Shown: positions 1-64,000 of the stretch, piece by piece
How positions within the stretch are numbered: position 1 is the first letter of the stretch
Layout: every line of letters starts with the position of its first letter
From: Marsupella aquatica
Taxonomy: Eukaryota > Plantae > Marchantiophyta
DNA length: 64,000 bases
Reading direction: 5' to 3'
NCBI GenBank assembly: GCA_973895155.1
Contig: OZ316894.1
Location: 14,025,580-14,089,579 of the forward strand
Made by a program: the position numbers and the translations under genes
Notes under the pieces: generated by a model
Seen by the model: only the letters and a program-made list of their open reading frames with translations
Databases searched by the model: none
What the model was told of the DNA's origin: nothing

Positions 1-10
1 TTTGCTTCAC

Positions 11-943
11 CTGTCGATGTGACCATGCATGATAGTTCTTAGCATCATCTTTCAGAACCACTTCTGTGAAGAGTAATTCATCCGATACCGCTATAAAACC
101 TCGCCTCTGTGCAACCCATCGCCTGTGCTGCCTACAGCATACACATGGTCTGTAAGCTTCACATCCTTTGAAGGATAGATTTTTGGCCTTACAAGCCCCA
201 CGTTGAGCATATATGGTGAACGGTCAAATGAAGGCATTCAAATTATTGAAACTACAGCATAAAACCAAGATCAACAGCACATCAAGCTCATGTCTGGTGC
301 ACCAAAGCCAGCAAAAAGTCAAGGCCACATGACACAGCGCGCTATACCAGAACTGATAGTTTTTGTAGTTTAAATCAGCAATCTTTTTCAAAAATGCCAA
401 CTCCTCCTCTACGTCCACGTCGAGTGCCTCAAGAATAAGTCTCCTGAAATGCCAGACCTAGACAAATTGCACAACTTTAAAATGTTATCATTTTCAGACC
501 ACTATTACGTCTATGAAAAGACGAGAATCCACCCTCAACGCTACAAGTAGAAAGAAAAGTAAGCTGACTTGGGGAAAACATATTGGTGAAAATTGGAATT
601 GAACAAAGAACGCACAACAGAGTTCGCCATGACGATGCTTGTTACAAAATACAAACAAGCTCCAGAGCAAGCACACATTCATATGCAAATTCGCAAGCAC
701 GCACTTCGAGGACAGTACCGTGTAATTTGCAGAATTGAGGCCGATGACTTCGGATGTAAGGTCCAAGGCACGAGGACTACGCTCATCCACTGCGAGTACC
801 GCTCGAAAGTAATCCATGGAATCTCGAAACTGCTTTGTATAAGAGATGGGCACGACTGGATGCGGCCCATCATCTTGTGGAAGGGGCATAACATCGCTCC
901 ACTCGGGCCTTTCGCTGAAGGCCAACCATTCGCCTTTCACCAT
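11..943 (-). CDS. FTA: Protein farnesyltransferase/geranylgeranyltransferase type-I alpha subunit, 5' part (exons 943-719, 457-348, 131-11; continues off the left edge)
   Basis: The spliced translation [35 protein letters not shown]...NSANYT|[13 protein letters not shown]...NYKNYQFW|QHRRWVAQ...[12 protein letters not shown] shows the FTase-alpha N-terminus and PPTA repeats (NYxxWxHR). All junctions are GT-AG and keep frame. Confidence 0.95.
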
Positions 944-1079
944 TTTCGCTAGAAACTAAAACAATCAATCAATTCTCTCAACTCAACCATGCCCTAATCA
1001 CGTGGACGTCGTAGATGATAAGCTCGACAAAATCACGGATGAAGCACACTAAAATTTCAACTGACCATACTTCCTGTCT

Positions 1080-1617
1080 CTACGAAATGTCAGATCGCCG
1101 AGAACGAGGCGCTGCAAATTTCCAGGCATCAGCATCTAGCAATTTCTCCTCTTTGCGCAGAGCGGCAATCACATCTTCCATCAATGCTGCAAGAGTTATG
1201 CCACAAGGGATGAGCAAAATTTTCATAAGCAAGCTCTAAAAATGCAATTTCTTTATGAAAAGAGTAGGGATAAGAGACTTTCACTGGTGCAAAACATCGA
1301 ATGATTGGCCCAGCGACGACGAGAAGAGAAAAAGCCATGACACAAGGACTTCGAAACGAGTGTCGCGAGAACGACGCCCTTCCCACAAATTCCCGCCAAT
1401 ATCTCTACCGGTAAGATCTATGGACACGTTACATACCTTGTTCCGTTTCGGCCTTTTTGTCAGCACAGAAAGTCAACTCGTCTGCCAACTGCGGGAAATG
1501 AGAGTCGTCAAAGACTTGCGATGAAGGAGAAACTTGCTGCCCACCCTGGCTGGCGACACTGCTCGAGGACACTGCGCCAGATGCTCTTGGTGGCGCCCAT
1601 GGGCCCGAGGATTGCAT
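1080..1617 (-). CDS. SAMBA: SAMBA-like plant APC/C regulator (exons 1617-1437, 1186-1080)
   Basis: The spliced protein MQSSGPWAPP...VFDDSHFPQLADELTFCADKKAETEQ|ALMEDVIAALRKEEKLLDADAWKFAAPRSRRSDIS* matches the remembered SAMBA pattern DDFHFP...RKDEA...DLMAxLxKEVKSLDEDxWMFEGPRSR. It has a phase-1 GTATGT...TTGCAG intron. Confidence 0.8.
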
Positions 1618-3649
1618 GGTTCACGTTCCGCCTTCCGCTTTCGCTACTTTCCTCGGGGTTTATGTTACCATACGTATCCTTCTTACTGGGGCTCCAACCA
1701 CGGCGAGAGCATACTTCGTGCACAAAAACGAGGATTGTCGGCGCAAAGCCCCACCGAGGCATGACAGCAGAACTCATCGATCGTCTTAGTCACGCCGTTC
1801 ATTTCAACCCTCTTTGATCGACCCGGTATTAGTACAAAATCATTGCTAAAACCCTTGCCTAACTTACTAAATCCGTATTAGCCAGGATTATTCGTGAAGA
1901 TCAACAGGTTTCATCCTCGCCTCTGTATAGGCACTAACATGCTTTCCTTCATATCCAGGAGGTACAGCAAAATCTAAAGTGAGAATAACACAGGTAGCCC
2001 ATGTTTCATCCCTCAATTGTATATCTTTACTAGAGTGGTATAATTGCCTTCCATAGCAAAGAAAAACTAAACAATGAGAACACAAAAGGTTACTCTATGC
2101 TCTACTGGCAAATATCAAGAAAACCTACTACAACAGTAATCACACCAATTTGCATGAAACAAGCTTCATTTTGAACCATACTTCATTGCATGGTGCACCA
2201 TCCTCCATCACGTACCTTATTTAAGATAATGTTTGATGGCTTCCAATAATCCACTAGACAATCTTGAATTGGGCCTTAGTGTCAATACCTATCACCTATG
2301 TCTTTGCAAATTGCAGCCCAATCACCTTTCTCCCTACAGTTGAACTATGCAATGCTCACAGAACCAACAAAACCCCACCTCTATCTTCCAAGAGGTTGGA
2401 GAACTTTCTCCACTTCAAAACAATAGACTACAACAACAAAACAACCTAACTCTCCACAAGGACTCCCTCCCTATGAGAGTGCAACTTTTACTAATATGCT
2501 TCAAATAGGGTAGTTAAGAAAAACCTGCAAGCAAGCCCCTACTAAAAGCTCACAACTAGAGGCACCAAGGCTTCATAAGGAACCGTCAATATGATGCCAA
2601 GGTGTACTGCCCGGACCAGGGAGAACCTGAAGTCACACCACAAATTCTAGTTGATCTTATATTCCGACAACAAACCAATAGGTCACTGAGAAAACCCTAT
2701 TGGGTACCCCATAAGTTCTGTTATTGTTATACTGCTATTCTTACCATCAATTGGTTTGTAGAATGGAACTAGGGGCTGAGCCCATAGGTCCCAACTACAA
2801 CACGATCTCAAGCATAAGACTTTAGCAGCTCCCCTAGTCAAAAATCACTTCCCAGCTCTAGAAATTAGAGTGTCACTCCCAAGGGTAACTCTGGCCAATA
2901 GAACACCAAAGATGAATAGCAAAACACACCACAGAAAGCATATCAAACATCCAGGAAATCAACCGGCTTGAGCACAAGGTAACATCCAGGTACTCGATCC
3001 CTCTAAAGCTCAGTTCTCATGCCAACTACAAATTAAATTGAATTCATAGCAAAGAATGATGTAAGAAGAAGATACTTTATGTAACATCATAAATTTCCTG
3101 GTACAAATGGAACCTTTGTCCAAGGTCTTCTCCTCACTTCTCTACAACTATCCAACTCTAGGATCATATGCTTGTTGATCTTAGTTTCCACTCCATGCGG
3201 GTAAAGTTTTTGCTAAGCAACAAGGCATCTGTCCCTAACCACAAGAAACTACAATCCTTAAATACTTTTCAGCCACTCCAATCCATTCCAATCCAAACCT
3301 CACCATGGGCTGAGTGCTTCCCTCTCAATGTAGCTCCTAATCAAGCCTCTCACCTCCATTCAAACTTTGGTCCAGTAATTCAAATCAATTGTCCACTACA
3401 ATCTAGTTGATGATTGCTCTTGGTCTACTACTGTACATCAATTGCAAAAATTTCATCCCCCCCATCCTCCAAGGATCAACAGTAGCTCACCTTCTTTCAC
3501 AATCAATCAACATAATTCACCTTGAAGGTTTTCTTCACACAAGAGAAGTCTTCCTCCACCATAACACTCTCCACGTGTTTCAAGAACTTCAAACAAACTC
3601 GTAGCAATTTGCGTAGAAAAATCACTAATAGACCCCCTCCCAACATCTA

Positions 3650-4350
3650 ATTTTTCTCTCATCAATTGGACCTTGGTTGGTGCTCATACTTTGCCAGAAT
3701 GTGCGCCTACTTTCCTTATACCTTCATGCCAAATTTCAGCCAATTTGGTCAAGCAAATGTTACTCTAGAAAATATTTACCGATGTTGATTTTCTCTATTT
3801 ATCATTTCTACGATTTTCAGTTTCGGCGACTTGCGATTGGAACCCCTAACTTCATGTCGATCTTCCTTCCAAAATACCACCTTCTTCCTCATGTGCTTCA
3901 CAATTCCAACTAATCACAATCAACATCTTTCCACCAATCAATGGATCATAGCCACATTCATGTGATTGAATGTGTGGAATAAGACTTGCAACAAAAGATA
4001 AAAAGTTACATACCCCCCTTTATCATCTTATTTTTCTCTCACCAACCAAACTTTAGTTGGTGCTTATACTTTGCCAAAAGGTGCGCCTACTTCCCCCCTA
4101 ACTCCACAAAAAATTTCAGCCAAAACGATCAAGCGAATGTGGCACTAGAAAATATTTGGTGTTGCTGAGTTTTCCTACCATTCATTTTTCATGAATTTCA
4201 ACTTTGACAACTTGTAATTTGACGTTATCTCTCCAATTTGACTTATTTTTCCAGGCCACGATTGCTTCACTTTGTTTCGTGCAACTGATGACCACCTAAT
4301 CCACTATATTTCATCAATCAATTGTTGATGGAGTTTTCATTCCTACCTAA
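3650..4350. repeat. Degenerate direct duplication of about 350-380 bp, in probable old TE sequence
   Basis: The block TTTTTCTCTCA..GTTGGTGCT(C/T)ATACTTTGCCA.AA.GTGCGCCTACTT...AAATTTCAGCCAA...CTAGAAAATATTT occurs at about 3650 and again at about 4030. Confidence 0.7.
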
Positions 4351-7300
4351 TTCTCGGGGGGTTGACTATCAACAATCTTAGGAACCACATGTGATCCAAA
4401 ATATGTATTTTTCATATAAATTAGCTAAATTTTTAAAAAGCGTAAGAAGCAAAAGAAGATATTATAAACCTATATTTATAGAATATTCTCTAATATATAC
4501 CTTTTATAAAGTAAAATAGGTCATTAGTATTGAAAATAGAGAATATTTTTAGAATATTCCCATTATAAAATAGGTGTGTTTATATTAGGCTAGGATCGCA
4601 CGTGGTACCCCAAAATATACACTAAGTTAACCCCCCGAGACCTAATTCCATGCCTCAATCAGGTTGATCACCGACTAGGGCCTAAAGCTTTGAGTTTTCT
4701 GGTGAAAAATGTTGAAAAGTAGTCTTGGCTGTCTAAAGTCATCAGGATGTTGACGTCCCTAGTTGGGGCCGTCCAAGCCATCCAGTCGGGAATTGACGTC
4801 CAAGTTGTCAAAACTCTCAAAGTGTCTCCCAAAACTATTTTTAACTCTTTGAAAGTGCTGAAATTTTTCCAGCTCCTTCTACTACATATAATCTCCACTC
4901 TGGCAAATTTTCAGACTTTTTTGACTAATCCAAGTCTACCAATAAAATACTGGAAAATGTCAATTTAGTCTAAAGTTGCAAAAACAAAAAACTATTCTAA
5001 GTGTCAAAGAGCCAAAGTGTTAAAATGCAAAATAAAAATGACCTAACTTCCTAACGACATGTCCGTTTTTCCTGACATTTTTTTGGGTAGATTTCTCTAT
5101 CTAAAATCTATCTACTCACCAAAAATTCAGAGTTTTTCATGACCTACAAAGATTTGATTAAAATATCACAAAAGGCTACTCTACCTTAAAACTATCACTA
5201 TTAACTTCTCACTCAATCTTCTATGTTCAAAGTTGACCAAGGCTAACTACACTGAAATTACACACAAAGAGGTAACTATAAGTCTTAATAAGCTCAAAAA
5301 GTAACTAGCAGCCCTGTGTGACACATTTAAGGGGGCGCACAATAAGAGAGTAGACGTGAACAATGAGGAACATAATGTTCTCCCTCCAACCTATACCCCC
5401 TAGGGGGTCTGAGATGTGTGGAATCTAAGCGCATCTTATCTAAATATATATAACCAAGGGTTAACTAACCCTAGTAAGGTCAAACTAACTATATTTGTCT
5501 TCACCTTGACTCAGTTCACACAATGAGTTAGGGTATACACAATATGTAGCTAAGTGACATATTTACATAGTCTTTGATTTGGCCATAACATTAATCAAAT
5601 TCACACAATGTGTAAAGCTACCAGTACTAGGTAAAACTTTGGTAAACATGTTTGTTGCATTGTCCTCTGAAGCCACCTTCTCCAAAAACATTAAGGTATA
5701 ATATCCAGAATAAGTGTCTGGATGGCATCCAAAAAATAATAATGTCGAGCACTACTCAAAACTCAAAACTAGAAGCGATCATAGTTTACAAAACTCATGG
5801 AGAAAACATTTTCATTTACTCAAAACTTGAACATTTTGTCTACATGCTTTCCAATCCTAGTACAATAGAAAATTGTAGTCAACCTCATCCTAATCGAGGA
5901 ATCCTCACTAAAAGTATCCCTTCAAAACCCTAACCTAACCCAAAAACAAAACGCCAAAAGTTTGCCTCCTTTGATTCAAAATTACTTAGCAAAGCTCAGA
6001 TTGCATCCGTGAACTGAGTAGTGTTGGGCGCTACCCAAGAGTATGACCACAATGATATCCTAGGATCTCGGATCAAACAAAGATCCACATTCATCGTTGA
6101 GCCCTATCTTCTTGTGTTTCGCATTCTGTTGAAAGCCAAATGTTTGAGTTACATCATATCGCGCACTTGGAAGCCTTTGCAAGGATGCGACAAGGACTCT
6201 GGCACGTTTGTATCATGAAAATCTACACATTCGAGGAACTCAGCAGACCACATTTCAACCTCCCAGTAGATATTCTTTGAAGGATCTTTGGGAGTTGGAT
6301 AATGAACTGAGAATCGATCCTGACATGGCCTCGGCAGAGAATCAGGACGCCATGGAATGTTTTGGTCACCCGGGCTCATCCCCTCGTCCGCGGCCAAGAA
6401 AAGACAATTTAGAATATTAGACGTCTCGGTCACATGACTCTCGGTGACCACAATCGATGTCGATGATGCATAGGAAATTGTCTGCTTGACCATCACTAGA
6501 ACTTCTCTTTGGGCCACTCAACATTGTTGACATTGATCGACACCATGACACTCCATATCTTTTCACTGTGTTTGACTTCAATTGAACCACTCAACGCATA
6601 CGCGCACAACACAACCTTCAAGCGTAGGGTGGACTCTCCAAAACTCCACCAAAATGGAACAATTAGAATAAAACTCCTCTCGAAATCTCACTTGTATGTA
6701 TGCCTCATTCAAAGGATCATCACCGTTGGGTTTGAACAGTCGAACAACCACGCTTCACCTCACGGATGCAAACGGTCTAACGGGGACTCAAAGACCCGAC
6801 GGGTGCTAACGGTCACTTAATGGTAGTATTGGATGCTCTGCAAGGACAACAGGACCAGGTCAACCGCTATCAACATAACTGACAAAACTCCAATGGTAAC
6901 AACCATGCTCTCAGGACAAAACATTGGCTCACGCCCGACGCTATCAAAAACGTCAAAACAATCCATGAAATGTCATATTCCTTGAATGAAAAACTCCAAA
7001 ATACAAGTTATTTGGATAACGCCTGGCACTATCCAAAATATTGTCACCCAACAGAGGTCCCAAAAAGCAAAGAACCATTTAATCCACGTCTTGAAACGTC
7101 TTAGACACATTCATATTTGGCTAACACCTGGCGCTATTCAAATATCCAACATTCAAGAGAACTTCAAACTCACTTTTGAACCAAATAAACCGAAAAGATG
7201 GTTCTTTATTTATGTGTGGATTCTCAAAATTGCCACACAATGGAAATGAGAAGCAAATGGGGATTCTGATAACTGATCTATTCGGATGACTCTGTCTCAA

Positions 7301-8514
7301 CTCTTGGATCTATCGGTAGACTCCGCCTCGTTGTCCACAATTCACTTCAGCAAATGTCATCCACAAACTCGTTCACCAAAAACTTCCTATCAGAACCTCT
7401 CTTGAGTCATAGGCCTTTTGTTTCCCAAGACAATGTTCGACACCTCTATACTTTTCTGGCAGCTTTTTTAGCATAGGATGGTAGAATAAATGGTTGTTTG
7501 GGTGTCATCTCCATAGCTGTAGCAATTGTTTTCCAAAGGTCAAACCTTCTCCACATATTCCACTCCAACCTTAAAGTTTTCATAGATATTAAAAAAAATG
7601 CTAAAATAAAAATATCTTATTGAAAACAGCCATGGATTTGGAGTGAGCTTACGAGCATTACTCAGAAGACTCCTCATCCTCGGATTCAGATTCTGATCCC
7701 AAAGAATTTATTTTTTCTTCCTAGTTGTCTCCAAGATTGACGATTGAAACAACTTCCTTATCAGATGCCCCAACAACATCCAGCTCGCTTCCTTTAGAAT
7801 CAAAGTTTTAAATGGATCTAACTCTGTCCAATTTCTTTTTCCCTTTCCTTGACACTGTCTTCTCCAGAGTCAAAGCTGACTTTGGCTCCAGAAGGTCAAC
7901 TAGCGTACTTCTTGCAGCAGCGACAAACTCTCACCGCCCTTTGACCCCAATAACAAATCTACCACAATAGTCTCCAGCTACAAATGAACTTCCCGAACAA
8001 GTGGTCCAATCAATGACAATATCCCCTCGACAAGAGATGAGCTCTATAATAGACCACAAGGTCTGGCATTGGATCCGTTTTTAAAGACATAAGTCCTATC
8101 AAATTTGTAACCAAAGGATCTTTGCAGGGTGACAATGGACAAAGCTTGGGATCTTTTGGGATTGAAGTTTTGCTCAACACCTGACCAAATATATCCAACC
8201 GCGGCGTGAAGATCTACAAATAAAACAATAGTGAGGTCGTGGAAAACAATCTAAAGATACATATGGATAAATAATATTAGCGCTTGGTGCAGGCCAAAAT
8301 GGACATCAATTCTTACTTGAATATAAGACTTAGGTTTGTACATAGCAAAGCCCATGACCACTGTATGCAAAGCAATACAGTCAAAATTTTAACTTCAGAA
8401 CTGGCAAATTCCATTTGGGCACTTTTTTGTCCAAAAGAGATGGCCTCAATCTAGTTTGCAAATATAGAAAGCTGGCATCAACACCAAATGCCCCTCACTT
8501 TACCCCCTCTAATT

Positions 8515-8953
8515 TGTTGGATATTTACTCTTATGTCTAGGTTAGGTATGACATGGTTGGTACAACAACGTGGGTTGGTACAACAACATGGTTTGGTACA
8601 ACTACATGGTTAGGTACAACTACATGATTAGGTACAACAATGTGGTTAGGTACAACTACGTGATTAGGTACAACAATGTGGTTAGGTTAACTAAGTTGCA
8701 CACTATATCATAAGAGGCACGTGTGCTTGGAGATGTAGAACCAAGGCTCATTATTATGGAGCCACTTGAGAGATAGGGAGAGCTTACACTGTGGAGACTC
8801 GATATAGCCGACGGGCTTAGAGTTCAGTAAAGCTCTCTTGTGTGTTCTCGTGGACGTAGCCTGAAGGAGGTGAACCACGTATCTCTTGTGTCGACTACTT
8901 GCATGTTGGATATGTTATGTGCTTATCGTTGCGATTATCGTCTATACTCAATA
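8515..8953 (+). repeat. 5' LTR of the copia element
   Basis: TGTTGG...CTCAATA. About 15 differences (hand count) from the 3' LTR. Contains 7 copies of an 18-bp GGTACAAC-containing unit (about 8559-8684). Confidence 0.95.
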
Positions 8954-8955
8954 AT

Positions 8956-8967
8956 TGGTATCAGAGC
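8956..8967 (+). promoter_or_regulatory. Primer binding site complementary to initiator tRNA-Met
   Basis: TGGTATCAGAGC lies 2 bp after the 5' LTR. Confidence 0.95.
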
Positions 8968-9702
8968 ATGCCTGGGAGGTGACGTGTGTTCGTGACGGGA
9001 TTTCGTGACGGTTTTTTCCAGCGTTGAGTGTTGGTGGATTTCCCGGAGTTCCGTCGCATGAAACTTGGAGTTTATGGGCTCAACGGATAGATCAGGGCAA
9101 GGGCTTTCTAACGGTGTGAAGAAATCGCTGAACGAAGCTCGTGGTGCGGAGAGATCTAAGTTTTTATCGTTCTGGATTTTGTTAAGAAAGTCGGCAACAT
9201 TCGTGTTCGACGGTTTTTCGGAGGAGGGACCAGAGTTTGTTTTCTCGACGGTGTGAGCTCTACAGTGAAGAAAGCGTTGCATGTTATAGCTCCATTTGTA
9301 GATCGGGACGAGCTGATCATTTCGGTAGCTGGTTTGTTGCCGAGTGTGTAACGAGTACGTCACAACGAGCAAAAGAAGCGTTCTGACTTTTTAACCGGCT
9401 ATGGAGTCTTCTTTTGCCTGAGCGGGGTTTCTTGTTGTTGCAATCGACTCGGAGGGAGAAGCGTCAAGTGTTTTGACTCAACGGAGAGATTGAGGCAAGA
9501 CAATTGTTTTGAGTCCGGGATTGGCTCTTGATGCGAAGAGGAAGGCTAAGAAAAATCATTTACCTTGTTGGACTTGGTGACGGCACCGAGTGCAATTCAT
9601 CAACATTCGTTGTTGACAAGCATTGGAAAACTAGGCTCGTGGGCTACGTGGCAATGATAACCTTTGAGTTTTTTGAGAAGTTAAGAAAAACATCATTTTT
9701 TC

Positions 9703-10692
9703 TTGATTTCTCACATGAGTGACTTGGAGGAGGGTTCTATTGAGTCACCGGAGAGAACAGAGGAGGAAGCAGAAGATCTAGCGGAATTGTGGTCACCGGT
9801 ATTGCGGCGAGTGACAAGAAAAAGGATGGGGATAATCAAGCTTGGAGGTCCCAAGTTTGAGGTTACAAAATACGATGGCCGCATGGACTACTTGTTGTGG
9901 GAGCGACAAGTGAAGGGGGTACTCCGGGCGACCGGGCTTGGGAAATTGCTGAAGGACCAGCCAAATGATGTCGACAATGATGATTGGCAGGACATGCAGG
10001 AGCAAGCTGTGAGCACCGTGATGCTCTATCTTCAACCTAATGTCATCAAGCAATTGGCAGACCATGTCAATTGTGCATCATTGTTTGCCGCGTTGGAGCA
10101 AAAGTACCATCAAAAGGAGCTATCGAATCGGCTCTACACATCTTTGAAGCTTATGAGCTTCAAGATGAAGCAGGGAAGTGCAAAGATTCAGGATCATATC
10201 GATGGTTTCAACGACCTGGTCGTTGATTTGCAAAATCTGGGGGAGGATTTGAGTGATGAGCGGCAGGCTCTTCACTTGCTTAGCTCTTTATCCTTGTCGT
10301 ATCAGTCATTGTCACGAGTGCTGCTTCATCGTGATAGGAAGACTATCACTTACAATGAAGTTGTAAGTGCTCTGTTGACTGATGACTTGCAGCAGAAATT
10401 GACCATGCCCTCTCAGCCATCATCGTCGTCTGGTGCTGCCTTGAATGTGAATCGTGGGAGGTCACAGAAGCATCCAGAGCACCACACGAATGGCAGGGGA
10501 AGAAGTAAATCTATGACAAGATTTGCTTCAAGGGGGAAGTCCCAAGAGAGGAAGTCGGTGGTATGCTGGAAGTGTGGCAAGACTGGCCACATTAAGAGGG
10601 ATTGTAAGGGTAAGGCAGCTGAATCTCCATCAGCCAATGTGGCTAGTGTTGATGGAGAAGTTGATTTACTCAACGATGAGTATGTTTTATGA
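9703..10692 (+). CDS. Copia gag ORF
   Basis: KFEVTKYDGRMDYLLW start motif, Retrotran_gag_2-like core, and a CCHC zinc knuckle CWKCGKTGHIKRDC. The exact start codon is uncertain. Confidence 0.92.
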   Translation: MISHMSDLEEGSIESPERTEEEAEDLAELWSPVLRRVTRKRMGIIKLGGPKFEVTKYDGRMDYLLWERQVKGVLRATGLGKLLKDQPNDVDNDDWQDMQEQAVSTVMLYLQPNVIKQLADHVNCASLFAALEQKYHQKELSNRLYTSLKLMSFKMKQGSAKIQDHIDGFNDLVVDLQNLGEDLSDERQALHLLSSLSLSYQSLSRVLLHRDRKTITYNEVVSALLTDDLQQKLTMPSQPSSSSGAALNVNRGRSQKHPEHHTNGRGRSKSMTRFASRGKSQERKSVVCWKCGKTGHIKRDCKGKAAESPSANVASVDGEVDLLNDEYVL

Positions 10693-10985
10693 AGTCAGGA
10701 GTATGCCCTGTGCACATCATCTAGGAGAGCAAATGATGTGTGGATTTTTGATTGTGCTTGCTCCTTTCACATTTGTTACATTCGCGAGTATTTCAATTCT
10801 TATTCTGTGTCAAACGGTTCAGTTTTGATGGGAAATGATCACTCTTGTCAAGTTGAGGGTATTGGGTCTGTAAAGATTTAAATGTTTGATGGCATTGTGC
10901 GCACAGTGTCCGGAGTCAGGTTCGTACCTGGCATGCGTAAGAATTTGATTTCACTCGGTGTGTTGGATACAAATGGTCATCAATG
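10693..10985 (+). pseudogene. Copia aspartic protease region, 5' of the CACTA insertion
   Basis: In frame after the gag TGA: WIFDCACSFHIC...MGNDHSCQVEGIGSVKI*MFDGIVRTVSGVRFVPGMRKNLISLGVLD. Contains an internal TAA. Confidence 0.9.
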
Positions 10986-13900
10986 CACTAGTAGAAACCG
11001 GGGCAATTTAGACCATACCTTATAGGACTATGCCCACTAAGTCCTTTTTCCATACTTAAAACGACTCGCACCCATTGCACCGGTTTTGTTGAAGACTAGA
11101 AAAGACTATGAGAGTTTTATGGTTCACTAAAAGACTATGAGAAGTAACCTTGCTACTTTGTGAAGGGTGAATAGTCTAGCACATCATGGGTAATGTTCAC
11201 TCTATGTTGAGGAGGGGTAATTCTCCTTCATCTTTGAGCCGAAAGCACCGACGTCTATCGAGTGCCAAAGAACTGCTGGAGATCGAGCGAATTCACACTC
11301 TCAGATGTGGGTCGTGTCAAATTGTTTCCTCCATTGATGGCAGCCTTCTGTGAGATTGATTTATACTGTGTGGCTATCTGGGAGTTTTGTCGACTCATTT
11401 GACACCGATACTCCCGTGATTTCCTCATACATAGTGCCACTGCCCCCCCCGCATTGTGTTCAATCCCTATAGCTTATAGCTGCACCACTCTTGGTGGCCC
11501 TTGCTCATGCCTTGGTTTTTTTTTCTTTTTCCCATTACAGTATACACCCCCTTCTTACTAATCAGGTGGATTAATTTAGTACTAGACAATGCTTTGACAC
11601 TTTACACTTACACTATGCTGACCTACTGCGCCTTCTAGTGCTTATTCCCTAGTTGTTACTTGTTGCATGGACCACTAGAAGAACGGCTTCGCAATCTTTG
11701 CCTGATCTGATGACCCTGGTTGAGTAACTCTTTGTTATTGCCTCCTTTGGGTGTTGAGGTTTTATGATGCCATTTGGCCTACTGGTTCCCCCATCCGTGG
11801 GGTTCACGCGGAATAAATGTAAAATTTCAAACAAATAAATAAATCTATAAAGAGGGTGATAGCAAGGGGCATAACTCATTAAATGTCCTTATTTGTGACC
11901 AAAAAGGTTTTGGGTTTAATGAAGTGGGGTTCATGGAGGTTGGACCATGGAGGGATGGTCAAGATATTCTTGGCCATTACTAAATCCATCTATAAAAGGT
12001 CAAGATGCACAAAGGTAGATTTGTACCGGTCCTTTTTCATACATTAGAGCTAGGTCACATTCTTGCACCGGGAATATTGCATTTTAGGACCGGATATAAT
12101 GTTGGGCAACCTTAATCCTGATTACGTCGTGCAATAAAATGTCACTACCGACCATGTATGTGCAAATATGACCATTCATTGCCTAAGTTGGCCATGCAGT
12201 AACACTTTGTAGCTTTGTCCCACTTTGGGTGACACTCAACGGCTCACTCAAACGGTAAGGCTGAGTGGCTTCCCCTAATTCGGTTTCAGGCACTAAACTT
12301 CACTTTGGGAGTCTCTTTGGAGTTTTCGCCATTGTCATTGAACTTAGAACGTGAGGGGTGGAGTGTTCGGGGTTTTACGTAGGGTTTTCCTTTCAGTGTT
12401 GCCCACTTTTTGCGACCATTGCGGAGTGAACTTCCCGCGCGTTATGTGCTTGTTTATGCTCTCGAGGAGCAGTGTTCAGGCAGTTGCAGTGATCTAACCT
12501 TGCGCTTGCAGTCTACTCATAGACCTGCATTCCTGCTCGATCTCCTTTAGGGACATTTAGTTTTTGGCTGGTAGGGCGAAGAAGGTTGTGGCTGTTGCAA
12601 CGTTCGTGAGGAGCTTGTCGGAGTTTGAGGAGTCGGAGGTTGGGGTTTCTTCAAGGTTTTGGGTGACAATCTCGGTCACAGTTGTGGTATAGACCCTTTT
12701 GCTGCACCCATAACGAGCATCGGGAGGCCGTGAGGCTCATTGGGAGGTCCTTCAGTTGTCAAGCTGCCGTTGAGCTGGTGAAGTTGCATGCGGGTTGCAT
12801 CTATTCTGCGTACACAGTCAATGTGGGAATCCATATTTTCATAGTGCTTGTTCTTGCAAACTGGGAGCCGAGAGTTTGGAGTCGGGAGCTAAGAAGGGTA
12901 TTGTTAGGCTTCAATTACTCTGTGGTTTTCTCCAGCTCCATGGTACAGTTTCAATGTTAATGCTTTGTCCTTGTGCTGGTCTAGGTAGCGCGAGCTTCTA
13001 CCTATTGCGCCCTCTTGCTGTAAGCGTATTGAGCTGCCAACTGAGTGATTCATACCTATAGCTGCTTACGCGTGATCAAGAGATTGAACAAATGCCTAGT
13101 GCTGTCCAGCAGGAGAAAACTCTTTTTGGTCACGATCGGGTGTTGGAATATAACTAAGTGCGGCAGAGCAACACGGGGAGCTGTAGAGTTGCAGACAAGA
13201 TGCAACTACAGAGGAGGCATTGGGAAGGACACAACGGTGTGGTGAAGGTACAAGGACCGTGGACCCTAACTTGTTTGCTGCCTTGGGAGGATCCGGAGAG
13301 CCCGAGGCGACATGCTTCATTGAGCCTGAGCTAGCTGAATCCAATCCAGGAGTTGTTGCGCTAAGGTGAGACTTTGAGTTTAGGGTTGCTTCAGTGTCCG
13401 AGTAGGTTTTCTCTTTGCGTCGGCAGCTAGAAGGTAAGCTCGGGGGCTTTACAAAGGGTTAGTGTTGCGGACTTTCCCTCCTGGACGTTGTGTGTCTTCA
13501 TTTGCAACTTGTTTGTGGACCTGTGATCCTGAGACTGTCAAAATTGTTGTGGCCGCACTGACAACTTGATGACGCGTTTTGTGGATGCACCGTTAGTAAT
13601 CGCGAGTACAGCTCTCCAACAATTGCACTTACCATTTTTGACCACCTTGCATGATGTCCATCCGTGGGCTGGACCCCAAGAAGTAGATTTCGGTAGATTT
13701 CGGTAGATTTTGTCTCTGCCCCCGGTCCTCATTTTGTGCAATGTCCGCCTGGCACTTGGTTCTTGATCCCTACATTATCGTCTGTCGCTCGGCTGCTTGC
13801 GGAAGGGATCAAACAGATTGGAGGTGCTTGGTCTTTTCATTTTGAGTGTCAGAGTTTAGGAGGACAGCTTGCACCATCGCCGACAAGAATGACCTGCTTG

Positions 13901-15381
13901 CAGAACAAGAGGGACGAGCGTGAGCTGCTTGCAGAATAGGAGATTGACCGCGAGCACAAGCTGCTTGAAAAATAGGAGACTGAGGGCAACCTGCTTCTTT
14001 GTTGCTACTCTGGTTGCGCTGCTACATTGGTTGTTGATCTTCACCCACCCACTTGCCTACTCAATTGACAGAGTACAGCTTTGTCTCTGCGTGTGTTATT
14101 GCTGTCTTTGTCCCTCCCCTTGACATTGTGGGCCTTAAAAGGTCAGTAAGTTGGCTTATGTAGTTTTTATGTCCCTCCGCTATGTCAATGCGTGTTTCAT
14201 TGCATCAGGGCATCAGTCGCTGTTTGCCTATAACCGGACTGTTCATTCTCTGTCCACTCATTTGATGTAATTCTTCCCATTGCCGCCCAATGCTATGGCG
14301 CCCATGCTACAATTTGTGGTTTTTGTCTAAGCACAAATCCTCTCTGTGCCTGGTCTCTGTGTCCCGTCATTTGGATTGATTGTGTAGACGTTTCCTCTTC
14401 TCCCAGTCCTTGTCATCCACCAGCCAAAGCACATTGGATTGTTTTCAAAGGAGGGCTGTGTAGTTTGGAGGGTTTGATCTATGCAGCGGATTTGAGCAGA
14501 TTGGCGGTTGTTAGTTTCTTCTTGTAAAACCTGTCTGTCTTTTCTGCTTTTGGCCATGCTCCTTCACTTCTTGCTGCAAGCTCAATGTGCTTCAGCTATG
14601 GCAATATTCACTTACCCTATCCCAACGGCACTACCGTGAGCTGTAGGACAGCCAACAGAAGCAGATTGTATCGATTGCATGTAAGTCAGGGTATTTTATG
14701 TATTGCGGAACAACTGTCCAAGTTTGCTGCAATGGCCGGTCTTGCGCAGCTGAATGAGCCAATTTCATTTTCCCTGTGCACTTCTATTTCTCAAAGAATT
14801 CCCTGGTCATGCTCATTTCCCCCAGAGTTAGAAAACAAAGAAGAAGAGCTGACTAATTGTAATTCCAATCCATATCCTGATCGGTCAAGGATTGTTCACT
14901 ACATTGGCCTTGTCATTGGCCGAGGTCACCAAATTTTGCTTGGTTTCATTCCTGTGGAGCACTGCTGTGATGGATTTGTCGTAGCATTCTGCAAACTCTC
15001 ACGGTTTGCTTATGGCCATTATTTGCAATTTGCTGCTACTAATATGTCTTCTTCTGAGCAGCATACACCAGAAGTAAGCAATAGTGGAGGTTTAACTGCA
15101 CATCAACACATCTAGTGAACTACCTCTCTGCTGCTCACTGGAGGGTGAGACTTTCACTCTTTCTGGATATTGTAGTTTGTAAGCAAGTTGATTAGGAGTG
15201 TTTCATGCTATGTTTACACTGTGACCCCTAGCTGGAACCAATGGAATGACACAGTGAGTGGGAACTGATAATTTAAGGTTGGTTGCTGTTGGTGAGGCAA
15301 GTACAGCTCCTGCTCACCTTGCTGATCGAAGGTGCTTATCAGAGGACGTGAACACACGACATCTCCACAAAAGCAACACTT

Positions 15382-15831
15382 ATGGTGAGGACCCGCAACG
15401 CTGAACATGTGCGGCTTGCACGCAAGGCAGAGATGTTGCGCCTTGAGTATGTCAGACTTGGGATCCTTCCAGCCCAGTCTGCATGGTACTTTGAGTACCC
15501 AGTTGTTGCCAGGAACAACTACAGCCGGCCTGTACCTGCTTCTCCACCCTTCCCAACATCCTTGGTATTTCTGTCTCTCATACATGACCCACCACAAATT
15601 AGGGCCCAAGGGTGTGTGCACAGTTGCCAATATGACTGTCCTGCCTGTAGGGCTTCTGGCCTAGAGTTGGATGACCGTTCTCTTGGATGTCGGTTTTTTC
15701 ACAGAGCACGATGTATCATCTGGAACCACTCGCCATCCTGCAGTGTGCCTGGCGATGTCACTTGTCCTGCCCTCCCAGACCCCACCACCGGTCACTTTGG
15801 TGTCTACACATGTTTGGATCACACGCTCTAG
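15382..15831 (+). CDS. Orphan Cys/His/Pro-rich 149-aa protein (CACTA cargo ORF A)
   Basis: Intact ATG-TAG ORF of the same length in element 2 (52031-52480), 138/149 aa identical. Hand count gives about 12 synonymous and 13 non-synonymous changes. Motifs include CxHxCxxxCxxC. No family recognised. Confidence 0.6.
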   Translation: MVRTRNAEHVRLARKAEMLRLEYVRLGILPAQSAWYFEYPVVARNNYSRPVPASPPFPTSLVFLSLIHDPPQIRAQGCVHSCQYDCPACRASGLELDDRSLGCRFFHRARCIIWNHSPSCSVPGDVTCPALPDPTTGHFGVYTCLDHTL

Positions 15832-16500
15832 AGGACCACTTGTCACACCGCATGCACAAACCAGAGACCATTGACCTATAACTTAACACTTTGACTTGAA
15901 CAGAGAGGATATTTACTTAAGATTTTGAATTATGACCAATTTTGGGTCCAGGGTTTAGGGTCAACAGTACATAACTTATCCTATTATGGCTGCACTAAGT
16001 ACAATATCCTAATTTAAGAGGCTAGCAAGCTCACTTAAAAGTCTCCTTTCAAAGACTGGAATTAATGGGCCATGTGATAACCTGGAAAAAGTGATTTATG
16101 CCTAACTTATTTGTCTCATTCACTATCATAGCCTATTTAGGATGTATAAATTACAACCCTGATCACAGTGCTTGATACCAATCCTGTTCAAAAAATGCCT
16201 GTTTTACATGTCACGATTGTTATATGTGATTCAAATGCATTAAATCTTGTTGCAGATCTCCTTTGGTGAATCATAGCCACAAAATTGAGGTGTAGGTGGA
16301 GCTATTGTACGAGGGGATCAGTTTTTAGTGTGGGCTCAACAAACCAAAAAGTATGTCTACTCTGCACATGTGTGTGAACATTTCATTGCAGTAGCAATTG
16401 CCACTCTAGTCTATATGCTACATTGTACTTTTTGTACACTGCACTAAATTGTATTGTCCGTGCACTCTGCTAAATTGTACTATCTGTCTCATGCGTAGGC

Positions 16501-17181
16501 ATGGCACGCCCTAAAATCCGAGCCAAGAAGCGGGGGACAGAGGTGAGCAACACAGGTGTAGTTGGGCCAGATGGTAGTAACTTCTCCGCAAGTCAGATTT
16601 TCCAGAAGGCAGCTCATTGTTGTGCCATTTGTGACGATGGTGGTGGCTTAGCCATATGTGAGGGCCCTTGCATGAGGCATTTCCACCTCAACCCAGAGTC
16701 TGACCTTGCTGCAGAAAACAACTGTCCAGGGGTGGGCCTCCCGTCAGTACACCAGGGAGGCTGGATGTGCACTGATTGTTTGGAGAAGCAGGCTAAGTGT
16801 GCACAGTGTGGGAAGTTGGGGTCTTATGAGGGCTCTGTTGATGCTCCACCACTTGTTAGGAAATGCCCTGACAGATATTGTGTGAGGTTCTTTTGTTTTT
16901 CATGTTTGCCCGATCTTGCCACAGCTTGCCCACTTCATAAGTGCAAGGCATGTGGTCAGCACGATGAAGATTTCTGGGTGGACATAGTCCACTGTGTTAG
17001 GTGTCCCACCATGTGGCACTTTCATTGTTTGAAGGAGCGTCAAGCAGAAGGCTATGCTTGTGACAGACACATCTATCATCACTCTGCACATGGTGTTGAT
17101 CGATGGATCTTCTATTGTCATCGCCATGCCATAGATCCTACTTTGCACACTCCCATGAGAGATCACATTTCTTGGCTTTGA
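16501..17181 (+). CDS. Stand-alone EDM2-like composite PHD-finger protein (CACTA cargo ORF B)
   Basis: CAICDDGGGLAICEGPCMRHFH, CTDC...CAQCGKLGS, CPLHKC, CVRCPTMWHFHCL and IFYCHRHAIDPTLHTPMRDH follow the remembered EDM2 PHD region (CAICDNGGxILCCEGxCLRSFH...CPLHKC...CRRCPKSYHRKCL...LIYCxxHEIDxxLLTPVRDH) in order. Confidence 0.9.
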   Translation: MARPKIRAKKRGTEVSNTGVVGPDGSNFSASQIFQKAAHCCAICDDGGGLAICEGPCMRHFHLNPESDLAAENNCPGVGLPSVHQGGWMCTDCLEKQAKCAQCGKLGSYEGSVDAPPLVRKCPDRYCVRFFCFSCLPDLATACPLHKCKACGQHDEDFWVDIVHCVRCPTMWHFHCLKERQAEGYACDRHIYHHSAHGVDRWIFYCHRHAIDPTLHTPMRDHISWL

Positions 17182-17781
17182 ACCTGAATAATATACATGC
17201 ATAGTGCACCTGATGTGGATACCTTGGAGATTGCAGACATTCCAATTTTGAGAAGAAGGACCTCTGTAGGAGAGGATGCTTAGGCAACAAGTACCCTAAG
17301 TTCATTACTTGTTCCTGGGTACATGCCTTCAAAAACTGCCCTTAAAAGCCTTCTAGGAACTTTTTTAACTCTGCAATCATTTTGATCACGACTTACATGA
17401 CACTGCTTAAATTAAATCAGGACTTCTCATTATGAGCATATAAGTTACAAGGCTATTTAATTTGCGAGAATTCCCTTAAAGTGTACCAACATTTTGTATT
17501 CTCATTGAATGTCTGCCCATTTACAACATCTGTATGTGGCATCACAAAACAATTGCACTTGTCACCTTCAATATTGTGAAGGCACATATTCAAACTATGA
17601 GGTGCATGCTTGCAAGTGTCTAGTACGTTTGTCCCAATATTTCTCCCGTTTGGAATCGGAGCAGAGACTCACCAGACGACTGGACTGGACCAAGTTATAA
17701 ACGCAGCATTTTAAGGGCCCTCCGATTATCAGGTGAACGCATTATCTTCCGGTCTGCAGTGATTAGGTGGCCCGTGTGTAC

Positions 17782-18630
17782 ATGGCCTCTAGGAAACGTA
17801 CAAAGGTTGACCACCCGCCTCTGTTGGCTGGAATCAAAGCCATTTTGATTCCTGGCCACTATGGGTTCACCCAAGTGAGTTGGCCAATCGTACAAAAACG
17901 ATTCTCAGAGTTCCATGGGACTGAAGTCAAGGACATCACTCCACAGACTACACATGTTGTTGCGGGGACATGGCTGGATGTGATGAACAAGTGGTCATGG
18001 TCCTTCATTGATTCTGCCATTACCAACCAAGGTCTAAAAGTAGTTGAAGTCTCTTGGCTGACCGATTCTGTTAAACATAGGTGTGTACAGAGTACTGAGC
18101 AATATGAGTTGTGGGAGAGTGAGGAGGCCACTGCAGAGGCTTTGGCTGAAAAGGAAGCCTATGAAGCAGCGGCAGAGAAACCCAACTTTGCTTCTGTCCA
18201 ATATGGACCTGTTGTCAACATAGGACACCATCCTATGCGTGCAGATGCTATATTGAATGAGCATGGCAAGGAGAGAAATACCATTATGAAGGGGTTCAGT
18301 GTGGTATTTGCAGAAGAAGGAATTGGGGAGACTAAGTGCAGACTGTACAAGTCTATAGTTGTTGAGCTAGGTGGGACAGTGGAGGAGAGTCTAACAGAAA
18401 CCTCCACTCATGTTGTAGGTCTGTCATACATGAAAATATGCAGAAAATTCTTTAAGACAACAGTGCGTGATTTTGTCATGAACAACAATCTTTGGGTGCT
18501 TTCCCCTGATTGGCTTCTGGAATCAGCAGCTAGAGGGAAGCGACAAAATGCTTGGGACTTTGATATTTTTGAGGCCTGGCCCTCCAAGATTCAGCGGAGA
18601 TGTATGCTTAGCAAAGGTGGGAGAGAGTGA
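17782..18630 (+). CDS. Tandem two-BRCT-domain protein (CACTA cargo ORF C), DNA polymerase lambda-like BRCT
   Basis: Two repeats of (L/F)xG..hydrophobic..GG/HG...THVV...W(L)xDS/ES, e.g. MKGFSVVFAEEGIG...ELGGTVEESLTETSTHVV...PDWLLES. ATG at 17782 is followed by a basic NLS-like RKRTK. Confidence 0.88.
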   Translation: MASRKRTKVDHPPLLAGIKAILIPGHYGFTQVSWPIVQKRFSEFHGTEVKDITPQTTHVVAGTWLDVMNKWSWSFIDSAITNQGLKVVEVSWLTDSVKHRCVQSTEQYELWESEEATAEALAEKEAYEAAAEKPNFASVQYGPVVNIGHHPMRADAILNEHGKERNTIMKGFSVVFAEEGIGETKCRLYKSIVVELGGTVEESLTETSTHVVGLSYMKICRKFFKTTVRDFVMNNNLWVLSPDWLLESAARGKRQNAWDFDIFEAWPSKIQRRCMLSKGGRE

Positions 18631-18806
18631 GGAGTAGGAGTCCCTCATATTTTTGTATAAAACACAATTTTGTAATAAATGTGATCCTTGAACTAACTCA
18701 TCTTGTCATGGTTGGTCGTAGTTGAAGTGATTATTGTTTCCTGCTGCGTGGGGTGTGACTGTGAATCTACTTGCTGGGCTCTGTTTGGCTGAAGACTTTG
18801 GTGGGT

Positions 18807-19340
18807 ATGCTGCCTCTTCCAGACCGTCAGGCCCTATGTAGGGTCCTCCTATGGGTTGCATCGTGCATGGCTACTGCTTGGGCTTACTTGTGTGGATTGG
18901 TAACCAGACAGAGTGTAGCTCCATCCGAGATAATGCCTGCAGACCTTGGATGTGTTGTGAATGCTGTGGTGAATGAGGATGCACAGTCGGAAGAGGACAT
19001 TTACTTTTCAGTAGATGAGTTAGACAAGCACGATGCTGTAGGTGGTTCCTTGTTGCCTGATTTGGCAGATGATATAGTTCTTACACATGTCTGGCCGAGG
19101 GTTCTTGTGGTGTCTGGCGCACAAGATATCTGCAAATATAGACTAATTAGTACCCAGTGGAGGGACTTGGTAGCAACATGTGCACCATGGAGGGCACTGC
19201 TGCCACTGCTTGTAGGCACGGATCGAAGACCACCATGGCATGAGCAGGGTTTAGACCTTGATGACTTAATATACATGCCTGAGTACCTCAGGGCTGAGTG
19301 GCATCGACAACAGGATTGGTATCCGTATTTGATGTGGTAG
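18807..19340 (+). CDS. F-box-containing protein (CACTA cargo ORF D)
   Basis: LLPDLADDIVLTHVWPRV...DICKYRLISTQWRDLV fits the F-box consensus LPxLPxDI...L.R.xVCKxWRxL. First ATG is at 18807. Confidence 0.65.
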   Translation: MLPLPDRQALCRVLLWVASCMATAWAYLCGLVTRQSVAPSEIMPADLGCVVNAVVNEDAQSEEDIYFSVDELDKHDAVGGSLLPDLADDIVLTHVWPRVLVVSGAQDICKYRLISTQWRDLVATCAPWRALLPLLVGTDRRPPWHEQGLDLDDLIYMPEYLRAEWHRQQDWYPYLMW

Positions 19341-19666
19341 TAAGATGAGGACATCTCACACCGGTCTCGCACCTGGCACCTGTGTCTATGACTATACATG
19401 ATTGGACTCTGATATGGTCATGGATGTACGTGCAGAGGCAGTACATGTGAGGACAGCGGAGGAGTTGACACCCTCAAACATTTAGGAATTTTGTCTCATT
19501 CACTTGAGAATAGGTACATGACTCAGGCACCTATATTTTTTGTTTTTTTGTTTTTTTGGAACGTTACGTATTTTGGCAAGTACAGTCGGGGGTGAAATCC
19601 TTAACAGGAAGTGTATTTTTCACTTGCATAATAAAATGACAGGGTGCTGAGTGCGTGTGTATAGTG

Positions 19667-22600
19667 ATGGCTCCAAGGTTGCCTCTTCACAACCCATTTA
19701 GGATTAGGCATCATGATTCTAAATTGTGGATGCGTGAACAAGCCCGGGCCGCCCAAGGTAGGAGTAGGAGGATGAGATGCCCATGCACACAATGCCAAGG
19801 ATTCAAGTCGTTGAGTTTGAACACTGTGCACCTTCACCTGCTGCGGCATGAAAGGCACCCTCGGTGGAGGGTTTGGAATGTACCAGCAGAAGAAGACTCC
19901 TCTGATGAAGAGTGGAGAGCTGACTTTGTGGATTCTAATACAGCTAGGCGTAGAGCCTACGTAGAGCAGGACATAGACTGTGTAGAGGATGGTCCTGGGG
20001 TCCAACATGAGAACGTGGATGACCAAGATGGAGATGCAGAGGCAGTCACTGAGGACGGTGGGATGGATGTCCCAAGAATGGTTCAAGAGATTTTTGAAGA
20101 CCTTGATGCTTTTTACGACACAGTGGAATCAGAAGAGGACAATGAACCGCAGCCACACATTGGCGACGGCCAAGCTCAACCTGACTTTGACATTGGGGAA
20201 GGTGCAGCAGAGAGGGAGTGGGTGTTTGGGGGCCCAAAACACATCAAAGAAGCTTGCATTCCTATCTACGAGGGGTCGAACTGCTCCAAGCTGGGTTTTG
20301 TCGTGTTGTTGTTGAACATCTGTGGCAATCACAATGTTCCCAATATATTTGTGACAGAGTTGTTGACCTTCCTGCGCCGAAATGTGTTACCAGATGGTAA
20401 TTCAATTCCAAAAAATATGTACGAGGCTAGGAAATTGATGTCTAACCTTGGGCTGAACTATGTGTCTATTGACGCATGCCCTGATGGGTGTGTTCTCTTT
20501 CGCAAAGAGCATGCAGATAAATTGACATGCCCTCATTGTGGTAAGGACAGGTACAAGAATGTAGGGAAATGTACACACCCTGCCAAGGTTCTTCGTCATT
20601 TTCCTCTCATTCCTAGACTACAACGTCTGTTTAGATGCCCTGCCATTTCCAAGCTGATGACATGGACTCCTGATAACAAGAGCAGTGATGGCCTGCAGTG
20701 TCACATTGGAGATTCCAACCATTGGAAATTTGTTGATGAGAGGTGGCCACAGTTTGCTACAAAGAAGCGGAACTTTCGATTTGGTCTATCACTGGATGGA
20801 ATAAACCCATTTGGAGACAAAAACAACCGTTATTCATGTTGGCCGGTTACGCTGCTAAATTACAACCTTCCCCCATGGATGACTACAAAGAGGTTTTTTG
20901 TCATGATGGTGCTGTTAATCCCTGGACCAGCTTCTGTGACCGAGCAATTCATAGATATCATGTTGGCTCCAGCAGTGGAAGAGTGGAAGACTTTGTGGAT
21001 AGAAGGGGTGTTAACCCATGATGTTCTGAAGGGGCTTCTTCGACCCAGCCCCTTTAGACTGCATGCAATTTGTTTGCTGGATATAGCAGATTACCCAGGC
21101 CATGGCATCATATCTGGACGAGTGACAAAGGGCTATGTGGGGTGCACACCATGTGGGAAAAATGTGACAAGTGAGTGGTCGCATGCCCTGCACAGTATGA
21201 AATTTCAGGGGCATAGAAGGTATCTGCCTGTTGATCATCCTTACAGGCACACACGGTCTCAAATTGCACACTTCAACAACAAAACAGAGCTTCGTGGCCC
21301 ACCACAGAGGGTCACCAGAGAGCAAGTCCTGAGGTGGGCAGCCAGGAAGGCTGATTGGGACAAGAGAAGTGCCACTGATCGAGAACCTGAGGATCCAGTG
21401 GTGAAACACGGTGTGAAAAGACAGACCTTGATGGACTTGGAGTTGGAGTACTGGAGGGTAATGTACTTAGCCTCCAGCCCCTGTATGATTGCAATTTTAG
21501 ATTGGAGCAATGGTGGATTGATGTTGGTTACAATCCTCCTATGTGGTTAATTAGTGTTTCTGTTGTTGAATTCTTTGCTTTGTGGAGTGCAGGAATTCGA
21601 GCCCAGCAAACACAATGTGGACGTCATGCACATTGAGAAAAATATTTGTGAGAGCTTGCTGAAGTTCTTGTCGGGTGAGAAAGATACAGGAGCAGTTCGA
21701 GCTGATATGCAACAGAAGGGGATTCGCCCTCACCTTTGGTTGAAGCCCCATGCAAGCAATCCCAATGTACTTCTCAAGTTCCAAGCTCCCTATGTGTGCA
21801 CACAGGATGAATGGAAGACATTCTTGTATAGATTGAGCTGTCTGAAAGTGCCCTCTGGCTATGCTGGTGCCTTCAAGAAGCATATTACAAAGAATAAACT
21901 TGGCAGTATGAAAACACATGACTACCATGTGTTGATGCAGCACATTCTGCCCCTATGCCTCAGAGGTCTCATGCAGAAACCAGTCCGTAATGTCATTCTT
22001 CGACTGTGCAATGTATTTCGCCGTATATGTGTGAAAGTGTGGGATCCCCAAGGATTGGAGCAGTTGAAGCAGGATGCTGCTTATGTCCTCTGTGACTTGG
22101 AGATATACTTCCCCCCTGCTTTCTTTGATGTTATGACTCATCTCCTAATCCATGTGGTAGAAGAGCTAGGGCAGTATGGGCCAGTCAGTACCAGAGGATG
22201 TACCCTATGGAGCGATACATGAAGTTGTTGAAAGGTCATGTGAGAACATACTACAGGCCAGAGGCTTCCATGGCATTGGGGTACATTAAGGATGAGACGT
22301 TGGGATTCCTAACAGAGTACATGGCTGGGTCTGGTGAAGCTATGACAAGAGTTTGGAAATCTGGTGAAGATGATGGAGTGAGTGGCGAGGTTGTTGAAGG
22401 TGTGGGACGTGCTGTTCAGCTGCCTGTTGCGATTCGAGACAAGGCTCATTCATATGTGCTGGCAAACACAGAGCCTATGCAACCATGGTGGAGGTGAGTG
22501 ATTGAATTGACTTGCCTTTGTTGTGATGCTTCTTGTCTGTTCCAAGGGTGATCTTAGGTTGTCATGTGTTGTTTAGACCTAACTATGCCTGTACCTCATA

Positions 22601-23366
22601 ATGCAGGGAATATGATATGCAAAAAGCTGCACACTCTGGGCAGCAGGATCCCTTCCCATAGTTCGAGCAGTGGATTCGGGTGACAATTCGAGAGCATAGT
22701 AGACATCACCCAGATATGGAGAAGGATTTGTATCTTCTATCTGTGCCACCACGATTGTCTATTCTGACCTACAAACGGATGAGAGCTTATGGAAATCATT
22801 ATCGAGTGAGGGATGAGCAGGGTGACCATTGTGTATCATATGATTGTGGTTTGATTTATGTGTTTGAGCAGAGAACCTCTGAAGAACAGAGGGGGTGGAT
22901 GAAGATGGGTTACGTGGGGGAGTTGACCGACATTTGGGTGTTGAATTATGGTAACACAAGTGTCCCAGTGATATTGATGAAGGGATCATGGGTGAAATCA
23001 GAGTGGCAGAGACCAAGGGCCACCATGAAGCGTGATCATGATGGGTTCTTGTTGGCCAATTTTAGGTCCAGAGTACCAGAATGGTCTGAGCCTTTTGTTT
23101 TCCCTAGCCAAGTTGAACAGGCTTTCTTTGCAGATGTGGAGGAGTCACATGGCTGGAGGGTGGTATGCCATAGCCAAGCACGGAACAGGCGGATGGATGG
23201 AAGTAAAGTAGAGTTCAGTTTGGATGACCATGCTGCATTCGAGCATCCTAGTCATGAGACTGTACTTCCAACTCGGGCAGGGACTGACTACATCCCCTTA
23301 ACATTGAGAGAGACATATGATGAACCTGGGCAAATGGAATATGATGAGGTTGATGATTTGCAATAG
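19667..23366 (+). pseudogene. CACTA transposase (TnpD/Tnp2: Transposase_21, DUF4218, DUF4216) of element 1; exons about 19667-21457, 21593-22493, 22607-23366
   Basis: Motifs RCPCTQC, IDACPDGCVLF, LSLDGINPF, YNLPPW, DVMHIEKN, MKTHDYH, FPPAFFDVMTHL and YPMERYM. There is a 1-bp deletion near 22195 (STR-WMYP) and an in-frame TAG at 22659-22661. Confidence 0.93.
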
Positions 23367-23539
23367 GCAACAGCTGGCGATTGGCAAGTATGAGGTTGAG
23401 GATGACTACCTGCACAGAGTCACATAACGGGAATTGCTGCCTGGAATGATGTTTAGGATAGTTGGATATGCATGAAATTGATTGATACTTTGAATTTAGT
23501 GTGCTGATTCTCCCTGTTTGGTTGTGGGTGCTGTGCAGA

Positions 23540-26500
23540 AGCTATGGGGGAAGAGGGTGATGACATGGAGACAGACATGGGGCTTGGAGAGTGGGGTGAA
23601 GAGGAAAGATTGGATATGGATGGAGACCCAGATGCAGGGGGCTCACAGAAAAATGCACCTGTGCAAGATGCACAGGGCCCTCATCAAGTCCCAGGTAGGT
23701 GGGCAGCTAGAGAGAAATCACATAATCCATACCCTAGAAGGAGCCAGAGTTATTGGCAAGGGACGCCTGATAATTATGATGATGACTATGATGGAGCAGA
23801 AGATGGATGGGATGAATATGAACACCCAGAGCGTGGTAGAGACGGGTACAGAGGGCAATGGAAAGGTGAGGAGGATGATTGGACAAGTAAGTGCCTTGTG
23901 CTAGTGATTTTGTGATGGTAGTAGAGATTTAGCTCAATATGCACTTATCTGATGTGTAGCTAGGGCAAAGAGTTTATCTTACAGGTCCATGAGTGTGGCA
24001 TGTACCTGTTGGTATGCAGACTCTGATTGGGACAATCACGAAAACAACAAAGGCCATCCACATTCAGATAGGAGGCAATCATTCACAGGCGGGAGAAACG
24101 CCCCTAATTCATCAAGACAAAGCAATAGGACAGGTGGTCCAGAACCATCTATGCGCCAAGGGAGAGGTAACTTGGTCATTGCAGAATTGCTCTGAAGTCC
24201 ACTGTATATTTGGCAGCGGGATTTATGATTCATACTTACCTAATGTAAGTGACTGTAAATGGATCCTGTAAATGTGCAGGGACTCCAGGGAGGTTTGGAC
24301 AATGCAATCCAGGCCGTGGGGGGAGATCAGGCCGTGGAGGGACCCCAGGCCGTGGGGGGACACCAGGCCGTGGAGGGACACCTAGTAGCGCTTCAGGGAG
24401 TACCAAGGCAGGAGACAGTAACAAATTTGGTAAAGTAGAAGTGAATTCCGAAGGTTGGATAACTCCCACATGTGATGGTAAGAACCGTTGGCATTCTGAC
24501 CTAAGAGGAGAAGTATTGCGTTGGTTAGATTTGAGCATTATAGAGTTTAGGAGTCAGAACAAAGCTGATTGGGCTGCTATCTGCAAGGACATTCTTGAAC
24601 GGTGGGAGTATGTTGGTAATGATGGTAAGGGCCCAGTTGAAGATTGCATATCAGATTATGCAATGAGGATTTTGAAACAAGAGAGGCATAGGTTGAAAAG
24701 GATGTGGATAGACAATGGTTCTAACAGGAGAATGCCACCACCCCCATCATTGGAACTGGATCAATGGACACGGTTAATCAAAGGGTTCATGTCGGAGGCT
24801 GGACAGAGCAAGAGTGAACTGATGTCAAATGCTCGAGGCAAAGTGAAACACCTTTCACAGGTTGGGAGAGGAAGTTATGCTCCAGTGAAAGAACAATTGG
24901 TAAGGCAGTGACATGCCTGATAGTAAGCCTCAAACTTATCATCTTGCTACCATTATTACATTTTCATTGACAATCAACACTTGGTTTCATTCATATGTAT
25001 GTTGATGTGGACTGCAGAAGAAATTGACAGGTGAAGAACCATCAGCACAAGAAGTGAGAGAGGAGTTCATGAAACAAAGGAGTGAGGTGACAAGTGTAAC
25101 TTCCAAACAGGTGATTATGTTGTAATTCTGTATGTTCTGTGACTATTTGGCCTTGAGCATCAGAAAGAAATGTAGTAGGAAGTAAGCAACCAGTTCTTGG
25201 GGACAGTTATCTGAGATATGTAAGCTGTGTTATGACAGGGAACTGTTACAACTCTCACAGAGATGTGTGAACGGTTGAAGTCATTAGAGTGTGGACTCCC
25301 TCGAGTGGAAAGTAAATTGGCTGATCGTTTGGATATTGTGGAGGCATCTATAGCGAACCTTCTTGCATCAGTGGAATCTAATTTCAAGCTTGTGATTGAA
25401 AAATTGGGTGGTTCCCAACCAAACAATGAGGGCAACATTGTACAAAGTGTGCCCTTGTTAACAAAAAAGGGAATTGGCAAATCTGACACAGGTATGGAAA
25501 TGACACCGGCCCATTGTTCATTGTGTCCTATGTTCAAATGTCAGAAGTAAGTTTTCATGAATTGAGTGAATGGTTTGAATGCAGGAAGAGTGGAGGCAGA
25601 GAAGGACCCTGTAATCAGTAAGCAGAAGGGCAAGAAGGTTGCTGAGACAGGTAACCTGCTATGATCCAATACATTACATTTGAAAAGTGCATGGAGTTTT
25701 GTGAAGCTTAAGCCGGTTGGAGGTAATCTTTTCTGTAAGAACTGGTTGGATGAACTGGGATCTGAAGTGACATCATGATTGATGTATCAGGTGATTCAAA
25801 GAGCAATAATGAAGAAGATGTGCCCAGTGCCTCAGTGACCATAGCCAAGGAGGTATCAGGTAAGCTGATGCTTTAAATTCCTCTATATGAATGTTGAGCA
25901 ACAATTCAGTGGTTAATAGATTCAACCTGAATATTGTGGTGTGTTTATTGATCAACAGAAGCAGACATGGAGCATATGGCAATGGCAAAGAAGGGGAAGA
26001 AGGCTGTTCATAATGGTAAGGAGATAGTGACAACTTTGTGGTTGGTGACATGTACATTTAGCACATGTGATGAGTGATTGACTTATGTTGGACATGACAC
26101 TGAATTGTAGTTGATGCAGAGTTGACAGACTCTCAACCAAGTGGGAGTAGGGTGAAGCGACATCGAAACTTGGGAGCAACATTGGATGCAAGTAAGATTG
26201 TAGATGCTTCAATTGAAGCAAGTACAATGTTGGCAGATACTGAGATGATGTCGCAGGGAAATCCTGCTACACAATCAGAAGTGTCAAATATGGATGCAGA
26301 TTCTTTGAAGAAGAGTGTAGCCAATTCTTGATCACCAGCACAAAACACTCGTGCCAAAGTCATGACTCGCAACCAAGGTATGAATAATGTCATGTATAAG
26401 CCACCCAGGAAAGCCAAGAAAAACAGCCAGGGTAAGGTGGAGGTGATAGCCACAGCAGAGCCAGTCCATAATCTTCTATCATGGGAGGATGACTCGCAGG

Positions 26501-26715
26501 TATGTGTGGGTACAGGCATTTTGCGACCGGATCATGCAAAATTCCATGGCAAAGTGGTCCCGGATGACCATGTAGTAGTGTTGTTGACTACAGTGATTGT
26601 ATCTGATTGTAATTTGCCATTTCCGAATAGAGACGATGATCCACCTCAGGAAATAATTGCAGATGCAGTAGGATCTCTTATGCTCTGGCCATCAGAGTGT
26701 GTTAGTCTGCAGTGA
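23540..26715 (+). CDS. Multi-exon TnpA-like (ORF2) gene of CACTA element 1; exon boundaries approximate
   Basis: Acidic/Gly-rich N-terminus, PGRGG repeats, core KNRWHSDLRGEVLRWLD...QWTRLIKGF...SELMSNARGKV...VGRG, and C-terminal FHGKVVP...LPFPNRDDDPPQ...DAVGSLMLWP. Homologous to the minus-strand gene at 60023-63814. Confidence 0.75.
24310..24381 (+). repeat. 18-bp tandem repeat x4 encoding (P/S)GRGG(T/R)
   Basis: CAGGCCGTGG(A/G)GGGA.... occurs four times. Confidence 0.9.
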
Positions 26716-27544
26716 CTGAATGCAAGTGTAGATAGCATCATGTGAATTGTGTCACATTTTGACATTGCCTTGGAAATATCCAAGAAATATTTGTACCAAT
26801 TTTTCCATTTGGTAAAGAGGATGAAGGAGACGTTGTGTGTGACATTGATATTTCTGAATTCTGTATGTATGAAACAAGTGATTGATGTCAAACTATGGCT
26901 CTATGGTGATTGTCTATGATACTTAAATCTATTTTATCATTTCAGTATTAGTGTGTATGGTATAGAGGAATACGTTGTGACCTTCTTTGTAGTCTATGAA
27001 GTTTGAATCTGTGAATTCATATTAGTGTACATGGTATAGAAGATGGATTTCTGAAACTATGTATTCTAATGTTAACATGATGAATGGTGAACTTATAGAG
27101 TGAGTTCATTCCAAGTACACAATAAAACATGAATGCAATATGTTATTTGTGCACAAGAGTGGGTTCATTCCAAGTAGTATAGTGGGGTCTTCATCACTCA
27201 TATCCAGTTGACATAAAAGACTTATACATACCCCACAAAGTATATTTAAAGACTACCCTCCATAACCTTTTTAGTCGTTCCCAACGACTCATCATCGCAG
27301 CCCATAAAAGACTAAAAACGACTCACCAAAGCTACCCACACAAAGACTAAAATAGACTGAAAATCCAGTCTATTAAACGACTTATAAACCAGTTCTATAA
27401 AGGACTCAGTTGATTATAGTAACAAAACATACGACTCGCAGTCCTATAAAGGACTAGAGTCCTTCCCAGTCGTTTCCAAGTCCTATACGGTACTGAATAG
27501 TCGTTTAATGGGGTCTAAATACCCCCCGGTTTCTACTAGTGATG

Positions 27545-30496
27545 GCAAGTAATTGATGGTGAACTTCAAGTCATGTCGGGAGAGATAGTGATTTTGAAGG
27601 GGCGCAGACAGAAGAATTTGTATGTGTTGCAGGGCAATACAGTATGTGGAGAGGCCAATGTGACCAAGTCTCACGAGGAAATGACTCAACTGTGACATTC
27701 ACGGCTAGGCCACATGAGTGAGAAGGGTTTGGCTATCTTGTAGAAGAATGGGCTCATTTCTGATTTGCAATCTTGTAAATTGGATTTCTGTGAGCATTGC
27801 ATTTTTGGAAAGCAGCATTGTCGTGCTTTCGGTGTTGGAACTCATCATTCCAAAGCGGTTCTTGAGTACATATGTGACGTGTGGGGACCATCCCCGACTC
27901 CCTCACATTCTGGAAAATTGTACTATGTATCCTTTATTGACGATTACTCAAGATTTGTATGGATTTATTTCATGACGCATAAATCTGATGTCTTGTCCAT
28001 TTTTACAAAGTGGAAGACCCAAGTAGAGAATCAGACAGGAAACACGGTTAAGTGTTTGGATACAAGGGTGAAGAGTCTAAGGTCAGACAACGGCGGGGAG
28101 TACACTTCAATAAAATTTGAAGAGTACTGTGCAGAACAGGGGATAACTCGTCATCTCACCACAGTTTATACTCCACAGCAGAATGGTGTAGCTGAGAGGC
28201 TCAATCGAACACTATTGGAGCGGTCACGGAGTATGCTGAGCCAATCAGGTTTACCACAGGAATTTTGGGCAGAAGCTGTCAATACTGCAGTTTATTTGGT
28301 AAATCTTTCTCCTTCTAGTGCAATCAATTTTAAAATGCCGTTTGAAATGCGTTATAAGCGGCAAGCAGACTATCATGGCTTGGTAGTTTTTGGAAGTGAT
28401 GCATATGCTCTCACACCAAAGCAGAATAGGACCATGTTGGATCCTACGTCCAAGAAATGTATTTTTCTTGGGTATCAGAGTGGTGTGAAGGCCTACAGGT
28501 TATGGGATCCTATTGCTTGTAAGCTCATTGTTAGTAGGGATGTTTCTTTCAATGAATCCAGATTATTGAAGGAGGGGGAGAATACTCAAGTCTCCCGTAC
28601 TGACAAAGGAAAATCTCCTATCCTGGATCTCGTTGAGGGGGAGATTGATCATGAAGTGCATGATCGGAGAGAAGGAGGTGCTCCAAGCATGGAGCTGGTT
28701 CTTGTGCTAGAGGAACAAAAGGAGTTTATTGATGCTGATGAGCAGCAAATGGATGTTGCTGAGCTTCAAATTGTACCAGTAGACGCAATTCAACCGGAGT
28801 CATCGTCTAGAAGAACATTTGGTCGTACTGTACGCGCTCCTCCTAGGTATGGACAGTGGGTTGATTCATCTCAACTGCAAGAGGATGATTTTGCAGCTGA
28901 TGATGAGGGTGATGCGTTAATTTTGGAAGAAGGGGAACCTTCTTCATTTCATGAGGCCAGTGCTTCAAAGGAGAAGCAGAAGTGGACTGCAGCAATGCAA
29001 ACGGAGATGCAGTCACTAAAGGACAACAAAACTTGGGAGCTTGTTAAGCTGCCTAAGGGTCAGCAAGTGGTGGACAACAAGTGGATTTACAAGCTGAAGA
29101 ATAATTCCACAGGAGGTGGATCAAAGGTCTACAAGGCTAGGTTGGTAGCAAAGGGATTCACACAAGAGAAAGGTGTGGATTACAATGAGGTCTTCTCACC
29201 AGTTGCTAAGTACTCTACAATACGACTATTGTGTGTACTTGTTGTAATGTTTGGTCTGTTGCTAGATTAGATGGATGTTGTCACAGCTTTCCTCTATGGC
29301 ACATTGGAAGAGGTGATCTTCATGAGACAACTGCTAGGTTTTGTGTAGAGAGGACAGGAGGAATTGGTTTGCAGATTGCTGAAATCCTTGTATGGGTTGA
29401 AGCAGTCATCAAGACAGTGGAACAAGCGGTTTGACGATTGGATTCGATCACAAGGTTTTCACAAAAGTGTATTTGACCCTTGTGTGTATTTGAAACCGGT
29501 GAAGAATATTGTCTTTGGGTTCATTGTTTTAGTACTTTATGTGGATGACATGCTTATTGCGGCCAATGATAGGTCTGAGATTGTTAAGCTTAAGGCACTG
29601 CTCAATGCAGAGTTTAAGATGAAGGACCTAGGGCCAACTAAGAGGATTTTGGGTATGGAGATCACTAGGGACTTGGAGGCTAGTAAGCTATGGTTGACAC
29701 ACAGCAGTTATGCGAGGAAGGTAATTGCTAGGTTCAACATGGGGGATAGCAAGCCAGTAAGTACCCTTTGGCTACACACTTCAAATTATCATCAGCTTTC
29801 TGTCCCACAGATGCGATAGAGAAGGGGCTGATGTCAAAGGTTCCTTATGATAAGGCAGTGGGAAGTCTCATGTATTTGATGACTTGCACTAGACCTGATC
29901 TTGCCATGGCTATGGGCAAGGTGAGTAGGTACATGTCAAATCCAAGGAAGGTACATTGGGAAGCAGTGAAGTGGATTATCAGGTACTTGAAGGGTACCGT
30001 GGATCATGGTCTTTTATTTGATGCGAATGCAAAGAATGCTAGATCATTGATTGGCTATGTAGATTCTGACTATGGACAAGATTTGGACCGAAGGAGATCA
30101 ACAACAGGATACGTGTTCACACTTGGCGGTGGATGCATAAGTTGGAGGTCTACTTTGCAGAAGTGTATTGCTCAGTCTACTACAGAAGCGGAGTATGTTG
30201 CAGCTGCGGAAGCAGCAAAGGAAGCAATTTGGTTGGATAGACTTATCACTGAAATGGGATTGCCATAGGGGAATGTGAAGCTCCATTGTGATAGTCAAAG
30301 TGCGCTCCACCTTGCTGTGAACCAGGTGATGGACAGCAGAGTGAAGCACATTGACGTCAGGGACCATTTTATCAGGCAGGGTGTGTCTGATAATTTGTTT
30401 GAGCTAGTCAAGATTGATGGTAAACTCAACCCGGCTGACGCATTTACCAAAGTGATTCCTTTGGAGAGTTTCTCTAGACATCGTGACGTATTGTAG
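27545..30496 (+). pseudogene. Copia pol (GAG-pre-integrase, integrase, RT, RNase H), with several stops and a frameshift
   Basis: HSRLGHMSE, CEHCIFGK, LRSDNGGEY, QQNGVAERLN, YKARLVAKG, LYVDDM, YVDSD, STTEAEY, KHIDVR and NPADAFTK. Stops at about 27693, 27741, 29268 and 30266, and a frameshift near 29765. Confidence 0.95.
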
Positions 30497-30699
30497 GTTT
30501 TGCAATTGCATCACAAGTAGAGTTTTCTTAACATTCATTGTAATTACTGATATATGCTCTTCCTCATTCCTATGTATAAGGCTACGGCTTAGTTCTGGTT
30601 TGCTCTAGTTAGAGAGGGAAACCGGTTTGGTTTTTGTCCAGAACTTCCCGCTGAGGGATCATATACATTGGCAGTATTACTCTCCCCTAGACCAGAGTC

Positions 30700-30709
30700 A
30701 AGGGGAAGA
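30700..30709 (+). promoter_or_regulatory. Polypurine tract
   Basis: AAGGGGAAGA lies immediately before the 3' LTR. Confidence 0.85.
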
Positions 30710-30710
30710 T

Positions 30711-31149
30711 TGTTGGGTATTTACTCTTATGTCTAGGTTAGGTATGACGTGATTGGTACAACAACGTGGGTTGGTACAACAACATGGGTTGGTATAACTA
30801 CATGGTTAGGTACAACTACGTGATTAGGTACAACAATGTGGTTAGGTACAACTACGTGATTAGGTACAACAATATGGTTAGGTTAACTAAGTTACACACT
30901 ATATCATAAGAGGCACGTGTGCTTGGAGATGTAGAACCAAGGCTCATTGTTATGGAGCCACTTGAGAGATAGGGAGAGCTTACACTGTGGAGACTCGATA
31001 TAGCCGACGGGTTTAGAGTTCAGTAAAGCTCTCTTGTGTGTTCCCGTGGACGTAGCCTCAAGGAGGTGAACCACGTATCTCTTGTGTCGACTACTTGCAT
31101 GTTGGATATGTCATGTGCTTACCGTTGCGATTATCGTCTATACTCAACA
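30711..31149 (+). repeat. 3' LTR of the copia element
   Basis: TGTTGG...CTCAACA, followed by the TSD TAATT. Confidence 0.96.
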
Positions 31150-31154
31150 TAATT

Positions 31155-33650
31155 ATCCCCTTCGCACGAGAACCCAATTTTACAAGATTTTTTTCCTAGG
31201 CCTCAACCCGACCAACCCATGATGGCTTCTCTTCCTGCTTAATAACACACTATCGTAGAACTCTGCCAAGGTAGACTCCACAAATGTATGCCTGAATTTA
31301 TTCCCCTTGAAGTCTCCCACATTTAGTTGTAAACCAGTCGCTGCAAGTGTTTCTTAGTGAGACCCCCCGGAAGTAGAAACGCAATGTTTCTTCTTCTTCC
31401 TAATGCTCATGGCGTCCATGGGTGGAGCACTCACATCCTTTGGCGTTGCCAACCCTTCGGGTGGCTCCTCATCCTTTCCACCACTAATTTCACGAGAGGG
31501 CTCTGGTGTTGCAGTCCCAACATTACCCAAAACCAATCTCGCGTTTGATTTCTGAGACCCTGCTAGAGACACAATGTGGTCAATAATAGCGTTGGGCGCT
31601 AGCCAAAATAAACAATGGAAAAATACGCAGAAATGAACAAACAAACATAGGGACTCACTCTTTTTGGTCTCTTTTTGAGATCCACTTGGGGTTGTTTCTT
31701 GCTTGGCTTTTGCTCTTGGTTTTTGGCTCCTCGCAACTTGGACGACTTGTGTCTCATAAATCTGTTGAAGTTCTATTGCCAACCGATCAATCTCCAAATC
31801 GATCCCCTGCTTCATCTCCGACAAAATATTTTTTGGATCTATATTTTGGGATAACTTGTGGAAAGCATCTTTCTCTGTATCATTGAATGGAATCAACAAT
31901 GCAAAACCTCCCACCTTGCCATCTTTCTTGGGGGAACCTTGCCTTTTGCTGGGTACATAGAGTACCCAAGAAAGTCTCTAGACGCTTCAAGACCTCGAAT
32001 TGACAACGGCCCACTTTTGGAAGGCACCAGGATAGGCCCAAAAGTAGGTCGGGTCACTCCTCTCCATTTTCATATAATATTGATACAGATATTTCTTTGC
32101 TCTCTTATGGTTGACTTCACTCAAATCCTCAGTGTTAGCATACTTGGATTCCCAAATATTGTTGAAGAACTTGGCCCTTATGGAATCACTGTACTTTCTA
32201 AAATCCTCTAAAATCACAGCCCTCAACCCCCTCAACTTCTCAAAAGTAATGACCTCTCCAACCTGTGTTGTAAGACGTTGTTCTGTACACGAAGCCATAA
32301 CTTCACTCAAACACGCCTCTAAGAGAGTAGTGGCTATGCCCTCAATTGTATTCCAAACATGCCAAGTGTGGCACCACTGCTTCATGGGGTCATCTGATAC
32401 TCCAAAGGGATGGAAAAAATGTTTCCTTAACTTGGGAGTACAATGCGCAACAAGCAGCATCCCGGGGTCCTCACTTCTTTTCTTCTGACCCATCATGCGC
32501 GAATAAGTATAGGGTTTTTTTATTGAGTTTAGGGAAATACTTTTAAATTTTTGTTGAAAAACATTTGGGTTATTTTAATCCAATTTTGAGAATTATAAGA
32601 ATCATAGGGCTTTCCAAAATCAGATTTGGAAATATTCTTAGAATATTCTATTAAGTTAGGGGTAAAAAAATTTCATGAAAAAATGTTATTGACTTAAGTT
32701 TTAGGGTGCTTATTCCCCCAAAACTTTGTGCGTGATATGGGACACCTCTTGAATTGAGGCCCCCTAGAGTAGCATACTTTGGAATTTTGGATCTAATGCT
32801 GAATTGGCAGTGAACAAGCAAGCTCTATCCATCGTGCAGAATACAACGTCGGGGGCCTTCTCTGGTTTGAGTCAATCAAAAAGACTACATTTTGGCGCAA
32901 GTGTCCATGAAATCTTCAAACTCTGGGCTCAGCAAGGAAGTGAGCTTCGGAGTTTCCACGGTCCACTCCTTAGCTCGCTCCTTAGTTGCTTCCTTCATCA
33001 TCTGATTGTGACGAAGACCCGTCTCTTTGACAGACCATGGCGCACCGGAACTGTTGGCCTGGGTCTTCATCACCTGAAATTGTTGCGAGTACGACTTGAT
33101 CTTATTTTCACACAAGATATAGACAAAGGCCTCCATCGGCATTTTTTTAGTAAACCACAAACCCTTTCGAGTTCCTTTCTGCGTCTTCTCAAATTTAGCA
33201 TAATTTGTCTCGTCAATGATGGGTTTGTAATACTCAAGATCATGTGCCAAAATCCTCCTGATTCTGTCCACATCAAGAATCCAAGAAGACTCTACTATTG
33301 CTTGCCCCGTCCTGTGAAATTCAACACATTATAGCGCCTGGCGCTAACGTAAACACTACAACTTGAAAGAAAGGAGAATTTGTTCAAGGAAACCAAGGAA
33401 CTTGTGCGTATCAGTCATTTGTGAAGGAGAACTCACTGGTTCACAATATGCATTGCTACTTCAATCTCGATGATAGATTCTTTCTCTCCTTTGAAAATTG
33501 TGCATTGCACTCAAGGATGATACTTTGGATTTTCTGGACTCTCGTTTGTAACTTGCGTCCACGAAAACGGTTGATGATTTCCATAAAAAACCGAGAACAT
33601 TTTGTCCTTAAGGACCAGGAATGCGGGGTCTGCTTCACATTCGGCTTCGA
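31155..33650 (-). pseudogene. Degraded unknown coding sequence, probably TE-derived, that served as target for the copia insertion
   Basis: Co-oriented, protein-like minus-strand ORF fragments (31354-31914, 31987-32496, 32885-33271) with no recognisable family. Confidence 0.35.
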
Positions 33651-33710
33651 ACAATTGGTTCTCCATAACCCAAATCGGATCCCAGTAACATTAGTTAACT
33701 AGACTCTTCA

Positions 33711-33964
33711 TGAAGAGATAACCCTCTTTGTATCCCATGAAGATAGTGCACTTAGTTGAGAACTTGGTGTGTGTGTGTGAGAGAGAGAATGAGAGCTTGG
33801 ACCATAAAGGTATGGTGATGTACAATTTTGTGTTTCTTTGAAGCTTTTGGTGCGGCCGTGGACGTAACCCGGAAGGGGTGAATCAATGTATCTTTGTGTC
33901 GGTGTACTCATGTGCTATGTGTTGCAAGTCTTGGAGATGTCATGTTGTCCGTTTTGATCCTACA
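33711..33964 (+). mobile_element. Possible old LTR remnant related to the copia LTRs
   Basis: CGTGGACGTAAC...GGGGTGAATCAATGTATCTTTGTGTC resembles the LTR motif CGTGGACGTAGC...GGAGGTGAACCACGTATCTCTTGTGTC. No TSD was found and the ends are guesses. Confidence 0.4.
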
Positions 33965-34385
33965 AGGCTGGTGCCTACAATGATGATTGTTAAATTGTCT
34001 ATCTGATCTAGTGCTTAAAGGATAGGAAGAGATCCTCTTGCCAAGAGTGGGGGGCCTTCTACAACTCAAATTCCCTACAAATAGTAACATTCATCAAGTA
34101 TAGTTAGGCCCAAATAACACTAACTCTTTTTATGGAAAAAACATCTACCTCATCTTTTACTTGAACAAACAGCAAAAATTTAACAAGAGAGACTACCTGG
34201 ATGAAGCACTCTGTGCACCATGGTTGCAGAGGGTTAGTCTGTAGTTTGCAGGACATGTGAGCCTTAGCCTTATCTTGAATATCCATCTACAAATGCGCAC
34301 GACAACCTGTCACTCCATTATCTTCTGCAGATGGCCAATTTCTTGTCATAACCTGGCTAAACCAGCCATGAACTTTGGTAGGAAC

Positions 34386-35211
34386 CAGTGTTGGGTGGGT
34401 ATAGAGTTTTCCTTCTACCATCCAGGTAAAGGTCTAGTGGACATCCCTGGCAGGCAAGGTATGCTATTACATTGGTATATAAAATCCCCCCAAAATTTCA
34501 AAATTTAGAGGTTTATTACAAAAAATTCTCAGATTGTAGACTGGGTATAGGTATAGAATTTAGGATGGGCTATACTAGGGTAATAAGGGTATAGGTAAAG
34601 GTAAGTAGATTAATAGCAATGTCCAACGCAAAATTTGAACATGAACACAAATATGTTATCAAGAAAAGTATCAGAAATTCTTAGCCGAATTACTAGGAGA
34701 AATTGGACAGAAATTTGATCAGAAACTTGTAGACAGAAATCCAACCGAAATCATACATTTTAACTCTCACTTTGTGCAAAAGCCATCAACCTGCTGTCAG
34801 CCTCCCCTTGCCAAGTCAAATTAATTTCTACAAGACCACATGAAGGCTCTTCAAACCCTTAATACACCTAAATTCTATGAGTTTTTGTATTTTTGTGATA
34901 GAGTGATTGAGAGAAAGGCGCCTCCCCTATTCATTCCCTAACCCATTACACCTACCTTTTTTTTTCTTCTTCATAAATCAAATCTGTTGTATACCTCCCT
35001 CTCTATATGGGAGGTATAGGTATTAAAACATGTATAGCAAAATCTGTTGTATCTGTTGTCAGGCCAGGTATAGAGGCCGCTATAAGAAGAGCAAATACCT
35101 GTCAGGTAAGGTATTGCACACCAAATTAAATACCTGCCAAGTAAGGTATTGTAATACCTTATGCTATACTGGATGCTATACCTTGCCGCAATAATATACT
35201 CGCCAACACTG
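34386..35211. mobile_element. Non-autonomous hAT-type DNA transposon (826 bp)
   Basis: TIRs CAGTGTTGG / CCAACACTG, a perfect 8-bp TSD GTAGGAAC (34378-34385 and 35212-35219), and subterminal GGTAT/ATACC repeats. Confidence 0.9.
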
Positions 35212-36346
35212 GTAGGAACCCCAAAGGCCCCTCTTCCCCCTGGGAGTTTTCCTTTTTCTGTTGTTGCGGTGCTTGCTTATCTATAAGGTTTTTGCAGAAT
35301 TCTTAAGAAACACTCAAAAAAATTCCAAAGGATTTTCTTGTCTAACTTTCTCAAGGATTTAGAGTCAAGCATGACATCCAGGGCATTATAGGCATGAGGC
35401 CAGCATGGTGATTTCGTGAAGGAACTAGAACCTTTCTGAGCAGCCACGACCTTGGTAAACAAATTGACACAGACAAGGCCGATATGCGAGCCACATGTGA
35501 TGTGATAACAAATAAACTACATCCAATTAGTCAAAAGTCGTTTATAACTAGCAGGGAAATAGATCTCATCCTTGGTGAACAAGTCAACAAAACAAGGGCG
35601 CCATATGAAGACGCTTCAACCATTTTGTGCTGCACCCTTGCAGGGGATTTACCCAAATTACACTTCCTTTACACCCGTCAAAGAAGCTAGTAGCTTACTG
35701 AAGTCCATCAGACGCAATAGAGTCCAGAATTTTTTTTTAATTGAAAATTTTCAGAAATATGAAGCTTAGTTCCCAAGCCTATTTCGCTTGGCCCTGCAGT
35801 AAGTAACGCATGTCACTAAGACTGCCAGGAAGTCTAGAATTTTATTTTCTTTTTCTGAAAAAAATTAATTCATACAAAACAAGGGAAGTACAATCCTTGT
35901 TTACAGCCGAATTGTCAGGGAGGTACTAGGACAGCAAAAAAAACAAATCTTCAGATTCAGGAGAAGTTGCCATTCATAGGCCCAAGATGCTTCACCTGGA
36001 GGTATCACAAGGCAGTAGATATTTTCAATCGTCGTTTATCCAACCACTATTTCTAACAGGAACAACCTGTCTGTGTCAGCTGCCAATCCAGGGAGGGAGG
36101 CTCAAAATTTATGGACTTTGGCTAGAGGTGAGGGGCGGATATACAACTAACGACGCTTGATCAGGCATTTTGTCTTGCTTGCCACATGATATAATCTGTC
36201 AGCAAAACCCCGATGCAGAAGGAAGGTCAAAGAGCTTCGCAGAAGCACCAGGGCGGTCGGAGACTACTCACAACATCCAGAACTTAAGAATGAGGGATGA
36301 TACCAAACCTGTCACCCAGATCCTGAAGGAAGTAGGCAGGACGAAG

Positions 36347-39300
36347 TTATGTGGTCAAGTTATCGGGCAACTGGGTATCGGTACCCATAATCTTGCCTCC
36401 AACATCAGGAAAATATTCATGGCCATCTAGATGTGTGACTTGGCCTTCTAAAGTGACATGATATGGATATAGCAGAAGATGGCCTCTCAGATCTGTGACT
36501 TCATCTGCTACATATTGTTCCCAGTACTTTTCTGCTTCTTCATTAACCTTGTGCACACACTCCAAGCTTGAAGGGTCCTCGAATGATTGATCAAGAAATG
36601 CCAAATGCTCCGCCCACAATCCCATCCGGTATCCATATATCTGGGTAACACAATAGCACATTTTAGGATCAGCGAGAACCACAAAAGTCGAGCTAACTTC
36701 ATGCCACTTTGTTCACAACTTATTAGGCAAGACAGCAATATCCTGTCCTGTTGTTAAGCTATTATATAGGCATTGCGGGGATAATTACTTTACGCTGGAA
36801 ACAGCCAAACACATCAACCGAGCAAACCTGGCCCCGTGGATGCTTCAATGATTGTGCCCAAGAGTGGTGAGGTTGATATGCTCCCATTGCTATCTCAGTA
36901 TCACGTGACCCGTCCATGGATCGCTGATTGATGTTTGCCGATCCTAGAATAACATATTCATCATCGACGATCATACCTTTTGAATGAATGTAAATCATAA
37001 AGCGTCTTGTCTTATGCACTATACCCTGCAAAATCAGGGGTATCCATTGGCTTGAGTATGTGTTCAGCCACCAGTATGTCAAGGAAACACACATCTATTT
37101 ACCCCCCTTTTGCTAGGGCAGAGATGCAATATCAAAAATCACAATCCATTTAAAGTGCGTAAATTCTCCAGCATACCTTTTCAAGAGACAGGACGTACAA
37201 AGCAGGAAGTAACAAAAAGGGGAAAAAGGACACAGATGAGTAGAGAAAGCTTGTAGTAGCGCGATCACCTGCTTGGAATTTGGATCGGGTGGCTTTGCCG
37301 GAGATGGATCTGAGTCACTTTTTGTCTCACGATTGGCCAGGCAGTAAAAGTTAAGATAGTCCCTCGGATGGCTGCCTTCCAAACCTTTGTCACGTATGGC
37401 ATCAGCAATTATTGTGTACATCATCTGAACGGTCTGGGCCTGTACATGGAAGACACGAAACAAAAAAATTGGAAACCTAGACAGTGATATGGGTCAACTT
37501 CTGAGCTCCGCTTCATAATGTTCATCCAACAATAAAATGCTATCCATGTACTTCTATCGATGATAAAGTTTTATCATCGACTTCAGCCAAAACCTCTTGA
37601 ACAACAGTTGCACTTGGCTTTAGGCTCCTCCAAACAGATTCTTTCTTCAGAAGAACCATCCAAGACACGTCCATCGCATCCACGCAAGAGAAAGGATCGA
37701 ATAGGCCCTCACCTGAAAGTACAGAATCTCTTGCACAGACGAGCTGTCGGGAGGACCTTCTGGCCACATAGGGATTAGAATGTATGCAGCAAATCTTTCA
37801 CCAGCTTTGATCTTCTTTGCGATCTTGAGAGCAATCTCCATGGGTATCAAATGATCTGCACCTGCAAGAGCCATGGCCAGCACACAGTACGAATTGTGCT
37901 GATATGAGACACCTCCATACAAAGGACACAGTAAAACAGAAAGAAAAAGGAATAAAGGTGCATCCTTCACCAGAACAAAGATTCCAAAAAGACCGTTCGA
38001 ATCACACTTCAAATTTAAACAATTCACAACAGAAGCAGGAAAGAAAAAGTGGGGGCAGTAATGACACTGGAAAATTCTGTGGATGATGTTAGAGAAAAGT
38101 ATCCAATATAAAAGTTTGAAAATTACCAGCATTTTTATAGTCAGGCCATCCATATGATGAGCCAAGAAAGTACTGGTTTTCAATGTAAATGAAATGCTGG
38201 GCTCCTCGAATAGCTTTGATGTAGGCTGTCTGTATACTCACATCAACAGCAATGTTTTTCCTCCAAACTAGATTCTGAAAGAAGTCAAACCAAATTTATT
38301 TGTCAGTCTTTGTACGAAGCTACTCTCCAGCAAAGTACTTACAGACAATCCATTCACATCAGATCCATTTACAATACTAGAATGAACGACTTAGCGATCA
38401 ACTTAGAAGTTCCCCAAATAACATTTGAAATACTGAAGTAGTAAGTAATAAAGGAGCCATCTATAGAGCTGGAACCTCGAGGAGCGCTCTTTTGTTCAGA
38501 AATACAAATGGTGCTGCGAGAACATCAGTGGTTTCTTCAGGCATTCCGAGAGCTCCGGATGGCAACCGGAATACTAAAAATATTTAATTACAGAGAACGG
38601 ATGACAATTCATTGAGAGCATGTACCTGCTTCTCTGCATCCTGCACTGTTTTTGGAAAACCCTTTGCAGACCCAGAGTCAATCGAACGAAAAACCTGAAA
38701 GCACCATGAAATATTTACTTTGAGTGACATCACAGTCATAAGCGGCACTTTATTATCATGCAACTTTAGTATAACACAGATCACTTTAGGTCCTCCAACT
38801 CTCCCTCTGCAGCCCCTCGATCTCTAAGATATATGACACAAAAGCACATCCATTTGCTAAGAGGTGCCATAAACCTCGCCCGTTATTTGAGAAGAAGTTT
38901 GCCTTAAATATCACTCCAAGCAACATCTAACTCCGGTTTAGTGACCTTGTGTATCGAGATTTCAATAGTAGGAGGTTATCCCTACACCACCTTACTTTTA
39001 ACTCTGTGGTCTCACTCTTAACCATTATGTACAAGGACGAACATTTGCGTCCCGACCATTCCGCATCTTAAAGCCACTTGTCTTGGAAAATAAGAAAATA
39101 CCTGTACATGCCACGTTTCCGGATCGTCATCTTCTGTGACCATAAGATGGCCATCACCCTGGGGTGGGGAATCCTTTGAAGGCCCAAGAATCCAGGAGAT
39201 TCGTCCGATTTCTATCAGCTCGTCATCATGCCATCTCGTTGCTTTCTTCCACCGTTGTTCGAAGTTTGTGAGAACATCATATGCAGCAGGGCCATCGATC

Positions 39301-42075
39301 TTGCAATGAAGATCATGCCAAGGTTGCCTTGGACCCCCGCTGTCTTCAGCCGTCTACAACATGAAGTAGAAGTGTGAGTTGTATAAGAGTCTAAATCTTC
39401 ATGAATTACTACACAACTGATGGCCTGCATGAAGTGGCGGCTGCACAGCACATACACCTATTCTCTCCAGAACATCGAAGCAAAACCTTGCACTCTCCAG
39501 AAACTTTCTCTCAGTTATAATGCCTACCGAAAAAGTCGGTTGGTGATAGTCACCCTTGTAAGTTGTCTCCATATCTTTAAATAGAGGATGACCTGGAGTA
39601 TCATAGCGTCCGTCACATAGATCCAATCCACCGAGAAATGAAGTCAGCTTCCGAGTATTCCCAGGCCCTTGAGAATCAACAATGCAAATCTTTTGATGGT
39701 GTGTATATAGTGTCCCAACTACCTGCGAAAGCGGTAACAGTTGCACTTTAAGATACTCAAACGTCATGTATTTCCTAGACTTTGCCGCTGGGTGACACGA
39801 TTTGGGACCAAGCTTGTCCCAGGTTCCATTCAGTTCTGCCTAAGCAGCTGTTGCAGAGTTAGTAGGTTCATAACAATTCATACTGAACTTACGGATAACC
39901 TACTGACTTGTGGCCGTCCAACTGTTATCAGCACGCAAACTACCTAATAATAATCTGTTTGTGGCCAAAACTAATACTTCTGGACGGCACCAAACGAAAT
40001 GACAACGAATCTATTCCACAATTCTGACAAAGATTCCATAAGACGAATTGCTTCATTCCATCATTAACACCCAAAGGCCCGTTCCAAGCATGCCTCGCCT
40101 ACTCCGGCGTTACTACAGCTAACTAGAGCAACCTAGACACAAAAAAGTGGTCTGATTGAGTTCATGTAAACTTCCAGCATAAGCAAACTCACATACGCAA
40201 ACCGATACAGCTCGTTTTCTCAGACCACGAATTTGTTTTGCCCCACAGCATGCTACGAAGTGTAACCTAAGCAAAGTCGAGACACAGGGCAAGGCGCATC
40301 AGAAGGACGAACCTGCTGACGAAACCAGCTTAGCTTACTGTCACCGTACCTCGGAGCCAGAACACACCTCACAGCTGAATGTCTGAAGTATTTTTTTGTC
40401 TCTTCATCGTGAGTTCCCATCACACCCTCCTGTGTCCCACGATGAACAATTTTAAGAGCATTCCATTCCCGCTAAACGTCGGGAGGTACATAAATTGGAG
40501 CAATTTCATCTCTTAAGACACTTCTGAGCTGTGGGACTTATTAATGCAATTTGGACCCATGATCATATCTATGAGTCTTGATTTCTTAGCTTGGCCTTCA
40601 TGACCAGATCATTTGTGATTCGCACCCTCAACCTTCAGAAATCATTTCTCCCCAAACAGGCGTCGCAGCTTGGATAGGAGGCATCGTTCTCCATGTGTAA
40701 TGATGCGTGCCGTGTGGCTAATTTATCTTGACACAACTGTTTCTCAAACAAAGCTCTGAAAAGACTCATGCGACTCAAATCTACCTGTACAACTAAATGG
40801 ACAGCCTACATTCCATACTGCCAATGCTAACACCGCGACCGTGCATAACAAGAGTTCACCTACTACTGGTTTAACTCATGGGGACCTTCTGCGGGTAACT
40901 TGAAATTGAAATCGCAACCCAGTCACGTTCCATGTCACAGTCCGTCTTCAACTGCAATCTGGTCGATGCATTCACATATGATTGGAAACTCCCCAAACAG
41001 CCTATTCAACAATGGCTACTGTCCGAGAACTGTTCAAACACTGTAAACGAAATAGAGAGGGAAGATCGAGAAAAACCGTCTTAATCAAAGCTTTGTTGTG
41101 TGAAGTCTTGTCATCCCACACCAAAAGCAGCACTCGAACTCCCTCTTTGGACTTCCTTTTCAAAAGCTCGCCCAGGGTCAGATCCCCCCCATCGGGAATT
41201 TTCTTGCTGTAGGTGTCACGCATCAATGAGATCTGGGTATAAATGGACCAGCCCGCAATATATACTAAGTGGTGTGCTTCCAATATTGCCGTACAGATGT
41301 CTTCCCAGCATTTGCGGTGTTGAAATATTTTGCCATTATCAAGAGTGAAGTTCGGAAGAGTTCCATCTTCGACATGCGCATCGTGGTACAACTCAATTTT
41401 GCCTCCTTTCCTAAGAGGAAAATAAGTATTAGGAGTACCATAGTAGTCCGGTCCAGCACTCACGACGTTTCTGTATAAGGGATTTAGGTCGACTGGAACG
41501 TACGCAACCTTAAGTCTCAGTTGGGCACCAGGACGAACAACCTTTCCATTTAATACAACATCATACCATCCCTCCACGGGATCCCCTCTGACGACATTCT
41601 CGGCCGGTAATTCCACATTTCCAATGAGCTGAGCTCCCATGAGATCATTGTCCTTAATGCTAAAGACAATTTCCGAAACGAAGTGTGCCACAGGTATGAC
41701 AAAGTGCTCATTCCAGACTGGATCCTGATTGTTCGTAATGACACGAGTCCTCGCTAACCTGGCTCCAGCGAGGATCACAGAGGCATACGGGTCGCTCGTG
41801 ATAACTTTGCTCCGATGGTGTGACCTCGCGTCTTGGCTGTTGTCGGCCTTCCGAAAAGGTGCTTTGCACACATCGAATACTGAGAACACCTGCCGCAGTT
41901 TTTCCGAGAAGAGGTCCATGTTTGGCAAGCATTTGGCCTGATAGAGCCACACATCGAGGGATCCATGTAGTAGAATTTTTTCTTGCGACCTCAATATCGA
42001 TGGCCTCTCCTCGAGTGGCACATCTTGCAGCTGCGGAGCGCCGTTCGCGTCATGTTGGTAATTACGATCTTCCAT
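36347..42075 (-). CDS. PLDdelta: Phospholipase D delta-type (C2-PLD), 10 exons: 42075-41077, 40429-40313, 39722-39528, 39353-39102, 38694-38626, 38274-38127, 37861-37713, 37439-37269, 37025-36828, 36640-36347 (863 aa)
   Basis: C2 domain (LLHGSLD...LPNMD...TSDPY), HKD1 [29 protein letters not shown]2 [10 protein letters not shown]...GSANINQRS, and C-terminal LPDNLTT. All introns are GT-AG and the exons sum to 2592 nt. Confidence 0.96.
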
Positions 42076-42459
42076 TTCTGGTTCCCGATCCGATCGAGAT
42101 CGGGAATTCGGGATCGACAGCCGTTTGGCTAGCTCGTCGCGCCGCTAGACGCAGCGAGAGAAGTACTGCGGATGAAACTAGCCACTTGCTCGGGAAGTGC
42201 ATGTGCTTGAATTAAGGTTCGGTCGGCTGGAATACACTACTATGCTCCAAATGGATCGTCGATTGCCTGACGGAAATGACCAGGAAGGACTAAACAGACT
42301 GTAAAGGCACTATTTCTCCCACACCTTATTGACAGCTCCATTCCAGCTAGCCCCATCGTGCCTTCCCCATAGCCTACGAGAATGTTCCCCGAAAACTCTA
42401 CTTGACTATATATACTCCACAGCACCGCAAAAACTCCAATGTATGCGATGTGCTAACCC

Positions 42460-44200
42460 TCCCTTAGTGCTGGCAAGATGATAGAAAAGTGTACCCACAT
42501 TTGTTGTGTAGGACTAGCTCAATAGTTACCTGTGCATAGCACAAAAGATGTGGTATAATCACTCTCTCCTAGTGCTGGGCAAGATGATAAAAAAGTTTAC
42601 CCACTTTTGTTATGTAGGACATGCTATTGCACACAAAATGTTGTTACATAAAAGACTAGCTCAATACCCGTGCATTGCACAAAAGATGTCGTGACGGCCA
42701 AGATGTTTTTGAGAACAAAAGATGTCATGTCGGTCAAGAGGTTGTTGAGAAGAAAGATGACGTGTCGGCCAAGAGGTCATTGAGAAGAAAGATGTTGTGT
42801 CGCCCAAGATGTCGGTGAGAACAAAAGATGTCGTGTCGCCCAAGATGTCGTTGAAAACAAAATATGTCGGTGAGAACAAAAGATGTCGTGTCGGCCAAGA
42901 AGTTGATTGATGAGAACAAAAGATGTCGTGTCGGCCAAGAGATTGTTGAGAAGAAAGATGTCATCTCGGCCAAGAGGTTGTGGAAGAAATAGAGGTGGTG
43001 TTGCCAATGATGTCGTAACGCGTTATGCCAAAGGTTTTGTTAAGTATAACAATGTTGTTAAGTACAAAATAGCTCAATACCTATACGTTGCACAAAAGAT
43101 ATCGTGTCGCCCAAGATGTCGTGGAGTACAACCATGTTGTTAAGAACAATGAAATTGTTTTGCCAGTTCAAAGATGTAGTTATGTGAAAGACGTTGTCAA
43201 GCCCGTTGTCAAGTAAAAGACGCAGTTAAGAAAAAAGAAGTCATTTTGCCAAACATGTCGTTAAGTAAATAGTTGTCGTCAAGTAAAAAATTGGCATAAC
43301 TAACAAAAAAGAAGTCGTTTTGTCAAAGATGTTGTTATGTGAAAGATGTCATGAATAAAAAGATGATGTGGTGCCAAATGATTTGTTATGTGAAAGATAT
43401 TGTGAAGTAAAAAGATGTTGTCAAGTAAAAGTGTGCCCTTCGCCAGACACCTTGCCATCAACGTCAGTGCCATGATCTTTACTATGTCTTTAGACCTTAT
43501 CATTGTTTATTTTTTGGCAGTGAAAATGGCACAAAAAATGAATGTAAAAAATCATCCTAAATATTGGGAGAATTATTGTTTTATTTGATTAGTGTATGCA
43601 GTCCCTTATTGATTAAAATAGTATCTGAAATTTAACTCCTACCAATATTACACTAAACTATGCACTATCTCACTCTATTGAGTATCTACACCTTATTGAG
43701 TATGTACAATATTTTCTCCTTATCCTTCATGTTGTGCATTGTGTTAGTGACGCCCCATTTGATTCCTCCTACTTGGACATTGGCGTGACTCTTTTTCATT
43801 CATACTAAACTAAAATGTATTTATTTATATTCCTTCCTTCTACCAGATTTTCTTATTTTTTGTGCCCTGCAAATTTGAATGGCGACCACGGCAGAAAAGG
43901 TGCAACCTTGTATTATAGAAGTTAATAGCTCGATACCTGTGTGTAAACTTTTCCATAAAAGATGTTGTTAAGTAAACATATGTAGTGGCATCAGAGATGT
44001 CGTTAAATAAAAATATGTCATTGTGTAAAAGATGTCATGGCGTAAAAGATGTTGTTAATAGGTAAAATACTGTGGCATAAAAGATGTTGTTAAGTATTAA
44101 AAAGATGACATTATGTCAAAGATGTGATTAGGCCAATTGAAATATGTGGGTAAGTAATGAGACATCCTTAGTAAAAGGTGTTGTCAAGTAAAATAAGAAA
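42460..44200. repeat. Degenerate minisatellite-like array (core unit about 32 bp, AAAAGATGTCGTGTCGGCCAAGA..TTGTTGAG)
   Basis: About 10 clear units at about 42680-43000, decaying into AAAGATGT(T/C) motifs up to about 44200. Faint echoes at 45230-45430. Confidence 0.8.
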
Positions 44201-45549
44201 ATTCCAATAATTTTGGAGATGAGTTAGGGCAGAGGATTGTTGCATTTTGTCAGGCCGGCCTCCATGCGCAAGGACAAAAAAAAACCCAGTAGGAACCCGG
44301 TTCTTGGTCTAGGCATGAGTCTGAGTCTGAAACGCAAGACAGAGTCCAAGGGCGAGACTGAGTCCAGGCAAGGGCAAGACCAAGTCCAGGCAAGGGCGAG
44401 GGCGGGGATCGGGTGGGTCATCGAGGCAGGGTTTTAGGGTTGAGTGGGGGAGGGCGAGGAGGGAGAGTCAGGGCAAAAGGGGAGAGCGGGGTTAGAGAGG
44501 CAAGAGGGCGAGAGGCCGGGGGAGCGGGGTTTGGAGGCAGGAGGGGCAGAGGGAGTCGGGAGGAGGGGCCGCAAGGTGGGAAGGCAAAAGGGGGCTGGGA
44601 GGCAGAGGGCGGAGCCAGCCAGCCCTGCCCCAAGCCAGCCAGCCAGTCAGCGTGGGCGGCCGCGAGCTGGGCAGGGCTGGCCGGCGACGGGGGGGTGAGG
44701 ATCACAACTTGCAGCGGCTTGGTGCTGACTTTGCGGCACTGCAATCCAAGTGACAGCTTGAGTTTCCACTTGAGTTTTTTTGTCTTATTGGTTTAATTTT
44801 TTCCAGTTTTGATTTTTTTCACCCAAAACGGCCGGGCAATTTTGAAAGACGACCATGGTATAAATTGGTGCCATAGGGTGTTATAGTTTTTGATAGTTAT
44901 CACAAAAATTATGGAAGATAAATATTACATTTTTGACTTGCATTGAAAACAACATCTTGTTCTCACTTATGCATTGATGGAAAGTAGAGGGATCTATATT
45001 GATCCTTGTGCTTGCATGGGCTTATTTACTAATCATTTCCCTTTTTAGTCGTCTCATTTCACTGTTTCCTTTTTGCAGAGTGTTCCTTCCCCTTTCATTC
45101 ACACTAAACTTTATTATCTTTTATTTATTCCTTCCTCTTTTGCTGGAATCTTTTTTTGGACACTCTATATTTGAATGACGACCACGGTATAAAAGGGCGC
45201 AACCTTGTATTATAGTTTAGGATGTCAATACTCAAAAGATATAATTGCATAGAAAATGATATTTATGCAAAAGATCTCATTGTGCAAAAAAATATAGTGA
45301 AAAAACACTATTATTTGAAAGAATATATTGTGCAAAGATTTAGTTGCATAAAGAGGTAGTTCCACTAAAGAAATTGTTCTGTTTAGTGTTTAATTGCATA
45401 AACTATGTTGTGCAAAAGATGTAGTTGAGTAAATAATCATTGAGCATAATAAATTGGATGACAATTTACAAAGTGAAAGAAAAACATAATAAAAATTGAA
45501 AAGTGAAGAGAATACATATGATGAAGTCTTTATTCATTTCAGTAAAGAC

Positions 45550-45708
45550 GAGGGATTTGCTTGGTGGGACCCCAAATGAAAATGTTTTACTTGATAGGAC
45601 CCCTGAGTGATCCACACCGTTGATTTACCTTGAATAGACGGACCTAAACTTTCAAGGGTCCAATTAAGTAAAACATTTTCATTTGGGGTCCCACCAAGCA
45701 AATCTCTC
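45550..45708. mobile_element. Fold-back MITE-like element (about 160 bp)
   Basis: Terminal inverted repeat GAGGGATTTGCTTGGTGGGACCCCAAATGAAAATGTTTTACTT / AAGTAAAACATTTTCATTTGGGGTCCCACCAAGCAAATCTCTC, with 1 mismatch in 43 bp. No clear TSD. Confidence 0.75.
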
Positions 45709-46931
45709 TTGTCCTACCATACTTGCTTGTACTTGAGAGGCAAAAGGGGAGATGGCCCACCTGAGCTTGTTGAGCGACAATGACCAGCCATATTACAAGA
45801 ATTGTAACAGTGTATGGTCAATTCTGTCCTGTGTATCTTTCATTTTGTCCTGGAGCCATCAATCAGATTTTGAGAAAACAGTGGATCCAATGGAAGGAGA
45901 GTCCAAATTTCAGTGATTTAAGTACATACTTGCATTGTCCAAGATAATGAGCTAACCCATATTCTACAGTGAGCTCAACTGGCCATCTTCTATCTAGGAA
46001 AGTTTTCTTCAGTGGTCTGATTGCACTCTTCTCTGAAACCTTCATAGGTAGACAGCTTATCAGGCTCGTTTCTGGTCCTTTCAGCCCCTTGATACATTCC
46101 TTTCTCATCCTTGTGTTTCAAATTTTCATCACAGGAAACTGAAAACATGGGGATTGATTCCTTTCTCATCAGTGTGTTTCAGCTTCCAATGAAATTCACC
46201 GGGTTTGTGTTCTACAACAAAAATGTTCACATGGTGTGTGTCAACATTCAAGATAATTCCTTAAAGAATGCAAATTTTGGCATCTCGTTCCTTTCGGATA
46301 TGAACTTGTGACAGAAGCTACCACCATTCTTTTTCAAGAACCTGCGATTTCTTTGGGGTGCTGTAATCTTATGTAGTGTGGTAAACCATTGTGAATGTGC
46401 TCAACTAGAAAGGGACCGCAAGCCAAGGCATGAAGGCAACCAGAATCAACCCAGCCCCCAATCCCAGCTGCATAGTAGATAACGGCAAGCCATCCAAGAG
46501 GAAGGTCAGCACAGAAATTCAGCAAGACAATTGTTTATGCTCTTAAACTCAAAGTCCCAACCAGTGTACATTACTAAGCTGGCTCTTTGCTAGGAGCTGA
46601 TCAAATGCGATCCAATTCAGCAAAACAATACAGCTTAACGAGAATCCGCACCTACTCAAGAAGGGAAGTAGCATGGGCATAATGTGATTTTCACATCCAA
46701 GATCCACAAAAAAGTCATCGACCATTGCATTGATCCCAAAATAAATTCCATCACATTAAAATGGCCCTCAGATGTGCAAACTTGAACTGATCAGATCACC
46801 CGTTGCTGCACGTTGTGTTCTCCCATTCTCGAGATTGCCAAATTTGGAAATAATTCCTCTGAAACATAGTCTCTCATAATTCTGAATGGTGGGGAGATTC
46901 CAGAATCAAAAAATCTGTGGCATCGAGTTTT

Positions 46932-47279
46932 TGTTAGGATTTACTCTTAGGTCTAGAGTTACGACTGTACCATAGTTAAGGCTAACCTTAGTCACAGACT
47001 TGGTTAGGTTAGTCATGCTGTGCACACTCTATAACCAAGTGGTGTTTGCTTGGAGAGTGGGACTCAGGCTCATTGTTACGGAGGTAGTTGAGAGATAGAG
47101 GGAGCTTGCGTTGTGGATGCTTGGTATGGCCGGTCGACCTAGAGTGCAGTAAAGCTCATGTGTGTTCCCGTGGACATAGCCTCATGTGGAGGTGAACCAC
47201 GTATCTCTCTATGTTGACTCTTGTGCGTTGGATGGTTCATGGGCTTGCCGTTGCGATTGTCGTGAGTCTATGATCAGCA
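46932..47279 (+). mobile_element. Solo LTR (348 bp) related to the copia LTRs
   Basis: TG...CA ends and a 5-bp TSD GTTTT (46927-46931 and 47280-47284). It shares GGCTCATTGTTA.GGAG, CAGTAAAGCTC, TGTGTTCCCGTGGAC and GGAGGTGAACCACGTATCTCT with the 8515 and 30711 LTRs. Confidence 0.9.
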
Positions 47280-48744
47280 GTTTTGACAAGTGTCTTTCAA
47301 TGGTGATTACATGGTTACCATATGTGGTTTAACATAACTATCCATGTGTAGACTTGTCAAATGGTTTGGTTGATTATCAAGTGGTTTGGTTAATTGTGTT
47401 GAGCAATTCATCCAATCATTTAAAATATACACACGGTATACACGCACTAGAAGAAAACGTCCCCTTTTGAGACCCTATGCTTTGTGACTTTAGGGAGACT
47501 TTCAAAAATACATGACTCCAAGTTTAGGGGAGTCATTGTTGTTACATTTTATCAACTGATTTTTGGGGGATATTTGTGAAAGTCATTCCTACAACTTCTG
47601 ATAAAGTAGCAATTGTAACACTAGTAGGGCAGTCATATGTAAGTTGAATAAGCTACTCTCCATTACGGCATTCTGAAATAGAGTGCAAGAAGGATTACAT
47701 GCACTCTAGACATCACGGAATGTTCCATTTACAACCCTTGACTTGCAACTTGCAGAGTCGGGAGCACTAGGTGCACATAGAAGGAATGGGGGTTTAGGGT
47801 TGCAGAACTAGTTAAATGTCTTCATGTCAAGAGCATTGTAGCTAGTTATCCTAGCTAGCCTAATTAAACGTGCATGGGAGTACTTGCCTCTATAATAGTA
47901 AGTCTTATGCTGCTCAATGGATTCCTTAGAGTTCATGGGCAACTTTGACAAGAATATTGGGGTGATATCATTTTCAATTCAGGGCTAAAGTAGTGTCTGG
48001 CCCCCATTCTTTGTCCACCCTCCTAAGTGGCATGTGTAAGGGTTAATTTACAGTTGCGTTCTAAGAGGTTACAGTTGCTTTCATTTAATCTTTGCTCACA
48101 AAGTGTCGTGTCCAATTTGCTTTAGGGTACTAACATGTGTATCAACGGCTCATGTCAACGCAAAGTGGTCGAGGGGGTTTGGTTCACTAAGTGTCACTAA
48201 GTGTTAAGGTATGCTTTGTGCGTGAGTGTGCCTTTGGACACGAGTTTAGGGTGCGCGGGTTTTGTTTAGGGTTTAAACACGCCAGTAGAGTGCAAAGTTC
48301 AGTTCAATGTGCGTGGGAACTCGGAGGGTTTTGTTTCAGAAAAACTCACTTGTCCATTACGGGGACATTCGTCGTGCCTGAAGGTCGTCACATTGTGCGC
48401 GGTCTCACAAAGTGGGGAGTGTGCTTCGCGATCGGGGCAGTTCCTTCGCGTAGGGGAGTTTTGCGCTTGAAGCTTGAAGGTTTACCTTCAAAGCTCTAGA
48501 GCATTCAAGCTGAGAGGGCGACCGGCTTGCGGAGTGGAGAGGTGAGCTGTAGTGGACGATGAGCTCTAGGACTGGGAGGAGCTATGGGCGGGCAGGAGCT
48601 GCAATTTGGGAGCTGCTCTGGCCGCCGGTCTGGCCGAGGAGCTACGAGCGGAGAGCAGCTGGAGTGGAGCTCGAGCGGAGTGGAGCTGGAGTGGAGTGCT
48701 TCTGTCACACACTGCTGAGGATTGCTACGTAGCTTCAGTTTGGG

Positions 48745-48965
48745 CGGCGGTGCGAGCAGAGGTGCTGAGAGCGGCTCAGGTGCCAAAGGAGGTGGTGCGA
48801 GCGGAGGTGCGAGCGGAGGTGCTGAGAGCGGCTCAGGTGCCAAAGGAGGTGCTGAGAGCGGAGGTGCGAGCGGAGGTTCTGAGAGCGGCTCAGGTGCCAA
48901 AGGAGGTGCTAAGAGCGGAGGTGCGAGTGGAGGTGCGAGCGGATGTGCTAAGAGCGGAGGTGGTA
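48745..48965. repeat. GC-rich compound tandem repeat (GGTGC(T)GAGAGCGG / GGCTCAGGTGCCAAAGGA units)
   Basis: The repeated blocks give low-complexity ORFs in several frames (GGASGGAESGSGAK on plus, APEPLSAPPL on minus). Confidence 0.85.
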
Positions 48966-50680
48966 AGAGAGGTGCTATTGGATCACTGAGAAGGCTACAA
49001 CCTCTCTATCTTATTCCTACTATCTGGCGGTTGCAGTTGGAAGGAGGGTCGAGTGGCGAACATTTTGTCAGTTGAGGACTCAGCTACGGGTTTGTCATTT
49101 CCTAGAGCTCAATCGCTTGCTACTAAGACTACTGTTGCTGCAATTGCAAGTTGCTTGATCATGAGCTACCTAGCTCCATTGTGAGTTGCCTCCCTATTCT
49201 CCTTGTTCTCCCTGTCTCCCCCTTGCTTGCAGTTACTATCGCCAGGAAGAATGTGTTTGGCCAAGATGCTAGATTGTGACTTGTCTTCTTGCTTCTAGCT
49301 CGTGTATATGCTCGCATCCGTGGGGGTTCCTCGAGTTTGAGTCTGCAGAGGAAGAGTCTATCATAGTCTAATTAAATGTGGGCCATATTACTCTGGTCAA
49401 TGAATGAGTTCCCTGGAAATAGAACCTCTCTGATTATAGAGGTGTGATTTGGTCAGAATTTTTTCCCCTCTCATTGTATCCACTGATGCCAACTCACTTT
49501 CATCACCTCAATTCTGAACAATGAGCGTAGTCTCAGGCTCCATACTGCCTATACTGAATGGTCTAGTTGCGATGTCCACCTCGGCTGAAGTGAGCTCTGA
49601 CTTGGAGCCTTAACATTTGTGTTCTGTGGGGCTGATTAGAGTTGGTTCCGTCCAGAAGCTGCTCTACTGAAGTGATAGAGCTCCGGCTTGGAGGTGGATC
49701 TTCACTTTTTTGTGGGTCTGAGTGACTTCTGTCTAGCTGGGCTTAGCTGAGTCAGTAATACATTCAAAAGAGGTGAGTATCCCTGACCAACATTTATTTA
49801 CTCTTGACCACGCCAAACTAATGGCGCTTCAATTTGAACTTTCTAAGTCTGACTGCTGACTCCGCTCCTTAAAACCTACCTTAATTATATTCATGTCTTT
49901 CTTTTGTGCATGCGCATAATGTCTTTCATTCAGTTTAACATTAAATGTGAGACAGGGCTGCATCCAGCTCTTCTAGATGACAAGAAGGCATTGATCAGTT
50001 GCTTTTTGATCTTTCCTCACCAAACAAGAAATCTTTCTTACAAGAAACCTGTCTTACAAGAAATCCAGCCTGGCCGAGAAGCTGCAAGTGGGGAGGATGT
50101 CTGTAGAAATTTGTAAGGAGTGGTTTGTCTCACAATGCCATTGTTGATGAAACCTTGCTTCTGCTGATGAAACCTTGCTTCTTCTTAATCCAATGCTTGC
50201 TGCCTTGTTACAACGTTTGTCTAGTTGACCGCTTCAGTGCCTATTCTTCATTTCCTGTTGTTCCATTTTTGGAAATTTATGCTTAAGGAACCTGCATTTC
50301 CTTCCCTGTCCCCATGCTATCTCCACTGCACCTTCCACTGCTAGCTATGTTGATTCCTTCCACTGCTAGCTCTAGACAATGATGCAGTCCAAATGCTGAT
50401 CAGTCTCACTGGGGGTGCCGGTGCAGACACAACTCGCACTGTGTGATTGTAGTTTTGCTTTGTCGGGACGAATGTGTTTGGCTAAGATGCTAGATTGTGG
50501 CTTATCTTCTTGCTTCCATCTCGTGTATATTCAATTAGTAGAAGCTGGGAACGAAGTGAAAATTGAATTTCCTTATATTAAGCATCCTGACCTAGAAACT
50601 CAATACATAAACTCCTGGAGTCCCTCGGGACATAAAATGAGCCAAATTGTTTCAAAATTGGGAACCTGCACCCGCACTAC

Positions 50681-51022
50681 TCAAACAAATGTGTTGGGCT
50701 TGGTGGCCTTGTAAGTCGTCTTTAGCTTTCGCGATGGAGGTTGAATCTTGCGGTACGTCAAGGGGAACTTGATCTTTGAATCATGGAACTGCTTGGTACT
50801 TTCTCGCTTGCACAGAGAGACAGGGACTGTCGTAGTCTTGATGATCTGGATGCAAGGGAACCAAACTCTATGACAAGAAGCCATCTCATCATACATCTGC
50901 TCTACAGCGATGTTCAATGTGGTATCACGATATTTCTTGTACATGTTGGGATAACCTGTACGACTCTGATACCTCACCCAGATACCGAAGTTCTTAATTG
51001 TGGTGGGCTTCTTTTCAAAGAT
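50681..51022 (-). pseudogene. RPL18A: Captured last exon of a 60S ribosomal protein L18a (eL20) gene inside CACTA element 2
   Basis: ...cag|[37 protein letters not shown]...[18 protein letters not shown]...[17 protein letters not shown]...[13 protein letters not shown]. No upstream exons were seen, and several conserved residues are mutated. Confidence 0.92.
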
Positions 51023-52030
51023 CTGGTAGACACATTATTCAACATTTGCTAACTTCGAAACTAGAAGGGTAACACATTAAACAACAGAGAAACTCACAAC
51101 ATCCTCCTTTGGTCCTTCAGAGTCTGTACTTTGATTATGAAGTTTGACTGAGTTTCTGTTTACTGAAAGAATGTGATTGTGTAAGAGTTTCGTTTGGCAG
51201 TGGATTGGTTGAAGCACTTCATGCTAGTGTGTTGTCTACAGCTCTTCAACCAGCTTTCGTCTTCCTTGTCTTTCACCACTTACGATGACATCAATTCAGC
51301 TAAGACCATAGAAGGTTCCAAAGCATCTAACTTGTAAAATTGCATTCTGTTACATCAAGGACTAAGGTGTTGGGTGCCAAAGGAGACAACACAACAAACA
51401 CGCTGAAAAGACTTCAGGACTGGGTTCAACAAGGTAGTGAAGGTGCTTAGAGCCTAGTAAGTATGCATTCTGTATCTTTCTCTGTTGATGTGAGCTTGTG
51501 CATAATGGGAGTTGTAGTTGGCAAGAGTTCCAAATATGAATAGATCCAGAAGTATGTGATCATGTACTTGCTCTATAAAGTTCTGAAGATATAAGCATTT
51601 TCTGTTAGACCAGGCAACTTGGGAGTTGGTAAGTGTCACCTGCATCTGAGGGGCTACACCGGGGGCATCAGTGGAGGTTCACTTGCTCAACACGACAACC
51701 AGTGAATTTTCTCTCTGCTGCAACCTGCAAGGTGAGACTTTCGGTCTTTCTGGATGAAAAAACAGGATTTTAATACGATTGATATACATGTCCATCGAGA
51801 ATATGGGTTTATCACCAAGCTCTTTGTCTTAGGAAACTCATAAACTCAGAATCAAATATATACTATGCACGTTTCATGCTATGTGTATACTATGACCTGT
51901 AGTTGGAACCAAGACAATGAGTGGGAACTGATTAGTTTAGGTGGTTGCTGTTGGCGAGGCAAGTCGACCTCCTGCTCACCTTGCTCATCAAAGGACGTGA
52001 ACAGAGGACATCACAACGAAAGCAACACTT

Positions 52031-52480
52031 ATGGTGAGGACCCGCAACGCTGAACATGTGCGACTTGCACGCAAGGCAGAGATATTGCGCCTTGAGTATG
52101 TCAGACTTGGGATCCTTCCAGCCCAGTCTGCATGGTACTTTGAGTACCCTGTTGTTTCCAGGAACAACTACAGCCGGCCTCTACCTGCTTCAGTACCCTT
52201 CCCGACATCCTTGGTATTTCTGTCTCTTGTACATGACCCGCCACAAATTAGGTGCCAAGGGTGTGTACACAGTTGCCAATATGACTGTCCTGCCTGTAGG
52301 GCTTCTGGCCCAGAATTGGATGACCGTTCTCTTGGATGCCGATTTTTGCACAGAGCACAATGTATCATCTGGAACCACTCGCCATCCTGTAGTGTGCCTG
52401 GTGATGTCACTTGTCCTGCCCTCCCAGACCCCACCACCGGTGACTTTGGTGTCTACACATGTTTGGATCACATGCTCTAG
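52031..52480 (+). CDS. Cargo ORF A, copy 2 (orphan Cys/His-rich 149 aa)
   Basis: 138/149 aa identical to 15382-15831. Confidence 0.6.
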   Translation: MVRTRNAEHVRLARKAEILRLEYVRLGILPAQSAWYFEYPVVSRNNYSRPLPASVPFPTSLVFLSLVHDPPQIRCQGCVHSCQYDCPACRASGPELDDRSLGCRFLHRAQCIIWNHSPSCSVPGDVTCPALPDPTTGDFGVYTCLDHML

Positions 52481-53097
52481 AGGACCACTTGTCACACCGC
52501 ATGCACAGACCAGATACCATTGACCTATAGCTTAACACTCTGACTTCAACACAGAGGATATTTACTTAAAATTTTGATGTATGAGCAATTTTGGGTCCAG
52601 GGTTTAGGGTCAACAGTACATAACTTATATCCTATTATGCCTGCACTAAGCAAAATATCCTAATTTAAGAGGCTAGCAAACTCGCATAAAAGTCTCTATT
52701 GAAAGACTGCTTTCATGACTGCTTTAACCTGGTGAACATTGCAACGTTCAATGAATTAATGGGCCATGTGATAACCTGTAAAATGTGATTTATGCATCAC
52801 TTATTTGTCTCAGCCACTATCATAGCCTATTTAGGATGTATAAATTTCAACCCTTATGACACTGCTTCATACCAATCCTCTTCGAAGAATGCGCGTTTTA
52901 CATGTCACGACTATTGTATGTGATTCAAATGCATGAAATGTTGTTGCAGATCTCCTTTGGTGAATCATAGCCACAATTAAAATTGAGGTGTTGGTGGAGC
53001 AATTGTATTAGGGGATCAGGTTTGTGTGTGGGCTCAACATACCAAAAGTATGTCTGCTCTGCATCCTTGTGTGGCCATTCCAATTCATTGCAGTAGC

Positions 53098-53241
53098 AAA
53101 TGCCTTTGTACCTTAAATGCTAAATATATTTTACTTTATGTGCAGTCTGCTAAATTGTAGAGTCTATCTAAATGCCTTTGTACCTTAAATGCTAAATATA
53201 TATTACTTTATGTGCAGTCTGCTAAACTGTAGAGTCTATCT
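53098..53241. repeat. 72-bp tandem duplication in the putative intron upstream of the PHD ORF
   Basis: AAATGCCTTTGTACCTTAAATGCTAAATATAT.TTACTTTATGTGCAGTCTGCTAAA.TGTAGAGTCTATCT occurs twice. Confidence 0.9.
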
Positions 53242-53252
53242 CATGCGCAGGC

Positions 53253-53933
53253 ATGGCACGACCTAAAATTCAAGCCAAAAAGCGTGTGACAAAGGTGAGA
53301 AACACAGGTGTACTTGGGGCAGATGCTACTAACTTCTCTGCAAGTCAGATTTTCCAGAAGGCAGCTCATTGTTGTGCCATTTGTGACGATGGTGGGGGCC
53401 TGGTCATTTGTGAGGGCCCTTGCATGAGGCATTTCCACCTCAACCCGGAGTCTGACCTTGCTGCAGAAAACAACTGTCCAGGGGTGGGCCTCCCGTCAAC
53501 ACACCAGGGAGACTGGATGTGCACTGATTGTTTGGAGAAGCAGGCTAAGTGTGCACAGTGTGGGAAGTTGGGGTCCTATGAGGGCTCTATTGATGCTGCA
53601 GCAAATGTTAGGAAATGTCCAGACCGTTTTTGTGTGAGATTTTTCTGTTTTGAGTGTTTGCCTGCTCATGCCACAGCTTGCCCACTTCATAGGTGCAAGG
53701 CATGTGGTGAGCATGATCATGAGTACTGGACTGACATAGTCCACTGTGCTAGGTGTCCCACCATGTGGCACTATCATTGCCTGAAAGATCGTCAAGCAGA
53801 GGGTTATGCTTGTGATAGAGAAATCTATGATCACTCTGCACATGGTGTTGATCGATGGATATTTTATTGTCATCGCCATGCCATTGATCCTACCTCACGC
53901 ACTCCTGTGAGAGATCACATATCTTGGCTGTGA
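53253..53933 (+). CDS. Cargo ORF B, copy 2 (EDM2-like composite PHD finger)
   Basis: 226 aa, about 193/226 identical to 16501-17181 (hand count). All cysteines are retained, and it ends in TPVRDH. Confidence 0.9.
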   Translation: MARPKIQAKKRVTKVRNTGVLGADATNFSASQIFQKAAHCCAICDDGGGLVICEGPCMRHFHLNPESDLAAENNCPGVGLPSTHQGDWMCTDCLEKQAKCAQCGKLGSYEGSIDAAANVRKCPDRFCVRFFCFECLPAHATACPLHRCKACGEHDHEYWTDIVHCARCPTMWHYHCLKDRQAEGYACDREIYDHSAHGVDRWIFYCHRHAIDPTSRTPVRDHISWL

Positions 53934-54525
53934 AGCTGAACATTGTACATGCACAGTGCACCTGATGTGGATGTACTATTTTTTGAGATTGCAGAGATTC
54001 CAATTTTGAAAAGGAGTTGGGTAGGCGAGTTTATATAGGCAGCACTTATCTTGTGCTCTGGCGTCAGTGGCTGGGTACATGCCTATAAAAACTTATCCTT
54101 ACAAGCCTTCTTGGAAGTATTTAGGCTGAGTGGTCATTTTCATAAACACTTTCATCAGACTGCTAAATTAAAACAGGACTTCTAAGTTGTAAGCGTATAA
54201 ATTATCAGGCATGCGATTAATCAAATTGCTCTATAAGTTTGTCATTGAACGTATCCTCCTTTACAACAAAATATGTATGTGCCATGACAAGTTGGTTGCA
54301 CTTCATTTCACCTTCGATATGGATTTTGTAGTATATATTCAAACAATGTCCTGCATCCGTGCAGGTGCCTAGTACGTATTGTTCACATATCCCTTGTACC
54401 TATCAAAATCGGACCTGAGCACCAGTGGGCCAGATCAACTCAAAAAGCAGGAATTTTGTTGTCCTTGTATTGTCAGGTGAACCCATTCTTCCAAAATTCA
54501 CTGTCATCACGTAGGGTGTGTGTAC

Positions 54526-55398
54526 ATGGAGCCTGGGAAACGTAGAAAGTGTGACCACCCAGCAGTGTTTACAGGGGTCAGAGCCATTTTGGTCCATGGC
54601 CAGCATGGGTTGACCAAAGTGCATTGGCCAACTGTACAGAAACAATTCTCTGAGCTCCATGGCACTGTAGTTCAGGACATCACTCCAGAGACTACACATG
54701 TTGTTGCAGGGACATGGCTATCAGTGATAAAGAAGTGGTCATGGTCCTACATGAATTCTGCAATTACTAAGCAAGGCCTAAAAGTAGTTGAGGCCTCTTG
54801 GATCACAGATTCCATGGCACATCAGATTGTACAGGATACTAAGCAATATGAGCTGTGGGAGGATGAAGAAGCTACTGCATCAGCTTGGGCTGAACAAGAA
54901 GTCTGGGAAGCAAAGGCACGGCTTGCTGATGTCCAATATGGACCTGTACTCAACAAAGGACAGAGCTCTAGAAGGCTGAAGAGTATGTTGGCTGAGGAGA
55001 CGAAGCAACCAACCCCCATTCTGAAAGGGCTGAGCATGGTATTTGTGGAGGCGGGAATTGGAGAGGTTAAGTGCAAAGTGTACAAGTCCACGGTGCTTGA
55101 CCTAGGTGGGACAGTTGAGGAGAATATAACAGAGGACACCACTCATGTCATTACTAAGTCATATCCCAAAGCCTGCCGCAAGTTTGGGAAGGGAGACATT
55201 CGCTTTTATGTCATGTCCCATAATGTGTTTGTGGTTTCATATGCTTGGCTTGTGGAATCAGTAGCAGCTGGGAAGTGTCAAAACCCAATGGACTATGATC
55301 TTTTTGAGGCCTGGCCACGGAAGGGTCAGGATCCTTACAGAGAGGACTATGAGACAACAAGTGAGGAATGGGTCATTAGCGATTCTGAATCAGAGTGA
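54526..55398 (+). CDS. Cargo ORF C, copy 2 (tandem BRCT)
   Basis: Two BRCT repeats (VFTGVRAILV...THVVAG...SWITDS and LKGLSMVFVEAGIG...LGGTVEE...THVI...AWLVES). Roughly 60% identical to copy 1 by eye. Confidence 0.88.
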   Translation: MEPGKRRKCDHPAVFTGVRAILVHGQHGLTKVHWPTVQKQFSELHGTVVQDITPETTHVVAGTWLSVIKKWSWSYMNSAITKQGLKVVEASWITDSMAHQIVQDTKQYELWEDEEATASAWAEQEVWEAKARLADVQYGPVLNKGQSSRRLKSMLAEETKQPTPILKGLSMVFVEAGIGEVKCKVYKSTVLDLGGTVEENITEDTTHVITKSYPKACRKFGKGDIRFYVMSHNVFVVSYAWLVESVAAGKCQNPMDYDLFEAWPRKGQDPYREDYETTSEEWVISDSESE

Positions 55399-55930
55399 GG
55401 AGTAGTAGCATCAGTTTGGACACAAGTTTTTTTGTATAAATCAGATCATTGAAATAAATGTGATCTTTGAACTAATGTACCTTGTTATGGTTGGTTGGAG
55501 TTGGGCTTATTTTACTGTTGGCGGATTGTTGTTTCCTGCTGCCTGGGGGTGTCACTGTAAACGTACTGGGTGGGCTCAAATCTCGGCGGTGAGATATCTG
55601 ATACCGCTCTCACACCTATGCCTATGACTATACATGATTGGACTCTGATATGGTCATGGGTGTACATGCAGAGGCGGTACATTTGAGGACAGTTGTGGAG
55701 GTGGTGACACCCTCAAACATTGAGGAATTTTGTGTCATTCACTTGACAATAGGTACACTACTCGCAAACCTGTTTTTTTCTTTTGGGGTGGTTTAGGGTT
55801 TGTGAGAATTTATTACACATTATGTTAACTCTTTTGGCACATACAGTCAGGGATATATGGAACATAAATACCACCATTAGGCATCCCTGTTCACTGCTTT
55901 CCATGACTGCAGAGCTTCCAGCCTGTTACA

Positions 55931-58900
55931 ATGCACCCTGGTCACCACCCTCCCCAAACCCAGCCCAGGGCACAGGCACTGCCTTTGCATCATCCCACAA
56001 GGATATCACGCCATGATAATAAGCTTTGGCAGCGTGAAAGGTTACGAACCAGACTTTCAGGAGCCAGTAGGATGAGATGTCCTTGTGCAATCTGCCAAGG
56101 ATCCCGTACCAGGGGTCTGAATGAGGTTTGGCGGCATATCGCGGTTCATGGAAGAGATCCACGACATCGAGTTTGGAATGATCCTGCAGAGGAAGATTCT
56201 TCCGACGAGGAGTGGAGGTTAGAATTTGATGCTGCCAATGCTGCAAGACGGGCAAGTGAGGTTCTGCCTGGTGCATTTGAAAATGTTGTAGCTGGTCTCT
56301 GTGGGTTGTCAGCTCTCCAACGGGATGGTGCTCAAGCAGCACCACGTGACGAAGGAATTCATGTGGAAGAGATGGTGAGAGACATCTTCCAAGACTTGGA
56401 TGCATTTCATGATGGGCTGGACAACGAAGAGGATACGGCTGCAGATGCAAGTGTGCCCCCTGTCGAAGAGCCTCTTGATGAGTTTGAGATAGGGCAGGAA
56501 ACCCCTGGGCATGATGGGATGTTTGGCTCTCCCCTGCAAATACAGGAAGGCAGGAAGTCTTTGTACCCCGGTAGCAAATGTTCTAAACTGGGATTTGTCA
56601 TCATGTTCCTGAACATTTGCGGCAACCACAATGTCCCCAACGTTTTGGTTTCTGAGTTGTTGGCATTCTTGCGAACAACTGTGCTACCAGATGGTAATAT
56701 TTTGCCCAAGAACATGTATGAGGCAAAAAGATGCATATCTAATCTTGGATTGAACTATGATTCGATCCATGCCTGTCTTGATGGGCATGTTCTTTTCAGA
56801 AAGGAGTATAAAGAATCGTTGACATGCCCTAAGTGTGGGAAGCACAGGTATTGAAACTCAGGAAAGTCTATGGTTCCCGCCAAGGTACTTCGTCATTTTC
56901 CACTCATTCCCAGACTTCAGCGGATGTTCAGAAGCCGTGCCATCTCGGAGATGATGACTTGGGAAACTGACAAGAAAAGTGATGATGGGCTACAACGACA
57001 TGCTGCAGATTCAAGGCAATGGAAACTCATAGATGAGATGTATCCCGAATTTGCTGCTGAGCCGAGGAATGTCAAACTTGGGCTGTCATTGGATGGGGTA
57101 AACCCATTTGGAGACAAGAACAACAAATTTTCGTGCTGGCCTGTAACTATTTTGAATTATAACCTTCCTCCTTGGATGACTACAAAGCGATTTTTTGTTC
57201 TGATGGTCCTACTGATACCAGGGCCAGATAGTGCTGTATCTGCCAACATAGATGTGTTTCTGGCTCCCCTAGTGGAGGAATTGAGAAAGCTTTGGGAGGA
57301 AGGAGTTCTCACATATGATGTCCTACAGAGGCTTGGGAGGTTAAACCCATTCATCCTTAGAGCCATTGTCATTCTGACTATAGCTAACTACCCAGCCCAT
57401 GGGATGATATCAGGCCAAACAACAAAAGGATATTGTGCTTGTACTATCTATGGGCGCAATGTCACGAGTGAGTACTCCAGAGCCCTGCAGAAAGTGATAT
57501 ACATGGGCCATCGTCGTTTTCTAAAGGCAGATCACCCTTACAGAGAAAGACAGGCACTGATTGCACACTTTGGCAATGAGATTGAGCAACGTGGACCCCC
57601 GGCACGAGTGACCAAAGAGGAGATCAGGCAGTGGGGAGCACTGAGGGATGACTATATCAAACGAGGGGGCAGGGAAGATGGAGTGAGTGATCCAATAAAG
57701 CGATATGGTGTAAAAAGACTGAGCATATTGGACTTGGAGCTCAAGTACTGGAGGGTAAGCCTCTTGGAGTTGATGCTAATTGGGATACATGTTTTGGTTC
57801 AGAGCATGTGCATTCATTTCGAAGAGAGAGACTAAACTTGAGGCATTTCCTGACGCTTTTGCATTGCAACGATGCAGGAGTTTGAGCCAAGCAAACATAA
57901 CATTGATGTTATGCACATTGAAAAGAATATTTGTGAGAGTCTACTCAGATTCTTGTGTGGAGAGAAAGACACTGGTTCAGTGAGATTGGATCTTGAACAG
58001 AGGGGAATGAAACCCCATCTTTGGTTGAGGCCACATGCCCACAGAGCTGATGTGCTCTTGAAGTACCAAGCGCCCTATGTTCTGACAGACACAGAGTGGG
58101 AACTATTTGTGCAGAGGTTGAGTTCTTTGAAGGTTCCTTCAAACTATGGCAGTGCTTTCAAGAAGCATATCATGACTAGAAAGCTTGGTAGTATGAAAAG
58201 CCATGACTACCATATGTTGATGCAACAGGTGTTGCCTTTATGCCTGAGGGGCCTGTTGCAGAAGCCTGTTCGTACTGTGATCATGCGACTCAGTGATGTG
58301 TTTCGTCGTATTTGTGTGAAGGTTTGGGATGAAACACACTTCCCACAACTGACAGAAGATGTCGCTCAGGTGCTGTGTGACCTGGAGATTTATTTTCCTC
58401 CCGCATTTTTTGATGTCATGACCCACCTACTTGTCCATGTTGTGGAAGAGCTACACCAATTTGGGCCTGTGAGTGCTCGTTGGTTGTACCCTTTGGAATG
58501 GTACATGAAGCTACTCAAAGGTCACGTGAGAACATATTACAAACCTGAAGCAAGCATGGCTAAAGGTTACATCAAGGATGAGACTCTAGGATTTCTGACC
58601 GAATACATAGCACAATATGAGCATGTGAAGACCAGGGTGTGGAATTTTGATGAGGAGGAAGGGGTGATAGGTGAAGTACTGGAAGGGGCTGCAACCACAA
58701 AGAACCTGACCATATCTATGAGAGACTTGGCACATGACTTTGTATTGCACAACACTGTGGTGATGGAACCCTGGATACAGTGAGTGCATACATGTGCTAT
58801 AATCCAGTTCATGAGCTTAAATGTTGTGTTCGTGTGGTTTTCTCCTTCAGCCTGTTCATGTTTACCCAAGCTAATGCTGTGTGGTTGTTCGTTCAGGGAG

Positions 58901-59167
58901 TATGAGTCATTGAAGGCGGCCCATCCCACTGCAGGAACAACTTTTCCAGGTTTCATGGAGTGGATCAGAGTGGCAATTAGAGAGCATCACGAGACCCACC
59001 CAGACATGGATGCAGATGTTTACCTACTGTCTAATGCCCCTAGCCTGAAAGTGAAGACTTACAAACGGATGAGAGCATATGGGAATCACTTTCGAGTGAA
59101 GGATGGTGACAGTGCCTACAGGGTGACGAATGACTGCGGGCTCATCATTGTATTTGAGCAACAGAGC
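55931..59167 (+). pseudogene. CACTA transposase (TnpD) of element 2, with an in-frame stop at 56852-56854, truncated by element 3
   Basis: RCPCAIC, LSLDGVNPF, YNLPPW, DVMHIEKN, MKSHDYH and FPPAFFDVMTHL, with the same intron positions as element 1. The reading breaks at FEQQS, where CACTAG begins. Confidence 0.93.
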
Positions 59168-62100
59168 CACTAGAAGAATCCGAGGTGAACTGAGACCGCA
59201 ATATATGACTCATTTTGGCTCATGTGACTTCATTGTGACTCAACGTGACTTGACCCACGCTGTGACCCTTGGAGTTGCAAAAGTTGAGACCAAAAAATGG
59301 AAGTCACTATTGATACTGGGCTTTGCAACTTGCTTGATACCCATTTGTGACTGATCTGTGACTTTATTGTGGAGTCTAGCCTTGTTTCGACGTGACTGCA
59401 ATATGACTTCAGCGAGTCACATCGTAAATCACATACATGACTTACCCGCATTCAACAACGACTAGCGTGTGACTATTTAGTGTCACAGGAGAGACCAATG
59501 GAGACCCTGGCCCGCGTCACACAACAGAACCATTTGGGACTCTATATACTCATGTTTATAACTAATAAGGATCACATGCAAGTTATAACCATGACTAATG
59601 AACACAGAGGGACAGTTCATAAGAAGAGAGAGCACTCGACATTACAATACATAGAAACCTGATGTTCTAACTTTAGAAATATAACACATTGAATACAAGA
59701 AATGAACATAGCATGAATGACATCCACATGAAACAAAGCATCATATAAGCAGATCCTACATAAAACATTCATAAGAATTAAACACAATCACAATCTTGCT
59801 AAAAAATGAAGATCATTTGAATTCCAATGGAATAGTTTACAATGTGATCAATGTAATTTAGACAAAACAGGAACTCATAATTGATGACTGTAGGATGAGA
59901 TAACTGAAAGCACATGCATGATACTATGAATCTCCAAGAGGACATGATTCTTGTACTGTTTCTTGACATCTAAAATCTACATAACATGACTCACACTACA
60001 AACAAATAATGGCATGACATTGTTATGGATCCTCTATGAACTTGCTTGGCCATAATACCAAAGAACCTGCAGCATCTCCAAGTGTCTTTTGAGGAGGATC
60101 ATCATTTGTGTTTGGAATGGGAAGGACAGCTTTAGGTTTCACTAGTAATGTGACTAACACTACTGAATAACCTGGGGGAATCCTCTTGCCATGGAACGTT
60201 GTGGAACCAACCTGCACTCTGGCAAATCCTACTCGTGTTCCACTCTCATCAACAGCTAACAAGCCACTTTGTCCCTCAGCATTAGGTGCTTTCCCCACTT
60301 CCACCTTAGATCTTTCTGCCAGCACTGTTCTTGGAGGTTTGTATGAAACCTTTGACGTGGCTCTGCTCCCACCAGCAGACTTGCTTCGTGTGCGCATGCT
60401 TCCTCTCTTCACAGTAGTGAAGCTAGGCTCAGTAGGTTCCTCTGTTAGGACTGTCACAGTAGCAGGTTCATCACCTGGGAGTGTCATACCAACTAACTCT
60501 TTGGTTGGATTTATCTCAACAAGAGGCACACCTGTCATTGAGAATGATACATTCTGCAAATCATTTATCTCTGCAATGGAGTCAAGATCTACATAGCATG
60601 AATCTGGCTCAATGGTATCATTGTCATGCTTGCTGATATCCTCATTTGCCCCAACATTGATATCATCCACTCCCTTGCCAATGTCATCCTCATCCAAACA
60701 TGGTTGACTGCCCTCTGTCAAACAAGTTGCTTGTACAGACTGCAACTTTGTTGCCTCTAAATTACAGCGAGTATTTGCCAGGTTCTCATACTTCTTCTCT
60801 GTAGCACCTGTCTTATTCTCTATGGACACAACAACCACAATATATGTTACTGAAAATAACACATTCAACAAACAATGTCAATTCAAACTATACATTTAAT
60901 AATCATATCCCACACAGTTGTAAAGGCCTTACCTTCAAGCCTACATGTCGTTGGCATGCCAGAAGAGTGCATCGACTTTGCCACCTCAAGTGGTGATGGT
61001 GGAACTCCTGCAGAATTGGAATCAATTTTATCTCTCACCGACACAACAGCTTCCATTAATGTCTTGAAGTTCACATGGAACAAGTCAGTCAATGAATTCA
61101 AACGTTCATTGATCTCTGGAAGACATGTTTCGACAGCCTTCAAACGACCACTTATCTCTGTAAGTGAAGATCCACCTCCCTACATGACACAGGGGTATAG
61201 GTTCAATCACTCCATATGAAATGTTGGGCAATATATGCACAATCAATGTTATATACAGTGTACACCTGAAATTCAACGCAGGTCATTCAATTACCAATCA
61301 GAACTCATATAACTTACATGCTTGGAGGATTCAGATGCACCCTCTTGAGCCCGGGTGTTCACAATTTCAGCCCTCAACTCTTCTTTTGAAGGGCTTTGCC
61401 CCAATTGGGCTTTCTGCACATGCATGGCAAACACAAGTTATCGATCAATATTCAGGGAACGTACACTAAAAAACAAAGTTTACATGTAGGGACAGTACAC
61501 TAAAAAATAGTACATAGTGTAGCATAAATTACATAGCTAGGCCATTCATTCTTACCAAACGTTTAGCTGTCGGTGCAGTGCCGGTCCTTCCTGTCAGATT
61601 AGGGTTCTGAACACTCAACCTGGCCTCGGTCATCTGTGAACTCTTCTTTTTTGAAGCATCTGTTACAAAATAAGCTACTAACCTTGCCCACACTTTATCA
61701 TCACAACTGGCTGGTGGAGGCATATCTGGCTTCTCCCCACCTTCCTTCCAAGCCTTATGCATTCTCCACCTCTCTTGCTTGATAATTTTACCTGCTGTAC
61801 TCTCTAGGCAACCTATGTCCACGCCATCATCACTGCCCACATAATTCCATTTGGCAGCAACATTTTCACATACAGTCTTCCAATCTTTTGGATGCTGTTT
61901 TTTAAAATTAATAACACTCACATCTAACCAACGCAATACTTCAGCTTTCAAATCAGCATGCCATCGGTTCTTGCGAGGACACTCAGCATCCACCCATTGT
62001 CTCTCATTCAACTTTACGTTCCCTTTCTTTGTCACCTCCCCTCGTGCACTGCTCTCGGTAGTACTGGGCGTTGTATTGGCCACCCCTTCATTCACCCTAC

Positions 62101-64000
62101 CTGGGGTTCTGAAGCCACCTGGGAAAATACAATGCCATTCATGCTTGAGAACTACATATAGCAGAATGGATGACGGCAACATTCAATGCTTCACTTCAAG
62201 AAAAATTCTTCAAACATACATACCTGTAGCTCTGCCTGTAGATGCCTGTGCAGGGACTGCACTCTGAAATTGTTGCGACCCTGGACCACCTGTCCAGCCT
62301 AGTACAGGGGCCGGATGATGTCACTTTCTAGGTATGTGTGTGCAAACATATGTACTGAAAACTAAGTACAAACTGTAGGAAAACAACTGAACATTCACCG
62401 ACATACCTGTCCCCCTTCCGTGCTGCATCTGCATAGGGGCATTAGTGAATACTTGAGTCGATGGTTCGACTGTCCAACCTGCACACATACATTTTCTATC
62501 ATTATACATGTGCAGAGTCCCCCCCACGTGAATGGACTCCACATATAATGAGTTCTTCCATTGCTGACAAGATCAGACATTACCTGCTCCTCTTCCAGCG
62601 TTTGTAGGTACTGAATTTTGATATCCCTGCCAATTACCTTCACCACCTTCCCAACCTTGTTCATTCCACGACCCACCACCATCCTCCCAACCTGGTTCAA
62701 CCCATGTCTGTCCTTGTGGACATTGGAACTGATCATTACTAGCATTTGCCCAATCAGGTTGGGCAGAATCTGCATGCAATGGCAGGTGGACAGAATTTCA
62801 TGTTGTCTGAATCCAATACATCCCAAACAATGTCAAAAATTGATATGCAGTCTGAAATTCAGGAGTGCCATGCCTTCACAAAGAACTGGCATATAGATAT
62901 ATACTCACATCCCCACGGTTGAGGTGGACGTCCATACCCACGAGATTGTGGGTTTGGACCTGCTCTGCCTCTACCACGGGCATAACCTAGAGCTTGCCCC
63001 CTGCCATAGTATTGGGCACCAGCCTGGGATCTACCACTACTACCACCTCGCCAACCTTGATCAGAGGTCAGCCCCCCCTGCTGGTATGGTGCATGCACAG
63101 GCTTCGAAGGCAAAACAGAACTGGCAGGACGCTGCATCACATCACCAACTACAATGTCAGGAACTAAGCAAGGTACATATGTGTAGTACTGAACATATGA
63201 AACCTCTAAACAAGAGTTTTTAACTCAAAACCTTGTTGGGAAAACTACTTACATGTTTCTTTTGGGGCTGCTCTGCAATGTATTCATCTTCATAACCCCC
63301 ATCCTCATCCATTTCCTCTGGAAAATACTCATCATCTGCATCTTCTTGTCTAGTGTCTGCACCCACCTGTGCAGCATCAATGTCATCTCCACATTCTGCC
63401 ATTGTAGGTACGACCTTCTTGCTCAACCTGTCACTCCGACGCACAGGCCCAGAGATAGTGCTGGTCACCCTTCTTGCGTACTCCTTTTGTTTCTTTGAAA
63501 ATGCTGTGGCTCTGCGACATTCCAATATGAGAATACAGTCACAATTTCAGTGCCACATTGAACTATTCATGTCACACAAACTCAGCGGAGGGGTGTAGTT
63601 GAGAATCGTTCCCTTACAATTCAGCCACATCCTTTTCCAGATCCAGTTCTGCGATTTTGGCTTTCACGTATGCTCGTTGTTCCATAGCTTTCCTTTCATA
63701 CTCACACATCTCTGTGTCACTCTGTTCCATCCTACTGGACCACAAAAACATGTCATCTATGGTCACCCCGTATAACACAATGCAACCACAATCACCAGGC
63801 ATCCATCCATACATCTGTGTTGCTTCAGAATTACTTTATTACACATCCTTCCCCTCACTAATGTCTATGCAAACAATTCACATTACTCATGGCACAGGCA
63901 CACTGTTGGCATCTGCATCTCTGAATTCGCCTCCTTCAGCAAATGCATCTACCCTTGTCACAGGAATGAAGTCCCCGCTATCATGAACTACAGGCACTTG
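59168..64000 (-). mobile_element. CACTA element 3 (3' end), inserted in inverted orientation into the element 2 transposase; continues off the right edge
   Basis: TIR CACTAGAAGAATCCGAGG...GAGACC at 59168, dense subterminal (T)GTGACT/AGTCAC repeats up to about 59520, then a minus-strand TnpA-like gene. Confidence 0.85.
60023..63814 (-). CDS. Multi-exon TnpA-like gene of CACTA element 3 (5' end uncertain)
   Basis: KNRWHADLKAEVLRWLD...KQERWRM...MPPP...SSQMTEAR and C-terminal FHGKRIPP...LPIPNTNDDPPQKTLGDAAGSLVLWP, homologous to 23540-26715. RGG/Gly-rich exons lie upstream. Confidence 0.78.

Follow-up and report, generated by a model that had tools for sequence, protein, structure and literature searches.

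Two CACTA (En/Spm) transposon families in a 64,000-nucleotide stretch of Marsupella aquatica DNA (the window) carry, ahead of their transposase genes, the same three intact and selected open reading frames, ORFs A, B and C. We put at roughly 0.5 the probability of the full reading, in which these ORFs form an accessory module that was likely exchanged between the families and likely helps transcription of the element, with ORF B as a predicted reader of H3K9 methylation. The features are collected in Table 1.

Table 1. Features of the CACTA elements, in window coordinates
Feature	Position	Strand	Description
Element 1, complete CACTA (En/Spm) transposon	10986..27541	+	16.6 kb, inside a Copia element
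60-nt ATG-free segment, predicted leader exon	15085..15144	+	Flanked by YAG and a GTGAGA splice donor
ORF A	15382..15831	+	149 aa, orphan; conserved Cys/His
ORF B	16501..17181	+	226 aa; intronless stand-alone EDM2/NSD-type PHD cluster
ORF C	17782..18630	+	282 aa; two BRCT domains, ~60-residue linker
ORF D	18807..19340	+	177 aa from first ATG; weak F-box-like motif
TnpD gene, element 1	19667..23366	+	Spliced; Transposase_21 (E 2.4e-58), DUF4218, DUF4216, Transpos_assoc
TnpA-like gene, element 1	23544..26715	+	Multi-exon; ATG five bases 3' of CAG acceptor
Element 2	47445..59167	+	Left end, GC-rich leader, shared block, truncated TnpD; CACTA end and TGACT subterminal motifs at 47445
Captured RPL18a fragment, element 2 only	50681..51034	-	Ribosomal_L18A (E 4.3e-14); 5'-truncated, no start codon
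Predicted leader exon, element 2 copy	51672..51731	+	Equal length and flanks
ORF A, element 2 copy	52031..52480	+	93% aa identity, dS 0.115
ORF B, element 2 copy	53253..53933	+	85% aa identity, dS 0.277
ORF C, element 2 copy	54526..55398	+	290 aa; 59% aa identity, dS 0.51
Oppositely oriented CACTA 3' part	59168..64000	-	Terminal CACTA at 59168; TnpA on minus strand

Structure of the CACTA elements

Element 1 has intact ends, as the original prediction had it, with identical 18-nt TIRs (10986-11003 and 27524-27541) and the 3-nt TSD ATG on both flanks, and contigs of the Copia element without the insertion, that is, the empty site, occurred in 4 of 4 sequencing runs, with three ambiguous letters. 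The features of the CACTA/En-Spm superfamily are all present, namely CACTA...TAGTG TIRs, a 3-bp TSD, TnpD, TnpA/ORF2 and subterminal motifs, the clusters of which at the CACTA ends are family-specific. The four co-oriented, uninterrupted ORFs that had been described ahead of TnpD and TnpA were also found (A, B, C and D, in this order, within 15382-19340 on the plus strand). TnpD is broken in both window copies; that of element 1 has a frameshift near 22195, and in the dominant contig type one extra base at this position restores the frame. Transposase_24 matches the TnpA-like gene weakly (E 0.045) and its homologue at 61532-62182 at E 1.5e-4, both under the cut-off; the two genes are 39-40% identical, and position and homology agree in a manner consistent with a TnpA/ORF2 assignment despite the sub-cut-off profile matches.

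Of element 2 the window includes the left end, the right end in this orientation lying outside it, and the TnpD of this element (55931-59167) is interrupted by a stop at 56852-56854 and ends abruptly at 59167, where it abuts the oppositely oriented CACTA end. As to the different TIRs claimed for element 2, the window shows the left one, with a subterminal motif of its own. The minus-strand CACTA end at 59168 is identical to the left end of element 2 over the first 11 terminal bases and has the TGACT motif of that end, not the motif of element 1; it could be either a second copy of the same family or the end of element 2 itself, inverted. The transposase of element 2 is diverged, as claimed, with TnpD 63-74% identical to that of element 1 (dS 1.5 or more), and element 2 has intact copies of ORFs A, B and C, in the order of element 1 and at the identities given in Table 1. 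The RPL18a piece, lacking its 5' part and start, is the decaying fragment that it had been taken for and reads as ordinary Pack-type cargo.

The 60-nt predicted leader exon forms the 5' edge of the block common to both elements, the TE-side flanks of which are also alike (19377-19546 versus 55613-55784, 86%), and ORF B starts with an ATG two bases 3' of a conserved YAG. In base composition, CpG is strongly depleted in the CACTA interior (0.35), while the observed/expected ratio of CAG/CTG is 0.99 in non-coding CACTA interior and 0.99-1.07 in the neighbouring host phospholipase D region, versus 0.70 in Copia, 0.18 in Copia LTRs and 0.56 in CACTA subterminal DNA (p 3.5e-4 and 7e-5), a contrast that comes from one window and is not significant for coding versus coding DNA (p 0.15). 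Since CAG/CTG is not depleted while CpG is, this composition suggests a gene-body-like history of the CACTA interior. All CACTAs here may share the contrast, as it is present in the minus-strand element too.

Selection on and exchange of ORFs A, B and C

Between elements 1 and 2, dN/dS (NG86, resting on two copies) is 0.35 for ORF A, 0.29 for ORF B and 0.58-0.60 for ORF C, values below 1. In neutral simulations (400 per setting, with the substitution spectrum of the block's own spacers), such values were reached in at most 3/400 cases for A, 0/400 for B and at most 1/400 for C, and 96-100% of the simulated ORFs B and C gained a stop. No indel was found in the 1131 nt of A plus B, versus 13 in the 669-nt A-B spacer (P 3e-10; ORF C was left out of this nucleotide-level count because of alignment noise), and among the 12 best-supported of 78 indels in four runs none lay in ORFs A-D and seven lay in cassette spacers. 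The neutral model is rejected for ORFs A, B and C, which are under purifying selection, so the earlier view of them as selected TE-borne genes is sustained by dN/dS, simulations, indel counts and run contigs, and we hold it very probable that the three constitute a selected module.

The similarity of the block in two diverged elements is no sign of conservation from the time of the transposase split, as the block with its spacers is far less diverged than the transposases. Spacer distances are 0.12-0.30, and dS for TnpD is 1.54 and saturated. The transposase split (dS 1.5 or more) is much older than the block (dS 0.12-0.51), so A-B-C was probably swapped between CACTA lineages by recombination and not co-inherited.

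Long contigs of run X1, at a depth of about 1,770-2,070 and >99% identical to the window, span C-D, the D-TnpD junction, TnpD and TnpA alike, next to rare alleles at depth 17-24, which shows the cassette to be standard cargo of young, high-depth CACTA families. Read depth, which is not copy number, is 2-4 times higher over A-B than elsewhere in the element, as expected if further families share A-B. The low-share runs X6 and X9 cover 28/30 and 26/30 bins, for the most part at low depth, and in X6 short contigs of high depth lie over ORF B and TnpD; these runs show that relatives are present and do not by themselves show linkage. Runs X11 and X12, the kind of which is not on record, gave only short diverged transposase-type matches without splice joints and are neutral on expression.

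Properties of the encoded proteins

The EDM2-type nature of ORF B, as originally proposed, is borne out by profile search, zinc ligands and clade placement. NSD-type PHDs of Pfam match below the cut-off and a profile search recovers EDM2, the whole PHD cluster of which is present at 32-36% identity, with 24 of 24 Cys/His ligand columns kept (one His replaced by Cys) in 8 or 9 of the 9 family rows; the second finger of ORF B is shortened by a ~20-residue deletion, and the protein has its own conserved motifs, WHxH and ISW. At 226 aa, versus 690-1630 aa in host EDM2 and EDM2-like proteins, it has neither the N-terminal DNMT1-RFD nor the C-terminal methyltransferase-like regions, and it is best described as an EDM2-derived PHD cluster, not an EDM2 orthologue. 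The conserved start and stop fall at the edges of the cluster, relatives down to 36-43% retain the MARP-type start and H-I-S-W end, and the N-terminus has a basic stretch resembling a nuclear signal.

In a tree of 24 chosen rows (the two longest, probably frameshifted rows, P0145 and P0158, being left out), 10 stand-alone rows lie on one side of a branch with SH-aLRT 100 and length 2.36, a position that carries a long-branch warning; a quick tree gave SH-aLRT 98 for the stand-alone ORF B-type branch, and the nearest neighbours of the clade are short liverwort EDM2-like proteins. ORF B thus appears to belong to an old, stand-alone clade separate from host EDM2, and its binding specificity may have changed, given the absence of the other EDM2 domains and the long branch. 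NCBI/UniRef gene entries exist for 0/17 stand-alone clusters looked up versus 8/8 long EDM2-type proteins looked up. The 11 loci recovered from metagenomes with the ORF B alignment were host-type EDM2-like or generic PHD genes throughout (26-46% identity), with none from the stand-alone clade, and viral-contig scans with the ORF B and ORF C alignments gave no matches. The 36-81% relatives of ORF B, and those of A and C, may be host genes or other elements.

ORF C had been called a tandem BRCT protein, which holds for the two BRCT domains (Pfam E 6.5e-14, in two stretches) and not for a canonical phosphopeptide-binding pocket and short linker. The domains match one another (E 3e-12), and both match the first repeat of BRCA1. 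What we take to be the BRCA1-type pocket positions, read off alignments, are Ser-Gly and Lys in the first repeat, next to a short packing linker; repeat 1 of ORF C has His or Tyr/Phe before Gly, no serine at the pocket position and no Lys in the matching column. A canonical phosphopeptide-binding tandem of the BRCA1 type is not supported, as there is no clear pocket, the linker is long and the protein consists of two copies of one BRCT. Matches in PDB are weak (E 0.003-0.26) and include DNA ligase 4 and a TdT BRCT (E 0.26); the repeats may resemble the plant polymerase-lambda BRCT. Atlas gave only generic BRCT clusters, below 0.9. One relative was found, at 62%, and the AlphaFold model (pLDDT 32) is too poor for fold search.

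ORF A has two relatives, at 54-56%, and seven Cys and three His are invariant in 4/4 aligned rows; it had no match in Pfam or PDB and no usable match in Atlas, and its AlphaFold model (pLDDT 43) is likewise too poor for fold search. We regard it as an orphan for which zinc binding is possible.

The F-box and ubiquitin-ligase arm that had been attributed to ORF D is not supported. Among Pfam, PDB and the window, in which homology was searched, the F-box match is sub-threshold (E 0.05-0.1, 13-14 bits versus the Pfam cut-off of 20.5), PDB gave no match, and the window comparison shows ORF D to be missing from element 2. A 43-nt deletion at 18971-19013 shifts its frame in part of the contigs of runs X2 and X5. 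ORF D, not supported as a ubiquitin-ligase adaptor or core member, would appear to be a dispensable, candidate coding frame.

Proposed mechanism and alternative explanations

We rate the action of ORF B as a counter-silencing reader at slightly under an even chance. From the conserved splice signals, the leader exon would be spliced to separate acceptors before B, C, TnpD and TnpA. According to a published study, TnpA in Arabidopsis demethylates only the element ends, leaving H3K9me and internal methylation in place. Host EDM2, a binder of H3K9me2, suppresses premature polyadenylation within heterochromatic introns (PMC7529245). ORF B might occupy, as host EDM2 does, the residual H3K9-methylated heterochromatin of the element and, once bound, could let transcription cross the 15-kb multi-gene unit, which might otherwise end early or be locked by CHG methylation. 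Judged from its domains, ORF C would be a bivalent BRCT adaptor drawing repair proteins to the excision break, ORF A is probably a zinc-binding partner, and ORF D may be a dispensable later addition. Unlike VANC or TnpA, ORF B has no obvious means of distinguishing cognate chromatin from that of the host. A wider scenario, offered tentatively and thought rather unlikely, is that CACTAs of seed-free plants turned EDM2, the host reader for transcription across heterochromatin, into a stand-alone transposon protein. It would be carried with a double-BRCT repair adaptor and an orphan zinc protein in a plug-in module that is expressed from one leader through alternative splicing and has long been traded between transposon lineages, the element body being gene-like (CG, not CHG methylated).

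The data can also be explained by several other rationales, none of which we favour: (i) the module may have been selected for transposition, ORF B tethering the transpososome to marked chromatin and ORF C bringing end-joining repair, an unlikely but the best-surviving alternative, to which the same selection and linkage data apply. Target-site choice via chromatin readers is found in RAG2, through its PHD, and in chromoviruses, through chromodomains; BRCT domains are repair adaptors, with DNA ligase 4 and a TdT BRCT among the weak PDB matches, and element 1 lies inside a Copia element and a third CACTA end inside the TnpD of element 2, although two nested insertions are expected by chance in a repeat-rich window and the host relative of ORF B acts on transcription and RNA 3' ends; (ii) ORF B, being reader-only, with its ends at the cluster edges and a basic N-terminal stretch, may be a decoy or dominant-negative that weakens the CMT/KYP loop non-specifically by masking H3K9me2, or titrating EDM2 partners, throughout the genome, which is less probable still, as harm to the host and gain for all TEs would weaken selection for carriage and CHG-type depletion is normal in the Copia of this window; (iii) a host cluster may have been captured once or twice, selected in the host and now be hitch-hiking as Pack-CACTA passengers in young families, in which, at >99% identity to the dominant contigs, open frames alone prove little and of which element 2 holds an ordinary decaying example in RPL18a, yet dN/dS is below 1 between two copies both inside CACTAs with common TE-side flanks, and ORF B, without introns and reader-only, sits on a long branch from host EDM2-like proteins, with gene entries at 0/17 against 8/8, which makes this improbable; (iv) chance open frames or neutral decay, plausible for ORF D only, are refuted for A-C by dN/dS, simulations, indels and zinc ligands and have a negligible probability.

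If the preferred reading holds, ORF B, as an EDM2 derivative reduced to the reader and selected in an active, high-depth family, would point to a further layer of the arms race, one that acts on histone marks and the choice of RNA 3' ends; this 226-aa protein is open to direct testing.

Comparison with known systems

Plant CACTA/En-Spm elements share with those of the window the CACTA..TAGTG TIRs, 3-bp TSD, subterminal motifs and a Transposase_21 TnpD followed by a TnpA-like gene, and are described with alternative splicing or a head-to-tail gene layout (PMC4158355, PMC13547354). The window elements differ in having three to four extra ORFs before TnpD, which are selected and common to families with distant transposases. 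Pack-CACTAs likewise have host-derived sequence between CACTA ends (PMC13317346). Such captures are fragmentary, neutrally evolving host pieces in non-autonomous elements, and the RPL18a piece is a plain case; A-C are not such decaying fragments, because they are whole ORFs with dN/dS below 1 in autonomous elements. Host EDM2 and EDM2-like proteins share with ORF B the whole PHD cluster and all zinc ligands (PMC7529245, PMC3632883).

The A-B-C gene set, a combination of which the original prediction knew no description, was not found in the literature searched, and mobile accessory cassettes as such are already known from EnSpm elements (Plavaka PAG1-3, fungal TET). Plavaka elements of red algae, of the EnSpm superfamily, have a PAG1-3 cassette that moves between TE families (bioRxiv 10.1101/2025.02.11.637652), and 16-20-kb En/Spm elements with 4-5 ORFs are known from Chondrus (as cited in PMC6431247). 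As in the window, the PAG cassette has three genes, one orphan and the others chromatin-related, with function inferred; unlike here, its genes are enzymes, an adenine methylase-SET (PAG2) and a ParB-2OG oxygenase (PAG3), whereas the TnpD/TnpA element of this land plant has an EDM2-type PHD reader, a double BRCT protein and an orphan that is unrelated. No PAG2 or PAG3 domain was found in A-D with Pfam, and the likeness is one of analogy. Fungal EnSpm and other DNA transposons pass a TET/JBP gene between lineages, with a proposed role in escape from silencing (PMC12730594), which parallels an epigenetic accessory gene traded between transposon lineages; TET/JBP is a single catalytic eraser, versus a histone reader here.

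VANDAL elements of the Mutator superfamily encode VANC and KIU, which are anti-silencing, sequence-specific DNA binders with proven demethylation (PMC10398659, PMC13317346, PMC6446971). There too a DNA transposon of plants encodes accessory ORFs that selection has kept and that derive in part from a captured host domain (Ulp1). ORF B differs in having no known sequence specificity and in belonging to a CACTA, and Pfam gave no VANC or KIU match in A-D. The proven counter-silencing proteins of plant TEs (VANC, TnpA) remove DNA methylation and bind DNA in a sequence-specific manner; the wider scenario given above, if true, would add the first anti-silencing system of a plant transposon to be based on a histone reader. 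Transposon cargo may include small 'EDM2-like' and BRCT genes of repeat-rich plant genomes, and land-plant CACTAs would join the EnSpm elements of red algae and fungi in which mobile accessory cassettes occur.

Purifying selection on the shared accessory genes

The three accessory frames common to both CACTA transposons, namely, ORF A (orphan Cys/His), ORF B (EDM2-type PHD) and ORF C (double BRCT), probably form a selected accessory module carried by the transposon, a reading to which we assign a probability of about 0.85 from sequence comparison. Comparison of the two copies gave dN/dS values of 0.35 (A, 149 codons), 0.29 (B, 226 codons) and 0.60 (C, 273 codons). Since low dN/dS can be faked by transition bias, neutral divergence was simulated from the substitution spectrum of the spacers themselves, once with a five-fold CpG decay and once without it, in 400 runs per setting. 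Median simulated dN/dS was 0.97 to 1.07; no more than 3 of 400 runs came down to the observed value for A, none for B and no more than 1 for C, while a stop was gained in 53 to 58% (A), 96 to 97% (B) and 100% (C) of runs. The selection postulated in the original prediction is therefore upheld for A, B and C, all below 1 with neutrality rejected, in a comparison of two copies. The 1131 nt of A plus B contain no indels between the copies, versus 13 in the 669-nt A-B spacer (P = 3e-10). Contigs from four public runs, which span three studies and three organism labels, show 78 indels; of the 12 best supported, 7 lie within spacers and none within ORFs A to D.

Structure of the two elements

Element 1 is the sole CACTA/TAGTG pair in the whole window with long identical ends and a 3-nt duplication. 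Its predicted architecture, with intact termini and four uninterrupted frames upstream of the transposase gene TnpD and the second CACTA gene TnpA, was found as described, as was the presence of three of the four frames in element 2. ORF D is cleanly absent there, the homologue of ~18785 running straight into that of ~19345. The TnpD of this copy of element 1 has a frameshift at 22195, where the dominant contig type in sequencing run X1 has one additional base. In run X2, a contig joint 15820-22043 (depth 607, 22-letter side) omits B, C, D and most of TnpD, a possible non-autonomous deletion derivative.

Features of the window
Feature	Position	Strand	Remarks
Remnant of another TnpA-like gene	2246-2359	minus	46% over 43 aa
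Copia element split by element 1	LTRs 8514-8956, 30710-31154		gag left, integrase and RT right
Element 1, complete CACTA transposon	10986-27541	plus	18-nt identical ends, matching 3-nt duplication
11-base copy of element 2 terminal sequence	11673-11683		element 1 5' region
GC-/CpG-rich leader, element 1	12200-13700
Telobox-like motifs	12380, 48267, 55794
195-aa open frame	14528-15115		element 1 only; adjoins shared block upstream; no significant Pfam match
ORF A	15382-15831	plus	uninterrupted, ahead of TnpD/TnpA
ORF B	16501-17181	plus	uninterrupted, ahead of TnpD/TnpA
ORF C	17782-18630	plus	uninterrupted, ahead of TnpD/TnpA
ORF D	18807-19340	plus	uninterrupted, ahead of TnpD/TnpA
Host C2-phospholipase D gene, between elements	36350-42144	minus	C2, two PLDc motifs, PLD_C
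Degenerate 17-35-nt tandem repeat tract	42637-45452		upstream of phospholipase gene
MITE-like inverted repeat pair	45550-45708		57 nt, 93% complementary, 45 nt between
Diverged solo Copia LTR piece	47001-47263		directly left of element 2
Element 2, second CACTA family	starts 47445		A, B, C intact, same order as element 1
GC-/CpG-rich leader, element 2	48150-49300
12-15-nt GC-rich tandem array	48744-48976		element 2 leader
Oppositely oriented CACTA 3' part	59168-64000		inside element 2 TnpD; carries element 2 subterminal motif
73-aa stretch	63617-63835	minus	upstream of opposed CACTA's TnpA; unlike TnpD end; no Pfam match; possibly a further cargo gene

The TnpD of element 2, interrupted by a stop at 56852-56854, breaks off at 59167 against the opposed CACTA end. 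The element 2 subterminal motif occurs in 5 copies at the element 2 end and 12 at the opposed end, versus none in element 1; since the opposed end carries this motif, it belongs either to a related copy that inserted head-on or to element 2 itself, with its end inverted, and a self-insertion inversion could account for the arrangement. The claim that element 2 has different TIRs therefore rests on one end. In both leaders, CpG observed/expected is 0.66 to 0.73, versus 0.2 to 0.4 inside. Maize Spm has a GC-rich control region, which the leaders of both elements resemble.

Age, probable exchange and abundance of the block

The transposases have clearly diverged, as predicted, with a TnpD dS of 1.54 and saturation. 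The assumption that gene order had been kept since that divergence had to be given up: dS within the block is 0.115 (A), 0.277 (B) and 0.51 (C), rising along it, with 0.12 to 0.30 in the spacers. These non-coding spacers are 75 to 89% identical between elements and could not have remained so over the TnpD distance, which argues for piecemeal transfer of the block from one lineage to another. It is thus younger than the transposase split and was probably exchanged between CACTA lineages, most simply via recombination between elements. The module would have entered, or been renewed in, a second CACTA lineage, which if anything strengthens the case that it benefits the element.

In run X1, contigs of 650 to 1640 nt with 3 to 5 differences from the window cover the D-TnpD junction, TnpD and TnpA at depths of 1,770 to 2,070; C-D depth equals that of TnpD/TnpA, with rare alleles at 17 to 24. 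Element-2-type contigs have depths of ~1,300 to 1,800, and ORFs A and B are covered two to four times as deeply as TnpD. Read depth does not equal copy number, but family 1 would comprise ~90 near-identical copies if ~20 is the single-copy depth; run X1 may derive from the plant that yielded the window itself. As read from these sequences, the block is standard cargo of active, young CACTA families.

Encoded proteins and predicted expression

For ORF B, Pfam returned three NSD-type PHD matches, all below cut-off, and a word search found five stand-alone relatives (217 to 245 aa, 38 to 81%). A profile built from them was run against 1.84 billion representatives and matched 570, headed by more short relatives and then by EDM2 and liverwort EDM2-like proteins; B keeps 24/24 zinc-ligand columns of the host EDM2 PHD cluster. 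In quick trees carrying a long-branch warning, ten stand-alone B rows were set apart by a long branch with full support and lay nearest to short liverwort paralogues. Seventeen clusters of short relatives of ORFs A to C were looked up; every one came from raw assemblies (Logan, JGI, ENA) and had no curated gene entry, as expected for masked TE genes. Judged by these relatives, a seed-free land plant is the probable host. A further lineage of short EDM2-like PHD proteins, likewise stand-alone, occurs in plant-derived metagenome contigs (L001-L003, L005-L007); one of them, L003, has ~330 aa from a MARKK start.

ORF A has two relatives at 54 to 56% with an invariant Cys/His core and no family, structure or Atlas match. 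In ORF C, two BRCT domains resembling each other (24%, E = 3e-12) are separated by ~60 residues, and repeat 1 is without the canonical phosphoserine pocket in the alignments; one relative (62%) was found. The proposed F-box/ubiquitin-ligase arm was dropped: the F-box match of D is below threshold, D is absent from element 2, and a 43-nt deletion inside it occurs in run X5 (depth 43 of ~70) and as a minority in X2.

In both elements, the shared block opens with a 60-nt ATG-free segment between YAG and GTGAGA, and the ATG of B lies two bases past a YAG of its own, TAG or CAG depending on the copy. Conserved too are a TCAG-G site ~50 nt ahead of C and an AATAAA after it, and the TnpA ATG lies five bases past a CAG. 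En/Spm produces several proteins through alternative splicing (PMC13547354), and these conserved signals suggest that the elements may extend this habit. On that reading, a donor at 15145 would be joined to acceptors ahead of 16499 (B), ~17733 (C), TnpD and 23539 (TnpA), and a poly(A) site would lie past 18680.

Possible role of the module

EDM2 binds H3K9me2, suppresses premature polyadenylation within heterochromatic introns and limits gene-body CHG methylation via IBM1 (PMC7529245), while TnpA demethylates Spm termini only, H3K9me and internal methylation staying (10.64898/2026.08.24.746577). A long element with several genes and with poly(A) signals inside it would benefit from an EDM2-like reader of its own, and we tentatively put the chance that B acts in counter-silencing a little short of even. 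The CAG/CTG value is 0.99 in CACTA interiors (not depleted), versus 0.70 in Copia, 0.18 in Copia LTRs and 0.56 in CACTA ends; CpG is depleted in the interiors (0.35), the same pattern as in the adjoining host gene region. The CAG/CTG pattern agrees with counter-silencing as an indirect sign, but it may be a property of all CACTAs in the genome, and the coding-versus-coding contrast is not significant (p = 0.15).

The remaining explanations are weaker: (i) targeting or repair roles are unlikely; (ii) a non-specific decoy is somewhat less likely still; and (iii) a passenger block is the least probable of the three. A putative repair role for C, and any role of A, would follow from domain identity at best.

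Comparison with known systems

Full-text searches of openly accessible papers found no CACTA element with a gene for an EDM2-type PHD or a BRCT protein, and PHD and BRCT have no main-text occurrences in the capture review (PMC13317346), the Arabidopsis TE-product atlas, the giant-transposon review (PMC6431247), the TET paper (PMC12730594) or the Bostrychia paper (10.1101/2025.02.11.637652). PHD fingers do occur within Rehavkus transposases (PMC6446971). Related arrangements include VANDAL elements carrying VANC/KIU (PMC13317346, PMC10398659, PMC6446971), fungal EnSpm elements carrying TET genes (PMC12730594), large En/Spm elements of Chondrus with 4 to 5 ORFs (cited in PMC6431247) and Plavaka elements of the EnSpm superfamily, whose three-gene accessory cassettes hop between TE families (10.1101/2025.02.11.637652). 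Against this literature, A-B-C is new gene content within a known type of accessory-cassette system.

Follow-up and report, generated by a model that had tools for sequence, protein, structure and literature searches.

What does a free-standing PHD module do inside a DNA transposon, and why has it been kept there? The question is raised by an open reading frame (ORF) at positions 16501 to 17181 of the window, i.e., of the whole 64,000-nucleotide stretch of DNA analyzed here. The first-pass annotation described its product as a transposon-borne, 226-residue protein with a basic N terminus followed only by the PHD region of EDM2. Judged from its sequence, the ORF is genuine: an EDM2-derived accessory gene, maintained by selection in CACTA elements, whose function is a prediction.

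Identity of the PHD gene

The gene is present twice in the window.

16501..17181, + strand: stand-alone EDM2/NSD-type triple-finger gene, copy 1 (ORF, Pfam, alignment, and profile match); the central finding
53253..53933, + strand: stand-alone EDM2/NSD-type triple-finger gene, copy 2 (ORF, Pfam, and alignment to copy 1)

The ORF of copy 1 was confirmed, with a product of 226 aa that starts with MARPKIRAKKR and ends in TPMRDHISWL; the stop codon lies four residues past RDH, i.e., just after the TP(M/V)RDH motif at which the protein had been said to end, in both window copies and in L001, a relative on a metagenome contig. The earlier estimate of about 33 substitutions between the copies, none at a cysteine, proved exact: the alignment is gap-free, with 193 of 226 residues identical, 33 substitutions, and none at the 22 cysteines. 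All 24 putative zinc-ligand residues, assigned by pattern, are common to both copies.

Pfam matched both copies to NSD-like PHD models (E values of 4e-5 to 2e-3, below the curated cut-offs), a profile built from 12 family members matched the NSD2/NSD3 finger cassettes in the PDB (E ∼1e-11), and the top match in the ESM Atlas (0.93) was a streptophyte PHD_NSD cluster. Alignment with EDM2-type proteins reveals three linked atypical fingers and a closing C-x2-H followed by TPxRDH; at the domain level, the cassette is therefore of the EDM2 type, with one His ligand replaced by Cys.

Both ATGs lie 2 nt 3′ of a splice-acceptor-like AG, with in-frame stops upstream, and an additional 5′ coding exon may precede them. 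A donor-like GT after codon 14 (16543 and 53295) is also conserved in both copies, and the basic leader could be spliced from it onto downstream exons.

The carrier elements

That the gene is transposon borne, as had been proposed, is borne out by the TIRs, the TSD, and an empty site in three of four sequencing runs. The features of element 1 and of the retrotransposon around it are as follows.

8515..31149, + strand: Ty1/copia LTR retrotransposon, host of the element 1 insertion (LTRs, 5-bp TSD, Pfam gag/integrase/RT)
10986..27541, + strand: complete CACTA (En/Spm) element 1, 16,556 bp (TIR, TSD, empty site, Transposase_21 at E 2e-58)
10986..11003, + strand: left TIR of element 1 (inverted-repeat pair)
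27524..27541, - strand: right TIR of element 1 (inverted-repeat pair)
15382..15831, + strand: Cys/His-rich 149-aa ORF, cargo 1 (conserved in element 2)
17782..18630, + strand: twin-BRCT gene with a basic N terminus, cargo 3 (Pfam BRCT at E 6e-14, two stretches)
18807..19340, + strand: 177-aa ORF with a weak F-box-like match (Pfam E 0.096, below cut-off)
19667..23366, + strand: transposase region of element 1, Tnp2, DUF4218, and DUF4216 (Pfam; frameshift near 22195)
24279..26714, + strand: TnpA-like (Ptta/En/Spm) coding exons of element 1 (weak Transposase_24 match, E 0.08)

Element 1 is assigned to CACTA on its TIRs (18 nt, starting with CACTA, 100% complementary), a 3-bp TSD (ATG at both sides), and a Tnp2/TnpD transposase accompanied by a weakly matching TnpA-like gene. 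In the transposase, Transposase_21 and DUF4218 scored above the cut-off and DUF4216 below it, and the frameshift near 22195 is a one-base difference of the window copy from all four runs. The TnpA-like exons are 39 to 40% identical to their counterpart in a third element, which matches Transposase_24 at E 1.5e-4.

The empty-site joint (10982>27542, with three ambiguous letters) was found in runs X1, X2, and X5, in which all 30 bins of element 1 were also covered, by 949, 14,225, and 753 contigs, respectively. By their codes, the three runs come from different organisms and different studies; the window itself may derive from one of these runs. Runs X9 and X10 yielded no more than 3 and 1 short pieces, respectively, and neither is taken as a carrier of the PHD gene. 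Run X6 has high contig depth in the PHD and transposase bins, a measure that can neither rank genes nor show linkage. The LTRs of the surrounding Copia element, which has a TSD of 5 bp, differ at 15 of 443 aligned sites, and since element 1 is inserted in it, the jump of element 1 would be recent on the Copia-LTR scale.

The second copy of the PHD gene lies in a second element.

47445..59167, + strand: CACTA element 2, from its left end to the interruption by element 3 (CACTAG start at 47445; Transposase_21 at E 7e-68)
52031..52480, + strand: 149-aa ORF, copy 2 (ORF and alignment to copy 1)
54526..55398, + strand: twin-BRCT gene, copy 2 (Pfam BRCT at E 3e-13; weak BRCA1 BRCT match at E 0.003)
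55931..59167, + strand: transposase region of element 2 (Pfam; one in-frame stop at 56852)

The transposase of element 2 breaks off at 59168, where a third CACTA end (59168 to 64000) stands in the opposite orientation and extends beyond the window.

Several further observations concern the surroundings. TnpA-like (Transposase_24) exons at 24279 to 24899 (+ strand, element 1) and 61529 to 62182 (- strand, element 3) are 40% identical; in the available text of a 2026 preprint, such proteins appear restricted to flowering plants, and the exons in the window would depart from this rule if the host were a non-flowering plant, as the nearest relatives of the PHD protein suggest. The repeats are flanked by a multi-exon host gene (36350 to 42075, - strand) and another host gene (1 to 943, - strand), which, from their translations, we take to be phospholipase D and a farnesyltransferase alpha-like gene, respectively. 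A diverged Copia LTR fragment (47001 to 47263) lies just left of element 2, an inverted repeat at 45550 to 45708 has 57-nt arms and is MITE-like, and degenerate 17- to 40-bp tandem arrays occupy 42456 to 44128.

A shared cassette of accessory genes

Elements 1 and 2 have in common the order 149-aa ORF, PHD gene, twin-BRCT gene, and Tnp2 transposase. Their left arms cannot be aligned, and the 177-aa F-box-like ORF is restricted to element 1, with a short stretch in its place in element 2. Divergence between the elements rises along the cassette, from 0.058 in the 149-aa ORF through 0.099 in the spacer to a dS of 0.30 in the PHD gene, and then from 0.37 in the next spacer through a dS of 0.54 in the BRCT gene to 1.7 or saturation in the transposase. 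Because the cassette and its spacers can be aligned while silent sites of the transposase are saturated, this gradient is most simply read as suggesting that diverged CACTA lineages have exchanged the cassette; alternatively, constraint at the nucleotide level may be unusually strong.

The 149-aa ORF is the best-conserved part of the two elements (93% identical in element 2, with 94% at the nucleotide level; dN/dS of 0.32, confidence interval [CI] of 0.12 to 0.83). It had no match in Pfam, in the ESM Atlas, or to the PHD-family profile, and a degenerate second PHD was rejected at a probability of 0.4%. On sequence features, it is a candidate new zinc-binding protein of transposable elements (TEs) or else constrained regulatory sequence. 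The twin-BRCT genes stand alone inside the CACTA elements, with one relative found (P0176, 62% identical), and their dN/dS of 0.54 indicates weaker constraint than on the PHD gene. Plant BRCA1/BARD1 are of the PHD-BRCT type, and a spliced fusion of the two cargo genes would resemble them. This fusion was not supported: in a scan that was crude and used rough donor weights, the PHD ORF has a single conserved donor-like site, the one after codon 14, and the BRCT ATG is preceded at 49 nt by a conserved acceptor-like site that is out of frame.

Purifying selection on the PHD gene

Several lines of evidence indicate that the PHD gene is not decaying. First, comparison of the two copies gave a dN of 0.079 and a dS of 0.297, i.e., a dN/dS of 0.27 (bootstrap CI of 0.16 to 0.42); the CI excludes 1, and the neutral decay that would have spoken against a function of the protein was not found. 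Second, the 681 aligned bases of the ORF contain no indels, compared with 15 events in the following 570 aligned bases of spacer. Third, the transposases carry one lesion each (the frameshift near 22195 and the stop at 56852), whereas both PHD ORFs are intact. Fourth, among 968 contigs of run X2 on the PHD ORF, no indel reached a 10% share, and among 40 of the 56 variants, 17 are silent singly, no Cys or His is altered, and 36 equal the state of copy 2. The lone apparent stop among them is one of three adjacent changes that jointly give the Glu of copy 2. The PHD gene is kept by purifying selection.

The ratio of observed to expected CpG is 0.25 to 0.26 in the PHD genes and 0.33 to 0.37 in the transposases, compared with 0.88 in a host exon. 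This depletion implies that the elements have long been methylated.

Relatives and possible donor of the module

Five short relatives were found (217 to 245 aa, 38 to 81% identity), with more among the best 150 of 238 matches. Many members of this short family start with MARPK and end in (D/N/T)HI(S/A)W(L/I), and the start and the HISW(L/I) end are retained down to 38% identity. Four short members that were looked up came from Logan, JGI, or ENA only, none being in an annotated genome. A pattern search of viral contigs gave 14 matches and no relatives, and that of metagenome contigs gave 21 matches and one relative, L001, which has the single-ORF form with 41% identity and an in-frame stop near its start; its contig, of 1.9 kb, lacks a transposase and is too short for context. 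A longer-word search returned one algal protein only. Within the family, a CACTA context is established for the two window copies alone. Four short EDM2-type PHD proteins stand outside the family (P0068, P0036, P0052, and P0057, one annotated in Marchantia and three unnamed), some of them with an independently shortened finger-2 linker.

An origin from an EDM2-type protein, which the first-pass annotation had made dependent on the best matches, held up: after the short family, these are mostly long proteins with a DNMT1-RFD and PHD fingers, one of them named EDM2-like. Identity to cellular relatives is ∼33 to 41%. In a first tree, built from 56 chosen rows among 113 extracted regions and from 7 further rows, the 12 short proteins come out as a single clade (100/99), which, with NSD-like rows included, lies on a long branch outside all EDM2-type proteins. 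In a second tree, the set with which the family groups (96/88) contains liverwort paralogues, namely those of Calypogeia, Riccia, and Marchantia; this tree has 29 rows and a simpler model, with NSD-like rows dropped after the first tree had been seen, and its grouping is a lead only. By approximately unbiased (AU) tests, a sister position of angiosperm EDM2 (P = 0.09) or of the long liverwort proteins (P = 0.23) was not rejected. Liverwort EDM2 paralogues thus appear to be the best-placed donor group, but the donor is not settled and other donors are not rejected. We infer that an EDM2-type module was captured once, long ago.

The paralogues in question (Calypogeia CAM6087769.1, Riccia KAL3685775.1, Marchantia Mp1g03210, and the PHD-only Mp4g03050) resemble the family in having the cassette at or near the C terminus, no C-terminal region of EDM2, and a flank without strong acidity. 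Of the cellular matches with a single cassette, the Calypogeia protein scores best (95.9 bits), and it has an F-S/T-x-x-E-V-N flank with the same spacing as in the family. The paralogues differ in their status as annotated host genes and in retaining the finger-2 His and the long linker. The liverwort paralogues combine a weak RFD match with the cassette and are without the region corresponding to residues ∼500 to 875 of the EDM2-like query, which is kept in long liverwort, lycophyte, fern, and algal relatives; one Marchantia member, annotated and PHD-only, has just 280 aa. As the methyltransferase-like region is already missing from the paralogues placed with the family in one tree, its loss may predate the capture, and the earlier view that the capture itself trimmed off this domain is not upheld.

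A rebuilt finger module

The first-pass annotation started from the reading of H3K9me2 by EDM2 and proposed that the module could mask H3K9me, serve as a dominant-negative decoy, or recruit read-through factors. The protein contains neither the DNMT1-RFD domain, with only 40 residues preceding the first finger, nor the C-terminal ELP methyltransferase-like domain, the stop lying four residues after RDH, and the cassette itself has been remodeled. In finger 2, a Cys replaces the His ligand and the linker is of 7 residues in 14 of 14 pattern-matching members of the 23 short proteins, whereas the His is present in 57 of 57 pattern-matching long proteins (at least 65 examined) and in 6 of 6 matching liverwort proteins, and the linker has 26 to 31 residues in 54 of the 57. 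The module of the family accordingly has a deletion of ∼20 residues relative to the EDM2 type.

The segment before finger 1 has also changed. Over the 15 residues before the first Cys, mean net charge is 0.0 in the family (n = 21 of 23) versus -7.2 in long EDM2-type proteins (n = 65). The acidic flank with its F-D motif is absent: D at position -3 occurs in 53 of 65 long proteins and in 0 of 21 family members, and the F-D pair is lost. A new motif, aromatic-x6-Q-K-x2-H, is present instead, with the aromatic residue at -13 in all 21 members, Gln at -6 in 19 of them, and His at -2 in 20. In an alignment with AIRE, this His lies opposite an acidic residue, which in AIRE is a contact for unmethylated H3K4. 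Immediately past the first Cys pair, the family retains acidic residues, as do H3-binding PHD fingers.

Since the likely histone-contact flank was rebuilt on a preserved zinc scaffold, the H3K9me2 specificity of EDM2 should not be presumed for the family, in which the acidic, aromatic finger-1 flank has been replaced. These comparisons argue that the reading surface of EDM2 as such is not preserved and that finger specificity probably differs from that of EDM2. An AlphaFold model (pLDDT of 69.5, with residues 1 to 25, 42 to 47, and 216 to 226 under 50) matched the folds of PZP domains weakly (E 1e-4, TM ∼0.2), as it did the PHDvC5HCH of NSD2 (Z of 4.1, rmsd of 2.8 over 75 residues); PDB searches returned no EDM2-named chain.

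Relation to known systems

Among named cellular proteins, the closest matches are Arabidopsis EDM2 and EDM2-like (AAE complex), with which the PHD protein shares the composite cassette including the TPxRDH end. EDM2 has in addition a DNMT1-RFD, acidic tracts, and the ELP methyltransferase-like region, all three absent here, and the PHD protein differs further in its finger-2 Cys for His, the deletion of ∼20 residues, its neutral flank, and its encoding by one uninterrupted ORF in a transposon. The NSD1/2/3 cassette and the PZP domains of JADE1, BRPF1, and AF10 are alike through the NSD2/3 profile match and the weak PZP fold matches, respectively, but NSD proteins have SET and PWWP domains, neither of which is found here, and the weak fold matches give no ligand.

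As a separate accessory gene under purifying selection within a DNA transposon, the PHD gene resembles VANC of VANDAL elements and TnpA of Spm. These are sequence-specific DNA binders of demonstrated activity, according to the available text of bioRxiv 10.64898/2026.08.24.746577, whereas the present protein is a PHD cassette that is not known to recognize particular DNA sequences. Transposons have recurrently recruited PHD-type readers (Grau-Bove et al., bioRxiv 10.1101/2021.11.30.470311), but the PHD/chromo readers described in the main text of that study are fused with TE domains, so that a free-standing PHD gene falls outside its count, and the term CACTA is absent from that text. No CACTA-borne system of PHD and BRCT genes was found in the literature searched, which did not extend to Repbase, Dfam, or subscription journals. 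Neither PHD nor BRCT appears in the main text of the preprint on 962 predicted Spm protein structures (bioRxiv 10.64898/2026.08.24.746577), whose supplements could list them, nor does PHD appear in the available text of a review of capture (PMC13317346). The PHD cargo is a variation on a known theme, the recruitment of chromatin proteins by transposons.

Predicted function and alternatives

Our leading interpretation, held tentatively and at a little under even chances, is that the gene is a selected CACTA cargo encoding an EDM2-type-derived triple zinc finger that would be nuclear, bind chromatin, and keep the element expressed against silencing. After capture of the module from an EDM2-type host gene, the basic N terminus would act as a nuclear signal for import, the fingers would engage H3 tails or nucleosomes, and the carrier element would gain by staying expressed despite host silencing. 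Because no domain for sequence-specific DNA binding is evident in the protein, it might compete broadly with host EDM2-type and H3K9me readers, or a partner, e.g., the TnpA-like protein, might bring it to the element.

Counter-silencing is ranked first on precedent. H3K9me peptides pull down EDM2 (PMC6208443), and H3K9me reading and the promotion of full-length transcripts over heterochromatin are attributed to EDM2 in the available texts of PMC6208443, PMC7472560, PMC7529245, PMC9910501, and PMC9292364. EDM2 raises COPIA4 transcript levels (available text of PMC3632883), and VANC probably originated from a captured host chromatin regulator (available text of PMC13547354). EDM2 also represses Mu1 (PMC3632883), so an EDM2-like activity need not favor the element, and since the elements have long been methylated, as their CpG depletion indicates, any protection would be partial or transient. 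Nor does the protein display a feature by which it could recognize the element that carries it.

A second possibility, unlikely but to be taken seriously, is that the cargo genes form a targeting and repair adaptor, in which the PHD protein tethers the transposition complex to repeat-rich chromatin and the BRCT protein links excision and insertion sites to repair, with no counter-silencing. The adjacency of the two genes upstream of the transposase in both elements would fit such a role, as would the nesting of element 1 in Copia and of element 3 in element 2, the strong CpG depletion expected of life in methylated chromatin, and the tethering proposed for TE-fused chromatin readers in the main text of bioRxiv 10.1101/2021.11.30.470311. 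However, the finger and transposase genes are separate, the crude donor scan revealed no in-frame splice to BRCT, and three insertion sites are too few to establish a preference.

It is improbable that the fingers no longer read histones and serve as an adaptor or decoy that binds a host or element protein, e.g., an AIPP1/EDM3-like bridge. The new conserved motif before finger 1, the His-to-Cys swap, and the 7-residue finger-2 linker are consistent with a new partner, and EDM2 and ASI1 are bridged by AIPP1 (available text of PMC7472560), but the acidic residues after the first Cys pair have been kept. Quite improbable is a cargo domesticated to the benefit of the plant, with the transposon only as its vehicle: a PHD-only, EDM2-like host gene is annotated in Marchantia (280 aa), yet both copies lie inside elements and have TE-like composition, variants are numerous among the contigs covering the element in three runs, the family includes a decayed member (L001, with its in-frame stop near the start), and all four short members looked up come from outside annotated genomes. 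A passive fragment or camouflage of the Pack-CACTA type without protein function, for which capture and siRNA camouflage are documented (available text of PMC13317346), is very improbable and largely refuted by a dN/dS well below 1, a frame, start, and stop kept down to 38% protein identity, a long branch from the cellular matches in place of a recent, neutrally decaying host fragment, and an identity to cellular relatives of ∼33 to 41% that is probably too low for siRNA cross talk.

Implications

A wider proposal is that a CACTA lineage of non-flowering plants took over the reader module of the heterochromatin read-through machinery and remade it as a free-standing counter-silencing protein, within a toolkit of three genes (Cys-rich protein, PHD reader, and twin BRCT) traded between distant CACTA families. 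This proposal of histone-reader-based anti-silencing, in contrast to the DNA-sequence-specific systems of VANC and TnpA, is speculative and on balance doubtful. At 226 aa, the naturally minimal cassette offers a handle on the structure of the EDM2 PHD region. As a small, single-ORF protein that should be easily expressed, it also makes the persistence of large DNA transposons in methylated genomes directly testable. The counter-silencing proteins VANC and TnpA, as described in the available texts, are DNA binders from flowering plants; an EDM2-derived module with this role would, if true, amount to another kind of strategy, directed at histones or the proteins that read them.

Follow-up and report, generated by a model that had tools for sequence, protein, structure and literature searches.

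A two-BRCT accessory gene shared by CACTA transposons of Marsupella aquatica, a possible adaptor or decoy for host repair proteins

The window analyzed here, a 64,000-nt stretch of Marsupella aquatica contig OZ316894.1 (14,025,580 to 14,089,579, forward strand; all coordinates are positions within this window), contains two different CACTA elements that carry a gene for a small protein with two BRCT repeats. The reading frame of this gene is under selection, while the protein itself is fast-evolving. The gene belongs to a three-gene block that is shared by distinct CACTA families, a feature that was absent from the first-pass annotation of this DNA. We tentatively favor the reading, to which we assign slightly less than an even chance, that the BRCT ORF, an accessory gene free of catalytic domains, encodes a nuclear adaptor or decoy which, where transposition leaves breaks and gaps, engages end-repair proteins of the host.

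The ORF of element 1 extends on the plus strand from the ATG at 17782 to the TGA at 18630 (17782..18630), is intronless and encodes 282 aa. Pfam detected two stretches of PF00533 (BRCT) above the cut-off (E 6e-14), likewise two above the cut-off in the copy of element 2 (54526-55398), and gave BRCT alone as domain in the window copies and their relatives. Using a 17-row alignment as input for the 282-aa protein, AlphaFold2 predicted two BRCT folds (about residues 12-111 and 166-267, pLDDT mostly >90), a helix at 114-132 and disorder at about 135-162. With a pTM of 0.48, the model does not fix how the two domains are placed relative to each other. Repeat 1 (17815..18114, plus strand) contains a Trp-rich helix region with W64, W71 and W73 which the alignment marks as family-specific. 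It is followed by the predicted helix (18121..18177, plus strand), in which T117 and E123 are conserved, and by the disordered linker. Repeat 2 (18277..18582, plus strand) is the more Pol-X-like of the two repeats. The repeats share 24% identity over 71 residues. The four-stranded sheet, the three helices and the G-G, T-H-V and Trp signatures of the BRCT superfamily are all present, and the fold matches the PARP4 BRCT with a Z of 15.2 and an rmsd of 1.5 A over 93 residues. The first-pass annotation had proposed two BRCT repeats, to be given up if no BRCT fold were predicted, and an N-terminal basic patch; the repeats are borne out by both Pfam and AlphaFold2, and the patch (RKR / KRRK) was seen in both window copies. 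Its third structural claim, an acidic helical linker, stood in part: the helix is predicted and, in the two window copies, has an acidic net charge (-6 and -7), but across 16 first-repeat rows its charge ranges from -7 to +3. Acidity of the linker was consequently rejected as a family trait.

The same annotation had placed the ORF inside a cut-and-paste transposon, and inspection of the ends together with the Transposase_21 match confirmed a CACTA element. Element 1 comprises 16.6 kb (10986-27541) and has CACTA-type terminal inverted repeats (TIRs), the first 18 nt of which are identical. The left TIR begins at 10986 behind an ATG target-site duplication at 10983-10985 (together 10983..11014, plus strand), and the right TIR ends at 27541 and is followed by the second ATG at 27542-27544 (27512..27544, minus strand). 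The joints across the element were recovered in contigs of all four sequencing runs compared. The gene order is ORF-A, triple PHD, BRCT, F-box-like ORF, TnpD and TnpA. ORF-A (15352..15831, plus strand, first ATG at 15382) is Cys/His-rich and had no match in Pfam, NCBIfam or PDB; in NCBIfam, none of the six proteins searched had a match. The triple-PHD ORF (16501..17181, plus strand) is intronless and contains NSD-type PHD fingers, with matches to three PHD families of Pfam, all below the cut-off; it may resemble the PHD region of EDM2. The F-box-like ORF (18765..19340, plus strand; Pfam E 0.086, below the cut-off) is absent from element 2. TnpD (19640..23366, plus strand) consists of several pieces with inferred introns and is frameshifted near 22195 relative to the contigs of all four runs. 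The TnpA-like region (24249..26715, plus strand) matched Transposase_24 with an E of 0.045, below the cut-off. Pfam matches on the element were Transposase_21 (E 2e-58) and DUF4218 (E 2e-11), and DUF4216 and Transposase_24 were matched below the cut-off. With TIRs, a 3-bp target-site duplication, TnpD and TnpA present, the assignment of element 1 to CACTA/En-Spm is confirmed. The element sits within a Copia LTR retroelement (8514..31154, plus strand; LTRs 8514-8956 and 30710-31154, 96.4% identical) and hence moved later than the Copia insertion. In sequencing run X1 the left arm (11172-14100) was found at a contig depth of about 450-550 and the cassette and transposase part at about 1800-2000, and the lower value hints at copies with variable left arms.

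Element 2 carries the same block of ORF-A, PHD and BRCT genes at 52001..55398 on the plus strand (ORF-A 52001-52480, PHD 53253-53933, BRCT 54526-55398). Its BRCT protein has 290 aa and ends in an acidic tail, and an F-box-like ORF is not part of this element. A probable left TIR, unlike that of element 1, was located at 47445..47475 (plus strand), the partner end lying outside the window. TnpD of element 2 (55907..59167, plus strand) is 56-74% identical in aa sequence to that of element 1 and is interrupted at 59168 by the end of a third CACTA. A single family duplicated within the window was considered and rejected, as the TIRs differ and the dS of TnpD is saturated. Between the two elements dS amounts to 0.13 for ORF-A, 0.30 for PHD and 0.54 for BRCT, whereas it ranges from 1.8 to saturated for TnpD. 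ORF-A is 92% identical between the two families, and the identity of the spacers falls likewise along the cassette, from 88% to 71%. Since the dS within the cassette is 0.13-0.54 and that of TnpD at least 1.8, the block appears to have been exchanged between two old families, and from these sequences it was probably swapped as a cassette; the exchange most likely took more than one step. A stepwise nucleotide identity of 94%, 89% and 73% was observed between 15200-18780 and 51870-55580, alongside saturated transposases. Contigs that match the BRCT ORF almost perfectly had a depth of 1767-1931 in run X1, compared with 1817-1949 for TnpD and 1766-2073 for TnpA, and contigs of both element types were present at about 1600-1900. 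These depths, which are not copy numbers, hint that amplified families carry the BRCT gene as one of their regular components.

The comparison of the two BRCT copies bears directly on the selection that the first-pass annotation had proposed from an open frame at about 40% aa divergence. The measured divergence is 41% (59% aa identity over 268 codons), and the proposed long-term selection held up. Omega of the BRCT ORF was 0.54 by NG86 (bootstrap CI 0.39-0.76) and 0.62 in the GY94 codon model, with an LRT p=0.012 against neutrality; in the codon model the other genes gave 0.28 (PHD), 0.42 (ORF-A) and 0.06-0.16 (TnpD). At both divergences simulated, not one of 3000 neutral simulations left the two BRCT frames open, and together with the Pfam BRCT matches this excludes a chance ORF. 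The BRCT ORF differs between the elements by a single indel of 9 nt, the adjoining spacer by 15 indels, 9 of which are not multiples of three. At the nucleotide level the ORF, with 72.8% identity, hardly exceeds the spacer with 70.7%, which, read with the selection data, indicates that frame and fold are kept while the surface is quickly changing. Among the 40 of 84 variant entries listed, 35 in the ORF were classified (11 synonymous, 24 non-synonymous, 0 stops), and the three ORF indel entries sum to whole codons. Both copies retain an AATAAA-type signal past the stop and an AG shortly upstream of the ATG, which fits with the BRCT ORF being a transcribed unit.

A search of 1.84 billion representative proteins returned 17 hits. 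Sixteen of them are small, uncharacterized one- or two-BRCT proteins with 28-62% identity, recorded as 'hypothetical' or 'BRCT domain', and the remaining one, TOPBP1-like with an E of 5e-4, is the sole host-type match. An annotated host gene with the two-BRCT architecture was not found among the 17 hits and their cluster members. A single-protein homologue search yielded 1 hit among 771 candidates. Profile searches gave 5 weak hits (BRCA1/BARD1-like, microcephalin and FCP1) among 7997 proteins of 563-2000 aa and, in a test that is insensitive, 2 hits among 4295 proteins of 61-562 aa, one of the two being a query row. No relatives were found in viral contigs and prokaryote genomes, and the ESM Atlas returned generic BRCT clusters (under 0.9). 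The locus of relative P0022 is a single 1404-bp contig that is intronless, has a premature stop and is without a neighbor gene. By sequence, the sixteen relatives define an old family, of which the window copies alone are placed in transposons.

In a tree of 38 repeats, which omits near-duplicates and the short fragments P0010, P0012, P0015, P0018-P0020, P0023 and P0024 and in which Pol lambda is absent, all 16 first repeats group in a single clade (97/98), and the second repeats fall outside it. This topology implies that the duplication is older than the radiation of the family; the family is separated only weakly (72/87) from 12 host repeats. Among the first repeats W64 and W73 are present in 16/16 and W71 in 13/16, and Y216, C220 and R229 are kept in 9-10 of 11 second repeats. 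The spacing from His to Trp is 34-36 in all 27 family repeats and 27-34 in the outgroup. Eight of the ten full-length members possess an acidic tail. This C-terminal tail is Ser/Thr-rich, was recorded at 55330-55398 and in P0001, P0004, P0005, P0022 and P0030, and is missing from element 1.

The origin of the BRCT is less clear-cut. The first-pass annotation had linked repeat 2 to DNA polymerase lambda, and the profile comparison that it suggested gave a divided result. With a profile of five second-repeat sequences, built after the results of other searches, the human Pol lambda BRCT (2jw5) was tied for best, scoring 32.2 bits over profile positions 8-100; BRCA1 BRCT1 was level (31.5-32.1 bits) over positions 35-99 only, and REV1 (26.9), LIG4 (19.6), PARP4 (19.1) and XRCC1 (15.0 bits) scored lower. 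With a mixed-repeat profile, however, human Pol lambda fell below REV1 (35.1), PARP4 (34.0) and BRCA1, and single-sequence PDB searches favored BRCA1, REV1, PARP4 or Rad4. Fold searches placed PARP4 (Z about 15) and XRCC1 (Z about 14) first, and Pol lambda in mid-rank with a Z of 10.8-11.0 (positions 24 and 27 of the 50 matches listed; rank 34 in Foldseek); in one further fold search it was not among the 50 matches listed. Of all these PDB comparisons (two with profiles, five with single sequences and four by fold), a single one had Pol lambda in first or joint first place. Repeat 2 may resemble the BRCT of plant Pol lambda; plant Pol lambda itself was found neither among the 17 representative hits nor in the profile searches of 7997 and 4295 candidates.

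A second line of comparison is offered by the residues that contact Ku. According to the cited parts of two studies, human Pol lambda docks on Ku via helix 1 of its BRCT with R57 and L60 (PMC12056208), R55 also takes part in the contact (PMC12910108), and the Ku-binding residues of this helix are R55, R57, L60 and F61 (PMC12056208, PMC12910108). In an ungapped mapping, inferred from the match ranges, the human positions 55/57/60/61 correspond to E183, K185, L188 and Y189 in repeat 2 of the window protein. Under the same mapping, the R57 position is basic in 6/10 second repeats, the L60 position is hydrophobic in 5/10, and equivalents of both R57 and L60 occur in 3/10, all from one clade; at the position of R55 the two window copies have Glu. 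The N-terminal BRCT of Pol X (Pol lambda; PDB 2jw5, 9g9l) shares with the ORF the common fold and a basic N-terminal patch ahead of the BRCT. In contrast to Pol lambda, the ORF has two repeats instead of one, keeps the Ku-contact residues in part and stops 15 residues past repeat 2, so that the attached 8-kDa and polymerase domains are absent. Judged from these comparisons, the chances that the captured BRCT derives from the N-terminus of Pol X (Pol lambda) appear about evenly balanced.

The adaptor or decoy reading would combine these observations as follows. One BRCT, plausibly from the N-terminus of Pol lambda, may have been captured and, ahead of the radiation of the family, duplicated; repeat 2 would have retained more of the ancestral surface, and repeat 1 would have evolved its Trp-rich surface. 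The protein could then occupy the Pol-lambda-type docking site on Ku/XRCC4-Lig4, and this occupation would alter gap-filling at excision and insertion sites. In Arabidopsis, AtPol lambda is reported to bind Lig4/XRCC4 via its BRCT and is linked to the repair of transposon excision sites, as far as the cited passages describe it (PMC4444747). In the cited portion of the work on human Pol lambda, a catalytically dead enzyme is dominant-negative through the BRCT residue R57, and BRCT mutants impair gap-filling in human cells and spare direct end-joining (PMC12056208). Because direct end-joining is spared, a BRCT-only decoy is expected to change fill-in and not to abolish NHEJ. A wholesale shut-off of NHEJ that favors templated restoration of the donor site, the example given in the first-pass annotation, is a quite unlikely variant of this reading; the Ku-contact positions, too, vary across the family. 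The complete account, in which CACTA families have long carried and traded a cassette that combines a histone reader with a duplicated Pol-lambda-derived BRCT decoy on Ku/XRCC4-Lig4, the latter steering excision repair and raising copy number, seems improbable when taken with all its parts.

The neighboring PHD gene leads to a different explanation, which we consider rather unlikely but the first to be weighed, namely that the BRCT protein belongs to a module for chromatin control or anti-silencing. In this module the PHD protein would read histone marks of the element, and the BRCT protein would recruit base-excision or demethylation factors (XRCC1-like) or other scaffolds, so that expression is sustained. 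The BRCT gene is indeed accompanied by a triple-PHD gene under stronger selection, as the omega values given above indicate, and the BRCTs of XRCC1 and PARP4 are the best fold matches. However, the fold rank at 12-22% identity shows neither ancestry nor partner, and XRCC1 is poor by sequence, with only 15 bits. EDM2, which the PHD ORF may resemble, is described in the cited text as binding H3K9me2 and suppressing premature polyadenylation (PMC7529245), and anti-silencing by TnpA of Spm is stated, in the part of the preprint that we cite, to require the ROS1/DML base-excision demethylases (bioRxiv 10.64898/2026.08.24.746577). A kept frame combined with fast protein evolution would also fit genetic conflict.

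Alternatively, the BRCT gene could be a passenger, that is, a host gene or retrocopy captured in the manner of Pack-CACTA, conserved owing to an earlier host function and now hitchhiking. The omega of 0.62 is weak beside that of TnpD, element 1 lacks the tail of most full-length members, many relatives are single-repeat fragments, and L001 has a premature stop. These points are outweighed in our view, and we regard a passenger as quite improbable: both copies kept the frame through a dS of 0.54, a distance at which a neutrally drifting sequence would nearly always have lost it, the 17 hits and their cluster members include no annotated host gene of this architecture, and a transposase is encoded, so that the elements are not Pack-TYPE by the definition given in the cited section (PMC8903248).

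In canonical tandem BRCTs a Ser/Thr at the end of strand 1 forms the phosphate pocket. A phosphopeptide-reading tandem BRCT of the BRCA1/TOPBP1/Rtt107 type, which would sense checkpoint signaling and time or shield transposition, is very unlikely in spite of the top whole-sequence profile scores for the multi-BRCT proteins Rtt107, BRCA1 and Rad4 and the TOPBP1-like library hit, since these scores sum several domains, the linker of about 55 aa with disorder, the low pTM and an rmsd of 12-20 A to solved tandems speak against a fixed arrangement (the 17-row alignment may be too shallow for packing), and the pocket Ser/Thr occurs in 1/25 family repeats vs 7/12 outgroup repeats. The pocket column (E179) has Thr in 1/10 second repeats and Ser, offset by a loop insertion, in 1/15 first repeats; neither window repeat has Ser/Thr there.

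Among known systems, the Plavaka elements of red algae (EnSpm superfamily) come closest in that they likewise encode a transposase and carry a three-gene accessory cassette, PAG1-3, which moves between families (bioRxiv 10.1101/2025.02.11.637652). In the portion of that preprint cited here the PAGs are an unknown protein, a methylase/SET protein and a ParB/2OG oxygenase, with no mention of BRCT or PHD (bioRxiv 10.1101/2025.02.11.637652). The present cassette differs by its reader and adaptor domains and by its location in a plant-type TnpD/TnpA element, and a Pfam scan of 24 window ORFs gave no match to SET/methylase or 2OG-oxygenase genes. VANC of VANDAL (Mutator) and TnpA of Spm are also element-encoded and act on the host machinery for the element, but both are described in the cited excerpt as sequence-specific DNA-binding anti-silencing factors (bioRxiv 10.64898/2026.08.24.746577), whereas the BRCT ORF has protein-interaction domains and is present in addition to TnpA. 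Pack-CACTA elements likewise combine CACTA ends with sequence related to cellular genes; Pack-TYPE elements as characterized in the cited section are non-autonomous and carry gene fragments (PMC8903248), whereas here a transposase is encoded and whole cargo ORFs are under purifying selection. An assignment to Pack-CACTA was rejected, as TnpD is present in both elements. A BRCT gene in CACTA/En-Spm elements was not found in the openly accessible literature searched, although a survey of 962 Spm-encoded structures may list BRCT domains in its supplement (bioRxiv 10.64898/2026.08.24.746577); a two-BRCT accessory gene of CACTA elements has apparently not been described so far.

The accessory genes that the cited literature describes for eukaryotic DNA transposons, as far as the passages used here extend, target DNA methylation or histones. 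A gene with BRCTs alone that selection maintains would extend the arms race between host and transposon to DNA repair, the step at which the fate of a cut-and-paste element is settled: loss, a footprint or restoration by copying. With one protein of 282 aa, the control of a transposon over the repair of its own breaks becomes testable, and the same protein could offer a compact means of shifting the outcome of repair when plant genomes are edited. The exchange of the cassette between families would mean that CACTA elements evolve as modular units, and the triple-PHD ORF (16501-17181, 53253-53933) is a candidate for a transposon-encoded histone reader.

Several further features were noted in the right part of the window. 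The third CACTA (59168-64000) is an end piece that is inserted in inverted orientation into TnpD of element 2; it contains TnpA-like ORFs on the minus strand (60023-60877 and 61529-62182), and its Transposase_24 match is stronger (E 1.5e-4) than that of element 1. Degenerate tandem repeats are located at 48744-48976, with units of 12-15 nt inside element 2, and at 42657-44149, with units of about 35 nt near 43 kb. A MITE-like inverted repeat of 57 nt (93% complementary, 45-nt loop) lies at 45550-45708. An ORF with a C2 domain (41002-42144, minus strand, Pfam E 2e-17) probably belongs to a host gene that lies between the nested elements.
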